Below are positions 1 through 41,897 of a stretch of DNA of 41,897 bases, one piece after another. The stretch comes from a virus. The position numbers and the translations under genes were made by a program. The notes under the pieces were generated by a model. The model was not told where the DNA came from. It saw nothing but the letters and a program-made list of their open reading frames with translations, and made no database searches. The stretch lies in the IMG/VR virus record IMGVR_UViG_3300043640_000065, positions 1-41,897 of that record; one strand, 5' to 3'. Each line of letters starts with the position of its first letter. The first letter of the stretch is position 1.

Positions 1-127
1 GGAATCGGAATACTAGGAAGCCATGCCCTCGGAAAATGGCAAGAATACGAAGACAAAAAATAAGGGGAAATAATGGATACACAAGTTTTTAAAATCATGA
101 TGGTATATAAAGACGGAACACAATCGC
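1..127. repeat. Terminal direct repeat, copy A (identical to 41771..41897)
   Basis: Base-by-base comparison of the two window ends gives 127/127 identity. Confidence 0.97.
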
Positions 128-351
128 CTATCTCGGAGGTGAAAGACATCCTTGTAAAGCCATGTCTAACCGATCCGAAGGTGAATGAGATTGTCAGAGG
201 TCTTTTGAAGATCACCAATCAAACACAAGGAACGTTAGTGATATGGGGACGTGACATTTGCACGGCAACAAATATCATTGACGACACCAAAATTACAAAG
301 AAAATTGAGGAGGCAGTCAATGGAGCAACAGCCAGCGAAGCAAGTTCGTAG
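73..351 (+). CDS. Hypothetical protein (92 aa)
   Basis: ATG preceded by AAGGGG. First gene after the junction. No motif recognised. Confidence 0.55.
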   Translation: MDTQVFKIMMVYKDGTQSPISEVKDILVKPCLTDPKVNEIVRGLLKITNQTQGTLVIWGRDICTATNIIDDTKITKKIEEAVNGATASEASS

Positions 352-532
352 CATCTGCGATAAATGCTTAGTAAATATCCTGAAAGCAGCGCAAGGAATC
401 GTACACGCACCTATTGAAGTAGGTGACAGTGTTGATACGGAAGTTGAATTTATGGACGATGGCAACGGGCATAAGTTCAAGCTTTACATGAAGCTTACGA
501 ATGAAGGATCAATCCCAAGCGAAGCAATGTAA
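320..532 (+). CDS. Hypothetical protein (70 aa)
   Basis: ATG at 320 preceded by GAGGAGG (307..313); the 251 start in the ORF track has no SD. Stop TAA 530..532 lies inside palindrome copy 1. Confidence 0.5.
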   Translation: MEQQPAKQVRSICDKCLVNILKAAQGIVHAPIEVGDSVDTEVEFMDDGNGHKFKLYMKLTNEGSIPSEAM

Positions 533-546
533 AACCGCTTTACATT
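526..546. repeat. Palindrome copy 1: aATGTAAA-ACCGC-TTTACATt
   Basis: 7-8 bp perfect inverted arms with a 5-nt loop. Same motif at 4641, 33996 and 35703. Confidence 0.9.
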
Positions 547-590
547 GAAAAGGAAGTTTGCCAATTCCTTGGATTGATCCATTATGTTAG

Positions 591-617
591 CCTGAATGCC
601 CCGGCATTCGGGTATTT
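591..617 (+). terminator. Candidate intrinsic terminator
   Basis: GC-rich stem CCTGAATGC/GCATTCGGG followed by TATTT, downstream of ORF 320..532. Confidence 0.45.
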
Positions 618-637
618 AAAAGGGGAGGACAAGGAAT

Positions 638-928
638 ATGGCGAACGTTATTGATTATCAACAGGACTTAGAGCTTGAGAACTTCATTGATCCCGAAGCT
701 CTAAAATCTATAATTTTGGAAACCATTTTGCAATCTACAGATCAATTAAGCTCTTGCGTCGTAAGCTTTGCCTATGTCGCTATCCAAAAGTTTATAAGCC
801 ATTGCAAAGATCACAACATTGACCCCTTGAAAATGAATTACGAGGAAGTCAAAGAGTTTGTCGATCGACACTTGAAAAAAGAACTAGATCGGGAAATGAA
901 AAAACCCCTACCAGTGCTTGAACACTGA
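638..928 (+). CDS. Hypothetical protein (96 aa)
   Basis: ATG preceded by AGGGGAGGA. No motif recognised. Confidence 0.6.
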   Translation: MANVIDYQQDLELENFIDPEALKSIILETILQSTDQLSSCVVSFAYVAIQKFISHCKDHNIDPLKMNYEEVKEFVDRHLKKELDREMKKPLPVLEH

Positions 929-953
929 TAGGGTAAACCTAAACAAGGAATCT

Positions 954-1541
954 ATGAAAAAATTAACTGGGCCGGATTATAACGAGGAGATCCCGAAAGG
1001 GTACACTAGGGTTACTGAAGTCCTTACACCATACAAGAACTTCGATAACATTCTTCCGGACGTACTCCACCAAGCAGCCGAAAGAGGGGATAAAGTGCAT
1101 GACATTTGCGAACTCTACTCATTAAATATGCTTATAGAAAAACCTTCCGAAGAAGTAAAGCCCTTTTTTGAATCCTTTAAGTTTTGGTTTGATGAATACG
1201 TTACCGAAACCGTTATGACCGAAGAAAGACTTTCTCACCCCGGACTTTTTCTCACTGGCAAGTTTGACTTGCTTTGTACGATTCAAGGAAGTGAAGATCT
1301 TGTCCTTGTAGACTACAAAACTCCTGCGGTGCATGAAATATCATGGCGCTTGCAAATGGCAGCGTATAGCTATTTGCTTAGAGAATTACGGGGTATTGAC
1401 GTTAAGCGACGTATTTCATTACGCTTGAGCCGAGAAGGCAAGCCACCGTCGATCGTCGAGTATACCGATCACGCGCATGACGAAAGACTTTATCTAAATC
1501 AGCTAGAAATTTATCGGTGCTTCAACCCTGTAATTCAGTGA
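954..1541 (+). CDS. PD-(D/E)XK family nuclease (Cas4/RecB-like exonuclease fold)
   Basis: Motifs GKFDLLC, LVLVDYKTP (D..D-x-K) and QMAAYSYLL (QxxxY). ATG 954 has an AAGGA SD; the track start at 918 is TTG. Confidence 0.6.
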   Translation: MKKLTGPDYNEEIPKGYTRVTEVLTPYKNFDNILPDVLHQAAERGDKVHDICELYSLNMLIEKPSEEVKPFFESFKFWFDEYVTETVMTEERLSHPGLFLTGKFDLLCTIQGSEDLVLVDYKTPAVHEISWRLQMAAYSYLLRELRGIDVKRRISLRLSREGKPPSIVEYTDHAHDERLYLNQLEIYRCFNPVIQ

Positions 1542-1577
1542 TTTGTTATCATTCTGCGCCTTGTGGTGATAATTCTC

Positions 1578-1606
1578 TTGCATAATAATTAGCGTTTGTC
1601 TATATT
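1578..1606 (+). promoter_or_regulatory. Sigma70-like promoter P1 (TTGCAT-17-TATATT)
   Basis: Hexamers with 17-nt spacing. The spacer and downstream AGACATAA are nearly identical to P3 at 34534. Confidence 0.55.
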
Positions 1607-1634
1607 TAAGACATAATCGAAACGATAGGTAAAT

Positions 1635-1883
1635 ATGAGACAGGAATATTACTTTAGGCTTGTGAAATACGAGTCGGGATTGATCAAGTGTTACTACATA
1701 AACCATGACGGAAAATGGAAGGTAACCGGAATCAATGTGCCGGACGACCTAGAAAAGCGTGGCCTGATAGTAAATGTCGAAGAAATTGCCGACAAAGATC
1801 ACAAGGAAAGCATTAAAAATGACGAACCAAAAAGAGTTAGAGATACCAGAACAAGCGGAACGAAGAAGAAAGGAAAAGCTTGA
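1635..1883 (+). CDS. Hypothetical protein (82 aa), basic C-terminus
   Basis: First ORF after P1, weak SD (AGGT). Its 3' end overlaps the next ORF by 65 nt. Confidence 0.45.
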   Translation: MRQEYYFRLVKYESGLIKCYYINHDGKWKVTGINVPDDLEKRGLIVNVEEIADKDHKESIKNDEPKRVRDTRTSGTKKKGKA

Positions 1884-2169
1884 CGATCTTCTTTATGAGA
1901 AGTTCAAGCACCTAAAGAATGACGACTTTCTTTTGAAAGCGTCTAAGTCATGGGACGACGACGAATTAGTTGACTATGAGACAATGATCGAACACCTTTC
2001 CGAGGTTGTCGATCAACACCTCTTTGACGAGGAACTAGCATTGAGCGAGCTACACAAGATTGATGAGAAATTATGGGACAAGTGGCTTTCTGAATACGAT
2101 GTGCCGGAGGAGTGTTGCGATCGTTGCGGAGGGAGAGGCTGCAATTATTGTCTTATGTGCAGCTACTAA
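1819..2169 (+). CDS. Hypothetical acidic protein with C-terminal Cys knuckle (CCDRCGGRGCNYCLMC)
   Basis: ATG 1819 preceded by AAGGAAAG. C-terminal CxxCxGxG-CxxC pattern. Followed by an 11-bp stem hairpin. Confidence 0.5.
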   Translation: MTNQKELEIPEQAERRRKEKLDDLLYEKFKHLKNDDFLLKASKSWDDDELVDYETMIEHLSEVVDQHLFDEELALSELHKIDEKLWDKWLSEYDVPEECCDRCGGRGCNYCLMCSY

Positions 2170-2182
2170 TAATAATAACAAG

Positions 2183-2209
2183 CACTCGGTTACGTTTTGT
2201 AACCGAGTG
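2183..2209 (+). terminator. Perfect 11-bp stem hairpin (CACTCGGTTAC-gtttt-GTAACCGAGTG)
   Basis: Seen directly. There is no downstream T-tract on the plus strand, so terminator function is uncertain. Confidence 0.4.
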
Positions 2210-2229
2210 AATAATAAAGGAGAAATCAA

Positions 2230-2466
2230 ATGGACGCAGCAACACTACTAACCGCCGGCGCTGCCGTGGTAACAATCGTAGGATCAAACATAGCTTTGAT
2301 CGGCTGGATTAGATCCGACGTTAAATCTTTCGAAACAAAGGTTGACGGTTGGAGGGCGGAGATTGATAAAGAAATGAAAGATTTTCACGGCAAGCTTTGC
2401 GCGATTGATGAAAGAACAAAAAGGACACACCATGAGCCAAGAAGAAAGGACAGTCGAAGAACTTAG
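2230..2466 (+). CDS. Small membrane-anchored protein (N-terminal TM segment, charged coiled C-terminus)
   Basis: AAAGGAGA SD. Hydrophobic LLTAGAAVVTIVGSNIALIGWI followed by a charged tail. Confidence 0.55.
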   Translation: MDAATLLTAGAAVVTIVGSNIALIGWIRSDVKSFETKVDGWRAEIDKEMKDFHGKLCAIDERTKRTHHEPRRKDSRRT

Positions 2467-2581
2467 AGAAATACAAGATAAGCTTCGAGCATTGATAGAC
2501 TATCATGTGGTTAGAGCAGCGGATTACATAACACAAATTCACGCAATTGATACGATCATTGCAAAGAAGGTCGAGACATGA
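2432..2581 (+). CDS. Small ORF (49 aa), below the ORF-track cutoff
   Basis: ATG with AAGGA SD. Fills an otherwise non-coding gap. Its stop overlaps the next ATG (ATGA). Confidence 0.3.
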   Translation: MSQEERTVEELREIQDKLRALIDYHVVRAADYITQIHAIDTIIAKKVET

Positions 2582-2748
2582 AAAACAGAAACTACGGAGG
2601 CTTTAGCTGGGCACGCCTATTAGGAATCAGCGCAGCTAAAAGCAAAGTATCACGAAAAATCGGTATGCCTCTAACTAAGGGCGGACGACAAAGAAAAGCC
2701 GGAGCCGGCAGCATTTTAGCTATGCTCTTTACAATGTTTTTTGATTAA
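2578..2748 (+). CDS. Small ORF (56 aa), basic with hydrophobic C-terminus
   Basis: ATGA coupling to the previous small ORF. Translated by hand: MKNRNYGGFSWARLLGISAAKSKVSRKIG...ILAMLFTMFFD. Confidence 0.35.
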   Translation: MKNRNYGGFSWARLLGISAAKSKVSRKIGMPLTKGGRQRKAGAGSILAMLFTMFFD

Positions 2749-2773
2749 GGTACGCAGGTACAAAAGGTACAAA

Positions 2774-3016
2774 ATGGATATTGAAACGGTTGAATACTTG
2801 GTAAATATGGGAGCTGCTTTCCATAAAGTTGATCGACTGAACTTTGATTTACGCGAGCAACTAGAAAGAAACGACGGTACAGGTGATTATCTCGAACCGG
2901 AAGAATTGGCTTCCGATCCTGAAAGGGTAAAGAAGTTAATGAATTATCTGAAAGAGCATATTCGCAATGTTGATTGTGCGATTTATTGCATACGTCCATC
3001 CAAATACGATTTATAA
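2774..3016 (+). CDS. Hypothetical protein (80 aa)
   Basis: ATG 2774 with AAAGG SD; the track start at 2741 is TTG. Confidence 0.45.
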   Translation: MDIETVEYLVNMGAAFHKVDRLNFDLREQLERNDGTGDYLEPEELASDPERVKKLMNYLKEHIRNVDCAIYCIRPSKYDL

Positions 3017-3026
3017 GGGGAATAAA

Positions 3027-3629
3027 ATGTTTGATTTTGAAGAAGCTAACAAGATGCTGGAAAGCGAAGAAACCGAGATATGCCTACCATCAGGCAGTTT
3101 ACTACCTATTTCGGCTCAAAATGCCATAGATGAAATTAAGGGTAAGATCGACATTCAACCCCTTGTAAATCAAGCGGAAGGGTATCAGATTGCTAACGTT
3201 GAACAAGCAACGCAAGCCCTATCTATGGCGCTACAAGCTAGAAAGCTAGTTACGGCACTGATAGACAGCAAAAAGGAAATCACGAAGCCACAACTTGATT
3301 TTCAAAGAGCGGTTAACAAGCTAGTAGCTGACTACACGGAAAAACTTCAAGCCATTGAAAACGGATTGAAAGACAAGATTGAAACATGGATTGATGAAAG
3401 CACCGAGCAAGGCTTTACTTCCGGGCTTGATTCAATCCAAGTTCCTGACGGAAGCTTAAAGCGCGTGACTACATGGGAGTTTGACGTTGAGGATTCTAGC
3501 GAGATACCTTTTGAATATATGACACCTGATATCGAAGGAATTAACAAAGCGATAAAAGGGGGCGTAAGGCATATTCCGGGCGTGAAAATCTACACGAAAC
3601 AAGAAGTAAAATTAAGGGTGAAGAACTAG
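3027..3629 (+). CDS. Hypothetical coiled-coil protein (200 aa) in the recombination module
   Basis: ATG 3027 preceded by AAGGGG. Heptad-like central region. Function not assignable from sequence. Confidence 0.5.
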   Translation: MFDFEEANKMLESEETEICLPSGSLLPISAQNAIDEIKGKIDIQPLVNQAEGYQIANVEQATQALSMALQARKLVTALIDSKKEITKPQLDFQRAVNKLVADYTEKLQAIENGLKDKIETWIDESTEQGFTSGLDSIQVPDGSLKRVTTWEFDVEDSSEIPFEYMTPDIEGINKAIKGGVRHIPGVKIYTKQEVKLRVKN

Positions 3630-3637
3630 AATAATCA

Positions 3638-3667
3638 TTGATTGTTAATATTGCAATCGTGTATAAT
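3638..3667 (+). promoter_or_regulatory. Sigma70-like promoter P2 (TTGATT-18-TATAAT)
   Basis: Consensus -10 followed by TAGAC, as in P1 and P3. Lies upstream of the RecT-like gene. Confidence 0.5.
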
Positions 3668-3702
3668 TAGACTTTAGAGAAACCCAAAAACAAGGAAATA
3701 CT

Positions 3703-4641
3703 ATGAATCAAGTCCCGGCAATGCGTGAGAATTTCGCAGTACAACACACCAATAATTTCATGCCTTCGATGCAGGAATTAGAACAACTTGGCCGGCTATG
3801 CCACACACTAGCCCAAGCCCCGTTTTATGCAAAGCTTGGAGCCGGCGGAGTGCTTGCAATCTGGCTAACTGCTAGAGAGCTTAAGTTACCGCCTATGATG
3901 TGCCTTAACGGAGGTTTACATAACATTGAAGGAAAAGTATCCATGAGCGCTCAGCTTATGAATATGATGATTATCAATGCAGGGCATAATATTGAAGTCC
4001 TTTACTTAACCGATCAAGGTTGTGCAATCCGATTTACACGGGTTTACAAAACAGGAAAAACAAAGTCGGACGAATACGAATTCAATATGAAGGACGCACA
4101 CCGAGCTAAATATTTCGGTGAACAGGGGCCAAATGGCACAATGCTATCGAAGCCTAAAGCTAATTGGGTAATGTATCCGCGCGACATGTTCTTTGCTAGG
4201 GCTTTATCCGGAGGAGCTAAAAAGTTTCTTCCTGAAGTCATGATGAATTGCTACGTCTTCGGAGAAATTGAAGACGCGCAAGCCGAAGAAATTCAAGGAT
4301 CACATGAGTTCGTAAATAATATCGTGCCAACTGGTGAAGCTCCAAAAGCTCAAATTGAATTGCCACCAGTTCAACCGGAGCCACCAAAAGAACCTGTAAA
4401 GCCAGTGCCTACAGAGCAAGAGATCTGCGAGTTTAAAGAGAAATTCGGCATAGGAACCGAGTCACTTCATGAAGTTTACTTAGAGGCAATTTGCAAAAAG
4501 TCTAAGAAAAACAAAGATGAAATGATCGTTTGTGCTGCGATGAATGAAGTTGGATTCATTGACGCTTTTAATAAATGGGAATCAGGATTGAAGAAGAAGC
4601 AAGAAGGAAACGAGTCACCGGTCGGGTTAGCCGTTTCCTAA
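3703..4641 (+). CDS. recT: RecT-family single-strand annealing protein
   Basis: Central region (..SMSAQLMNMMI.., ..NWVMYPRDMFFARALSGGAKKFLPEV..GEIED) resembles the RecT core. Pro/Glu-rich linker and C-terminal extension. Confidence 0.65.
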   Translation: MNQVPAMRENFAVQHTNNFMPSMQELEQLGRLCHTLAQAPFYAKLGAGGVLAIWLTARELKLPPMMCLNGGLHNIEGKVSMSAQLMNMMIINAGHNIEVLYLTDQGCAIRFTRVYKTGKTKSDEYEFNMKDAHRAKYFGEQGPNGTMLSKPKANWVMYPRDMFFARALSGGAKKFLPEVMMNCYVFGEIEDAQAEEIQGSHEFVNNIVPTGEAPKAQIELPPVQPEPPKEPVKPVPTEQEICEFKEKFGIGTESLHEVYLEAICKKSKKNKDEMIVCAAMNEVGFIDAFNKWESGLKKKQEGNESPVGLAVS

Positions 4642-4675
4642 TGTAAAGCTGCTTTACATGTAAGACAATCTTACA
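4641..4675. terminator. Palindrome copy 2 (ATGTAAA-GCTGC-TTTACAT) plus an adjoining TGTAAG-ACAAT-CTTACA hairpin between convergent genes
   Basis: Two tandem hairpins fill the 38-bp gap between the recT stop (4639..4641) and the lipoprotein stop (4680..4682). Confidence 0.6.
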
Positions 4676-4679
4676 TTGC

Positions 4680-5024
4680 TTACCTTGGTTGAGCCGGGCC
4701 GTTCATTCCCTTCGGTGTGCCCACCGGAGGGATTCCACTCGGGCCGTCTGCCATAGATAATAAAGTATGTCCATTTAAAGAGCTATTAACTTTTGATAAT
4801 GGAACTACAGGAACTACGGGAGTAACCGGCGCAGGCGTCGGAGTAATTGAAAGAGAGGGGATAGGCGATCCATTTAAGGGAATGGTCGCAGTGACGCTAG
4901 GCTTGTCTTCGTTATCGACGACATCCGAAGCCGTTCCCTCTGTGTGAACCATTGAAATAGTGTAAGTGCAACCAGTCAAGCTAAGCATACTTAGCATTAA
5001 ACTGATTAATAAGCTCTTTTTCAT
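4680..5024 (-). CDS. Lipoprotein (114 aa), Pro/Thr/Val-rich
   Basis: Signal peptide with lipobox LSLTGC. AGAGGGG SD. Last gene of the late block. Confidence 0.7.
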   Translation of the reverse strand: MKKSLLISLMLSMLSLTGCTYTISMVHTEGTASDVVDNEDKPSVTATIPLNGSPIPSLSITPTPAPVTPVVPVVPLSKVNSSLNGHTLLSMADGPSGIPPVGTPKGMNGPAQPR

Positions 5025-5047
5025 GAAAAAACCCCTCTTTCTTGAAT

Positions 5048-5737
5048 TTAAATTGACGTTGTTTCCGGAGATTCCGGCTTTTTATCCAATAAAACACTAG
5101 TTATGCAACCGATATTTCCGGCGTGATTAAATTGAATCATCGGATCAATCCAAATTCTAGTGCCAGATTCACGCGCTCTACGGCAGAATGTATAATCTTC
5201 ACCCCAAAACTCGCCTTCCCAAATTTCGCAAAGAAAGAATGCAAAGCCGGGAGGAAGATCTTTAGCTTTCGGTGTAAATTTAAGATCAGGAAATTTATCG
5301 ATTATTCTTTCAAAAACACAACGTTTGATTAGCATAAAGCCAGCCGGGATATACTCCATTTCAAGCAATCCTTTTTCAGGATTCGTAACTATTTTTCCGT
5401 CTTCTTCTGTTTTTGGTCGAAAAGTAAAGGATTTATCAATGCGATTTGGATAAACACCACCGATGAAATCCTCATTCTTTTGAAGTAAGGCTAACACTGC
5501 TTGAGGGGGCCAACCCAAATCCGAGTCAAGGCAAAGCATATGCGTGCAATCCGATCTTAAGAAAGCATCAACTAATCTATTTCTCTCCGCTTCAAGCAAA
5601 GATCCAGAGGTGACAATTTGAAACTGTACACCAATTTGGTGCATAGAAAGCATTAAGGTTGTCTCGGCTAATGAGATAGCAAATGGAACGTGAACTTTAC
5701 CCTCGAAAGCTGGGGTTGCGATGAATATTTTAACCAT
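5048..5737 (-). CDS. GT-A fold (family 2-like) glycosyltransferase
   Basis: DxD-type motif CLDSDLGW and the GEDYTFCRRA segment. Start overlaps the fibre stop (TAATG). Confidence 0.6.
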   Translation of the reverse strand: MVKIFIATPAFEGKVHVPFAISLAETTLMLSMHQIGVQFQIVTSGSLLEAERNRLVDAFLRSDCTHMLCLDSDLGWPPQAVLALLQKNEDFIGGVYPNRIDKSFTFRPKTEEDGKIVTNPEKGLLEMEYIPAGFMLIKRCVFERIIDKFPDLKFTPKAKDLPPGFAFFLCEIWEGEFWGEDYTFCRRARESGTRIWIDPMIQFNHAGNIGCITSVLLDKKPESPETTSI

Positions 5738-7767
5738 TAGTTTAATGCCTTTATATAAAGTGATCTAAAAAAGTTTGTGGCTGCCTCTGTCGTGATTAGC
5801 AAGGCATTGTCAGTCGGAAGTTGAAATTGAGTGCTTCGATTGTAAGGGTAATCGTTTAACGAAGTTTGAAGGGATCCATTCCCTCCGGACTCAACAAATA
5901 ATCCTACACCGGTAGATGAAGCAAAGATTGTTGAAGTGGTAGCGCTAACCCTTGTGTACCACGTCACCCCTCCGTTTGATTGAATAGTTGCTCCTCCTGC
6001 TCCGGCTGCAATATAGAAATCGTTCGCATAACGAAGTGCATTCAAATTGCTCGTTGTCCCACTCGTTCTAGATGTCCAAGTAATCGCATCCGTCGAGGAA
6101 GCTAAAACACCTCCTGCACCTGCATAAATGTACAAAGTACCATAAGTCAAAGCGTTTATGTCACTCGTTGTCCCACTCGTTCTAGCTGCCCAAGTCACCC
6201 CGTCCGTTGAAGTAGATAAACCGCCTCCAACAGTTCCATAAACGAAGACAGTTCCATATCTCAACGCGTTAACGTTGCTTGTAGTACCGCTAGTTTGACC
6301 AGTCCAAGCTAAAGTATCGGGAGAAGTGGCAATTCTTCCGCCTGCCGTTCCATACACATAGGTGCTGTTTCCGTAAGCAGTTGAAAGGATTGTGCTTGTT
6401 GTTCCGCTATAACCTGTATTGGTCGTCCAAGTGACCGCATCCGTTGAAGTCAAAGTTGAATGCAAAACGGAAGCATGATAAAGCGTGCCATCATATACTA
6501 AACTTTGAATCGTTGAAGTAGTTCCGGAAGTGCTTAATGCCCATGTGATACCATCGGTTGAAGTTCCGATTTTACCTGCTGAGTCTCCGTAAACATGCAA
6601 AGAACCTGTCCAGATCAGAGAACAAATTGTACTTGTTGTATTGCTTGTTCGAGTAGTCCAAGTGACGCCATCCGTTGAGGTTTTAATTACTCCTGCGTTT
6701 TGACCTGTAACAAGTAAAGTTCCATTAAATACACCGCAATTTACGGTACCGGGAGTTCCTGCAACCAGATTCCAAGTCACTAAATCAGTCGAGCTTCTTG
6801 CACCGGCTCCAGTCCATACCCAATATTGACCAGCACCATAAAATACGCAATTCGTTGCATTTCCCGAGCCAATTCCTGTTACTCTTGATGTCCAAGTAAT
6901 TGCATCGGTCGAGGTTAGGATATTTCCTGCGTCTCCTGTGACTCCAGAAATAAAGAGCGAGTTAGTAAACGCTAAAGATCTTAAAGTGCTAGTTGTTCCT
7001 GTTGTTTGCGCTGTCCAAGTGACGCCGTCCGTTGAGGTTTGAATCGCTCCACCGTCAAAGCAAGCTGCAAATAACCCTGCTCCAAAAACTAACCCTCCGC
7101 ATGTAGCTGTTGAATTTAGGCCATTGTTTCTTGTCCTCCAAGTAATCGCATCCGTTGAGGAGACAAGACCTCCATTATTCGCAACCGCCCCAACAAAAAC
7201 GCCAGCACCAAAAGCCATCCAAGGCCCAAAAGTTCCTTGGTTTGGATTTGTATTTTGACCTATGGAAGGATTTTTTGTTTGCCATGTAACGGCGTCGGTT
7301 GAAGTTGCTAATGCTCCTAATGATCCTCCATAGATGAAATTACTACCTCCGAAAGTCAAAGACTGAATCGTTGCAGAAAATCCGGAAGTTTGAGTAGCCC
7401 AAGTAATCCCATCGGTTGAGCTTCTTAAGACTCCACCGACACCAGCTATTAAATGCTTTGAAGAACCAAATGTTGCTGCCAAAATGGTAGAGGTTGTACC
7501 GCTTGTTCTTGCAGTCCAATTGATACCACCTCCGTTAATCAATCCCATTCTTGAAAAAAGAACAGGATAAGCAGCCTGAGAAAGGATACTGCCATCGCAT
7601 TTTAGCCAAACACCGTTAAGGTAGGCGTCTCCATTCGCATTCGCAAAATAACTCAAAGCTCCAACCGGAATTTGGTCTACAATCCCTAAGTTCACTCTTG
7701 CTTCGGCTGCATCATCTGCACCCGTTCCGCCCTGCGATATAGGAATCGGCGTTTTAATAACTGACAT
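5737..7767 (-). CDS. Tail fibre / receptor-binding protein: GGTGA N-terminus, tail-collar motif, about 13 Asp-box (BNR-like) repeats
   Basis: QGGTGADDAAEARVNLG, then WLKCDGSILSQAAYPVLF (collar-like), then 13 repeats of (S/T)STD(G/A)(I/V)TW every 40-45 aa. Confidence 0.75.
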   Translation of the reverse strand: MSVIKTPIPISQGGTGADDAAEARVNLGIVDQIPVGALSYFANANGDAYLNGVWLKCDGSILSQAAYPVLFSRMGLINGGGINWTARTSGTTSTILAATFGSSKHLIAGVGGVLRSSTDGITWATQTSGFSATIQSLTFGGSNFIYGGSLGALATSTDAVTWQTKNPSIGQNTNPNQGTFGPWMAFGAGVFVGAVANNGGLVSSTDAITWRTRNNGLNSTATCGGLVFGAGLFAACFDGGAIQTSTDGVTWTAQTTGTTSTLRSLAFTNSLFISGVTGDAGNILTSTDAITWTSRVTGIGSGNATNCVFYGAGQYWVWTGAGARSSTDLVTWNLVAGTPGTVNCGVFNGTLLVTGQNAGVIKTSTDGVTWTTRTSNTTSTICSLIWTGSLHVYGDSAGKIGTSTDGITWALSTSGTTSTIQSLVYDGTLYHASVLHSTLTSTDAVTWTTNTGYSGTTSTILSTAYGNSTYVYGTAGGRIATSPDTLAWTGQTSGTTSNVNALRYGTVFVYGTVGGGLSTSTDGVTWAARTSGTTSDINALTYGTLYIYAGAGGVLASSTDAITWTSRTSGTTSNLNALRYANDFYIAAGAGGATIQSNGGVTWYTRVSATTSTIFASSTGVGLFVESGGNGSLQTSLNDYPYNRSTQFQLPTDNALLITTEAATNFFRSLYIKALN

Positions 7768-7776
7768 CTTGCCCCC

Positions 7777-10152
7777 TTACCTTGTCCAAAAGTTTGTGCC
7801 ATCAAAGCGGATTGTCCAACCTTGATAATTTCCATTGATCAAAAGTGAGGCTGCGTTATCAATTAACGCGCCACCTTCTGCGGTGATTGTAATATTGTTG
7901 ACCGAAGCGTTACCGCCTTGATCCTTAATTTCCCATGTCTGGCCGGCTGTTGCTCCCGTAGTCGGAAGGACAATGCTTCTAGGGGTTGCCGTGCTTGTAA
8001 CGCCTATGCCGTAATCAGTTATTAGGGCATTGTAGTCAATCGCTGTCGTGATAAATTTGACAATCTGAGCGCCGTTTAAAGTTGTAGGGCCGTTCACTAC
8101 AATTTCTGTGAAAGGAGAGCCACCACCACCGCCACTACCGCCAATATATTCAGTGATATAAACTAAACCGGGTGAACCATTTCCGCCGGCTCTTGCAGTT
8201 GTTACACCAAGATTATATGATCCACTACCACCACAACCATAACCAATACCATTAGAACCGGCAGAATTGACAGTGTCATTTTGTTTTACACCACCGCTAT
8301 ATCGGCTACCTCCACCAGCACCGCCATGACCCATTTGATCGCTTCCGGAAAAATAACCATCGCCACCATAAACACCGGGGAATCTAAGATCGCCACCGGT
8401 ACCACCACTTCCGCCAAGTCCTCCGCTATTTGAGGTTGCTCCTGCTGAAAAAGCTGCGCCAGATCCACCAATACCACCAAGGGCCGTAAGCAAAGCCCCG
8501 AAGGAGGTTGTTCCACCATTTCCACCGGGATTATTTCCCGAAACTGCTATTCCGCCTGCACCAATTGTAACTGCTTGGGAAGCTCCAATCGTAGCTGCAT
8601 CAAATACACCTAAAGCATATTCACCGCCACCGCCACCGCCGGCAGGGGCACTTTGCGAACTGCCTGTTGCTTCTGAGCCTCCGGCTGCTGCTCCACCGCC
8701 TACGTTTTCAACAACGCAATAAACCATTCCGGAAGTAGGGGTATAAGTTCCACTGGCTGTTAAAACTTGAACATTAACAGAGGTAAATCCTTCTCCTGTT
8801 CCTGATCCGCCTTTATTAGCATCCCAAATGCTTACGAAATCTTCTCCATTGTATCGGCTTAATCCGACTGCTTGATAAGCTTGATTTAGAACGTAGGTAG
8901 TCAATCCATCGATTAATTTTCCTGTCTGAACTTGAATCGTGATATTATTTACTGCTGCTTGACCGGCAACGTCCTTAATTACCCATAGCCTATCTCTTGT
9001 ACCGCCTGCTTGCATTGTTACAAGTATTGGCCCGGAAGTAGAATCAACCATCAAAACAAGGTCGCCATCTGTAGGCGTAACGTTTGTGCTAACATCTGTA
9101 TGGAAGTAAATGCAGCCTGCTTGTGCTGAAATTGTAGTCGCAGGTGTTGCAGCCGAGCAAAGGTTTGCACCAGATCCGGGAGTCAAATAGCAATTGACCA
9201 TGCAAGCTTGAGAAGTAGGGGTATCAACCGCGTCGCCTGAGCATGTGAATTCGCAATCATGAAATAAGTTACTTGCGCCAGTACCTTGAATACATGTAGG
9301 GCCACCACCTGCGCCGAACTGTGTATTATAGGCAAAAATTGATCCGTTATTATTTGTAATCACCCCGACATTACTGCAATCGTAAATTCTTAGATTAGCG
9401 GTGTTATCAAAGCCCATTCCTTGAGGAAAGGAACAGAAATTAAACGTAGCCATTCCGCCCGTCATATTGATTCCGGCAACTCCTACGCTTCCGTAGAATA
9501 TGCAATTAACAAACTGATTATAGTTAAAGTCCGAAGTTAATAAGTATCCCGTGCTTGCTGAATTATCTAACACACATTGGAACATATTAAATATATTAAT
9601 TGCTCCTGAGTTAGTAAATAAATCAAGTGCCGAATCAGGGTTTACGAAGTAAAGGCCTTGAGCGCGGAATAAGTTTGCTGCGCCTAAAGTGTGATTACCT
9701 AAAATTGTCGCGTATAGGGGAACGGCTCCGGGTTGTCCATACATAGCATCGCCACGAAGAAAAATACCGGGTGGAATAATTAAGTCTTCCGTGTAAGTTC
9801 CAAAGCGAATATAGATCATTTTCTGAACAGAAAGAGAAGCGCCATCGGTTACGGCAGCGTCAATAGCTTCTTGAATTGTTTGATAAGTGCCTTTAAGACC
9901 GGGAACAACCGAGGCATCGACTACGTAAGGAGTCCACCAAGTATTATTTGCATAGACCACGTCACCCGTTGAAGTGTCTACGTCCATTACCGGGGTATTG
10001 CTTGCACCGGCTTCTTGACCTACGAAAGCGAAGCTGTCTCCATTCAGAGGAGGGCCGGAATCGCCGGAAATTGTGATATTTCCCCCACCGCCTCCGCCTG
10101 ATCCGATTCTATCTAAGTTACCCGTGATAGGGTTATATGCCCATTCTGCCAT
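7777..10152 (-). CDS. Tail fibre/spike with beta-helix-like domain, duplicated W-IKD-G-A-NNITI module and a long Gly-rich region
   Basis: TIQEAIDAA..IYIRFGTYTE (pectate-lyase-like beta-helix start). Module repeated at about aa 388 and aa 735. Poly-Gly tracts. Confidence 0.65.
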   Translation of the reverse strand: MAEWAYNPITGNLDRIGSGGGGGGNITISGDSGPPLNGDSFAFVGQEAGASNTPVMDVDTSTGDVVYANNTWWTPYVVDASVVPGLKGTYQTIQEAIDAAVTDGASLSVQKMIYIRFGTYTEDLIIPPGIFLRGDAMYGQPGAVPLYATILGNHTLGAANLFRAQGLYFVNPDSALDLFTNSGAINIFNMFQCVLDNSASTGYLLTSDFNYNQFVNCIFYGSVGVAGINMTGGMATFNFCSFPQGMGFDNTANLRIYDCSNVGVITNNNGSIFAYNTQFGAGGGPTCIQGTGASNLFHDCEFTCSGDAVDTPTSQACMVNCYLTPGSGANLCSAATPATTISAQAGCIYFHTDVSTNVTPTDGDLVLMVDSTSGPILVTMQAGGTRDRLWVIKDVAGQAAVNNITIQVQTGKLIDGLTTYVLNQAYQAVGLSRYNGEDFVSIWDANKGGSGTGEGFTSVNVQVLTASGTYTPTSGMVYCVVENVGGGAAAGGSEATGSSQSAPAGGGGGGEYALGVFDAATIGASQAVTIGAGGIAVSGNNPGGNGGTTSFGALLTALGGIGGSGAAFSAGATSNSGGLGGSGGTGGDLRFPGVYGGDGYFSGSDQMGHGGAGGGSRYSGGVKQNDTVNSAGSNGIGYGCGGSGSYNLGVTTARAGGNGSPGLVYITEYIGGSGGGGGSPFTEIVVNGPTTLNGAQIVKFITTAIDYNALITDYGIGVTSTATPRSIVLPTTGATAGQTWEIKDQGGNASVNNITITAEGGALIDNAASLLINGNYQGWTIRFDGTNFWTR

Positions 10153-10198
10153 GATAAGACCTCTAATTTATTTCTGTAAAAACCCGTTTGTTAAGCCC

Positions 10199-10474
10199 TT
10201 AACTGAAATAAGTAGCTCGATCATCCCATACATAGGTGAACTGTGGCCCGTCATCCGGTTGCTGCTTTCTAATTATTGCTTGTCCGTCGTAGGTGATCTT
10301 CTGAATGTACCAGATAGCTAGAGAAGGATCGCCGTTCGGGAAAGGGGTATATCCGATATAGATCGGGTTATTGTCGCCGTTATTTTCGAAACGGCCTTCC
10401 ATCAGATCGCCTTGATCGAAGTAATTCGAAAATAGCTCTATCTGAGAAAAAACATTGGTTAGGGGAGAACTCAT
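10199..10474 (-). CDS. Hypothetical protein (91 aa) in the fibre module
   Basis: ATGA coupling to the upstream gene. Motif IYIGY..WYIQKITYDG..FTYVWDDRATY. Confidence 0.5.
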   Translation of the reverse strand: MSSPLTNVFSQIELFSNYFDQGDLMEGRFENNGDNNPIYIGYTPFPNGDPSLAIWYIQKITYDGQAIIRKQQPDDGPQFTYVWDDRATYFS

Positions 10475-10833
10475 GAATTTTCTTCCTTTTTAAGGTCTAA
10501 TTGTTGTATTTTCGTTTGCCTTGAATCTAAACTTTCTTGGCTTTTTTCAATAAGAAATTCTTTACTCTGAGACGTTAAATTTATAAGCATCTGCTCGATC
10601 CTGTCCATCCGGTTTCTAACATCTTCAACCACGCCTTGCAAGCAAATATGACGGTGAAGCAAATTGTTTTGCTCCATAGTCAATTTTTTAGGGAAGCAGT
10701 CTTTAATTAGCTTAGGTTGGGGACAGTCGGCCAGTTGCCACCATGTTTCAACGTAGAAGGGGCATTCCTTATCGCATTTGCAAAAACCAGATTTGACGAA
10801 GGCGCAATTTTCACCGCAATTCGTATGATCCAA
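10471..10833 (-). CDS. Cys-rich N-terminal / coiled-coil C-terminal protein (120 aa)
   Basis: TTG start directly after the upstream TAA, with a GGGGG SD. CGENCAFVKSGFCKCDKECPFY..DCPQP..DC. Confidence 0.45.
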   Translation of the reverse strand: MDHTNCGENCAFVKSGFCKCDKECPFYVETWWQLADCPQPKLIKDCFPKKLTMEQNNLLHRHICLQGVVEDVRNRMDRIEQMLINLTSQSKEFLIEKSQESLDSRQTKIQQLDLKKEENS

Positions 10834-11514
10834 TTAGGCCCCCACTGCTTTATTTTTCGTACAAAGGATACCAACGTTAGCTAGTGGACGCCATGAATTA
10901 CCGTGATTATGTCCTTGAGTAGCTCCGGCCGGACTAGTACTTGTTTGATTGTTAGATCCTATACCGCCGGTTTGTCCGGTATTCTGATTATTTCCTGTAT
11001 TTCTGTTGGTGCTTCCAATCTTCGACGATAAATTTCCTTCCTGATCTGACTTCCATACTTTAATAATATGTGAGTGTGCCGGGATCTGCTCAATAGTCAA
11101 GGTTGCGTTTGATTGTTGCCAATCGCCTGTTTGATTAGGGGCATTCACGCCATTGTATTTATTAACGCTCTCCGAGCAAGCTAAAACTCTATTTCCTGTA
11201 CCTGCTATAATTGACCAACCTAACGGAGCTGCTGCCTGATAAAACCAAGCATTCGTACCGTTAAGAAATCCAAGATATTGAGGGGGCATAATGTAATTGT
11301 CATATCCACCGCCATTCACTCGACCGATCAAAAGAACATCGGAAGCAACCAACTGACCCGGGAGCATTGTAAATTCACCAAGGCGAAGATTGCCAATTTG
11401 ACCGGCTGGAATCTTGCGATCGTTCAAGCCTTGACGAATCAAAAGCAAGTCGTTATCCGGATCAACCGGGCCGGCCGGATCAAGTAAGGGTATGGTGATA
11501 GGGGGAAGTGACAT
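10834..11514 (-). CDS. Tail-fibre-associated protein with tail-collar/MdpB-like core
   Basis: APLGWSII.. and TIEQIPAHSH segments. Gly/Asn/Thr-rich C-terminus. GAGGT SD. Confidence 0.55.
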   Translation of the reverse strand: MSLPPITIPLLDPAGPVDPDNDLLLIRQGLNDRKIPAGQIGNLRLGEFTMLPGQLVASDVLLIGRVNGGGYDNYIMPPQYLGFLNGTNAWFYQAAAPLGWSIIAGTGNRVLACSESVNKYNGVNAPNQTGDWQQSNATLTIEQIPAHSHIIKVWKSDQEGNLSSKIGSTNRNTGNNQNTGQTGGIGSNNQTSTSPAGATQGHNHGNSWRPLANVGILCTKNKAVGA

Positions 11515-11524
11515 CTTTTACCTC

Positions 11525-11995
11525 TTATGTTGGGATAACGCTTGAAGTTCCGGTTACTACTACGTTTGCACCACCCGTAATCGGTTGATTACCGGAAGTT
11601 GTGCCAACCCCTAAGCTTAATCCACTTGATTGAATCGAACCGGCTGCAAATTGAGGGGCAACACCTGCTAATTTTATTCCTGTAGCCTGATAATATTTCG
11701 TTGGATCTGCAAGATCTACGGCTTTAATCGTTATCAAAGCATTCGGCGTAGTGAAAAGTCCTGCGCCCGTTGCGCCGGTTGTGACCGTCTGCGATTGCTG
11801 TTGATCTAGCCATAAAATCCAATCGTAAACCGTTCTTTGAAACCAGTTCCACCATTGGCGATTAGGCTTCTCACCTAGAAACCAACCATCGGTTTTCTTT
11901 TCAAGAGGTGGCTCTACAACGTTAAATTGTTGGCTTATCGGATCTTGTACGTCATTGCTTGCCCATTGAGGGTATACGCTGGGTTTACTGACCAT
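11525..11995 (-). CDS. Tail-fibre proximal/hinge protein
   Basis: PPLEKKTDGWFLGEKPNRQWWNWFQRTVYDWILWL motif, common at fibre N-termini. AAGGAG SD. Confidence 0.5.
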   Translation of the reverse strand: MVSKPSVYPQWASNDVQDPISQQFNVVEPPLEKKTDGWFLGEKPNRQWWNWFQRTVYDWILWLDQQQSQTVTTGATGAGLFTTPNALITIKAVDLADPTKYYQATGIKLAGVAPQFAAGSIQSSGLSLGVGTTSGNQPITGGANVVVTGTSSVIPT

Positions 11996-11997
11996 CT

Positions 11998-12759
11998 TTA
12001 AAATCTCCTTGCTGGCGAATTACCGCCCTTTTGAATTAGTTCGCTTAGCTGACCGGCGGTTTCTAAGGGAAAATTAAGCTCATCAAGTCCACCATCAGGC
12101 CCATTACTTTCAACGGCCCCGGCTGATACATAAAGAACCGGAGTTCCCGGGTAAATATCCATTTGCAAAGGTCTTTCTTCGGTTGGATCGTTGACATTTG
12201 CATTCACCACAAGCATTTGATCGGTTATGTCTCCGCCAAGTTCGAAGGAGATAGGAACGTTATAAGTTGCCACGATAGGGGCATAATTCACGCCTGCCGG
12301 AGAGACTTGAAAAATACCGTCATTCAATTCGTTAGGGGGATTCGGGAATTTCAATCCATTCGTTTCAAGTTGAAATGCTGCAATTCCGATATCGTGATAA
12401 TTCGTGTGCGTTGCTTGTGTTAGGAAAGCTAACACGGCCATCACTTCTTCGGGAGTTCCGCTAGTTGTATTAATAAAAATCTGAAATTGCAATCTCTCGC
12501 GATAGTCTTCATCCGATTCGTTTATCTTTCTAGGAAGACCTAGAATCACGCCTAATTCGTCGAGTTGCGCACCTATCGAAGTCGAAAGCCATCGCTCGGT
12601 TTTAAGTGCCCATTTCGTATCTTCCAGAAATTGCATAGGGGTTACAATCACCTTGATTAGCTTTTGCAAATTCGTCAATTGACCGTTAGGCTTTTGCCCT
12701 CGGAACTGCGAGACTAGCAAAGCTAAAGCCCTCTGAAATTGGTCTGTGATTTGAACCAT
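11998..12759 (-). CDS. Baseplate wedge/tail protein following the J-like protein
   Basis: Position immediately downstream of baseplate J. Motif ..GAQLDELGVILGLPR..ESDEDYRERLQFQI. Confidence 0.5.
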   Translation of the reverse strand: MVQITDQFQRALALLVSQFRGQKPNGQLTNLQKLIKVIVTPMQFLEDTKWALKTERWLSTSIGAQLDELGVILGLPRKINESDEDYRERLQFQIFINTTSGTPEEVMAVLAFLTQATHTNYHDIGIAAFQLETNGLKFPNPPNELNDGIFQVSPAGVNYAPIVATYNVPISFELGGDITDQMLVVNANVNDPTEERPLQMDIYPGTPVLYVSAGAVESNGPDGGLDELNFPLETAGQLSELIQKGGNSPARRF

Positions 12760-12762
12760 ATC

Positions 12763-14748
12763 TTAAATGCTCACGTTAATTCGGCTTAGATCCCACACTG
12801 AAATTTCTGTCTCACCAATGCTTATGTCTGTGGAGACGTAAGACGGAGTAGTCGAAAGATTCAGAGTCCTTGCAAGTTGAACGGTAGCCGAAGCAATTCC
12901 CGGAACTGAGAAGCACACGGCTTGGACTCTTTGAATAATGACATCGATACCAATTCCTAAAGTGTCGCCGTAAGCTAAGATCGCTTGTGCGACTAGCTCT
13001 TGTCCGTTCGCTGGAAACGTTTCTTGAGGATTTAGCGTCAATGATACCAACACCCAAATATAAACCGGTGTAGCCCTTGTAAAATCGATTCCTTGAGGGT
13101 TTCCCTGACTATCGGTAATAACGACGTGCGTATTTCCAAAAGTCTGAATCCCGGCCGGCTTAAGCTGCCAGATTTTAAGGGCAACGTCTGCGTCTGTTCC
13201 ACCTTCGACAACTGCTTCAAAAGATTTAGGGGGACGTCCTCCGGATTCGCTATAAGTCGGTTGACTAGCTCCTCCTGAAACGTTGAAATCAATTTCAATC
13301 TCTTGGCCGTCATTCATTTCAATCGTTAGCTCTCTGTTTCCAGTGCCTCCAACCGAAACCGCTTTGATCTGAGGTTGAGCTAAAATAAGAGCTGCAAGAT
13401 CATTCATTACCTGTAAACTAGATGAAACGTAAGAGACAGAGCCGATATTTGAACCCTCTAAATCTACTTGAACGGTATTACCTGTAACGAAATCGATTGA
13501 AAACACGATAGAGATAGGATCTTGTGTCATTGTTACGTTTTCAAATACAGTAACCGAAGTGACTCCGGGAACTTCTTGAAGAAGCCTTGAACGTATTGCC
13601 TCAACGGTTGCAGCTCCTTGGCTATGCAAAGACTGAGCGCGCCTAATTCTTAGCTCCGCATCTGTTTCTTGATTCCTTCCCGTATTACCGGCTTGAGGAT
13701 TCGTTAAGCTTGTCCATCCTGCAATAGGTGTCACAATCTCGGTTAAGCTATTTGCCGGCGCTGCGATTGGCCCATATGTCTGAGCAAGGAAAGGAATAGG
13801 GGAGGCTGTTGAGGTAATTAGAAGATTCGTTCCTACCGTAATTGCATAAGGCAAGTTAGAGTTTCTAGCGGATACGGTGAAAGTATTTCCACTTGTCCAA
13901 CTACTTGAAGCAATCGTCGAGTTTGCGTCTATATTAGCTGAAAGATATTGCGCTACCGTATTGGCATTCGTATTGCTAAACACAACTGAAGCCGTAGGCG
14001 CTCCGCCTCCTGAAACGTTGGGAGAGCTGACAATAATTTGTTTTCCCAAAACGGGAACTAGTCTAACGCCATTCGTAATCGGGGTAGCGCTAAAAATTGA
14101 GTCCGGAAAGTTAGCTAAAAGAACGGCTGCAAGATTAGTTAAAGTTTGAGCGTTAGAAGTAACAAAAGGAACAGTAGGCGAATTAACTCCATTAATTCTA
14201 ACGGATATTGTATTACCTGAAACTAAATTTCCACTGAACATTATAGCAGGAATGCTATAGACGAATTGAATTCCACTAAGCAAAACCGTGTATTGTTGCG
14301 CTGTTGCTGCTGTTACTGAAATTGTATTCGCTAGAGCTGAACCATTCGAAATAATCGCGTTTGCTGTAGAAAAGAAAATCTCCGGAGAGTCTGAAAGTCT
14401 TGCTAAGCTTCCGGCTGGGATCAATGTTCCCGGTGTTCCCGTAGCAGCGCCGATAACCGAAGTCCTAAGCGCAGCCAATCGAGTAAGTCCGTTTAGCTGT
14501 ACGACGTTATCAAGTGAAATTCCCGAAGCTGAATTAGGGTACTGGCTTAAATAAACGTCTTGCAAGTTTTCCCAATCGTCTGCTAAAACTTTCGAGAAAA
14601 TTCCGATAAGCTGTCCCGTTACCGATTGCGCATCGAGATTTATATCGCCGAACTCTGCAATAAAAAGGTCTTCAAGCTCATCCTTGATATCAGGAAGTCG
14701 CATTGCATTGAATCCTTGTGGCGTTACGCCGAAAACGGGTGTTGTCAT
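12763..14748 (-). CDS. Baseplate J-like protein, enlarged (661 aa) by two inserted display modules
   Basis: J-like N- and C-terminal segments and position after the W-like gene. Inserted modules at about aa 150-255 and 412-500. Confidence 0.65.
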   Translation of the reverse strand: MTTPVFGVTPQGFNAMRLPDIKDELEDLFIAEFGDINLDAQSVTGQLIGIFSKVLADDWENLQDVYLSQYPNSASGISLDNVVQLNGLTRLAALRTSVIGAATGTPGTLIPAGSLARLSDSPEIFFSTANAIISNGSALANTISVTAATAQQYTVLLSGIQFVYSIPAIMFSGNLVSGNTISVRINGVNSPTVPFVTSNAQTLTNLAAVLLANFPDSIFSATPITNGVRLVPVLGKQIIVSSPNVSGGGAPTASVVFSNTNANTVAQYLSANIDANSTIASSSWTSGNTFTVSARNSNLPYAITVGTNLLITSTASPIPFLAQTYGPIAAPANSLTEIVTPIAGWTSLTNPQAGNTGRNQETDAELRIRRAQSLHSQGAATVEAIRSRLLQEVPGVTSVTVFENVTMTQDPISIVFSIDFVTGNTVQVDLEGSNIGSVSYVSSSLQVMNDLAALILAQPQIKAVSVGGTGNRELTIEMNDGQEIEIDFNVSGGASQPTYSESGGRPPKSFEAVVEGGTDADVALKIWQLKPAGIQTFGNTHVVITDSQGNPQGIDFTRATPVYIWVLVSLTLNPQETFPANGQELVAQAILAYGDTLGIGIDVIIQRVQAVCFSVPGIASATVQLARTLNLSTTPSYVSTDISIGETEISVWDLSRINVSI

Positions 14749-15110
14749 ACTGGCAATTCCAATTCTTTTAAGAGTTCTTCACCTGATATCGATCGCGCTC
14801 CGAACTTAACGGAAAGAATTCTGCGCCTCTTTTCGAAATCAGCTTCGAAGCTAATCAATTCGACTATGCCTCGGGTCTGTACAATCTCGGTTTTCAATAT
14901 ACTCTCTATTTGAATTTGATTCGGGTTTTTTCTGAAAAATTCTTCATAGTAGGGTATACCTTGCGTAATATCTAGATACCATTCTCCGAGGACAAAACGC
15001 AACCTAATAGCTAAATTTTGCATTATTTGTTTTGTGTCATCGACTAAGTCAAAGTCGAACTCCTGAAACACAAGGTCGTTAGTGATCGGATCGAGTGAAA
15101 AATCAATCAT
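14745..15110 (-). CDS. Baseplate wedge protein (gpW/gp25-like by position)
   Basis: 121 aa, between spike and J. ATGA coupling on both sides. Confidence 0.5.
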   Translation of the reverse strand: MIDFSLDPITNDLVFQEFDFDLVDDTKQIMQNLAIRLRFVLGEWYLDITQGIPYYEEFFRKNPNQIQIESILKTEIVQTRGIVELISFEADFEKRRRILSVKFGARSISGEELLKELELPV

Positions 15111-15751
15111 GTGATTGTACCTTTTATGGTGTCTAGCTGAATTTTAAGAGCTGCTGCCGTAGCTGCATCAACTAACGGGCCGGTGAATGGAACGGCAGGA
15201 ACGGCAACGCCTACGGGATTAGCAATGAAACCTAGAATTTGTGAAACCACGTCAAGCAATTCGACAAGAGGATTGCCTATCGCAACTTTACTCGCTGTTT
15301 TAATTTGAATATCGCCATTTGGTTTAATGGTAATAGTACTTCCACCAAAACTAATTATATAATCAGTATTATTATTATTAGGATAGGTTTGAGTAAAGGG
15401 CATTAAACCGGGGATAGCGATAGCATCCGATAGGTCGAATTTTCTAGGATCAGTAGGCGTTACCTGTCCACCAACTGAAAGCCATAGATCAATTGATCTT
15501 TCAACGAAAATCAAAAGAACATAGTCGCCTTTATTTACCGGGAACACAATATTATTTGGGAACATTATAGGGACACTTTCAAGGATCGGCATAGGAACTT
15601 CACCGGAAGTAAAGTTCTTATTCAATGCCGGTTGAATGGTAGCCTTGTTATTTGTAGAATCGTATGAAACAACGATTCCGGGTAAGGAAGTATGAACGTT
15701 GCAAAGCATCGCATTGACTGAGTCGCGGAAAATATCAGTAGGGGAAGTCAT
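15107..15751 (-). CDS. Baseplate central spike / assembly protein V-like (Gp138 N-terminal-like)
   Basis: LPGIVVSYD..ATIQP..PILESVPIMFP..GDYVLLIFVERSIDLW..FDLSDAIAIPGL pattern. Confidence 0.6.
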   Translation of the reverse strand: MTSPTDIFRDSVNAMLCNVHTSLPGIVVSYDSTNNKATIQPALNKNFTSGEVPMPILESVPIMFPNNIVFPVNKGDYVLLIFVERSIDLWLSVGGQVTPTDPRKFDLSDAIAIPGLMPFTQTYPNNNNTDYIISFGGSTITIKPNGDIQIKTASKVAIGNPLVELLDVVSQILGFIANPVGVAVPAVPFTGPLVDAATAAALKIQLDTIKGTIT

Positions 15752-16629
15752 ACGGCGATCACCTCTAATAATGATTCAAATTGAGGGCCGAAGTTGTCTC
15801 CTTCATGCCTAATCGAAATGACATAGAAAACCCCGTCAATGTCAACTCTGTTCGAACGAAGCCTAATCCGATCACCGGGCAAAATATCCGGCCTTAAAAG
15901 TGTTCTGACTTTCCATCCCGGCTTAGGCGCACCGCCGTTCTTTGGCAATGCTCGATAAAGGAATTGTCTTCGATCTGTGTAACGCTGAGGAATTCCAATC
16001 ATGCCGGTATTAGCGTTTATCTCCACGGGAGGTTTTGCAGAACCAACCCCTTGTTTTAAAATCACAAGATTGTTGTTTTGAACGCTCCACACTAGATTAA
16101 GATATTTACAAGCTTTATCTAGTCCGTCTTTTGCTATGCCGGAAAATTGGTGACCTAACGCGTAAACTAGGTTATCCGTAGCTGAGAATTCAGAAATATT
16201 TAATCCTAAAACACCTGCATAGAATTCGATAACCTGTCGCGCCGGCGTATTTTCACCGAAAGAAGCCTTAGCTAAGATCAAATTTAAGCTCTTTTCTCCG
16301 TCTCCGCAGTCTAAAACCGTAATGACTTCCGGCTCTGCGAATACATGGCTAACAAGGGAAGTGTTCCCACGAAAGAGAACTTGAGCGCCGGTTTCTAAGC
16401 GATAGCCTGCATTCAAAGTCACTTGATCCCCGTAAGAATTCAAAAGGTTTCGCTTGCTTTCGCTGATATTGTAAATTCGAATGTTAGCCGTATTGGTAGA
16501 CCAAGATTCACTTTTAAAGACAGAGAAAGCAACGCGAAGATTCGAAACTTCCATGTCTCCACGATATTCAATCGATGGGGGAGGGGAGGCAAGTAAGATC
16601 TTTACGTTAATGACTCTGTCAAACTGCAT
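15748..16629 (-). CDS. Baseplate hub-like protein (assigned by position and size)
   Basis: 293 aa between the tape-measure-proximal genes and the spike. ATGA coupling. Confidence 0.45.
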   Translation of the reverse strand: MQFDRVINVKILLASPPPSIEYRGDMEVSNLRVAFSVFKSESWSTNTANIRIYNISESKRNLLNSYGDQVTLNAGYRLETGAQVLFRGNTSLVSHVFAEPEVITVLDCGDGEKSLNLILAKASFGENTPARQVIEFYAGVLGLNISEFSATDNLVYALGHQFSGIAKDGLDKACKYLNLVWSVQNNNLVILKQGVGSAKPPVEINANTGMIGIPQRYTDRRQFLYRALPKNGGAPKPGWKVRTLLRPDILPGDRIRLRSNRVDIDGVFYVISIRHEGDNFGPQFESLLEVIAV

Positions 16630-16975
16630 TAGCTGCCTCCACTTCTAAGGCGATCGCTTCTAATTCGCCTTCGGAGTAATAGACAAGTTCAAACTTTTGG
16701 GCCATGTCAAAACGACCTATGACATCGTTTCCACCGACAATATTTTGACAAACTATTTCGCCCGTCGGTTTACCCAAAACAGTAAAAGCAGCAAGCAAAG
16801 GATAGGAAGGAACAATTTTGATTCCATAGATTATCGGTATCTCATCACGGTTAAAAATATCCATGACCCAAAACTCATTAAGCGCATTCCAAGTAAATTC
16901 AAGAACGAAGATCACTCCGTCTAACTCAATTTGCTCTTTCCAGTTTGAAGGCTCTTTAAATGGTATGATCTGCAT
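16619..16975 (-). CDS. Tail/baseplate-associated hypothetical protein (118 aa)
   Basis: TAATG coupling and AGGAGC SD. Assigned by position only. Confidence 0.45.
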   Translation of the reverse strand: MQIIPFKEPSNWKEQIELDGVIFVLEFTWNALNEFWVMDIFNRDEIPIIYGIKIVPSYPLLAAFTVLGKPTGEIVCQNIVGGNDVIGRFDMAQKFELVYYSEGELEAIALEVEAANAV

Positions 16976-17616
16976 TATAAAGCTCCTAAGATGGCAGCTT
17001 GCGCCATAATTCTAGGTAATATGATTGCAGGAATCGGCACTAAATCTTGAATCCCTGAATCAATCCCGGTACTCGCTTGATCTTTCAATGTAGTTGCCGG
17101 GTCTGCCCCCATGAAAGGATATTTTGTAGTCTCTGCCACTTGATCCCGAGGTATAACGCTTGGAGGTCTGTTAAAAGGGCTATTCGTATTTAAATTTACC
17201 TGCACGGTAGTATCGATAAAAATCTTCTGAAGATCGATTACGAATGTTAAAGATTGGCCTGACTGTACGTTTCGAGGCACTTGCAAAGAAGTGATAACCA
17301 TATCGGTATATACTTTTATCCCGGTGACAACTGTAATCCTTTCCCTGCGGTTATGTATCTCTACAAGGGTATTGAAGGCATTTATAGACCTATTGAAAGG
17401 CGCTAAAAAAGATAAAGGGGTATCCGAAACAACGCCGGTAAGCTGTAAGGTGTCCGGCTCATTAATTATATGATCGGAAATGATCCGTCCGTCTTCGATA
17501 GGGTAGTTAGTGACCCTAGAATTATAGACGTGTTCTTCGGATAAGACAGCATCTAAAACCACGCTTGCAACGGCTGTACGGGCATATTTCTTTCCGAAAA
17601 GCAGTGATAAAACCAT
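16975..17616 (-). CDS. Tail/baseplate-associated hypothetical protein (213 aa)
   Basis: Immediately downstream of the tape measure, TAATG coupling. Assigned by position only. Confidence 0.45.
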   Translation of the reverse strand: MVLSLLFGKKYARTAVASVVLDAVLSEEHVYNSRVTNYPIEDGRIISDHIINEPDTLQLTGVVSDTPLSFLAPFNRSINAFNTLVEIHNRRERITVVTGIKVYTDMVITSLQVPRNVQSGQSLTFVIDLQKIFIDTTVQVNLNTNSPFNRPPSVIPRDQVAETTKYPFMGADPATTLKDQASTGIDSGIQDLVPIPAIILPRIMAQAAILGAL

Positions 17617-18743
17617 TACTCAACCACCGGATTATTATTTTGAATCTGATAAAATGTATTCATGATCGAGGAGTCAACCGCCTGTTGTACTTGGCTTGAA
17701 ATATATTCTGCTTGATCTTGAGTTGATCCGGGAGGTACTGAAATATCAATGTTGTTCGTTACGCTTGGCATTGATCCACCACCGGCAGGCGCTAAGAAAC
17801 CGTTGTACTGATACCCGGGCTTATTTTCAATATAGTCATTGATTCGGCTAAACGTGTTTTTATCTAAACCATTAAGAGCCGATTGACCTCCGAAGAAAGT
17901 ATTCTTAAAGAAGTCTGAAACATTGTTTAAGCCTGTTTTCTCAAAAATCGGATCTAGAAGTTTGCTAGCAGAATTTAAGTTTGACTTAACCCCTGAGAGG
18001 TTAAAGTCAAAAAGGTTTCTAGCTATGTTAGAAATAAGTGTGAGCTGTTCAACAAGGAATTGCAGAACCGGAAAAACGGTAGTGCTTATTGAGTAGGTGA
18101 ATTTAGTCCAAGCTTGAGTCAGATTATTGACAGACTCTTCGAATGCTTTTGCTTGTGGCAAAACATCCGGTTGCTTCTCAAGTTGTTCGTAGGCTTCTTT
18201 TACCGCATCTTTAAAGTCATCATACTTCAAGGAAAGATCGGAAATCTTCGCCCCTAGTTGCTCACCAAATAAAGCGGTTGAAATCCTGATCCTTTCTTGC
18301 TCATTTTCAATGCCTCGAATTGCTTCAATGTATTTATCAAACAATTCTTTAGGCCCTGTGTCACGGCTTATCTCAATCCCTAGTTGCCTTGCAATTTCGG
18401 GGAGTCGACCGAATCCTTGAGCAAATTCATTAAGATCTTTTTGAATGACAGCGAAAGCGCCGGCTAATTGCTCAGGTCTTATCCGGAACTTTTGGGCGAC
18501 CTCTTGCATGGCTCTTAATTCATTAAGGGAAATGCCGAGAGATCGCGCAAGCTCATCTGAATCGAGTAAAGCGCCTGCAATGTCACCGAAGAAATCTTTT
18601 ATCACCTTGAAGGCATAGGAAGCAGCCGTAGCAGCAATAGCAAAACGGGTTTTAAAGCCGGTGATTGCTCGATTGGTTTCATTGATAGCTTTCTTATCAG
18701 TTTGAAACCCTAATCTAATTAGCAGTTCTCTTACGATTGCCAT
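17616..18743 (-). CDS. Tape measure protein (short, 375 aa)
   Basis: Helical and Ala/Leu/Gln-rich. Follows the frameshifted chaperone pair. Confidence 0.65.
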   Translation of the reverse strand: MAIVRELLIRLGFQTDKKAINETNRAITGFKTRFAIAATAASYAFKVIKDFFGDIAGALLDSDELARSLGISLNELRAMQEVAQKFRIRPEQLAGAFAVIQKDLNEFAQGFGRLPEIARQLGIEISRDTGPKELFDKYIEAIRGIENEQERIRISTALFGEQLGAKISDLSLKYDDFKDAVKEAYEQLEKQPDVLPQAKAFEESVNNLTQAWTKFTYSISTTVFPVLQFLVEQLTLISNIARNLFDFNLSGVKSNLNSASKLLDPIFEKTGLNNVSDFFKNTFFGGQSALNGLDKNTFSRINDYIENKPGYQYNGFLAPAGGGSMPSVTNNIDISVPPGSTQDQAEYISSQVQQAVDSSIMNTFYQIQNNNPVVE

Positions 18744-18920
18744 TTTCTTGATTTTTCCTATGTTCGTTGGCGATATCAGAATCTAGCTCTAACACCGCAA
18801 ATGCTTTCATCACATCATTTATCGACCACCAGCTTTCTAGATCCCGGAGAGTCACGATCTTCTTTACTACTAATGACCATACGATCGCTTCGTCTGCAAA
18901 TTCCGGATCTAGATTTTTTT
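18715..18920 (-). other. -1 frame extension of the tail assembly chaperone (candidate programmed frameshift at an A7 run)
   Basis: An A7 run (18914..18920) directly precedes the stop. The -1 frame stays open for 66 codons (NLDPEFADEAIVWSL...) and ends at 18715..18717, inside the tape measure start. Confidence 0.6.
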
Positions 18921-19340
18921 CAAGTCGGGCGATAATGGGGTCTCTTTCTCCGCTGCCTTCTTTAGCTCCGCGATAATACCGCCGTCCTGAAAAAAATCTG
19001 CAAAGTTTACCTCCAAGACGAATTGAAGAACTCGATAAAGTTCGTTCAAATTGCCGGCAAATTCTAGGTCGATTTTACCCTTGGTCAATTCAGCGCCATC
19101 TTTTCGGACACCTTGCATTAGGTCTAGGACAAGCTTTTCGAAAGTATTTTCATCAAGCTTGTCAGTCAAAAGAGAGATAGCCATCGGGATAGAGCTATCT
19201 TCACCGCTTGCGATCATGGCAGCAAAGCTAGGGCCGACCAATCGCAAAAGGCGCGATTGAATCTTTAAAGCCCTGATTGCCGGCATCTGCGTTACGGAAT
19301 AAACGGCATCGCCAATTTCTTTTTCTTTAGTTTCGATCAT
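18909..19340 (-). CDS. Tail assembly chaperone (G-like, 143 aa)
   Basis: Lies between the tube and tape measure genes. TAATG coupling to the tube gene. Confidence 0.65.
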   Translation of the reverse strand: MIETKEKEIGDAVYSVTQMPAIRALKIQSRLLRLVGPSFAAMIASGEDSSIPMAISLLTDKLDENTFEKLVLDLMQGVRKDGAELTKGKIDLEFAGNLNELYRVLQFVLEVNFADFFQDGGIIAELKKAAEKETPLSPDLKKI

Positions 19341-19774
19341 TAGGGATTCTCTCCGTTACCGCCGATAAAGACGTCCATTTCTGCTAAGTCAAATGCCCAT
19401 GCTCTATTATTGATCGCATTGCCGAAAGCTGAATCCGGAAATTGCTGAATCCATCCAGTCGCTGAGAAAATGATCGTCGTTCCGCTTAAGTCTTTAATCA
19501 GAATTGGAACCACTCCGGCGTTAGCTACGCGGTCGGCATTTAACAAAGCTGAAAGGACATCATTAGAAGGGGACGACTGAGAGAGTGTTAAAGTCATAAC
19601 ACCCCCATAGTTGTTAGTCTTTACACGGGTAGCGTAGCCATCGGCTCCGATTACCTTTGTAAATTGCTGCGTGTCTGCGGTAATTTCAAGGAAAGTACCG
19701 TCAGCGAAGCCACTCATCGGGACTCCGCCTATAGCGATAATAACGCTTTTTGGATCAAATGTGCGTACGGCCAT
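19340..19774 (-). CDS. Tail tube protein
   Basis: 144 aa directly after the sheath. FDPKSVIIAIGGVPMSGFADGTF..TLTLSQSSPSNDVLSAL resembles tube proteins that accompany this sheath type. Confidence 0.65.
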   Translation of the reverse strand: MAVRTFDPKSVIIAIGGVPMSGFADGTFLEITADTQQFTKVIGADGYATRVKTNNYGGVMTLTLSQSSPSNDVLSALLNADRVANAGVVPILIKDLSGTTIIFSATGWIQQFPDSAFGNAINNRAWAFDLAEMDVFIGGNGENP

Positions 19775-19794
19775 TTTAAATGCTCCTTAAATTT

Positions 19795-21975
19795 TTAAAC
19801 TGATACTGTTCCTCTGATAACCACGGCATGAATCGCGCCCGAAAGCGTCGCATTAAACTTAACGTTTCGCAAGATTCTGTTTGCCTTATCAGCCGGCGGA
19901 ACATCAGCAGCTTTTGGAACTGTAGTACGAGGAGCAGGATCGGACGCAAGGAAATCATTTGACACCCCTAGGCTTAACGCTCTCTTTACCTCTGATTCAA
20001 TTACCGCAATACCTGCGTCGGTATATGGTACTTTCGGATTATTCACTAAGACAGAGAATACAAATTCTTGAATCCTAGAAGTCAACCAGTCAACACCTCG
20101 GATAACATCTATGTATTCGCCTTGTGCAACTGTGCCGTTTGCTGTAATTCCAACGCCTCCGACAAACTCATAAGTATTTGCTTTCTTAGCGAGAGCTGTA
20201 TTGCTTTGAGTCGTTGTAAGATTGCTGTATGAAATTCCGGCAAGCGTCTTGAATTTCCAAGTCTCTGAACCCGGCTCCAATGGAAGCACTCGACCGAACC
20301 ATGCAGCCTCTGGATAATCGAAGTCAGCGTCTTGGTGATACATCACGAATGTTCGAACGTAGCCAAGCTGATTAAAGAAGGCTGCGATCGACGCGGTATC
20401 TGTACCGGCAGGAACATTTATAATATTTGGATCACTTGAAGCAGTTCCAAATAATTTAATTCTTGCCTCTGTCCATGCTGCAATAGATTTTACAGTCGCT
20501 ACGTCTCTTGAAGTCGCAATCAGCGCATACCAAGTATTGTTAGCGTTGTTAATCGCTGTCAAGTCGTCTGCAACTGGATTCACTGCAACTAATGGTAAGA
20601 CAGTCAATCCTTTTTCAATGCTTACAACGTCCGGTTGAACACTCAAAGAGAAAGGAATTGTCAGATCATTTGCTATTAAGGTGATCGATCCATCTCCTTC
20701 ATTCGTAGCCGTAACCGGTACAAGCTGAGGAACTGCGTTAATTTCATCTGTTAAGGCTGTGGCTACTTCAAGGCCATTTTGAACCGTTACGAGGGTTGTA
20801 TAATCGTAATTGATTCCGTTGATAGTGATTCGATAAAGCTGATTCGGCTCTACCTGTGTAATCCTGACTTTAGCTTGATTCGGATTGATAATCGTTGAAG
20901 AAGTCTTAAGAGTCCAAGCCACGCCCGGGGTTTTATTAGTCAGGGTGAAAGTTCCGTCCATGTTGTCAGTTGCTGTAACCGGCAAGCCTGGCTGAGGGGG
21001 AGTGTCATTCACACTAGCTACTATATCGGCAGCGATAGAGGCAGCGGTAACGGCTTGCAATGGATTTGTAATCGTTGCAGTCGCTTGAGTTAAACCACCT
21101 GAAACGATATAGCTATTGACTACCGCCGTAGTATTATCCGGGCCTTCTACTGTAAGAGTTCTAAAACTTCCACCTGAAACCACTGCGCTATAAGTCGGGT
21201 GCGCTGCGATAATTGCGTTGGCAATATTTGTCATCGTCGTTTGAGTGTCAACGGAGAAGGCAAAGCCACCTTGTGCAATTGCTGCATCAGGTTGAGAAGC
21301 TCCACTGTTGGTTAAGATCGAATTCAAAACGTTGTTGCCGGCATTAAAGACGATCGTAATTTGTCTTGCTCCTGTAACAGTAGCGGAGCCGACGGCTGCG
21401 TTTCCTGAAATTGCAGTTGCAAGGTTAGCGATCGTTGTTGCTTGGTTTGTCGTAAAAGGAACCGACGCCATATTAGCGTTATTGATTCTAGGGACGATAT
21501 TATTTCCGGTAACGAAGTCAGAATCAAAGTCTACTATTGCTGTATTTACTCCGACTTGGTTTCCGTCAACTGTTACTAAAACTCTATTTCCTGTAACTAA
21601 GTTAGCATTAAGGTTAACAATGCTATATGTAGTCGTCGAGCTAGAGCTTGTAGTTATAATGTCGCCGTTAATATCTAAAATGTAATCTTCGCCAGTCATT
21701 GCCGTTTGAACGTCGATTGTGACGTTGTCGACTTGACGACGGCCGATCGCAATTTGAGGAGGTGAAATTTGCTGAGAAAAAATGTCTTGTGCTGCAATAT
21801 ATTCCGGGTCGGAAGGGGAGAAGTCTTCGGCGACTTCATCCATATCGCTATAAAATCGGATTAGATCCGCGAATCTAATGTTTGAGCCGAGGATCATCGG
21901 AATTCCGAAGCCGGCTTCTGTTACTGTCTGCGTCTGTCTAGTTATGACTACGTCGACGATATCACTTAAAGGCAT
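19795..21975 (-). CDS. Tail sheath protein with a roughly 365-aa insertion of repeated display modules
   Basis: N-terminus MPLSDIVDVVITRQT.. and C-terminal about 275 aa are sheath-like. Position upstream of the tube. GGAGGA SD. Confidence 0.7.
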   Translation of the reverse strand: MPLSDIVDVVITRQTQTVTEAGFGIPMILGSNIRFADLIRFYSDMDEVAEDFSPSDPEYIAAQDIFSQQISPPQIAIGRRQVDNVTIDVQTAMTGEDYILDINGDIITTSSSSTTTYSIVNLNANLVTGNRVLVTVDGNQVGVNTAIVDFDSDFVTGNNIVPRINNANMASVPFTTNQATTIANLATAISGNAAVGSATVTGARQITIVFNAGNNVLNSILTNSGASQPDAAIAQGGFAFSVDTQTTMTNIANAIIAAHPTYSAVVSGGSFRTLTVEGPDNTTAVVNSYIVSGGLTQATATITNPLQAVTAASIAADIVASVNDTPPQPGLPVTATDNMDGTFTLTNKTPGVAWTLKTSSTIINPNQAKVRITQVEPNQLYRITINGINYDYTTLVTVQNGLEVATALTDEINAVPQLVPVTATNEGDGSITLIANDLTIPFSLSVQPDVVSIEKGLTVLPLVAVNPVADDLTAINNANNTWYALIATSRDVATVKSIAAWTEARIKLFGTASSDPNIINVPAGTDTASIAAFFNQLGYVRTFVMYHQDADFDYPEAAWFGRVLPLEPGSETWKFKTLAGISYSNLTTTQSNTALAKKANTYEFVGGVGITANGTVAQGEYIDVIRGVDWLTSRIQEFVFSVLVNNPKVPYTDAGIAVIESEVKRALSLGVSNDFLASDPAPRTTVPKAADVPPADKANRILRNVKFNATLSGAIHAVVIRGTVSV

Positions 21976-21984
21976 ATTTCCTCC

Positions 21985-22524
21985 TTACGGACTTGTTATT
22001 GTAATCGTCTCATCATAGACGACGTCACCAATTTGATTTTCTATAATTTCTTCTATCTCTATTTCATCGAAGTAGCCCGGCGTATCGGTATAGATTTGAG
22101 CTATTCCAAATAAAATATCAAGCTGCGCTCTACGCTCAAACTGGGAGTCGACTAAATCCGTGATATCCCCGATATTCAGCGATTGATAAAAGGCAATTCC
22201 ATTAGCTCGGAGAGTATCTAAAACGGTTTGTTTTTGCAATGACGTTCTAATATTTTCTAGTACTGTAAGCGGATCGTTTCCGTAGCCTTGGACTTGCAAA
22301 GTAAACTGCCGATCGCCCTTCATATCGACCGTTCCCATTGAGTCAGCTTCTGCCTCTGTCCAATCTTGCCCAACGGACACAACGGAGTTAAGATAAAGCG
22401 TCACATAAGGGACGGTAGGTCTGGGAGCGTTCGGCTCGTAAAATATTACCGGCATCCCCGAAGGGACGACGGTAACAGCCCAAGCGTATAGGCTGTTTTT
22501 AACTAAAGCAAAATTAATTGCCAT
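21985..22524 (-). CDS. Neck / tail terminator-like protein
   Basis: ATG 22524 has an AAGGAAG SD (the track start at 22551 has none). Position just before the sheath. Confidence 0.45.
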   Translation of the reverse strand: MAINFALVKNSLYAWAVTVVPSGMPVIFYEPNAPRPTVPYVTLYLNSVVSVGQDWTEAEADSMGTVDMKGDRQFTLQVQGYGNDPLTVLENIRTSLQKQTVLDTLRANGIAFYQSLNIGDITDLVDSQFERRAQLDILFGIAQIYTDTPGYFDEIEIEEIIENQIGDVVYDETITITSP

Positions 22525-22834
22525 TGCTTCCTTGCGGTTGGGTTGGATCAACTGGAAGGCTAGGATCTACCGGAGTAGTCGGATCGGTTGGATTCGTCGG
22601 GTTAGACGGATCTACCGGATCTTCTCCTAAAGCTGCTTCTAGTTTCTTTTTCAATTTAGCTTTAACGCGATCAACACGCAATTTAAGTTCTGCTTCTGTA
22701 AGCTCAAATTCTACGGCCAAAGGTTTCACTATATAATCTATAGCTTCATCCATTGCCTCCATATAGGCTACAACTGTTAAGTCGTCAGCACCTTCACGAA
22801 AGATCTTCATGAATTCTTGATATAATTTATTCAT
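22514..22834 (-). CDS. Hypothetical head-tail module protein with Pro-rich C-terminus
   Basis: ATGA coupling. C-terminal DPVDPSNPTNPTDPTTPVDPSLPVDP tract. Confidence 0.5.
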   Translation of the reverse strand: MNKLYQEFMKIFREGADDLTVVAYMEAMDEAIDYIVKPLAVEFELTEAELKLRVDRVKAKLKKKLEAALGEDPVDPSNPTNPTDPTTPVDPSLPVDPTQPQGSNGN

Positions 22835-23196
22835 GGTATTGCCTCCAAAGCTTGAGCAAAAAATTTAAAGTGATTGACTATCCCGAATACGGGAGGGTTG
22901 TTTTGCCAAGGCTCGACCCTGACAACTTCGAAACGTTCTCCGAAGATCTGCACTTGATCCGGGTTTGTACCCGTTGAAATCAAATTAATTTTTGTTGAAG
23001 TAAAGAGGGAATATGTCTTACGGTTTCTTCTACCTTCCGGGAGCGATAGCATCTCTTCACCTGTGGTCGGCTGTATACTCGCCGTGATGACAATTAAAGT
23101 TTCTCCGCCTTCAACCCAAATGCCGTTAACATACGTTCCGGCTGCCTTCCTGTAAAGGTTGACTGGGATTCTGAATATTTCAAACGGTGAAACCAT
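22831..23196 (-). CDS. Head-tail joining protein (by position)
   Basis: 121 aa in the neck module. Confidence 0.4.
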   Translation of the reverse strand: MVSPFEIFRIPVNLYRKAAGTYVNGIWVEGGETLIVITASIQPTTGEEMLSLPEGRRNRKTYSLFTSTKINLISTGTNPDQVQIFGERFEVVRVEPWQNNPPVFGIVNHFKFFAQALEAIP

Positions 23197-23204
23197 TTCA
23201 TCTC

Positions 23205-23696
23205 TTATTTTTTAGTTCTTATCGCATAAGTCACCGACTTAACCATCTGGCCGAAGTCTATAAGGGGCTTGCTTGATCCTTTCATTGCAATTGTTCGAGG
23301 GGAGTTAGGCGGAAAAATAATCGCTCTTATCTTCGTTTGGATAAGTCCGGTTATGATCTGTCCGATTACATTTAACCCTTGAGTCAAAGCAATATCACCA
23401 TCAATAATTTTGCCGTATTGGTCGGCAGTGGCATTTTCAATCAGGTCTAGGTTTTCATCAAATGCCGTGCGCATAAACGACCGCTCGGGAATGTTCCCGT
23501 CTCCGAATTCGTTCTTTGCTGCGTATTCGGCAACGCTCTGCCCGGCCTTTTGAGTTCTTCCATTCTTGCTTTGAGAAGTCGTTTTAGCTTGCTCTTGGAT
23601 TCCAACTAGCAGGCTTGCTTTTTCAAGCTTGACTATCTCTTCAATAATGGCGTCATAGCCTAAATCAATATCCGTAACCACAACATTGCGGGCCAT
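23205..23696 (-). CDS. Head-tail joining / virion morphogenesis protein (by position)
   Basis: 163 aa, GAGGTGG SD, neck module. Confidence 0.4.
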   Translation of the reverse strand: MARNVVVTDIDLGYDAIIEEIVKLEKASLLVGIQEQAKTTSQSKNGRTQKAGQSVAEYAAKNEFGDGNIPERSFMRTAFDENLDLIENATADQYGKIIDGDIALTQGLNVIGQIITGLIQTKIRAIIFPPNSPRTIAMKGSSKPLIDFGQMVKSVTYAIRTKK

Positions 23697-24078
23697 ACCA
23701 CCTCGGGCCTACGTTTGTAACAAAAGCACCGACTCTAAATTTAGACAGAATATTTAAGTATTGCTGTCCGTAAGGAGTCGAAGCAAAAGCGTTAGCGTTA
23801 ATCGTTGCCGATAATCCTATTGACAATTGGCCTTCTGAAATATTAGTGCCAATGCCTAAATAAGGGTTAAGCTGCATAGTTAGATAATGTGCTAGCAAAT
23901 TGGCAAAGGCTAGAGCTGCGCAACACCCTAAGAGTTGACAATTTATCATACATCTTAGGGCGTCGATCAACGTTTCGTAGCCAGCCAATTTATCCGGATC
24001 AGTAGTCGCGAATTGTGGCGCGATCACGAATAATAGCGCCAGTATCTCCGCATTTGTTACACTTCCGCAACTAGCCAT
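23665..24078 (-). CDS. Head-tail adaptor-like protein
   Basis: 137 aa after the capsid-proximal genes. ..ILALLFVIAPQFATTDPDKL..LLAHYLTM.. pattern seen in adaptor proteins. Confidence 0.45.
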   Translation of the reverse strand: MASCGSVTNAEILALLFVIAPQFATTDPDKLAGYETLIDALRCMINCQLLGCCAALAFANLLAHYLTMQLNPYLGIGTNISEGQLSIGLSATINANAFASTPYGQQYLNILSKFRVGAFVTNVGPRWYGPQCCGYGY

Positions 24079-24085
24079 AATCTAC

Positions 24086-24490
24086 CTACGATTTTAGAGC
24101 TTTTAGCTTCTTCTTAGCTTCTTCCACTACTTTAGCCCGTCCGTCATTATCAATCAGATCTTGAAGATAAGCTTCATCATCTGATTTATCGATAAGCTTT
24201 AGGGTAGCTTTTACACTAAGACGGTCGACATGCTCTTCATCCTTTTCGTCGGCGTCGTCAGGGTGTGAGTCTGACGGCTCCGAAGGGGAGACAGGCTTTT
24301 CTTTAACAGGCTTTTCTAGTGGAAAACCTGCCGGTACTTCCAAAATCTTTTGATCAACTCGCATCTTAAAAGTCTTCGAGTTTTTCATAAGCTTATAGAA
24401 GTCTTCGTCCTTCATTTCATTGAAGCCGGCTTTGAGAGCATAGCCACCAACGAATAAAGTATTCTGACCTTTATATCTAAGCTGTACCAT
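24086..24490 (-). CDS. Hypothetical head-module protein with acidic Pro-rich centre
   Basis: GGAGAAGG SD. Directly follows the major capsid gene. Confidence 0.5.
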   Translation of the reverse strand: MVQLRYKGQNTLFVGGYALKAGFNEMKDEDFYKLMKNSKTFKMRVDQKILEVPAGFPLEKPVKEKPVSPSEPSDSHPDDADEKDEEHVDRLSVKATLKLIDKSDDEAYLQDLIDNDGRAKVVEEAKKKLKALKS

Positions 24491-24491
24491 A

Positions 24492-25442
24492 TTAAATACC
24501 TTCTCCTACTATGATAGAAAGCGGATAGTAAATCGATACACCACCGAATCTAGATTCGCAAGGGATCACGAATTCAAGGTTACGCTCTTGTGGCCCATAC
24601 TGAGTGAATGGCAACGGGATAGCCATTTCTAGCTTATTGTCATTCTTTTCGTAAGCAACCATAACGTCTACGCCACCGATTCCTTGACCTGCCAATTTTG
24701 GCACTGGAATTACTTGACGAATGAAAGGGTTATTCATAAGGAAGTAATTCAAGATTGTCGTATCGGAGTTAGCAGAGCGAGGAGTCGACGCGATCAACGT
24801 ATATTGTTCCAAGGGGAGCAATAGCGTATCAGGCATTTCAACTTCGTTCGAGTTAACGACGATCTGATTAACAATCAAGTTCATGTCGCGCAAAATTTGA
24901 TCCGGAGTCTTGTTAACCCAAGCAGTTGGCCCACCGGGCAAAGCGCCTGCACCATCAGCCGGAACCGTTTGAGTTGGCACGTTAGGATTGTTTAACAATC
25001 CAGTCATACCGACCGCAGGATTACCGAAGAATGCTAGGTTATCGACCATTTGATCGTTAGCTCTTCGCGCAGCTTCTGCAAGCTTCAAGCTAAGATCCAT
25101 ACGATTCATTTGAGCTGCTCTAATCTCTTGGTGCGAGATACGGTAGCTAGTACCAATACCTTGAACCGGGTTAGTCAACTGAGTACCAAGCAAGCCTGAT
25201 TCTGGAAGATCGTCAGCGTAAGAATTGATAATTCTAGCGCGTCCAACTGCCTGAAACTGGGTAGCTGTGATATATTCAGCACCTGCCGGAATGTTATAGT
25301 TGATTGGGATCAACTGAAACGACTTTAGGGCTGGGTATTGAAATTCGTAAACCTTGGCTTGAACATATTCAAGCTGACGGGCAAAGAAGATGTCTCCGCC
25401 TGCATCAAGATTTAAACTTTTAAAACCATCTTTTTTAAACAT
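24492..25442 (-). CDS. Major capsid protein
   Basis: 316 aa, AGGAG SD, downstream of the scaffold and decoration genes. N-terminal FFARQLEYVQAKVYEFQYP.. resembles capsid proteins paired with this scaffold type. Confidence 0.7.
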   Translation of the reverse strand: MFKKDGFKSLNLDAGGDIFFARQLEYVQAKVYEFQYPALKSFQLIPINYNIPAGAEYITATQFQAVGRARIINSYADDLPESGLLGTQLTNPVQGIGTSYRISHQEIRAAQMNRMDLSLKLAEAARRANDQMVDNLAFFGNPAVGMTGLLNNPNVPTQTVPADGAGALPGGPTAWVNKTPDQILRDMNLIVNQIVVNSNEVEMPDTLLLPLEQYTLIASTPRSANSDTTILNYFLMNNPFIRQVIPVPKLAGQGIGGVDVMVAYEKNDNKLEMAIPLPFTQYGPQERNLEFVIPCESRFGGVSIYYPLSIIVGEGI

Positions 25443-25457
25443 TTAGCCTACTCCTGA

Positions 25458-26285
25458 TTAAGGTATGTTAAGTTCTAAAACAGCAATACCGCCTACAACT
25501 CCGTTACCTTCGCGCCAAATAGCTGAAGTTACAGGGATAAGAACAGCAGATCCACCGTCCGCATCGCCACGGAATGCGCCAAGCTGTGTGTTTAAGCCGT
25601 TAGGCGCAACACGCAAGTAAACTGGGCTATTCGAGGTAATGACTGTTTCAGGCACAACATAGATTCGACCTTGTGTAAGAGTCGGAGCAACTTCACCTTG
25701 AAAGTAAGGATTAGGCGCACCGCTTGACAATGCCAAGTTCGGCCCGGTGTATGGAAACCACGCATTCATCTTGTTGTAAATGGACTGAGTTACGCCGAAG
25801 AAAGTTCCGCTTTGGCTTGCTGTAGTAGTTACGGTAGCTTGTGAAGCACCACCGGTCACAGTAAAGACAGTTACGTTAGTTGCAGTTCCAACGTCTGAAA
25901 TAATTGTGATAGTACGGTTGCTTGCTCCGCCAACTGTAGCGCTTGCTACTGAAGGGATCGCAGCGATTGCGTTAGCAACTGCTTGCATAGTAAGCAAGTG
26001 AGAAGTTGCAAAAACAACCGGAGTAATCGCAACGCCGTTAACTGTCGCATTGACTGTATTACCTGTGATTAAGTCCGCAGAAAACGCGCTTGAAGCGGTG
26101 TCATTTCGCGGTAGCATAATCTTGTAATCAAGGTTAAAAGGCTTCATAACACCAACGGCAGCCGGAATATTCTCTAAGCACTGAGGCGATAGAGTATTCT
26201 TAAAACCGCAATCGGCAATCCTTCCGGGAATGCCAATCGGCATATCGAAAGGATAAGCATTCTGAAAATAAGCTGGAGCTGACAT
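25458..26285 (-). CDS. Head decoration/cement-like protein carrying one display module
   Basis: Lies between the scaffold and the capsid gene. aa 66-152 match the module found in the sheath and baseplate J. Confidence 0.5.
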   Translation of the reverse strand: MSAPAYFQNAYPFDMPIGIPGRIADCGFKNTLSPQCLENIPAAVGVMKPFNLDYKIMLPRNDTASSAFSADLITGNTVNATVNGVAITPVVFATSHLLTMQAVANAIAAIPSVASATVGGASNRTITIISDVGTATNVTVFTVTGGASQATVTTTASQSGTFFGVTQSIYNKMNAWFPYTGPNLALSSGAPNPYFQGEVAPTLTQGRIYVVPETVITSNSPVYLRVAPNGLNTQLGAFRGDADGGSAVLIPVTSAIWREGNGVVGGIAVLELNIP

Positions 26286-27454
26286 TATTTATCCCCCTTA
26301 GAATTTATCATGTTTTTTTGATCTTCCATCATTTTTTGACGGGCTTTAGCTGTAGGGCTTTCACCGTCAAATTTAGAATCTTTCTCTACGAAATCCACGT
26401 TATCGACGTTTACTTTAGCTGAAGTCTTTTCGTCTAAGATAGTGTCGAACATCGCTTCAACGTAAGCAGGGGATTTGCCATCAAGGCTAATGCTTTTACG
26501 GCATTGGCCGATAATAGCTTTCTTAATGTCTAAATCACTCATCGAGTCAAGATTAGCTCTTTTGGATTTTTCTAGCGTTTCTTCTGCGCACTTGAGTACT
26601 CTAACGCGCTCTTGAACTGCTTTATTAAAACCTGCGGAATCCATTTTAGCTTCTGCAACAGTAGCACCGTCTTTTTCTTTCGGATTGTCCACGCGCTCTT
26701 TGTAAGAATCGCGCTCGGCTTCTGTCTTGTCTAGTTTGTCGCGGATCATACGAATTTCATCGTCGACGCGCTTCTTTTCATCTTCCAGATTCTTAAGGTC
26801 TGCAAGAAGGCGATCAACGTAATCCGCAGTCTGTGGCTCTACCATGACTTCTTCTTCGTCGATCTTAATCTTTCTTTTGGCCATTTGTTCTACCTCTGTT
26901 AAAATTTCCACTGTATCTTGACTATCTAAAGCGATCCGTGCCTCGCCACCGGCGCGCGCTTGATTGACAATCGCCAAATGATTATAACGAATATTCTTTT
27001 GACGAAAGTCATAAGGCTCGCCGTTGTATGACCCGGCTTCCGGGTGCAAGTCCACGGTATAACCAAGCGACAGCTCTTTGCGTCCCTGATTCTTAATCCA
27101 ATCAACGCCGTCTTGATCGGAGATCACAACGTTAGCTAGAATATAGTCGCCGTCTTTCTTGATTGTTTCACCGGTGTAACCGATAGCCAGTTTCTTGAAA
27201 TTCTTGGCATTGACTAATTTTTCATCAGGGTGATTATTAGTGACGGGGATAAGCTCCATTGACGCAATAGAATCGGAATCCCATACGTCATCAGGGTGAC
27301 GCAATTCACGTCGGATAGAACCGTCAGCGTTGCTATAAAGAAAAATACCCGTCCGAGTGACAACCGCGTTAGCACGGATATAGCCTTCTTCGGTGACGGT
27401 AGCATCGCCTCTTACTAGCCCTCGATCGAATCTTGATACTTTTTCTACTGTCAT
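26285..27454 (-). CDS. Scaffold (possibly prohead protease-scaffold) protein
   Basis: Globular N-terminal about 190 aa, then a highly charged coiled-coil region. Lies between the MuF-like and capsid genes. Confidence 0.6.
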   Translation of the reverse strand: MTVEKVSRFDRGLVRGDATVTEEGYIRANAVVTRTGIFLYSNADGSIRRELRHPDDVWDSDSIASMELIPVTNNHPDEKLVNAKNFKKLAIGYTGETIKKDGDYILANVVISDQDGVDWIKNQGRKELSLGYTVDLHPEAGSYNGEPYDFRQKNIRYNHLAIVNQARAGGEARIALDSQDTVEILTEVEQMAKRKIKIDEEEVMVEPQTADYVDRLLADLKNLEDEKKRVDDEIRMIRDKLDKTEAERDSYKERVDNPKEKDGATVAEAKMDSAGFNKAVQERVRVLKCAEETLEKSKRANLDSMSDLDIKKAIIGQCRKSISLDGKSPAYVEAMFDTILDEKTSAKVNVDNVDFVEKDSKFDGESPTAKARQKMMEDQKNMINSKGDK

Positions 27455-27735
27455 TTTTTATCTGGGTCTAAGTGAGGGTACTTTTTATAAACTTGTCTTC
27501 GTATGCAGTCAGGATTTTTAGCATTGTGCGCATACGCTAGGGCTGATCGCGCCCTCTCTTCTGTATCTATAGGGTATGAACCGGGATTACCGCAAGCATT
27601 TCCGGCCATATTTTCAGCGGAAACATTGGCGTACTCACCGACATTTGAACCACCCGGACGATTCTTTAATTCATGTTCTCTTGAAGCTGAAACCATCATG
27701 TTTCTAGCGATCTTAAATTCACCTTTGCTTGCCAT
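27451..27735 (-). CDS. Hypothetical head-module protein (94 aa)
   Basis: ATG 27735 preceded by GAGGGG. ATGA coupling downstream. Confidence 0.5.
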   Translation of the reverse strand: MASKGEFKIARNMMVSASREHELKNRPGGSNVGEYANVSAENMAGNACGNPGSYPIDTEERARSALAYAHNAKNPDCIRRQVYKKYPHLDPDKK

Positions 27736-28672
27736 CAAACAACCCCTCTATAATTGGAATTGGAACACATCGGCAATTAACATCGACCGAAGTATGGACG
27801 TTAGTTCCGTTTATGGTTGATCTTTTTACCCACTTTCCGGTATTCTCATCCAAGAAAACGGTCGGATCATCCCATCTACAGACTTTTCCGTCTAAAACTC
27901 TATGATCGGGACGGACTCTTTCATCGCCTGAAGTCTGCCATCTGTAGGTAGTAATGCCGGTTTCTTGCTGCCTAAGCTTAGTCAAACTACCATTCAATTT
28001 TGAAGTTTGATCTCTCGCAATCAACTTAGCATGTCTGCGAGTAATTCCAAAACTTTTTTCTATAGTTTCTGCTATCGATTCATAGCTTGAACCTTCTTGT
28101 AGTCCTCTTTGCACTGCGCCACTGACTCGCTCAATCTCATTATCAGTCATATTTTTAATTAACTGGCTATTTTGATTAGCAAAAAGTTCAAGTTGATCCT
28201 TTAACCAAGGCTCCTCTAAGAAAATATCAATGCCCAAAACTGAGTTGACGGTCTTCTCATATTGGACTTGGTTAAAAACTGCAATCTCTAAACCGAATAC
28301 CTTAGCTTTCTGTATAGTTTGTTCTTGCTTTGGTAGCAATAAAATTTGAATGTACGCCATCGTTTCGTTTAAAAAATCAATAAAATTGTCTTTTCTTATG
28401 ACTTTTTGGCTGAAAGAATCGAAGGTGATATGAGGATCAACGGGATCGGGATAAGAGGCAGTAGCTGCGGAAAGCATCAGGGGAATGCGAGGCAAAAGAA
28501 CTTCGGTTATGACTTCACGAATTATAAAGGTAAATTCGTAAAGCGCCCTTCGATATCCTCTTTCGGGATTGTGAGGAAAAAGCCAAGCCGGGGGCTTCTT
28601 AAGCTTCTTTAGCGTTCCGTCTTTCTTGCTGTTTCTCTGACGGATCTTTTCTAGAAGTACCTTTGAAACCAT
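27719..28672 (-). CDS. Head morphogenesis protein, Mu F / SPP1 gp7-like
   Basis: YRWQTSGDERVRPDHRVLDGKV and C-terminal NCRCVPIP motifs. Position after the portal. Confidence 0.8.
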   Translation of the reverse strand: MVSKVLLEKIRQRNSKKDGTLKKLKKPPAWLFPHNPERGYRRALYEFTFIIREVITEVLLPRIPLMLSAATASYPDPVDPHITFDSFSQKVIRKDNFIDFLNETMAYIQILLLPKQEQTIQKAKVFGLEIAVFNQVQYEKTVNSVLGIDIFLEEPWLKDQLELFANQNSQLIKNMTDNEIERVSGAVQRGLQEGSSYESIAETIEKSFGITRRHAKLIARDQTSKLNGSLTKLRQQETGITTYRWQTSGDERVRPDHRVLDGKVCRWDDPTVFLDENTGKWVKRSTINGTNVHTSVDVNCRCVPIPIIEGLFDGKQR

Positions 28673-28681
28673 TTAACACCG

Positions 28682-28846
28682 TTAAGTTTTATCGTCTGGC
28701 TGAATTTCTTTTTTATGAATCAATGAGGCTCGCAGGATAGCTAAGACCTTTTGATTCAATATTTCTTCGGGTGAAAGCTCTTCATCTGATTCGCTTTCCG
28801 CATAACTCCAATCTGCCCACTGATCTACCGGGGGAATGGAAGCCAC
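28682..28846 (-). CDS. Small acidic ORF (54 aa, GTG start) directly after and in frame with the portal stop
   Basis: Hand translation: ASIPPVDQWADWSYAESESDEELSPEEILNQKVLAILRASLIHKKEIQPDDKT. Fills the portal-MuF gap. Confidence 0.3.
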   Translation of the reverse strand: MASIPPVDQWADWSYAESESDEELSPEEILNQKVLAILRASLIHKKEIQPDDKT

Positions 28847-30388
28847 TTAACGACCAACGACAATAACATCGTTTCCGGCATTTCCATTTCCTAAATAATC
28901 GGGGCCGATAGTAGGCTCCGGAGGCATGTTCTTAATTTCTTCTGCTTTCTTGGATTCAAGCTCTCTAGTTTCTTCGGCATTGTATCCACCTTCGCGAGCT
29001 TCTTCGTCTATGATCGTATTCATCGACCAACGATCACCGCCGAAGCGAGAAACGGCTACTTCTGTAGGATCAAGTACGCCTCGATCGATATAAATCGCGT
29101 CAGTCTCGGCAACAGTTCGGCGCATAACGGCTTCTTGTTCCTCGGTGTTCTGCCATAGAGGCGTAAATTGTATTGACCAGTTTTCAGGCTCTACACCATG
29201 AAAGGAGCTGTATTCTGATTTCATGATATAAAAAATAAGCTTCTCAATAACTGGCTTAAGCTTCATTTCTTGGTGCTGCTTGACCATGTCATAAAAGTTT
29301 CGAATGTCAGCGTCACCAGTGGCATTTAATCCAGCCGGCGCCCGTCCAAATAGGAGGGTAATCGGAATTCCTGTGACTGAGCTAACCGAGAGCATAAACC
29401 TATCCAAAAGATCGCTAATGCCGGCAACGTTCGTACTAAGCTTTTCATATATTTCCTCTCCATCAAGCACCATCATGTTAGTGACGCCCTTGCTCAAGTT
29501 GGCAAAATCAAGGCGCTTCATTATCGTTCTATCTGCTTCATCGCAGCTTTGAACTAAAGAATTTGATAAACCGGGGATCTTCAAAATACCGTTGACGAAG
29601 TCTTGCATTATAGCTGAGGTATTGGCAAAAGCTGCCCCGTAATTCTTCAGCTCATTGTAAATCGAAACCATGACCGAATCGCCCCAACCTTGATTCCAAT
29701 TTCGCGCGCGCGGTGGCAACTGGCCCCAATCCATGCGCAATACTCTTGAGAAATGCACAACGAACATAGCGCCGGTGCGATAGTCTGTTACTTGATAAAA
29801 GAGGGGAAGGCCATAGTTTTCATCGTTAAGGTCTGTAGAAATATAGTCATAATTGATCTGCACTTGCCATCTATCGAATACCTGCAACCAATTGACTGAC
29901 TTGATATTTTCAACGTTGACCGGCTCATTAAGAGCGCGACCGTCAGCAATTCCCATGACAGCGATAGCACCGCCATAAAGTCTTGACCAGCTAATCAATT
30001 CATTCAGCTTGCAATTGACGTCTAGCTCTTCGAATTTCCCTAAAACCTCGCCTTCAGGATCTCCGTCAATTTCGAAACCTTGTCGGAGCATTTCAGCCGG
30101 GACAATGTCAATGACTCTCTTTGTGAGGCCGTCAGCCCTATATAACTCATCAAGCTCAATAGGACTAAATATGATACAAGAGCGAAAGCATATCGCAGTA
30201 GTTTTGTCGCGTCCACGTACACCTAGCCCGTTTAAAATGTTCATCCAACCATCAACGCGATTGTCATCTAATCGCTCGCCTGTTAGATTAATCACCCTAG
30301 AAGAAAAGTCCGGTCGTACCGGAGTAGGGTATTTACCCGTCACTTTGGCGGTATCGCCACGGAAAAAACTCTTGAGTGTTTCAAACAT
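28847..30388 (-). CDS. Portal protein
   Basis: 513 aa immediately downstream of the large terminase and upstream of the MuF-like gene. AAGGTA SD. Confidence 0.8.
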   Translation of the reverse strand: MFETLKSFFRGDTAKVTGKYPTPVRPDFSSRVINLTGERLDDNRVDGWMNILNGLGVRGRDKTTAICFRSCIIFSPIELDELYRADGLTKRVIDIVPAEMLRQGFEIDGDPEGEVLGKFEELDVNCKLNELISWSRLYGGAIAVMGIADGRALNEPVNVENIKSVNWLQVFDRWQVQINYDYISTDLNDENYGLPLFYQVTDYRTGAMFVVHFSRVLRMDWGQLPPRARNWNQGWGDSVMVSIYNELKNYGAAFANTSAIMQDFVNGILKIPGLSNSLVQSCDEADRTIMKRLDFANLSKGVTNMMVLDGEEIYEKLSTNVAGISDLLDRFMLSVSSVTGIPITLLFGRAPAGLNATGDADIRNFYDMVKQHQEMKLKPVIEKLIFYIMKSEYSSFHGVEPENWSIQFTPLWQNTEEQEAVMRRTVAETDAIYIDRGVLDPTEVAVSRFGGDRWSMNTIIDEEAREGGYNAEETRELESKKAEEIKNMPPEPTIGPDYLGNGNAGNDVIVVGR

Positions 30389-30391
30389 TGT

Positions 30392-31750
30392 TTACCTTGC
30401 CAGTGCTGTTAAATTATAGCTATTTGAGTTAATCATAAGAAAAGCACCGCTGAGAGCATCCACAATGTCATCGTGTTTGCCTTCTGGAAAGTTTTCAAGC
30501 TCTCGAAAAAAATCATCGTTCCATTTTCCACGGAGTATCTTAATATTCCCTGCCTCGGCTTGCGCACTTACGGGGGACGCACGCGTTACCTTATCTTTCT
30601 GAACCTTGTTTCTACGCACATTATATCCCTGCAATAACCTTGTCAAGTGATCTGCTTCGCTAACGCCGGCTTGTCCCGGATCTTCTTCAACACCGATTCT
30701 AACTTGAATGGTATCGCGTATAGCTGTGTTTTTTATAACAGTCTGCACGCCTAGGGGACTGTCTTGTATTCTTACCATATCGGTGATATAAAGAATATTA
30801 TTTATATCCTTTTCAATTTTTATTCCGACAGTAAAATCGGGATCATTCGTTTCAGTCTTCTTCGTAGCTGCTCGATCCCAATACCGCACACGATCAACGG
30901 TTTTAGGGATAGCATCGACAATCTCAAAGTATCCCTTTTGAAAGTAAAGGCCGGCACTGGGCTTGATATTCCAATTTCCATTAAGCAAGCGTTCGCGTTC
31001 TACACGGGGGAGCGCGTGCAAATTGGCTAGATAACCGGGATCGGCAGCGAGTAGTTTTTGATTATCAAAGATAGAGGCCGAAATAAAAGTGAAGGACTTC
31101 GGAAGGCATTCGGGATATTTTTCATGTAAAGCAGCTTTACTTTCACCCCAAATAATTTCATCGTTAAGCTGAATGAAGTAGCGAATCTTTCCGGATCTTT
31201 CCGGAATTGCTAGGCCGGTTTCTCCGTCAATCCACCAATCAATGAATTCCCTCACCCACGAATCGGCATCCGGGTTAGTAGTCGCCCGAATGTATGGCTT
31301 TACTCCGCAGGTCGACCGATTACGGGACATCATATAGAAAAACTGCGCGCGCGTGAAATGCGTCAGCTCATCGAAGATAATTAAAGGAATCTGCGCGCCT
31401 TGCCAAGAAAGCACATCGTTTTCATACTGCAAGTGCGCAAATTTAACCGTCGAAGGCGTAGGAAAATCCCACTCTAAGGTCGTTTCTTTTGGTACGCCTC
31501 CTAAATGAGGATTGGAATAGATTTGCATAGACGTATCCCATAAACCGCCTTGGTTTCTTACCATCGTTGAATTACGACGAAAGATCACTGTACCGAAGTG
31601 CGGTACATGCAAATGAAAGATTGGCTCTAAGAGTACGGCAAATGTTTTACCAGCTCCGGCAGCGCCTCCATAAATGCAAATGTCAGCCCGGCATTTAAGG
31701 AACTTAGTTTGAGGCCCTCTCTGTGGCCCTATGCCATCTTCTCTTTTCAT
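30392..31750 (-). CDS. terL: Terminase large subunit
   Basis: Walker A GGAAGAGKT, Walker B-like LIIFDELTHF, C-terminal nuclease-like acidic motifs. ATGA coupling to TerS. Confidence 0.85.
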   Translation of the reverse strand: MKREDGIGPQRGPQTKFLKCRADICIYGGAAGAGKTFAVLLEPIFHLHVPHFGTVIFRRNSTMVRNQGGLWDTSMQIYSNPHLGGVPKETTLEWDFPTPSTVKFAHLQYENDVLSWQGAQIPLIIFDELTHFTRAQFFYMMSRNRSTCGVKPYIRATTNPDADSWVREFIDWWIDGETGLAIPERSGKIRYFIQLNDEIIWGESKAALHEKYPECLPKSFTFISASIFDNQKLLAADPGYLANLHALPRVERERLLNGNWNIKPSAGLYFQKGYFEIVDAIPKTVDRVRYWDRAATKKTETNDPDFTVGIKIEKDINNILYITDMVRIQDSPLGVQTVIKNTAIRDTIQVRIGVEEDPGQAGVSEADHLTRLLQGYNVRRNKVQKDKVTRASPVSAQAEAGNIKILRGKWNDDFFRELENFPEGKHDDIVDALSGAFLMINSNSYNLTALAR

Positions 31751-32313
31751 TCCTCCTCTTCATCCTTCATGGGCATAAAGAAAGGTTTTCCCACTGTCTC
31801 ACCGTTCGAAGTGACATCCACTTTGTCTTTAGATCCCCATTCTTTATGGTGGCGTCTAGCTAAAAAGTCCTTAGCTGCTTGCCAGTTTCCCGGCATTTCT
31901 TTTTTCCAGTAACCTAACACTTCCTCTTCGCAAGCTCTCTCGGCTTCATGAACATCGTTTAAAAACTTTGAAAACTTTGTCTCTAAACCATTTGCTAAAT
32001 CCTCTTCACCTTGCTTTTTCCACGCGTTTAACGTGCCGTATGAAATTCTTGCAACTCCGGCAGCGCATTCATATGTATTGCCATTTCTCAAGCAAAGAAT
32101 GATTTTAGGCGCAGCTTGATCAAAAGAAGAAGGCCGGCCACCCTTGTTTTTCTCGGGTGCGGGCACGGGAAATGAATCGATTGAAACGGGTTTTACTTCA
32201 ACGCCTTTTTCTTCGGCTGCAAGCTTTTTCAATAGAGTCTTTTCTTTAAAAGTTCTTTGATTAGCTGGCTTAGCTTTGATCTTTTCCTTCGTTTTGGTCG
32301 GTTGCTTTTTCAT
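31747..32313 (-). CDS. terS: Terminase small subunit
   Basis: Basic N-terminus and an HTH-like segment GNTYECAAGVARISYGTLNAWKKQG. Directly upstream of terL. Confidence 0.6.
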   Translation of the reverse strand: MKKQPTKTKEKIKAKPANQRTFKEKTLLKKLAAEEKGVEVKPVSIDSFPVPAPEKNKGGRPSSFDQAAPKIILCLRNGNTYECAAGVARISYGTLNAWKKQGEEDLANGLETKFSKFLNDVHEAERACEEEVLGYWKKEMPGNWQAAKDFLARRHHKEWGSKDKVDVTSNGETVGKPFFMPMKDEEEE

Positions 32314-32575
32314 CGTCTTCCCTGTAGTTTTCAGATATTTTTGCTAGTTCTTCGTCAGAGCAACGGCCACCGCAAGTATCATCGCCCATCATTTTGCAGA
32401 TAGCGCCTTTCAGAGCTTCGGCTAAATCGTTAGCCTCTTCGATCTTTAAGAAACATCCGATCTTCTTATCGTTGACCACTAAAGCAAGCTCAATCGCGCC
32501 ATAATCTTTATCGGCTTTGATTGTGATTCCGTTAGCGCCCTTATTTTCGGCGCAAGCACCTGTTTCTTGTGTCAT
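32270..32575 (-). CDS. Hypothetical protein (101 aa), acidic
   Basis: ATGA coupling upstream. 44-nt overlap with terS. Confidence 0.5.
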   Translation of the reverse strand: MTQETGACAENKGANGITIKADKDYGAIELALVVNDKKIGCFLKIEEANDLAEALKGAICKMMGDDTCGGRCSDEELAKISENYREDDEKATDQNEGKDQS

Positions 32576-32841
32576 GGTTTTTTATCCTCTTGGGGGGTTG
32601 TTACTATAGCAAATACCTTTTTATCTTCTGCAAAGGCAAAGAGAATTTCTTGAAAAGCTTTGTCTCTTTCGCCGGCAGTCTTAAAGGGAAAAAAGTTTAA
32701 TTCTTTATCGGGTACGATGGAAGCCGTATCCGTAAACATTATGTAATATAATTCTTCGTCGCATCCTTCGATAGTATCAGTCTTCCAAAAGGAATGAACT
32801 GTATCGAGGTTTATCACTACGTTTTTGTAAACTATTAGCAT
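32572..32841 (-). CDS. Small paralog family member a (89 aa)
   Basis: N-terminus MLIVYKNVVINLDTV and a late ERDKAF motif, shared with 32835..33122 and 33338..33562. Confidence 0.5.
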   Translation of the reverse strand: MLIVYKNVVINLDTVHSFWKTDTIEGCDEELYYIMFTDTASIVPDKELNFFPFKTAGERDKAFQEILFAFAEDKKVFAIVTTPQEDKKP

Positions 32842-33122
32842 TTTAGACCTCTTTTCTTCTTAGGAATTAGGATTGGCGCCGTGATTACTTGATATTTTGA
32901 TAGGTCAGAATCAAGATAGCAAGTCGTTAATCCTTGGCTAATCGACTGTAAAATCGAAAGAAAAGCTAAATCGCGATCATATTTTGAAGGGAAATCTATC
33001 ACCATTTCTTTTGATTTAACAAATGAAAATAATAGCGAATAAGGCTCCGTAGTCTCGCCTAATTTCTGTATTCTTTCTACGTTTTCACTATTAATTATTA
33101 CTTCGTCTTTTATGATAAACAT
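32835..33122 (-). CDS. Small paralog family member b (95 aa)
   Basis: MFIIKDEVIINSENV..YDRDLAF. TAATG coupling. Confidence 0.5.
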   Translation of the reverse strand: MFIIKDEVIINSENVERIQKLGETTEPYSLLFSFVKSKEMVIDFPSKYDRDLAFLSILQSISQGLTTCYLDSDLSKYQVITAPILIPKKKRGLKC

Positions 33123-33319
33123 TAGTCCTCAATCAATCGAATGGTTACGACCACTTTAGCGCCGAGTGTGTCGCCTCCGAAGTTCTTTGTTGCCTTGGAG
33201 ACTAGCCTATCAATCTCACTGTCTGTAAAGTCAGCTACTACGCTATGACTATAGACGGTCGTCTTCTCTGTCATTGTCTTGTGTTGGTCTTTCACCTTTA
33301 CCGTAATCTCGCACGCCAT
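33122..33319 (-). CDS. Hypothetical protein (65 aa)
   Basis: AGGAGA SD. No motif recognised. Confidence 0.5.
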   Translation of the reverse strand: MACEITVKVKDQHKTMTEKTTVYSHSVVADFTDSEIDRLVSKATKNFGGDTLGAKVVVTIRLIED

Positions 33320-33337
33320 TTGTTTTCTCCTGCACTT

Positions 33338-33562
33338 TCATAATTCGCATACTCTTTCATTTTGCGAGTAAAATCTAACTATCTCATGGAAATCGTCTAA
33401 CATTTCTTTTTGTGTTGAGTACTCTAACTCATTCCAGTAACTACACGATCCTTGCTCTGATAGCATATTCATGCAAAAAATGATCTTATTAGTATCTGGC
33501 TCACAATAAAAGTCCGTGCAATTGTTAAGGTTGATAGCTAAACAATCTCTGACCACTAGCAT
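33338..33562 (-). CDS. Small paralog family member c (74 aa)
   Basis: MLVVRDCLAINLNNC..STQKEMLDDF. 7-nt overlap with the upstream gene. Confidence 0.45.
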   Translation of the reverse strand: MLVVRDCLAINLNNCTDFYCEPDTNKIIFCMNMLSEQGSCSYWNELEYSTQKEMLDDFHEIVRFYSQNERVCEL

Positions 33563-33996
33563 TTGACAACCTCGATATTTATAGGGTATAGCTCTTCGAC
33601 TTGTTTCTTTTTCATAATGAATAAGGGTGTCGACATACCCTTTACGTCGACAAAAGCAACTGACCCATCAGCATAAAAAACCTGAAAGTCGACAAAGTAT
33701 TTAGTATTTCCCGGCAGATCGAAGGGGACTTGCCTAAGAAAGAAAACGACATCACCGTTTTTCTGTAAAGCTTGCAGCTTGAAATAGTAGCTTCGTTCTG
33801 CTTTTGATCCGAACTTGATCGAATCGGCCTCGCATCTCTTGGCTGAAAACTTATGCTTCTTTCGCTTGCTGACTTGGCAGGCAACGCAGCAAAAGACTCG
33901 GTTGACTCCTTTCTCTAATGTCAAACACGGGCTTCCCGTATTAGAGTCAAAGACGAATGGATTCTTGCAAGCATAGCATGTGTAATCAAGTTTCAA
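33556..33996 (-). CDS. Zn-ribbon + DUF1064-like (PD-(D/E)XK-type) endonuclease
   Basis: CYACKN..CCVACQ, then FGSKAERSYYFKL..GDVVFFLRQVPFDL..YFVDFQVFYADGSVAFVDVKG. The only available start is TTG, abutting palindrome copy 3. Confidence 0.55.
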   Translation of the reverse strand: MKLDYTCYACKNPFVFDSNTGSPCLTLEKGVNRVFCCVACQVSKRKKHKFSAKRCEADSIKFGSKAERSYYFKLQALQKNGDVVFFLRQVPFDLPGNTKYFVDFQVFYADGSVAFVDVKGMSTPLFIMKKKQVEELYPINIEVVKC

Positions 33997-34019
33997 TGTA
34001 AAACCGCTTTACATGTAAA
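33996..34019. repeat. Palindrome copy 3 (ATGTAAA-ACCGC-TTTACAT) extended by the 12-bp palindrome TTTACATGTAAA
   Basis: Seen directly. Sits between the stop at 34022 and the TTG start at 33996 on the minus strand. Confidence 0.9.
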
Positions 34020-34021
34020 GT

Positions 34022-34195
34022 TTAGGCGCCGGTAAAAGGCACTTGCTGAACTTCACGATTAATAAATTCAGGATAAAATAAAGGGATAGCCTGCAACCAG
34101 TCGTAAGATTCTTGCTGATTAAGCGTGACGCTTACGATCTTTCGGTACGCAGTGCAACCGTTTAAGTAATTTTCAATGAGTACGTAGCAAAACAT
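34022..34195 (-). CDS. Small ORF (57 aa), below the ORF-track cutoff
   Basis: ATG preceded by GAGGAGAAGGGG. Hand translation: MFCYVLIENYLNGCTAYRKIVSVTLNQQESYDWLQAIPLFYPEFINREVQQVPFTGA. Confidence 0.5.
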   Translation of the reverse strand: MFCYVLIENYLNGCTAYRKIVSVTLNQQESYDWLQAIPLFYPEFINREVQQVPFTGA

Positions 34196-34211
34196 GTCCC
34201 CTTCTCCTCTG

Positions 34212-34460
34212 TTAAGTTAAGCCCACTGTATCCCTTTCTAAATTATTTTTGGAATAATTAGAAAAGAACCAATCAAAAAAGTCCTGCTTAATGCAAATAA
34301 CCTTTTTCCCTATCTTTACGAATGGTGGCCCTTGGCCTTTTTTCCTCATCCGATAGATCGTTTCTTTGTGAATGCCTAAAATAGAAGCGACGTCCTTGTC
34401 GCTCAACGTTGGATTAGGAAACAGTGTATTGACGTTATCAATAAATGTTTCTTGGATCAT
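34212..34460 (-). CDS. AlpA/excisionase-like helix-turn-helix protein (82 aa)
   Basis: LSDKDVASILGIHKETIYRMRKKGQGPPFVKIGKKV. ATG 34460 preceded by GAAGAGGTAAGG (the track start at 34493 is GTG). Confidence 0.6.
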   Translation of the reverse strand: MIQETFIDNVNTLFPNPTLSDKDVASILGIHKETIYRMRKKGQGPPFVKIGKKVICIKQDFFDWFFSNYSKNNLERDTVGLT

Positions 34461-34476
34461 CCTTACCTCTTCAACT

Positions 34477-34506
34477 ACTTTAACGGTTTTCACGGGTTTT
34501 CGTCAA
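34477..34506 (-). promoter_or_regulatory. Candidate leftward promoter (TTGACG-18-TAAAGT) for the HTH gene and late block
   Basis: Hexamers on the minus strand. Shares the 11-mer ATGTTGACGAA with the promoter region at 36828..36838. Confidence 0.35.
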
Positions 34507-34533
34507 CATTTTTGGTTTAAGTGATCTTTCTTA

Positions 34534-34563
34534 TTGCATATAATAATCAACGTTTGTTAATAT
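34534..34563 (+). promoter_or_regulatory. Sigma70-like promoter P3 (TTGCAT-18-TAATAT)
   Basis: About 34 of 40 positions identical to P1, including the spacer AATAAT-A-CGTTTGT and downstream GACATAA. Confidence 0.55.
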
Positions 34564-34597
34564 TTAGACATAAACAAACATAGACCAAGGAAAAACA

Positions 34598-34804
34598 ATG
34601 AAAGCTCTAATCGAAAAATCTTACGAAATGGGAAAAGAAGCAGTAGGAAAATTCATTTGCGCACCTGCTGCGAATGCTGAATTTATGGGAATTGTCCCAA
34701 ATTGTCCCGTTGGTGACGATAAAGGGTGCAAGTTAAGAATCAAAATGTACAACGCCTATATCAAAGGTTGGACAATCAAAACATTAAGCCAATGTGAGGC
34801 ATAA
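34598..34804 (+). CDS. Hypothetical protein (68 aa)
   Basis: AAGGAAAAA SD. First gene of the rightward cassette. Confidence 0.55.
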   Translation: MKALIEKSYEMGKEAVGKFICAPAANAEFMGIVPNCPVGDDKGCKLRIKMYNAYIKGWTIKTLSQCEA

Positions 34805-34805
34805 A

Positions 34806-35051
34806 ATGACAGAGATTGAAGGAATGGAACTACCGGAGGGCGCTAGCCCTTCACCTTCTCAAGACATAAGAACACTGCTGCATAACGGAAAGATTATGCA
34901 ATATTGCGCAGTCATGCAAAGAAAGCTGAATGCAATCCATATCCTGCGTTCTGACGGGATTATCTCCGATAAAGAGTATTACATACTAAGGCATCGCATT
35001 ATGCGAGCAGCGAACGAAATAGGCCCCTTAAAGATGGAGAATGACCAATGA
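34806..35051 (+). CDS. Hypothetical protein (81 aa)
   Basis: ATG 34806 follows the upstream TAA with a GTGAGG SD; the track start at 34794 is GTG. Confidence 0.5.
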   Translation: MTEIEGMELPEGASPSPSQDIRTLLHNGKIMQYCAVMQRKLNAIHILRSDGIISDKEYYILRHRIMRAANEIGPLKMENDQ

Positions 35052-35389
35052 TCGAAACCATTAGCTATAAAGAAAGACAAGACATAGAACGAATGATTAA
35101 AGAAGGCCATCCCGGAAGCATGATCGCAGCTTTCTTAGGTCGATCACGCAACGGGATCAATACCGAGATAAGAAAGAACGGAGGACGCGAAACCTATAAC
35201 GCTCGCGAAGCTCAAAAAAGATCCGATTCAGTAAGGGAGATTCAGAATAGGGCAGTCAGTGAAAAGCTCAAAGGTAGACCCGATTCTTTCGGTATGCACT
35301 CTAGGATTATCGCCCTAGAGCAAGCTTTAATCTCTCTTAGCCTAGAAGTAGAGAAGCTTAAAAAGAATAGGGTAGTCGTGGAAAAATAG
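35048..35389 (+). CDS. HTH DNA-binding protein (IS30-N-terminal-like HTH) with coiled-coil tail
   Basis: ERQDIERMIKEGHPGSMIAAFLGRSRNGINTEIRKNGG. ATGA coupling. Confidence 0.55.
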   Translation: MIETISYKERQDIERMIKEGHPGSMIAAFLGRSRNGINTEIRKNGGRETYNAREAQKRSDSVREIQNRAVSEKLKGRPDSFGMHSRIIALEQALISLSLEVEKLKKNRVVVEK

Positions 35390-35407
35390 GGTACTGAGTA
35401 CCCTTTT
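35388..35407 (+). terminator. Rho-independent terminator
   Basis: AGGGTAC-tga-GTACCCT followed by TTT, starting within the stop codon of the HTH gene. Confidence 0.7.
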
Positions 35408-35475
35408 CATTAGGGTGGTTTCAGTTGACCTTGCACCTGAATGAATCACAAATAAAAGCATTTCATCATAAAATA

Positions 35476-35502
35476 TTGCTAACCACAACAAAAGGTTAGC
35501 AA
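35476..35502 (+). promoter_or_regulatory. 9-bp stem hairpin covering the SD and first base of the start codon of ORF 35502
   Basis: TTGCTAACC-acaacaaaa-GGTTAGCAA. The right arm contains the AAAGG-proximal SD region and the A of ATG. Confidence 0.5.
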
Positions 35503-35708
35503 TGACAAGATATATTCCACTTCCAAAATGGAATCAATTTCATCAATGGCCACCGATCGGAGGTCTAAGGCATTTAGTCTATGAAAGGGAAAAAAACGGA
35601 TTCGATAAAGTTCTAAAGCGTCCAAGTCGTGTATGGTTAATCGACGAAGACGCTTTTTTTGAATGGCTCAAGGAAAGAGAATTCAAATGGAAAGAAAAGC
35701 CAATGTAA
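35502..35708 (+). CDS. Small excisionase-like DNA-binding protein (68 aa)
   Basis: ..WPPIGGLRHLVYEREKNGFDKVLKRPSRVWLIDEDAFFEWL. Stop TAA lies inside palindrome copy 4. Confidence 0.5.
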   Translation: MTRYIPLPKWNQFHQWPPIGGLRHLVYEREKNGFDKVLKRPSRVWLIDEDAFFEWLKEREFKWKEKPM

Positions 35709-35721
35709 AGCGGTTTTACAT
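35703..35721. repeat. Palindrome copy 4 (ATGTAAA-GCGGT-TTTACAT; inverted relative to copies 1 and 3)
   Basis: Seen directly. Both convergent genes end with ATG-TAA inside its arms. Confidence 0.9.
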
Positions 35722-35955
35722 CTTCCTTTCACACGGGAGGCTTTCAGGCACGAATAAATGAAAGTCTCTCGCCTCTCGATCATTTATGAATACACCGCTA
35801 ACGATCGTTGCGTTTCCTGTAGCGTGATATTCCGGGTTGTCTTGAACTTCTCTTATAGCTTTGGCTACCGCGTCTTGTTGTGACTCTGCTTCCACTTCAA
35901 CAGTGAAAAAGCTTTGAGCTGCGACGTTTACTTTCCATTTTGGATACTTAGGCAT
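35716..35955 (-). CDS. Hypothetical protein (79 aa)
   Basis: AGGGGA SD. Stop lies within palindrome copy 4. Confidence 0.5.
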   Translation of the reverse strand: MPKYPKWKVNVAAQSFFTVEVEAESQQDAVAKAIREVQDNPEYHATGNATIVSGVFINDREARDFHLFVPESLPCERKM

Positions 35956-35962
35956 TGTTCCC

Positions 35963-36061
35963 CTAGTTTGAATTAAACAGCCATCCTATGAGAAGAACAA
36001 GCATAGCAATGATAAAATACCACGCGTTAGGGGGCATTCTACCACTGCTAATACATTCCAT
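35963..36061 (-). CDS. Very small membrane ORF (32 aa)
   Basis: ATG with AAGGTGA SD two nt after the upstream stop. Hydrophobic WYFIIAMLVLLIGWLF. Confidence 0.25.
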   Translation of the reverse strand: MECISSGRMPPNAWYFIIAMLVLLIGWLFNSN

Positions 36062-36063
36062 AA

Positions 36064-36246
36064 TCACCTTACGGTTTCGTCTTCTCGATAATTCGATTCA
36101 AGCCTCTTACGAGCCTGATCGCGTTTATTTTCTGGCGTGTGCTTAGGCGTTTCCATCCGAGGACAATTTTTATCAATGTCCGGCATAGGCTGAATAATTT
36201 CAGACAATACGGCCTCATTAATTTCCTCTAATCGAATTTCACGCAT
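36064..36246 (-). CDS. Hypothetical protein (60 aa)
   Basis: AGAAGGT SD. Charged. Confidence 0.45.
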   Translation of the reverse strand: MREIRLEEINEAVLSEIIQPMPDIDKNCPRMETPKHTPENKRDQARKRLESNYREDETVR

Positions 36247-36281
36247 AAACTAACCTTCTAAAATAAAGTTTTATCTGTCAA

Positions 36282-36749
36282 TCAAAAGGGTGGATTGTCC
36301 CACTCGCTAGGTTGCCCGGTTGGTGGCAAAAAGCTCTGCTGTTGAGGTTGCGCTTGTTGTTGGTAATTCGGGTTAGGTTGCCCTTGATTATGCGACTGTG
36401 GCGCATTGTATTGCGTTTGCGGAGCATATTGCTGAGCTTGAGGCTGCGGAGCAAATACCGAACCTTGCTTTTGAGCTAAAATAGGCTCGACGTTAGCTAA
36501 AATGAATTCCTTCATCTCATCACGATCGAAGCTTGAATCAAGTTGAAACCATTCCTCATAGTTATCTTTCCCGTCACGCTTAACGCCAATCTTTGCAGAG
36601 CCGGCAGCGACCCAATAGCCTGAACCATCGTTCGACTGCATTACCTTGTAACGCAATATGATCTTGCCAAGCCATCGAACAATAGCTATCCCTAAATGCT
36701 TCTCACCTTGTACGGGTACGTACTTGAGAAATTGCTTATCTTGATTCAT
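36282..36749 (-). CDS. Putative ssDNA-binding/replication accessory protein with SSB-like disordered tail and PPF tip
   Basis: About 100-aa N-terminal domain, then a Q/P/N-rich tail ending SEWDNPPF. Downstream of the initiator gene. AAGGA SD. Confidence 0.45.
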   Translation of the reverse strand: MNQDKQFLKYVPVQGEKHLGIAIVRWLGKIILRYKVMQSNDGSGYWVAAGSAKIGVKRDGKDNYEEWFQLDSSFDRDEMKEFILANVEPILAQKQGSVFAPQPQAQQYAPQTQYNAPQSHNQGQPNPNYQQQAQPQQQSFLPPTGQPSEWDNPPF

Positions 36750-36813
36750 CGAGTATCCTTATCTTGTAAATTTTGCTACCATACCGCGCACATGCTCGAT
36801 ATGGTATGCGATC

Positions 36814-36842
36814 ATTATACGTCATCATTCGTCAACATTCAA
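36814..36842 (-). promoter_or_regulatory. Sigma70-like promoter (TTGAAT-17-TATAAT) upstream of 36749
   Basis: Consensus -10 with 17-nt spacing on the minus strand. Overlapping ATGTTGACGAA box. Confidence 0.5.
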
Positions 36843-36867
36843 CAACTTTCGCGGTTTTCGGCAACAT

Positions 36868-37890
36868 TTATGTGCCGAAGTTTCCATGTAAACTCATGTA
36901 AAGTCCGCCTAAGCAATCTCTAAATGACGAAGCATCCATATTGAGGCTAATGTCTTTTGCTGAATTATTCCTATCAATAACATATTTGTCCTTAATTTCT
37001 AAAGTTCCCCATTGAAGTTCTTTTGAAAACTTTCTTGCGTAAGCTGCGTTAAGGTCTGAATTCGTTCCCCTGCAATCGTGTTCGTTATTCAAAAGGTGAC
37101 GATAGAAAGCAATTTTAGACTTTTTGATCTTCAACTTTGGATCTTCAAGCTTGTGAATGAAGTGCGCGTATGTGTCTTCAAGCTTCTTACGTGTGAAAGT
37201 GTGAGCTAAGACGGATAAGACTTCATCATCGATAACGCCTTTCTCATTGGTTAGATCAAGTCCTAGAAGCCATTGAAAAGTTTCCTCTTGAGCTTCAGGT
37301 CGCTTATGTCTTCGACCTCTAACATCAGGGTCTTGTTTTCCTTGCGAAGCTGCCAATGCCTTAGAAGATGAAATTGAAGAAGGCAATGCCTTCATAGCCT
37401 TTGGTTTATTAGGCATTGGTTTATTAGGCATTGGTAGTGGCTGGATTACCGGGCCCGGGTTTACCGGCGACGGATTTTCCCTTTCCGGTTGGGAGGCTTG
37501 TACTGGTAATGCTTTGTGAAATTCCCTTTCTTTCTCAGTTGTTTTCTTTCGGCTCTTAGGTAGCTCCCAAACAGGATTTTTAAATTTTTTCTTGAAGCTC
37601 ACCTTATAGATAAAGTGTCCCCATTCTCCTTTATTTCGAACCTGTGTTCTTGTAATGAATCCTAAATTATAAAGTTCTCTAATCGCACGTGTCATTTTGT
37701 CTTTACCCCATCCAAGAAGGTGAGCAGTAAAACGACCGTAGACTTTCCATGTATCAGAATTTGAGTGAAGGTGAACGAGTAGCCGATAAGCTGCGTCGCT
37801 TATTGTGCTGTCATTGGTGATAGAGTCGAAGACTAAAACATATCCGTCTTTGTAGTCTTCTTCGTCTAACTCGAAATGTGTTTCAGACAT
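36868..37890 (-). CDS. Replication initiator / replisome organiser-like winged-helix protein
   Basis: N-terminal ..AYRLLVHLHSNS..LLGWGKDKMTRAIRELYNLGFITR.. (wHTH). Pro-rich linker with PMPNKPMPNK. Confidence 0.55.
   Translation of the reverse strand: MSETHFELDEEDYKDGYVLVFDSITNDSTISDAAYRLLVHLHSNSDTWKVYGRFTAHLLGWGKDKMTRAIRELYNLGFITRTQVRNKGEWGHFIYKVSFKKKFKNPVWELPKSRKKTTEKEREFHKALPVQASQPERENPSPVNPGPVIQPLPMPNKPMPNKPKAMKALPSSISSSKALAASQGKQDPDVRGRRHKRPEAQEETFQWLLGLDLTNEKGVIDDEVLSVLAHTFTRKKLEDTYAHFIHKLEDPKLKIKKSKIAFYRHLLNNEHDCRGTNSDLNAAYARKFSKELQWGTLEIKDKYVIDRNNSAKDISLNMDASSFRDCLGGLYMSLHGNFGT
37401..37435. repeat. 15-bp tandem repeat x2.3 (TTGGTTTATTAGGCA) inside the initiator gene
   Basis: Seen directly. 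Encodes PMPNK-PMPNK. Confidence 0.9.
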
Positions 37891-37956
37891 AATTTCCTTA
37901 GAAGGTTAAAAGTTTTTTTTTAACCGCTTGGAACTGCCTTAAACTGATTTAGACTC

Positions 37957-37986
37957 TTGCTCGAAATGGTAACATTGAGCTATACT
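37957..37986 (+). promoter_or_regulatory. Plus-strand promoter-like element P4 (TTGCTC-18-TATACT) in the 296-bp non-coding region
   Basis: The -10 and downstream TTAAGCACAT resemble P1-P3. It points opposite to both flanking genes and is followed by no ORF. Confidence 0.4.
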
Positions 37987-38065
37987 TTAAGCACATTACA
38001 TGGTAAAATATGCTTAGTCTTTGAGAGTCTAACCCGGCGTTCATTCCATGCGGTTAGTTCAATCC

Positions 38066-38181
38066 GTTTCACTGGCTGGTAACCGGTGAAACAAATTCGG
38101 CTTTCATTCGAAAGCGTGCTATCAGAATACATCACTTAGGACTATAAGGGAAGTACTTTGACAGCGCGCTTTCATGAAAGC
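38066..38181. promoter_or_regulatory. Cluster of hairpins/palindromes (10-bp stem 38066..38092; GCTTTC-N4-GAAAGC 38100..38115; GCTTTC-AT-GAAAGC 38168..38181)
   Basis: Seen directly. Two sites share the same arms 68 bp apart. A related half-site GCGTTCATTC lies at 38037. Confidence 0.6.
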
Positions 38182-38186
38182 TTGAA

Positions 38187-38471
38187 TTAGTTTTCACAAG
38201 ATTTGAGCCATTCCGTTTCGTTGATTTCCTTAATACATCTTTTGAATGCTTTAGGCGTAATATCTAAATATTCACACACGAATTTTTCGATTGCCTTTTC
38301 GGGAATTTGCTCGACGTCGTAATATTGCTGAGCAGATAAGATAGCCACAATGATTAGCCTAGCCTTTATGCTTAGCCGAGTATCCGTGACTAGTCCATCG
38401 GGTATTTTTACACTACCGTCTTGAAACCTTTCTTTCCCCGGAATATCGGAACCTAAAATTAATTCATTCAT
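38187..38471 (-). CDS. Hypothetical wHTH-like protein (94 aa)
   Basis: ORF with ATG. ..LSIKARLIIVAILS..ITPKAFKRCIKEINETEWL. Confidence 0.45.
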   Translation of the reverse strand: MNELILGSDIPGKERFQDGSVKIPDGLVTDTRLSIKARLIIVAILSAQQYYDVEQIPEKAIEKFVCEYLDITPKAFKRCIKEINETEWLKSCEN

Positions 38472-38515
38472 TTTTTATATACTCTCTTTGAAATTTATTT
38501 TTCTATATGGATTTC

Positions 38516-39016
38516 TCATTTCTTATGCCCCCCGAATAAATCATATAACTCCGGGCATGGATAAGCCTTGATTAGGGCTTCTCTTATCAGGTCGTTAGGC
38601 TGCACAATTCCGCCGGATTGAGTGCTTGCTAATAGAGCTTGCTTCTGAATGTAATCATAGTGCCTCTGCTCTAGAGTAATGCAAAGAGTCTTAGGATTCT
38701 TTATGCGTTTTTTCTTGGTGACTTTACCGGGTGGCCGTTCATCTGTAACGCGAGGGCGCCCCTGCCGGACATACCCCCACTTGCAATTATGCTTACAGAA
38801 ATGAATCTTCTTATCTATGCGAATGAGGGCGTTACAGTTCTCCGGCATCTCACCCATATCTTGAAGAAACGGAATAAAATCTGTCCATAGCAGATCGAAA
38901 GTTATTCCCTTCGCCCCGTGATTCCTGTAACCGGGATAGTTCTTCTGCTGGCAGTTCTGCTTCATCCTCCACCATGCTTGATATTCTCTCGAAGTGCTGT
39001 TCGCGTGCGTCGTCAT
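38516..39016 (-). CDS. DNA-binding protein: N-terminal Y-x2-W-x2-M-x2-(N/R)C type domain + C-terminal ribbon-helix-helix-like module
   Basis: SREYQAWWRMKQNCQ..YRNHGAKGITF..W.DF..FLQDMG, then CITLEQRHYDYIQKQA...NDLIREALIKAYP. Confidence 0.55.
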   Translation of the reverse strand: MTTHANSTSREYQAWWRMKQNCQQKNYPGYRNHGAKGITFDLLWTDFIPFLQDMGEMPENCNALIRIDKKIHFCKHNCKWGYVRQGRPRVTDERPPGKVTKKKRIKNPKTLCITLEQRHYDYIQKQALLASTQSGGIVQPNDLIREALIKAYPCPELYDLFGGHKK

Positions 39017-39464
39017 CTTTTGACCTCAAGTCTGTTCTTACCGGCCAAGCACGGACAAGGGATCGACTAATTTGATCCTCTACCTTCATTCCGTGTCGTT
39101 CCGCTCGGTCTTTTATTATTATGTAATTCTCAATCGGTAGCGTAACTGATACCGTTGCATAGGTAATATTCTTCTGAATAGACGGCATAAGCGTTTGCTC
39201 ATGATTTAAAGGATTCAAAGGGTGATCCTTATTTGCATGTATTCGAGCGTGACAATTCGGACAAACCCACATGACATTAAGGGGATCGCCGTAGTTAGTA
39301 TGGTGTGCCTGCATTGCTTCATGCTGACAGGAACAATTTTCGCAAATGTCCGGGCGAACTAATTCACCAGCTTCAACCGCATAAAATACGGCCAAGCGAG
39401 CAGAGCGCTTAACTCTGTAGTCGTAAAGATCATTCGGATCGATGGTAAAAGTAGTTGTTTTCAT
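38850..39464 (-). CDS. HNH-type zinc-finger protein + ribbon-helix-helix-like module (the last roughly 55 codons overlap the next gene)
   Basis: CENCSC..AHHTNYGDPLNVMWVCPNCHARIH, then VSVTLPIENYIIIKDRAERHGMKVEDQISRSLVRAWP. AAGG SD. Confidence 0.5.
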   Translation of the reverse strand: MKTTTFTIDPNDLYDYRVKRSARLAVFYAVEAGELVRPDICENCSCQHEAMQAHHTNYGDPLNVMWVCPNCHARIHANKDHPLNPLNHEQTLMPSIQKNITYATVSVTLPIENYIIIKDRAERHGMKVEDQISRSLVRAWPVRTDLRSKDDDAREQHFERISSMVEDEAELPAEELSRLQESRGEGNNFRSAMDRFYSVSSRYG

Positions 39465-39531
39465 TTTAAAACCTTAATTAATCCTAATTCATATATTGCA
39501 TAATATAAAAAAACATGTCTGTGGAAGCTGT

Positions 39532-39732
39532 TCACAAACGATGAATTCCTACAGGGTGAGACTCCGGAACGACTAGGCGATCCGTTGCCTCTTCGATCCG
39601 TTTTGCAATTTTCGGATCGATTGGAATATTTCTTTTAACTTTCCAAATGACTTGCCTTGAGCAATCGATTAAAGTAGCGAAAGAGTTGGTTGTCATATTT
39701 TTTTGCCGAAGCCAACATTCTAAATTTACCAT
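39532..39732 (-). CDS. Cro/CI-type HTH regulator (66 aa)
   Basis: ATG 39732 preceded by GGAGACG. ..MTTNSFATLIDCSRQVIWKVKRN.. Divergent from the rightward early genes. Confidence 0.55.
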   Translation of the reverse strand: MVNLECWLRQKNMTTNSFATLIDCSRQVIWKVKRNIPIDPKIAKRIEEATDRLVVPESHPVGIHRL

Positions 39733-39755
39733 GCTTACGTCTCCGTTTTGCATCC

Positions 39756-39784
39756 AGCATAACAGAATAATGAGATAATGTAAA
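39756..39784 (-). promoter_or_regulatory. Leftward promoter of the divergent switch (TTTACA-17-TATGCT)
   Basis: Hexamers on the minus strand. The -35 coincides with an ATGTAAA half-site (39778..39784). Confidence 0.45.
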
Positions 39785-39791
39785 TATGTGA

Positions 39792-39821
39792 TTGCGTTTT
39801 AATCTGATTATTCGGTATAGT
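39792..39821 (+). promoter_or_regulatory. Rightward promoter of the divergent switch (TTGCGT-18-TATAGT)
   Basis: Hexamers upstream of the AGGAGG SD and ATG at 39841. Confidence 0.5.
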
Positions 39822-39840
39822 GTTGAGCAGGAGGCGTAGA

Positions 39841-40083
39841 ATGATATACGATGTTCGATTAAGAGAAATCCTGATACACGAGTTTCAGGTTGAAAACGAA
39901 GATTTGAAGGGTGCTTTTCTCACTGCAATGAAAAAAGCACATAGCAAGAAATTCAAGTCAACGCCTATACGAAGATATTTTGAATTAGAATCACTTAACC
40001 AAGGAAAAACCGATGAGTTTACCCCTGCTTCAAAGTCCAGTAAGAGAACCGATCGAATTTATGCAAAGAGAAAGGATCGTTAG
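39841..40083 (+). CDS. Hypothetical protein (80 aa)
   Basis: ATG 39841 with AGGAGG SD; the track start at 39820 is GTG. Confidence 0.5.
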   Translation: MIYDVRLREILIHEFQVENEDLKGAFLTAMKKAHSKKFKSTPIRRYFELESLNQGKTDEFTPASKSSKRTDRIYAKRKDR

Positions 40084-40222
40084 ACTCGATCAATACTATA
40101 GTCGGCCAATGCCTGAGAAACGAGGGCCGGTTAAAGTAGAGTTCAAAAAGATGATGTACGCGATGCCTTTTCTATGGTTGTCCGGAGTTTTTACAGGAAT
40201 TGGCATAATGTTAATGGCCTAA
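40013..40222 (+). CDS. Small tail-anchored membrane protein (69 aa)
   Basis: AAGGAAAAA SD. C-terminal TM segment MPFLWLSGVFTGIGIMLMA. 71-nt overlap with the previous ORF. Confidence 0.45.
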   Translation: MSLPLLQSPVREPIEFMQRERIVRLDQYYSRPMPEKRGPVKVEFKKMMYAMPFLWLSGVFTGIGIMLMA

Positions 40223-40248
40223 GACTATAAAAACAAGGAGATTCCTAG

Positions 40249-40527
40249 ATGAGTAGATGGAAGTTTACCAAGAATGAGCTAGCAGAAATCGAGGCGCTCG
40301 ACCTGAAAGCTTTTCTTGTCGGCTATGAAATACGCGTGGCGGAAATGCTAACGCAGCTTTCGAAGATCGTAGAAAACTCTTGTACTCATAAATTACCTCT
40401 GACGCAGCGGTCTTTATATATCCTGCGTCAGCTAAGTATCAACGTTGACCACTTAAACTTGATCTATCGGCGTAAGAGCATAGAATTTATGAAACAAGAG
40501 CAAAAGGAAAAAGAAAATGCTGACTGA
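40249..40527 (+). CDS. Hypothetical protein (92 aa)
   Basis: AAGGAGA SD. Confidence 0.55.
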   Translation: MSRWKFTKNELAEIEALDLKAFLVGYEIRVAEMLTQLSKIVENSCTHKLPLTQRSLYILRQLSINVDHLNLIYRRKSIEFMKQEQKEKENAD

Positions 40528-40783
40528 GCATGAAGAAAAATATCAAAAGAAATTCGTGGAAAGCGCGGAAGCTATCAAAAAAGCTATGACCGAAAGCATT
40601 CAAGAAAATCTAGATGCAGATCTGACAAGCTCCGATCAAATGGGCTGCTGCATTATCGCATTGACAATCTTGATTCAAGACCTCTCGGATACTGTAGCTA
40701 GTGGAACTGAAACAACATTCACCTTCGATCACATGATAAGAAATATCGTAGGCATGAAAAAACATTTAGATTCGGGTAAATAA
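40517..40783 (+). CDS. Hypothetical protein (88 aa)
   Basis: AAGGAAAAAG SD. 11-nt overlap upstream. Confidence 0.55.
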   Translation: MLTEHEEKYQKKFVESAEAIKKAMTESIQENLDADLTSSDQMGCCIIALTILIQDLSDTVASGTETTFTFDHMIRNIVGMKKHLDSGK

Positions 40784-41004
40784 TGGATCATTTTCGGATA
40801 AAAACGGCACACTTGCAAGCTATGCAAGCTTGGCGTCGAGCAGGCAAAAGCTTGCAAGATTACAACGCTTGCATGAGTCTGCGAATGAAAGAAGCAGCTC
40901 GGAAGCCTAAGCCGGCTTTGTCCGAAGAAATCCAAGCAGCCATGACGTTTAAGGAAAATAAACGAAAAGGCTGGAAATCAGTGATAAGGGATAAAAGATT
41001 ATGA
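40783..41004 (+). CDS. Hypothetical basic protein (73 aa)
   Basis: TAATG coupling. Confidence 0.5.
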   Translation: MDHFRIKTAHLQAMQAWRRAGKSLQDYNACMSLRMKEAARKPKPALSEEIQAAMTFKENKRKGWKSVIRDKRL

Positions 41005-41231
41005 AAATTACAGGGTTAGAAGATATTCCGGTGTATTTAGCTATCATTGCTTTTACACTTATCTTCTCTTTCTTCACTTCGAAAAGGATATTTCACGAAC
41101 TAGATATGTGTGAAATCAAGTACTCAAACAAACTCAAAAAAAGGTCAATATGGTTAATTTTCTCAAGCCTCACCTCTATAATAATTTGGTGGCGTGTCTT
41201 ACAACAGTTGCTTTCACTACTGCAATCTTAG
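41001..41231 (+). CDS. Small protein with two hydrophobic segments (76 aa)
   Basis: ATGA coupling. VYLAIIAFTLIFSFF and IWLIFSSLTSIIIWW. The 3' part overlaps the next ORF by 82 nt. Confidence 0.45.
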   Translation: MKITGLEDIPVYLAIIAFTLIFSFFTSKRIFHELDMCEIKYSNKLKKRSIWLIFSSLTSIIIWWRVLQQLLSLLQS

Positions 41232-41833
41232 TCCCTCCGCCCGTCCATGCTGCCGGGGTGAACATTGACTTAAGAGCGATCAACTTCGGGATCAAGATGG
41301 AGAAGATCGTTGAGAAGGTAAAGAAGTGCATAGATAAAGGCGAAACGAATAAAATCGTAGGCTACATGTTTGAGATCAAAGAGGAGGTGCAGCAATACAC
41401 CGGCCAAAAGATCGACATGAATAAATATATCGATCAAGTCCAACGCGAAGCGAAAGCCAAGGGACAAAAGATCGATGACGCCTATATCAAGCAAATTAAG
41501 AAATGGTTTGGAAAGACAGATAAAAAGCATAAGCATAGGGCTGTTTGGTTTGCCAATTGCGCCGAAGTTGATATTCCATATTCTACTTTTGAAGCGGACT
41601 ACAATTTCGATATGAATTTCGCTATGGCTAAGGCTGCTCACGGTGGTGACAAAGAAATCGACGTGCCTATTACTATTACGGTAGGTGTGACTTTAAGCTT
41701 GGCCGGCCTCTTTTTGATGTTCGTACCTATCCCTTTATGTCAAACTGTAGGTTGGTACGTCATGGATACAGGAATCGGAATACTAGGAAGCCATGCCCTC
41801 GGAAAATGGCAAGAATACGAAGACAAAAAATAA
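41150..41833 (+). CDS. Secreted/membrane protein (227 aa): signal-like N-terminus, Lys-rich helical centre, C-terminal double hydrophobic hairpin
   Basis: LVACLTTVAFTTAILVPPPVHAAG. C-terminal ITITVGVTLSLAGLFLMFVPIPLCQTVGWYVMDTGIGILG. Spans the circular junction. Confidence 0.55.
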   Translation: MVNFLKPHLYNNLVACLTTVAFTTAILVPPPVHAAGVNIDLRAINFGIKMEKIVEKVKKCIDKGETNKIVGYMFEIKEEVQQYTGQKIDMNKYIDQVQREAKAKGQKIDDAYIKQIKKWFGKTDKKHKHRAVWFANCAEVDIPYSTFEADYNFDMNFAMAKAAHGGDKEIDVPITITVGVTLSLAGLFLMFVPIPLCQTVGWYVMDTGIGILGSHALGKWQEYEDKK

Positions 41834-41897
41834 GGGGAAATAATGGATACACAAGTTTTTAAAATCATGATGGTATATAAAGACGGAACACAATCGC
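41771..41897. repeat. Terminal direct repeat, copy B (identical to 1..127)
   Basis: 127/127 identity with the window start. Confidence 0.97.

Follow-up and report, generated by a model that had tools for sequence, protein, structure and literature searches.

The 41,897-bp viral sequence analysed here, which we refer to as the window, contains several copies of the short inverted repeat ATGTAAA-N5-TTTACAT. This raises the question of whether the repeat acts as a transcription terminator, as a recombination sequence, as an operator of the phage or as a site read by a protein of the host. The pattern ATGTAAANNNNNTTTACAT has exactly four matches in the window, starting at positions 527, 4641, 33996 and 35703. 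A composition estimate puts the number of matches expected by chance at about 6e-4, and none was found in any of 100 dinucleotide-preserving shuffles of the window. The four exact palindromes reported in a preliminary description of this DNA are thus borne out, positions and loops included, and all of the half-sites that it listed were found as well (4658-4676, 34013, 36886/36896 and 39778).

Pooling all copies found elsewhere revealed that the full unit spans 19 bp, with palindromic arms of 9 bp, ATGTAAAGC and GCTTTACAT, about one free base. The copies first described are real, but their conserved unit is longer than was then proposed, and the shared loop ACCGC is a variant of the arm: ACCGC or GCGGT results from a G-to-A change at position 8 in one arm only. 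Variation is limited to positions 1, 8, 12 and 19 around an essentially invariant core TGTAAA...TTTACA, giving the consensus form ATGTAAA(G/A)C-N-G(C/T)TTTACAT, and no compensatory arm changes were found among the variant sites. Measured against the full consensus, the window has five sites at 0-1 mismatch but lacks any at 2-4, so that the site family is sharply bounded; similarly, one megabase of related viral loci contains 143 sites with 0-1 mismatch versus 13 with 2-3. Beyond the 19 bp the flanks of different copies are unrelated, and extra half-sites adjoin full sites in the window. As judged from its sequence, the palindrome is best read as a sharply defined site of the protein-binding type, acting at the DNA level and presumably bound by a dimeric protein.

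Site 1 (527..545; ATGTAAAACCGCTTTACAT, loop ACCGC) lies between co-directional genes of the plus strand, with the TAA stop codon of the ORF at 251-532 in its left arm and an isolated consensus half-site, again GCTTTACAT, 38 bp upstream at 481..489. Site 2 (4641..4659; ATGTAAAGCTGCTTTACAT, loop GCTGC) occupies the convergent junction between the gene for a RecT-like protein (3703-4641) and the leftward late operon (4680-5024), and shares 2 bp with a degenerate partner palindrome, ATGTAAGACAATCTTACAT, at 4658..4676. Site 3 (33996..34014) repeats the sequence ATGTAAAACCGCTTTACAT with loop ACCGC between the ORF at 34022-34195 and a gene for a DUF1064/resolvase-like protein (33556-33996), both on the minus strand; an extra ATGTAAA half-arm (34013..34019) overlaps its right arm. 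Site 4 (35703..35721; ATGTAAAGCGGTTTTACAT, loop GCGGT) fills the second convergent junction, where the stop codons of the ORFs at 35502-35708 (plus strand) and 35716-35955 (minus strand) lie within the arms. The remaining site, ATGTAAAGCAGCTTTACTT at 31124..31142, has one mismatch, which is non-synonymous, and lies within the gene for the terminase large subunit (30392-31750, Terminase_6N/6C); the homologous place is exact in the relative L071.

Gene direction switches four times in the window, at two convergent (4641/4680 and 35708/35716) and two divergent junctions (34493/34598 and 39753/39820). The two convergent junctions are the only ones in the window and each is filled by a site and by no other element, the adjoining stop codons falling in the arms or abutting them, while no full site is found in either divergent region. 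By our calculation, four random sites among about 70 junctions would take both convergent ones with P ~0.0025. The copies had been placed at the borders of four functional blocks: this holds for the two that fill the convergent junctions, but the other two sit between co-directional genes. All four exact sites fall within a 12.5-kb arc of early and replication genes. Further genes recognised in the window encode a PD-(D/E)XK exonuclease (918-1541), an HTH_17 protein (34212-34493), an HTH_38 protein (35048-35389), the replication initiator (36868-37890), an HNH protein (38850-39464) and a Cro-like HTH protein (39532-39753). No match to integrase, ParA, ParB or KorB families was obtained among the approximately 50 window ORFs submitted to Pfam or PHROGs, the window contains no tRNA genes, and its G+C content is 40-46% along its length.

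In order to find other carriers, we scanned sequence collections, three of the scans giving counts that are lower bounds. None of 50,697 GenBank phages matches the whole window at near identity, and no exact copy of the site was found in these phages or in 72,556 PLSDB plasmids. In IMG/VR, scanned with ATGTAAARCNGCTTTACAT, at least 118 stretches carry the site, many of them from contigs of 35-43 kb. They come from two unrelated tailed-phage lineages, one myovirus-like and one podovirus-like of about 38-40 kb, the latter with portal, terminase and head genes unrelated to those of the window. The lineage of the window comprises L001, L005, L031, L050, L057, L069, L071, L115 and L117, whose structural and early genes are 23-80% identical to its own at the amino-acid level. 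The preliminary description had expected a functional motif to recur in relatives and not at arbitrary intragenic positions; it does recur, and 76% of the copies in the viral loci are intergenic. The stop codon of the upstream gene often lies in an arm, the next ribosome-binding site follows 5-12 nt past the site, and sites occupy 9.1% of convergent, 6.2% of co-directional and 2.4% of divergent junctions.

Such placement could be that of a bidirectional terminator, or of an mRNA 3'-end or processing hairpin, acting as RNA. The intergenic bias, the higher occupancy of convergent and co-directional than of divergent junctions, the two convergent junctions of the window that hold a site and nothing else, and the stop codons within arms all agree with this reading, as does copy 4, which on the minus strand can form an extended hairpin of -13.3 kcal/mol followed by a U-rich stretch. 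However, the core hairpin is weak as RNA: its 7-9 bp stem is A/U-rich and reaches only -3.4 to -7.6 kcal/mol, and most of its z-scores exceed -2. None of the copies is followed by a T-tract, and a terminator consensus scan called none of the sites, yet it called a canonical bidirectional hairpin at 35388-35404. The sites thus lack the stable G+C-rich stem-loop with U-tract of an intrinsic terminator. They also lack the marks of a structured RNA, as the window has no Rfam match reaching the gathering score and changes in the stem are never compensated. On the transcribed strand the G-U version is as frequent as the A-C version, and asymmetric variants are found 10 times forward and 10 times reverse between plus-strand genes, and 7 times each way between minus-strand genes. 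This independence from the direction of transcription argues against a strand-specific RNA role. Moreover, conserved sites lie inside the phage terminase gene and inside long housekeeping genes of bacterial chromosomes, where they cluster around the origin (see below), which is not expected of a terminator. Two earlier observations, that T-tracts are absent and that loop orientation is independent of transcription, therefore stand, while the bidirectional terminator then considered agrees weakly with the data, by position only, and is quite unlikely. The invariant sequence, the lack of compensation, the lack of an orientation rule and the half-sites beside full sites favour the DNA-level protein-binding site that had been considered along with it.

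The comparison of relatives further showed that individual sites are retained over long divergence. The convergent RecT/tail junction keeps a site in the window (4641), in L005 (2205) and in L031, which has a tandem pair (7169 and 7194) whose second member shows a single mismatch, at its outermost base. The RecT proteins of these three are only 34-36% identical and, when the junctions are aligned, conservation is limited to the site and a few bases beside it. At the sheath/tube junction, between the ORFs corresponding to 19795-21975 and 19340-19774 of the window, four relatives have an exact site. The window itself has ATTTAAGGAGCATTTAAA in this gap (19775..19794), probably a decayed remnant, which now bears a ribosome-binding site. 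In the window the site seems to have been lost by mutational decay rather than excision, and these alignments indicate that purifying selection acts to maintain the site in phages.

These conserved junctions also bear on the idea that the palindrome is a recombination or mobility sequence, either a short identical linker through which co-infecting phages would exchange modules, or else the footprint of a mobile element or homing endonuclease, or its target. That different copies have unrelated flanks, that they sit at gene boundaries, that some junctions differ in sites between relatives and that HNH endonuclease genes are common in carriers, including the window (38850-39464), could all be explained in this way. 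However, the genes flanking the RecT/tail site stay syntenic in distant relatives, showing that the site is not a mosaic breakpoint. Synteny is likewise unbroken across the sheath/tube site, and other relatives carry sites inside operons; the module-junction recombination suggested in the preliminary description is therefore not borne out. There are no target-site duplications and no conserved flanks, HNH genes within 60 bp of a site amount to 1 in 26, and the apparent decay in the window is not what excision would leave. Copies at orthologous chromosomal positions are identical across diverged species and cluster at the origin, again at odds with a mobile or recombinogenic sequence, and we consider this explanation very improbable. 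The palindrome also does not behave as a REP or MITE element, which would have conserved flanks or terminal repeats and target-site duplications and be spread over the whole genome, since its flanks are unrelated beyond 19 bp and its copies occupy orthologous positions confined to the origin region.

The chromosomal copies were found by scanning 185,579 species, represented by one genome each and totalling 596 Gb. The pattern scan returned at least 120 stretches and nearly all of the matches listed came from Chlamydiae MAGs. When the single 19-mer ATGTAAAACCGCTTTACAT was searched for exhaustively, 85 stretches came up, whereas chance alone would yield about 4. Labels naming Chlamydiae, Chlamydiales, Parachlamydiales, Rhabdochlamydiaceae or Protochlamydia account for 49 of the 85; the rest consist of 25 MAGs without a name, 4 bins labelled 'Verrucomicrobia' or Acheromyda and 7 stretches from other phyla. 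A third scan added members of the genus Chlamydia proper, C. crocodili and Chlamydia sp. 12-01, all as complete genomes. Among these genomes, the site is found almost only in Chlamydiota. About half of the chlamydial sites lie inside long housekeeping genes, encoding RecB-like protein, PBP2, PDH E1-alpha, SecDF, PutA and a Wzz-type kinase, where they are translated in two reading frames, as CKAALH or as VKxLY(I/M). At orthologous positions the sites are identical while their flanks have diverged. Conservation of the same letters in two frames amid diverged flanks indicates selection on the DNA itself. No recurrent neighbour gene was found among the chlamydial sites; their neighbours are too diverse for a small regulon, an explanation that we dropped.

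The sites are restricted to part of the chlamydial chromosomes. On contig JACKPP010000001.1 (937 kb) at least 20 sites were counted, none of them outside 404-883 kb (P ~3e-5). Its GC skew, measured in 8-kb blocks, is negative from 404 to 692 kb, with one block at about zero, and mostly positive from 714 to 883 kb, with two negative blocks. The 14 sites of OFTM343 contig 37 (200 kb) accompany a skew that is negative up to 109 kb and positive from 124 kb, and the 9 sites of OFTM358 contig 7 (490 kb), all between 258 and 483 kb, a skew that is negative up to 342 kb and positive from 363 kb. In the complete genomes of C. crocodili 26-06 (sites at 244,671 and 282,369), C. crocodili 8-02 (295,090 and 332,798) and Chlamydia sp. 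12-01 (338,831 and 376,544), the skew flips between the two sites. The sites are spaced 4-40 kb apart, on both sides of the skew switch and both in and between genes. A switch from negative to positive GC skew is the signature of a replication origin and, on the polarity of this skew, the chlamydial sites are assigned to the surroundings of the origin. Gene-strand bias, which might also have distinguished origin from terminus, was not informative and gave no independent support. The left site of C. crocodili lies at a convergent junction, where it overlaps the rpoN stop codon, and the right one is near recC; this region lies opposite the plasticity zone, which we take to be at the terminus in Chlamydia, and this agrees with the origin assignment. 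The density of sites in the phage of the window, about one per 8-10 kb, is like that of the densest host regions.

A repeated palindrome that surrounds an origin calls to mind the parS sites of chromosomal ParB (Spo0J), which likewise are near-invariant palindromes kept throughout a phylum, present in a few to a few dozen copies around oriC, tolerated in genes and read by a dimer at the DNA level. Clustering at the origin is shared with parS in the three MAG contigs and the three complete Chlamydia genomes, but the sequences differ. The parS consensus TGTTNCACGTGNAACA is 16 bp long, while the present site, ATGTAAAGC-N-GCTTTACAT, is odd-centred and 19 bp long and does not match it. No canonical parS (up to 2 mismatches) was detected in the window, in the viral loci or in 2.27 Mb of mostly origin-proximal chlamydial DNA. 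Regex and tblastn searches found no parB or DnaA genes in the sampled chlamydial loci, whose 8-kb blocks cover about half of each origin region. Since no parB gene turned up in these loci, a separate canonical parS cluster may lie beside parB elsewhere in the chlamydial chromosomes. Full-text literature searches did not turn up the motif, nor any account of a parS site in chlamydiae.

Other region-restricted palindromes organise chromosomes: matS, bound by MatP, and the Noc sites are short, sharply defined, dimer-bound, tens of kb apart and both genic and intergenic. The matS sites of the E. coli Ter macrodomain mark the terminus and the Noc sites of B. subtilis cover most of the chromosome outside the terminus, whereas the sites described here are centred on the origin. 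We know of no report in which carriage of matS or Noc sites is a trait of a phage lineage. DNA uptake sequences (DUS/USS) occur about once per kb throughout a genome, with an asymmetric core and often as inverted pairs. The chlamydial sites do not follow this pattern, with one copy per 4-40 kb in the origin region only and a single site in most 8-kb blocks.

A likeness in sequence is seen with the 13-bp operator OB of KorB, TTTAGCSGCTAAA. Both are odd-centred palindromes with an identical central AGC-S-GCT (7 bp), and the KorB operators of RK2 are also dispersed over a mobile replicon at operon boundaries. KorB of the IncP-1 plasmid RK2 is a ParB-family CTP clamp that serves both as centromere protein and as global repressor (PMC11790492, PMC2680271). 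A dual role in partition and silencing, like that of KorB, is possible for the present site by analogy. Only the central 7 bp are shared with OB, however: the outer arm is TGTAA here and TTT in OB, no korB or incC gene is found among the approximately 50 submitted ORFs of the window, and the present sites avoid divergent promoter regions and also mark a host chromosome.

A phage genome of similar size, that of N15, offers a second comparison and the closest phage precedent for dispersed centromere palindromes. Ravin and Lane are said to have described, in 1999, four centromere sites scattered over the genome of N15. In the window, as in N15, one palindrome recurs about four times at scattered places and does not form a single array. 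The centromere sites of this plasmid-prophage, IR1-IR4, are bound by its own SopB (PMC7205306). N15 encodes SopA and SopB, whereas no partition genes were found here and the site belongs to the chromosome of the presumed host.

Many near-identical, intergenic and protein-read sites are also known in other phages, such as the stoperators of Cluster A mycobacteriophages, the 17-bp palindromes of Cluster O and the conserved inverted repeats of phiC31. Those of Cluster A and phiC31 are read by the repressor; such motifs are cluster-specific and recognised by phage proteins, and stoperators are asymmetric and oriented with transcription. On the model of the phiC31 CIR sites, the Cluster A stoperators and the KorB operators, the palindrome could be the operator of a phage-encoded regulator, of the HTH type found in the window or of the ParB_N type, which controls or insulates phage operons, the chlamydial copies being bound by a related host protein. 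Its copies lie scattered through the early third of the genome, and the half-sites and tandem sites suggest cooperative binding. In three phage relatives (L015, L069 and L096) genes with a ParB_N domain are located 0-710 bp from sites, and a strong promoter-like element of L051 is preceded by a 45-bp array that includes two sites.

Unlike these phage motifs, however, the present site is symmetric, free of any orientation rule, common to unrelated lineages rather than to one cluster, and identical in host chromosomes, and the divergent promoter regions of the window, where an operator would be sought, have no full site. The window has no ParB_N gene. The preliminary description had proposed the phage's own HTH/RHH proteins as binders, but the motif is shared by two unrelated lineages and by Chlamydiota, and none of these proteins is widely shared among carriers: the HTH protein at 34212-34493 has no relative among them, and those at 35048-35389 and 39532-39753 have one or two. 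A search for a DNA-binding family common to all motif-bearing viral loci found none, and what the window has in common with the podovirus-like group is little more than an HNH domain, which is not site-adjacent. An operator of a phage-encoded regulator is therefore unlikely, and a host factor, or one shared with the host, is the more likely binder. The ParB_N neighbours and the KorB-like core are leads to it, not proof. Intrinsic terminator, phage-repressor operator and mosaic-junction sequence are, on the whole, poorly supported readings. Among known regulators, the Euo repressor was set aside, as the ChIP-seq paper gives no motif and nothing ties Euo to the origin; CcpA cre sites, LacI-family operators, LexA boxes and the sigma-70 -35 element were likewise rejected, as they have the wrong spacing or leave no room for a -10 before the next start codon.

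Dispersed and near-invariant, clustering at the origin and present both in and between genes, the sites behave like those of a centromere or an origin domain. We consider it reasonably probable that the palindrome is a DNA site for a dimeric host origin-domain protein, centromere- or parS-like and with a KorB-like core, which is carried by chlamydial phages. More tentatively, it may represent a so far unrecognised, non-canonical centromere or origin-domain site of Chlamydiota through which tailed phages of chlamydiae hijack the origin-organising or segregation machinery of their host. The host protein would load on the phage sites after entry. It could be a clamp of the ParB/KorB type, since KorB operators have the central AGC-S-GCT of the palindrome as their core, and its loading might bring about host-type positioning or segregation of the phage DNA. 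Alternatively, the phage might gain roadblocks of bound protein by which convergent and neighbouring transcription units are insulated, or might titrate the host protein. The phage, very probably one of environmental chlamydiae, has its 4-5 copies in non-coding slots at gene 3' ends, both convergent junctions included. Such a preference for gene 3' ends and convergent junctions would also suit a function in termination.

An element of this kind, a centromere- or operator-type palindrome, is known; what is new is its sequence, that it is restricted to one phylum, and that phages without the cognate genes carry it. If this reading is right, Chlamydiota own an origin-proximal, centromere-like site, which would provide a handle on the organisation and segregation of their chromosomes. 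These bacteria divide without FtsZ and pass through a developmental cycle. Carrying a chromosome-organising site of the host without the genes for the matching protein would also be an unusual phage strategy; the closest cases known to us, N15 and RK2, each bring their own ParB-type protein.

Because the palindrome is otherwise found almost only in Chlamydiota chromosomes, the phage of the window and its more than 100 uncultivated relatives probably infect chlamydiae, the motif being the basis of this host assignment. To our knowledge, only Microviridae have been isolated as phages of chlamydiae. If the assignment is right, one short DNA word would attribute more than 100 uncultivated phage genomes of 35-43 kb, in two lineages, to chlamydial hosts, and the motif would serve as a simple sequence marker by which a large number of uncultivated tailed phages could be tied to a phylum of obligate intracellular bacteria with a scarcely known phage biology. 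The sole relevant report found in the full-text searches describes unclassified viruses predicted to infect Chlamydiales (PMC12644861).

No close prophage relative of the window terminase was found in any genome; the only relatives, 44-54% identical, belong to unrelated phyla and carry no information on the host. A contig from a chlamydial bin (L198) with two homologues of window ORFs proved to be an IS-rich region with no clear prophage, and the 42-kb contigs behind L288 and L291 are unrelated to the window. The form of the site preferred in the window, AAC-C-GC/GC-G-GTT, is closest to that of 'Chlamydiae bacterium OFTM343', as is the G+C content, at 40-46% across the window and 41-43% in the OFTM343 blocks. 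Variant form and base composition thus add a hint about the host.

In the viral stretch L051, positions 9702-9803 contain 2.3 copies of a 45-bp repeat unit; every complete unit comprises one exact copy of the 19-bp palindromic site and one TTGTAAAGCC half-site. A promoter-like element (TTGACA-17-TATAGT) lies downstream of this array, which occupies an A+T-rich gap and whose layout is reminiscent of plasmid centromere arrays, e.g. F sopC. Genes encoding a ParB_N domain (PF02195) adjoin the site in other viral stretches (L069, 2219-3611; L015, 2250-2819; L096, 6939-8177). L069 has two of them in tandem; the stop codon of the second falls within the site itself, a short way upstream of the terminase genes.

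Within the window, about 50 ORFs were put to Pfam or PHROGs and no integrase, ParA or ParB was detected among them; over its whole length, neither a tRNA gene nor an Rfam family was detected. A Cro-like HTH protein, a RecT/exonuclease pair and a replication initiator are present. The phage may be lytic, or it may be a temperate phage-plasmid that does not integrate. At two viral loci (L021, about 2975-2997; L114, about 1645-1666), the sequence GGTTCGAATCC..., which resembles a tRNA 3' end, immediately precedes the site; it could belong to a tRNA gene of the phage or be a tRNA fragment of the attP type.

Paired sites were observed at a conserved chlamydial locus (L193, 2409-2488). Here an oxidoreductase gene has an exact site at its 3' end, followed by a terminator-like hairpin and then, at a distance of 60 bp, by a degenerate site, TTGTATTGCGGCTTTACAT, which closely precedes an asparagine-synthase-like gene. 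Several genomes retain this pairing (also L124, L156, L182, L205 and L229). In Varibaculum (Actinomycetota; L150, L178, L363 and L426), ATGTAAAGCAGTTTTACAT was repeatedly found with extended conserved flanks, tat...atc..gaaaacgtgtaaaaaaat. These copies look like a separate, longer repeat family that contains the 19-mer by coincidence.

The window also contains a perfect 7-bp G+C-rich hairpin at 35388-35404, immediately past ORF 35048-35389. It was called terminator-like on both strands; the phage thus owns a conventional terminator-type element, which is distinct from the palindrome family.

Two minus-strand ORFs of the window, the upstream 38850-39464, encoding an HNH-type endonuclease (CxxC...HH...N...CxxCH), and the downstream 38516-39016, share 167 nt that they read in different frames, and their homologues are adjacent to each other in the viral stretch L057. 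The overlap could be genuine, or could reflect a later start of the downstream ORF or a frameshift. In the podovirus-like carrier group, several free-standing HNH endonuclease genes sit inside structural operons, as in L101 (5469-6062 and 7564-8148); the podovirus-like loci hold 26 HNH members in 20 loci.

Follow-up and report, generated by a model that had tools for sequence, protein, structure and literature searches.

Our analysis of a viral DNA stretch of 41,897 nt (IMG/VR record IMGVR_UViG_3300043640_000065; hereafter, the window) reveals that residues 85–450 of its tail sheath protein, encoded at positions 20626–21723 of the minus strand, comprise four small domains: a D2 domain that is split, two copies of a small module nested one within the other, and a tandem second D2. 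The module occurs five times in this genome, twice in the sheath, twice in baseplate J and once in the capsid cement protein, and represents a family without cover in Pfam-A, NCBIfam or PHROGs that amounts to more than 1000 clusters at 50% identity. We place the probability of the anatomy and the evolutionary identity of the copies as described here, taken jointly and with function set aside, at roughly 0.7.

Domain layout of the tail sheath

The sheath protein matches PF11863 with 99.2 bits, above the Pfam gathering cut-off of 34.9, and phrog_205 ('tail sheath') with E = 1e-104. Among PDB sequences, gp76 of 9zdk_S aligns to residues 3–118 and 413–726 (E = 6.5e-73), and the N- and C-terminal core also matches the solved sheaths of Bas63, PhiTE, Phi92 and Pam3. 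The gene lies in the order terminator, sheath, tube, chaperone, its neighbours being a PF23961 terminator, a PF11681 PhiTE-type tube protein and a PF21822 chaperone.

The preliminary description had presented residues 85–450, whose placement in ORF 19795–21975 is accurate, as an insertion of about 365 aa built from a repeated module. This is right for residues 119–305, which are composed of the module, whereas the remainder consists of D2 copies, and the excess over module-free sheaths of 428 aa is only ~298 aa. Specifically, residues 85–118 align to residues 85–118 of these 428-aa sheaths, while residues 306–365 align with D2 of phages Bitten and EM as well as with D2 copy b. When residues 85–118 and 306–365 are spliced, the product aligns with D2 of the same two phages. 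D2 copy b aligns with D2 of relatives, phrog_205 positions 103–432 align to sheath residues 366–724, and module-free relatives have a single D2. The motif Y-I-ING--Y-Y, formerly taken for a second motif of the module, turns out to be the first beta-hairpin of D2, and this applies to both D2 copies.

In the sheath, the inner module is placed within the first hairpin of the outer module (Table 1). The spliced outer module (residues 119–144 and 240–305) matches positions 2–87 of a profile built from non-window sequences alone (the foreign-only profile) with 66.2 bits and E = 1e-22; its C-terminal part by itself matches positions 24–87 (E = 5.5e-13), and the inner module matches positions 1–86. 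The same succession of N-terminal part, full copy and C-terminal part is found in P0018, P0038, P0070 and the cement protein P0012.

Table 1. Positions of the host genes, the module copies and the D2-type domains in the window
Feature	Residues	Window positions	Strand	Remarks
Tail sheath gene, 726 aa		19795..21975	-	DUF3383 / E217_gp31 type (PF11863)
D2 copy a, N-terminal beta-hairpin	sheath 85-118	21622..21723	-	has DYILDINGDI
Outer module, N-terminal part	sheath 119-144	21544..21621	-	first hairpin strand; profile positions 2-22/25
Inner module and its two linker strands	sheath 145-239	21259..21543	-	profile match aa 149-234
Outer module, C-terminal part	sheath 240-305	21061..21258	-	strand, helix, three strands, GGLTQAT
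D2 copy a, C-terminal part	sheath 306-365	20881..21060	-	helix and three strands
D2 copy b, tandem second D2, complete	sheath 366-450	20626..20880	-	contains LYRITINGINYDY
Baseplate J / wedge protein 2 gene, 661 aa		12763..14748	-	PF04865
Module copy A	baseplate J 170-255	13984..14241	-	inside D2-type domain
D2-type domain split by module A	baseplate J 150-316	13801..14301	-	hairpin aa 146-167, remainder aa 254-309
Module copy B	baseplate J 415-500	13249..13506	-	clean insertion
Capsid cement gene, 275 aa		25458..26285	-	beta-tulip, E217 gp24 / Pam3 gp6 type (PF22758)
Module copy	cement 67-153	25827..26087	-	foreign-only profile positions 2-87

The AF2 model of sheath residues 115–308 has a pLDDT of 95.9 and a pTM of 0.86, with pLDDT above 95 across residues 145–239, and in this model each unit of the nested pair contains one helix of 13–15 residues and 5–6 strands. 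The full-length sheath predicted from single sequence reached a pLDDT of 31, and that model was discarded. The module would be a self-folding unit made of a hairpin, one helix and a three-stranded meander, with its two ends side by side in the fold; because these ends adjoin, it would tolerate insertion into loops, its own loops included. The structural check proposed earlier thus yields a confident fold for the sheath pair and weak similarity to solved structures: with the two-domain query, the best Foldseek matches in the PDB are the D2-bearing sheaths of PhiTE, A-1(L), Bas63 and Milano, at probabilities of 0.97–1.0 but with E-values of 8e-3 or worse and TM scores of 0.30–0.38. In BFVD, the top structural match (E = 4.8e-7) is a 773-aa protein, probably the sheath of the Rhizobium phage RHph_I42 group.

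The module copies form one family

The sheath, baseplate J and cement segments belong to one domain family, as the preliminary description had proposed. The four full copies, ~86 aa each, are pairwise 31–40% identical when aligned against each other, and their local alignment scores lie 9–22 SD above composition-preserving shuffles. The foreign-only profile recovers each of them, with E-values of 3e-18 for baseplate J copy A, 1.4e-27 for baseplate J copy B, 7.8e-33 for the cement copy and 1.6e-23 for the inner sheath copy. Furthermore, the signature motif first read from the window is recovered in a consensus drawn from 55 mainly foreign sequences (xFSxDFVxGNxIxxxxNG...VxFxT...TM...A..I...V.SA.V.G...R.ITI...VTGGASQPT). 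The most conserved residues occupy the terminal segments, the helix start and the region before strand 4, and conservation over 179 foreign copies makes no conserved pocket evident.

The refutation named in the preliminary description, that unrelated, low-complexity stretches rich in Thr, Ala, Val and Asn merely resemble each other in composition with no common fold, is excluded by these tests. T, A, V, N, S and G do abound in the segments, and HMMER bias is noticeable for some repeat matches, but the shuffles just described preserve composition, the foreign-only profile reaches E-values as low as 1e-33, and the AF2 pLDDT is 96. Moreover, N10, T33, G80 and Q83 are conserved in 93–98% of the 179 foreign copies, in register across 86 columns, with R58 conserved less strongly.

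In the host proteins, no family of Pfam-A, NCBIfam or PHROGs overlaps the module at E ≤ 0.1, isolated copies have no match in PHROGs, and in 129 foreign carriers the families found are those of the host proteins, with none over the module; the earlier failure to assign it to a named family is thereby borne out. A family definition would annotate blank stretches in many cement, sheath and baseplate proteins. An intein or other self-splicing element was considered and, judging by the sequence, rejected, given units of only 86 aa, the lack of an evident nucleophile/His-Asn splice-junction pattern and the conservation of the copies in mature proteins. No tRNA or Rfam element is involved at the module.

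Copies in the baseplate and the capsid

The ranges originally quoted for baseplate J and the cement protein are accurate and correspond to residues 150–255 and 412–500 of ORF 12763–14748 and to residues 66–152 of ORF 25458–26285. Baseplate J matches PF04865 with 47.7 bits (cut-off 21.1) and aligns in three blocks with PDB 9ndy_H, the wedge protein 2 of Bas63 (E = 6.6e-39), compared with which module A as well as module B is a clean insertion. Between aligned blocks, baseplate J has 135 residues (165–300) and Bas63 wedge protein 2 has 50 (162–212). Module A splits a D2-type domain of baseplate J at the hairpin position that is used in sheath D2. Specifically, the sheath-D2 profile matches spliced residues 136–167 and 258–325 with 32.7 bits over positions 4–82 of 84, and in a search over all 264 window ORFs it matches whole baseplate J with E = 3.7e-5. 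At module B, the alignment jumps from query residue 406 and target residue 317 to query residue 496 and target residue 316; since it resumes at target residue 316 after 317, Bas63 wedge protein 2 has no residues opposite module B.

The cement protein matches PF22758 with 44.1 bits (cut-off 27), and its gene sits immediately upstream of the one for the major capsid protein (PF09950 Major_capside, E = 6e-69). The PHROG match on the cement protein (residues 145–274) begins past the module, and the Pfam match (residues 123–273) overlaps the last 30 module residues only. A comparison of the cement protein with PDB sequences gave noise only and no direct match.

Distribution among phages and flagellins

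An exhaustive search with the module profile returned 1044 protein clusters at E ≤ 1e-3, of which 433 reach E ≤ 1e-10 (clusters counted at 50% identity). This search was used in place of a word-indexed one with the 4-copy profile, which gave 4 short fragments only. The host families assigned among 129 matches are Phage_cement (61), DUF3383 (15), XM1_gp53 (12), Phage_sheath_1 (7) and Baseplate_J (5), with a neck terminator, an E217 gp28 collar protein and a GH64 glucanase as further hosts. Among these 129 carriers there are thus at least eight host families, covering head, tail and baseplate proteins; the module is also present in minor capsid proteins and in two sheath families.

The module is also found in flagellins. 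P0037, a bacterial flagellin that has both Flagellin_N and Flagellin_C, contains 8 module copies and a neighbouring flagellin contains 1, in a locus of three flagellins that is the only flagellin-bearing locus among the 150 matches listed. A word-indexed follow-up with the flagellin repeats gave nothing at E ≤ 1e-5; words of low complexity had probably filled its list of candidates. If more such carriers are confirmed, the flagellins would connect two unrelated bacterial-surface polymers through their variable outer layers.

Uncultured phages commonly carry the module, whereas deposited genomes almost never do. By tblastn, 5 of 50,697 deposited phage records carry it; the nested sheath pair has no match in these 50,697 records, and the cement protein retrieves Rhizobium phage sheaths only. 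These sheaths, of the RHph_I42 group (773 aa; MN988540), are from the only deposited phage genomes found to have the module, and carry one full copy (residues 283–374) and one partial copy (positions 1–52, residues 139–199). They differ from the window sheath in that the copies are not nested, the sheath appears to be T4-type, judging from flanking sequence and other module-bearing sheaths, and the genome is 193 kb. The searches run found no module in the capsid and baseplate genes of this group.

Exchange, retention and variation

The module has moved over evolutionary time among cement, sheath, baseplate, minor capsid, neck and collar proteins. The cement copy of the window is 60% identical to a copy in a DUF3383 sheath (P0042), and the inner sheath copy shares 50–56% identity with copies in baseplate J and cement proteins of other origin, in a nearest-neighbour table that is indicative only, as host labels come from single-pass phmmer and half of the proteins are unlabelled. 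Labels from jackhmmer had drifted (51 'sheaths' against 15–19 by Pfam) and were replaced.

In 101 sheath orthologues (45–96% identity), all four extra domains are kept almost gap-free, with a mean column identity of 0.44–0.52 compared with 0.71 for the core. Two relatives (L006 and L008) have one copy in the cement protein, two in the sheath and two in baseplate J, as in the window. Sheath lengths in close relatives fall at 626–635, 719–746 and 817–849 aa, besides one protein each of 528 and 580 aa; the module family would explain length classes ~90–100 aa apart. In P0024 and P0105, modules are located at different sheath loops.

Recent duplication or gene conversion inside this genome is a very improbable origin of the five copies. 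In its favour, the starts of three copies show a weak DNA-level similarity, 63–71% over 41 nt. Against it, the window copies are mutually just 31–40% identical but are 51–87% identical to same-position copies of other phages, and the five-copy layout is kept in relatives whose sheaths are 70–80% identical.

Relationship to sheath D2, flagellin domains and Ig-like domains

The module is probably related, at a distance, to sheath D2, the domain exemplified by residues 81–184 of Bas63 gp13 and present also in Sf14, PhiTE, Milano, E217, XM1, Pa193 and A-1(L). Several sub-threshold signals, none of them significant alone, agree in suggesting this kinship. Searched against PDB sequences, an 8-sequence module profile finds nothing, and the sole match of the module profile is D2 of 9zdk_S (residues 97–169, E = 0.068). 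With hhalign, module–D2 comparisons give P-values of 2e-4 to 3e-3, probabilities of 11–50% and scores of 19–25, whereas 30 column-shuffled controls score 13.3 or less. The D2 profile matches module B of baseplate J with E = 7.8e-4 in a single comparison, and the best PDB match of a flagellin-repeat profile is D2 of Phi92 gp130 (E = 0.099). The two domains share the element order, namely a hairpin with an x-I-N-G turn, a helix and three strands; both take an insertion just past the first hairpin, and both would face outward, a location that for the module is deduced. In contrast to the module, D2 is without the conserved ends (DFVTGN ... GGASQPT) and is so far found in sheath and wedge proteins only, compared with at least eight host families for the module.

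The outer domains D2 and D3 of flagellin and FliD resemble the module in their outward, hairpin-out nested design on a helical polymer. Like Flagellin_IN (PF07196), relatives of the window module are located in the variable middle of flagellins (P0037 and its neighbour), a likeness that does not extend to the window proteins themselves. The module consensus aligns with PF07196 in register at the I-N-G strand and the helix, at 14.3 bits against a threshold of 22.7 and E = 0.048, amid noise, and the window sequences have no match to Flagellin_IN. Foldseek lists FliD D2–D3 and FliC D2/D3 with an rmsd of 14–15 Å, and canonical FliC and FliD in the PDB are unmatched by the module profile and by the flagellin-repeat profile. 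Conceivably, the module, the D2 of sheath and wedge proteins and the giant-flagellin repeats form one old, self-nesting superfamily that was traded between phage virions and bacterial flagella and coats phage surfaces in a flagellin-like manner, a proposal that we put forward tentatively and hold to be less probable than its negation. Such a coat on capsid, tail and baseplate could, for instance, stick to flagella or matrix polymers by like-with-like contacts. Its stronger form, in which homotypic binding to the outer domains of host flagellin is an adsorption step, is a long shot.

Accessory domains of phages are usually described as Ig-like sandwiches at protein ends. In structural proteins of phages such domains are represented by Big_2, I-set and FN3, reportedly described by Fraser et al. 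in 2006, and by T4 Hoc (see also PMC9230969 and PMC12609058), and they have been proposed to give weak carbohydrate adhesion. Like the module, these domains are small, promiscuous and non-essential-looking, occur in head, tail and baseplate proteins, and are exchanged between phages. They differ in being all-beta sandwiches, whereas each predicted module unit has a helix, and in being terminal or in tandem, whereas the module is internal and recursive in loops. Among Ig-family Pfam entries, only fn3_5 matches the module, with an E-value (0.028) in the noise range. Recursive loop insertion, together with presence on capsid, tail and baseplate of one small virion, is unlike the usual accessory domains.

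The sheath layout is also reminiscent of the multi-domain sheaths of T4 (gp18), phiKZ (gp29) and Ackermannviridae, in which extra domains lie between an N- plus C-terminal core and face off the tube (PMC9230969), as would be the case here. Those sheaths belong to genomes of more than 100 kb, and their extra domains are mostly Ig-like sandwiches (PMC9230969); the window phage, by contrast, combines a 41.8-kb genome with a core and four extra domains of another fold that recurs in cement and baseplate proteins. Sheaths of small phages normally consist of one or two domains (PMC9230969), and the present layout goes against this reported rule.

Position on the virion and possible function

It is reasonable to propose, by analogy with solved relatives, that the module decorates the surfaces of capsid, tail and baseplate. 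The D2 of Bas63, a domain that not all sheaths have, touches the retracted fibres (PMC12609058); additional sheath domains sit away from the tube (PMC9230969); and cement trimers occupy the capsid exterior at the threefold axes (PMC9942802). Judging from these host-domain sites, the copies would project outward. A virion would bear ~420 capsid copies if it is T=7 like Pam3, and each subunit of the sheath and of the wedge would add two more.

For the function of the module, we tentatively put first, by analogy with proposals for Ig-like domains and Hoc and at somewhat less than even odds, a passive surface decoration that mediates weak multivalent adhesion to polysaccharide-rich surfaces such as the host envelope or matrix. 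The conserved base would then be the scaffold, and two variable loops, at presumed positions, would be the contact sites. The contact of Bas63 D2 with the phage's own fibres, on the other hand, speaks for docking or a structural task rather than for adhesion.

In a structural role, modules that are neighbours on successive rings of the sheath, on cement trimers and on wedges would touch each other or D2 and stiffen the particle, resembling the paired outer domains of flagellin that make an outer layer and the extra sheath domains proposed to cement the tail. The modules are almost free of indels in the 101 orthologues, a stabilising role of additional sheath domains is discussed by Evseev et al. 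(PMC9230969), and the capsid host is itself a cement protein. As counted for bracing, the hosts are homo-oligomeric polymers only (capsid lattice, sheath, wedge, flagellin), but one copy set lies in a soluble glucanase. Furthermore, the extra domains evolve faster than the core, and copy number varies freely in close relatives while the sheath loops used differ in P0024 and P0105, a variability that fits poorly with a precise lattice contact. We regard bracing as doubtful and favour adhesion over it.

Docking is an unlikely role. According to this reading, D2 and the modules would hold the phage's own tail fibres folded on the sheath and baseplate until infection, and downstream of its baseplate genes the window does encode fibre-like proteins, 676 and 791 aa long. 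The module is, however, also present on capsid cement, minor capsid proteins, flagellin and glucanase, where fibre docking would make no sense, which argues against it. Just as unlikely is that the module is a neutral passenger, easily inserted and harmless but of no benefit. Its high promiscuity, its variable copy number and the lack of an evident conserved pocket would fit a passenger, but ~1.3 kb (3%) of the 41.8-kb genome is intact in orthologues down to 45% identity, almost gap-free and with the fold signature preserved, in a phage of a size at which additional sheath domains are uncommon (PMC9230969).

The compact fold, the apparent proximity of its ends and the tolerance of nesting make the module a candidate scaffold for peptide display on phage surfaces.

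A single domain recurs in three virion proteins

Aligned against each other, as the preliminary description had proposed, the four full module copies, of about 86 aa each (see table), share 31–40% identity without large gaps, and their local alignment scores lie 9–22 standard deviations above those of composition-keeping shuffles. As a profile of the window's own copies would be circular, the profile was rebuilt from 181 copies, all from other proteins (foreign-only profile). It matches the four window copies with E-values of 3e-18 to 8e-33, and a further, incomplete-looking sheath copy (aa 238–301) with an E-value of 5.5e-13, and nothing beyond these among the window's 264 six-frame ORFs. These E-values exclude a low-complexity origin of the repeat, so the segments are not unrelated stretches of similar composition, and the central idea of the preliminary description, one fold in sheath, baseplate J and cement protein, is upheld. 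Its sheath coordinates were exact, corresponding to aa 85–450.

Residues N10, T33, G80 and Q83 of the module are near-invariant (93–98%), followed by R58 (71%). They are located in both terminal segments, at the helix start and directly ahead of strand 4, and the most variable loops are at profile positions 44–46 and 64–71. This conservation pattern would suit a rigid plug in which both ends come together at the site of insertion and the variable loops lie away from it.

Module copies, D2 domains and related features of the window
Feature	Window position	Residues	Remark	Nearest same-position copy (identity)
Large ORF downstream of baseplate genes	5737–7767	676 aa	No PHROG match	
Large ORF downstream of baseplate genes	7777–10152	791 aa	Tail-fibre families matched only at aa 333–673	
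D2-type domain of wedge protein	13801–14301	Baseplate J aa 150–316	Matched over its full length by the sheath-D2 profile after removal of module A	
Full module copy (A)		Baseplate J aa 170–255		P0030 and P0021 (51–55%, both baseplate J copies)
Full module copy (B)		Baseplate J aa 415–500		P0030 and P0021 (51–55%, both baseplate J copies)
Tape-measure-like protein	17616–18743	375 aa	Only 375 aa	
Tail sheath ORF	19795–21975 (minus)	726 aa		
D2, split copy		Sheath aa 85–118 + 306–365	First part contains DYILDINGDI	
Full module copy		Sheath aa 149–234		P0018 (58%)
D2, complete copy		Sheath aa 366–450	Contains LYRITINGINYDY	
Full module copy		Cement protein aa 67–153		P0016 (87%)

The sheath carries modules nested in a duplicated D2

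The nearest cultured and solved sheath relatives are Pakpunavirus-type sheaths, those of phages EM and Bitten, and gp76 (PDB 9zdk_S), all of 428 aa, which align to aa 1–118 and about aa 306–365/413–726 of the window sheath. Their aa 85–170 form a small outward domain, named D2 in the Bas63 structure paper and described there as 'not universally conserved among myophages' (PMC12609058). The window sheath has two copies of D2, one complete and one split. Both instances of a motif previously assigned to the module as its second signature fall in these copies, and the motif is therefore the D2 hairpin.

The stretch that separates the two parts of the split D2 (aa 119–305) matches the module profile as an N-terminal piece (positions 2–25), a full copy, and a C-terminal piece (24–87). 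The homologues P0018, P0038 and P0070 show this pattern too, as does P0012, a cement protein. When aa 145–239 are removed in silico and aa 119–144 joined to 240–305, the spliced outer module matches the foreign-only profile end to end (positions 2–87; 66 bits, E 1e-22), the inner module scoring 83 bits in the same comparison. The three-part pattern and the end-to-end match indicate that the region is a three-level nest, D2 > module > module, followed by a tandem D2. An AlphaFold2 model of aa 115–308, computed from an alignment of 8 nested-pair homologues and 47 single copies, has a mean pLDDT of 95.9 and a pTM of 0.86, and each modelled unit comprises a hairpin, one helix of 13–15 residues, and a strand meander. 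An insertion of about 365 aa built from one module had been proposed; the inserted excess is real, but it amounts to 298 aa over module-free relatives, and the architecture is a different one, of nested plug-in domains within a native, duplicated D2. Small phages are reported to have one- or two-domain sheaths (PMC9230969); this phage, at 41.8 kb, departs from that rule, its sheath consisting of a core and four additional domains.

Insertions in baseplate J and the cement protein

Set against Bas63 wedge protein 2 (PDB 9ndy_H, 489 aa), module B is cleanly inserted, the alignment skipping from query residue 406 to 496 with nothing missing from the target, and module A explains about 85 additional residues between aligned blocks (query 165–300, target 162–212). 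A profile built solely from sheath D2 sequences matches baseplate J at aa 146–167 (positions 4–25) and aa 254–309 (positions 27–82), with an E-value of 3.7e-5 for the whole protein in a search across all window ORFs. Once spliced, the region gives an end-to-end D2 match of 32.7 bits, so the wedge protein also carries a D2-type domain, which module A splits after its first hairpin, as in the sheath. Sheath and wedge thus have a second small domain in common besides the module. The PHROG family match of the cement protein (PF22758, beta-tulip type) covers aa 145–274 and starts only at the module's end, and the Pfam match (aa 123–273) overlaps the module by only its last 30 residues.

The module is probably a distant relative of D2

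At E<10, the module profile matches a single PDB sequence, in the D2 domain of 9zdk_S (aa 97–169, E 0.068). For a profile of the flagellin repeats, the best match is likewise a D2, that of Phi92 gp130 (E 0.099). In hhalign, module and D2 align in register across hairpin, helix and two strands (P 2e-4 to 3e-3), with scores of 19–25 versus at most 13.3 for 30 column-shuffled controls, and the D2 profile also touches module B of baseplate J. The Foldseek comparison suggested at the outset places D2-bearing sheaths (PhiTE, A-1(L), Bas63, Milano, 7-7-1) on top for the AlphaFold2 model, followed by the D2–D3 domains of FliD and FliC, but every PDB match is weak (E 8e-3 or worse, TM 0.3–0.38). Since several weak signals agree on D2, a distant relation to it is probable. 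A relation to flagellin outer domains is possible: the module consensus aligns in register with Pfam Flagellin_IN below threshold (E 0.048).

The copies are retained in an uncultured clade of small myophages

The first and last 127 bases of the window (1–127 and 41771–41897) are an exact direct repeat; the window is therefore a complete, closed small myophage genome of 41,770 bp, circular or terminally redundant. The sequence was assembled from a metagenome (Logan SRR35197076). No tRNA genes were found in the whole window, and no Rfam family reaches its gathering threshold there. The structural genes, of the E217/Pam3 'minimal myophage' type, form one block on the minus strand at about 5 to 32 kb. 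Their order is small terminase, large terminase, portal, Mu-F-like head protein, DUF2213 protein, cement protein, major capsid protein, neck proteins, terminator, sheath, PhiTE-type tube, chaperone, tape measure, hub proteins, sheath initiator, baseplate J, and fibre-like proteins. The length of the tape measure predicts a short tail, which we estimate at roughly 55–60 nm at 1.5 Å per residue. In a related contig (GCA_034680565.1; 6510–8976), a cassette of five small reverse-strand genes, among them a DUF2442/DUF4160 pair, lies between the head-completion and tail-terminator genes; it is missing from the window.

The sheath is only about 34–41% identical to those of the nearest deposited phages, placing the phage in an uncultured clade with ~40-kb genomes that is well represented in metagenomes. 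Relatives with 70–80% identical sheaths keep one module in the cement protein, two nested in the sheath, and two in baseplate J. Each window copy is closest to the same-position copy in related phages, which suggests that the five copies are old in this lineage. The module nonetheless appears to have moved repeatedly among host proteins: the next-nearest relatives belong to other host families, the cement copy sharing 60% identity with a DUF3383-sheath copy and the sheath copy 50–56% with baseplate J and cement-protein copies. Among 119 listed sheath relatives from ~40-kb contigs (P0154–P0272), most are 719–746 aa long, and smaller classes of 626–635 and 817–849 aa correspond to one module fewer or more. 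In the homologues P0024 and P0105, modules occupy other D2 loops, with extras after the D2 helix, not after the hairpin. The length classes and these alternative sites indicate gain and loss of modules at several loops. In 101 full-length orthologues, hardly any gaps interrupt the four extra domains, which are more variable than the core, with a mean column identity of 0.44–0.52 versus 0.71; that the modules are neutral is improbable.

Predicted location and function

In solved relatives, D2 and further extra sheath domains point away from the tube (PMC9230969; PMC12609058), and the cement trimers are on the outside of the capsid (140 of them in T=7 Pam3). By analogy, the modules, whose anatomy, nesting, spread and clade retention are established here, should project outward in hundreds of copies on capsid, tail and baseplate alike. 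We favour, at a probability of about 0.4, weak multivalent adhesion to polysaccharide-rich surfaces, on the model proposed for Ig-like domains and Hoc. Ranked after adhesion, bracing of neighbouring subunits by the modules is rather unlikely. In Bas63, D2 contacts retracted fibres (PMC12609058); docking of fibres by the modules is, in our estimate, a long shot. The 676-aa and 791-aa ORF products are probably receptor-binding proteins, and a profile search found no module in either.

The module is widespread and extends to a bacterial flagellin

No model in Pfam, PHROG or NCBIfam covers the module. Searched exhaustively with an HMM, 1.84 billion cluster representatives yielded 1044 matching proteins at E<=1e-3, of which 433 reach E<=1e-10. 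In a tally of 129 of the best 150 matches, the carriers are Phage_cement (61), DUF3383 sheath (15), XM1_gp53 minor capsid (12), T4-type sheath (Phage_sheath_1; 7) and Baseplate_J (5, with about 12 more left out of the scan for size), and one each of neck terminator, E217 gp28 collar and GH64 glucanase. The module is thus a variant within a known category, that of promiscuous accessory domains in phage structural proteins. Its family lies outside all libraries searched, it is self-nesting, and its presence in a bacterial flagellin is unexpected.

A tblastn search of 50,697 deposited phage genomes, with the window cement protein as query, recovered the module from five Rhizobium phages only, all of the RHph_I42 group and in each case in the 773-aa sheath. 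RHph_I42 (MN988540), a cultured phage with a 193-kb genome, has one full module at aa 283–374 of this sheath (2152–4473 of locus L003), and aa 139–199 match only the profile's first part (positions 1–52). A protein of 773 aa also heads the BFVD structural matches.

Of three very long carriers that were scanned individually, P0119 (3093 aa) has a Peptidase_S74 fibre chaperone domain at its end, P0028 (1570 aa) matches no Pfam family, and P0037 (1392 aa) is a bacterial flagellin, in which Flagellin_N and Flagellin_C exceed the cut-off and eight tandem module copies occupy the variable middle. Its locus (695–4873 and 5946–7973 of the bacterial metagenome contig L009) contains three tandem flagellin genes, and the 675-aa flagellin encoded there has one module copy. 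The GH64 beta-1,3-glucanase (982 aa; 6001–8949 of contig L010), the sole enzyme among the carriers found, has three module copies behind its catalytic domain and lies in a bacterial-looking neighbourhood.
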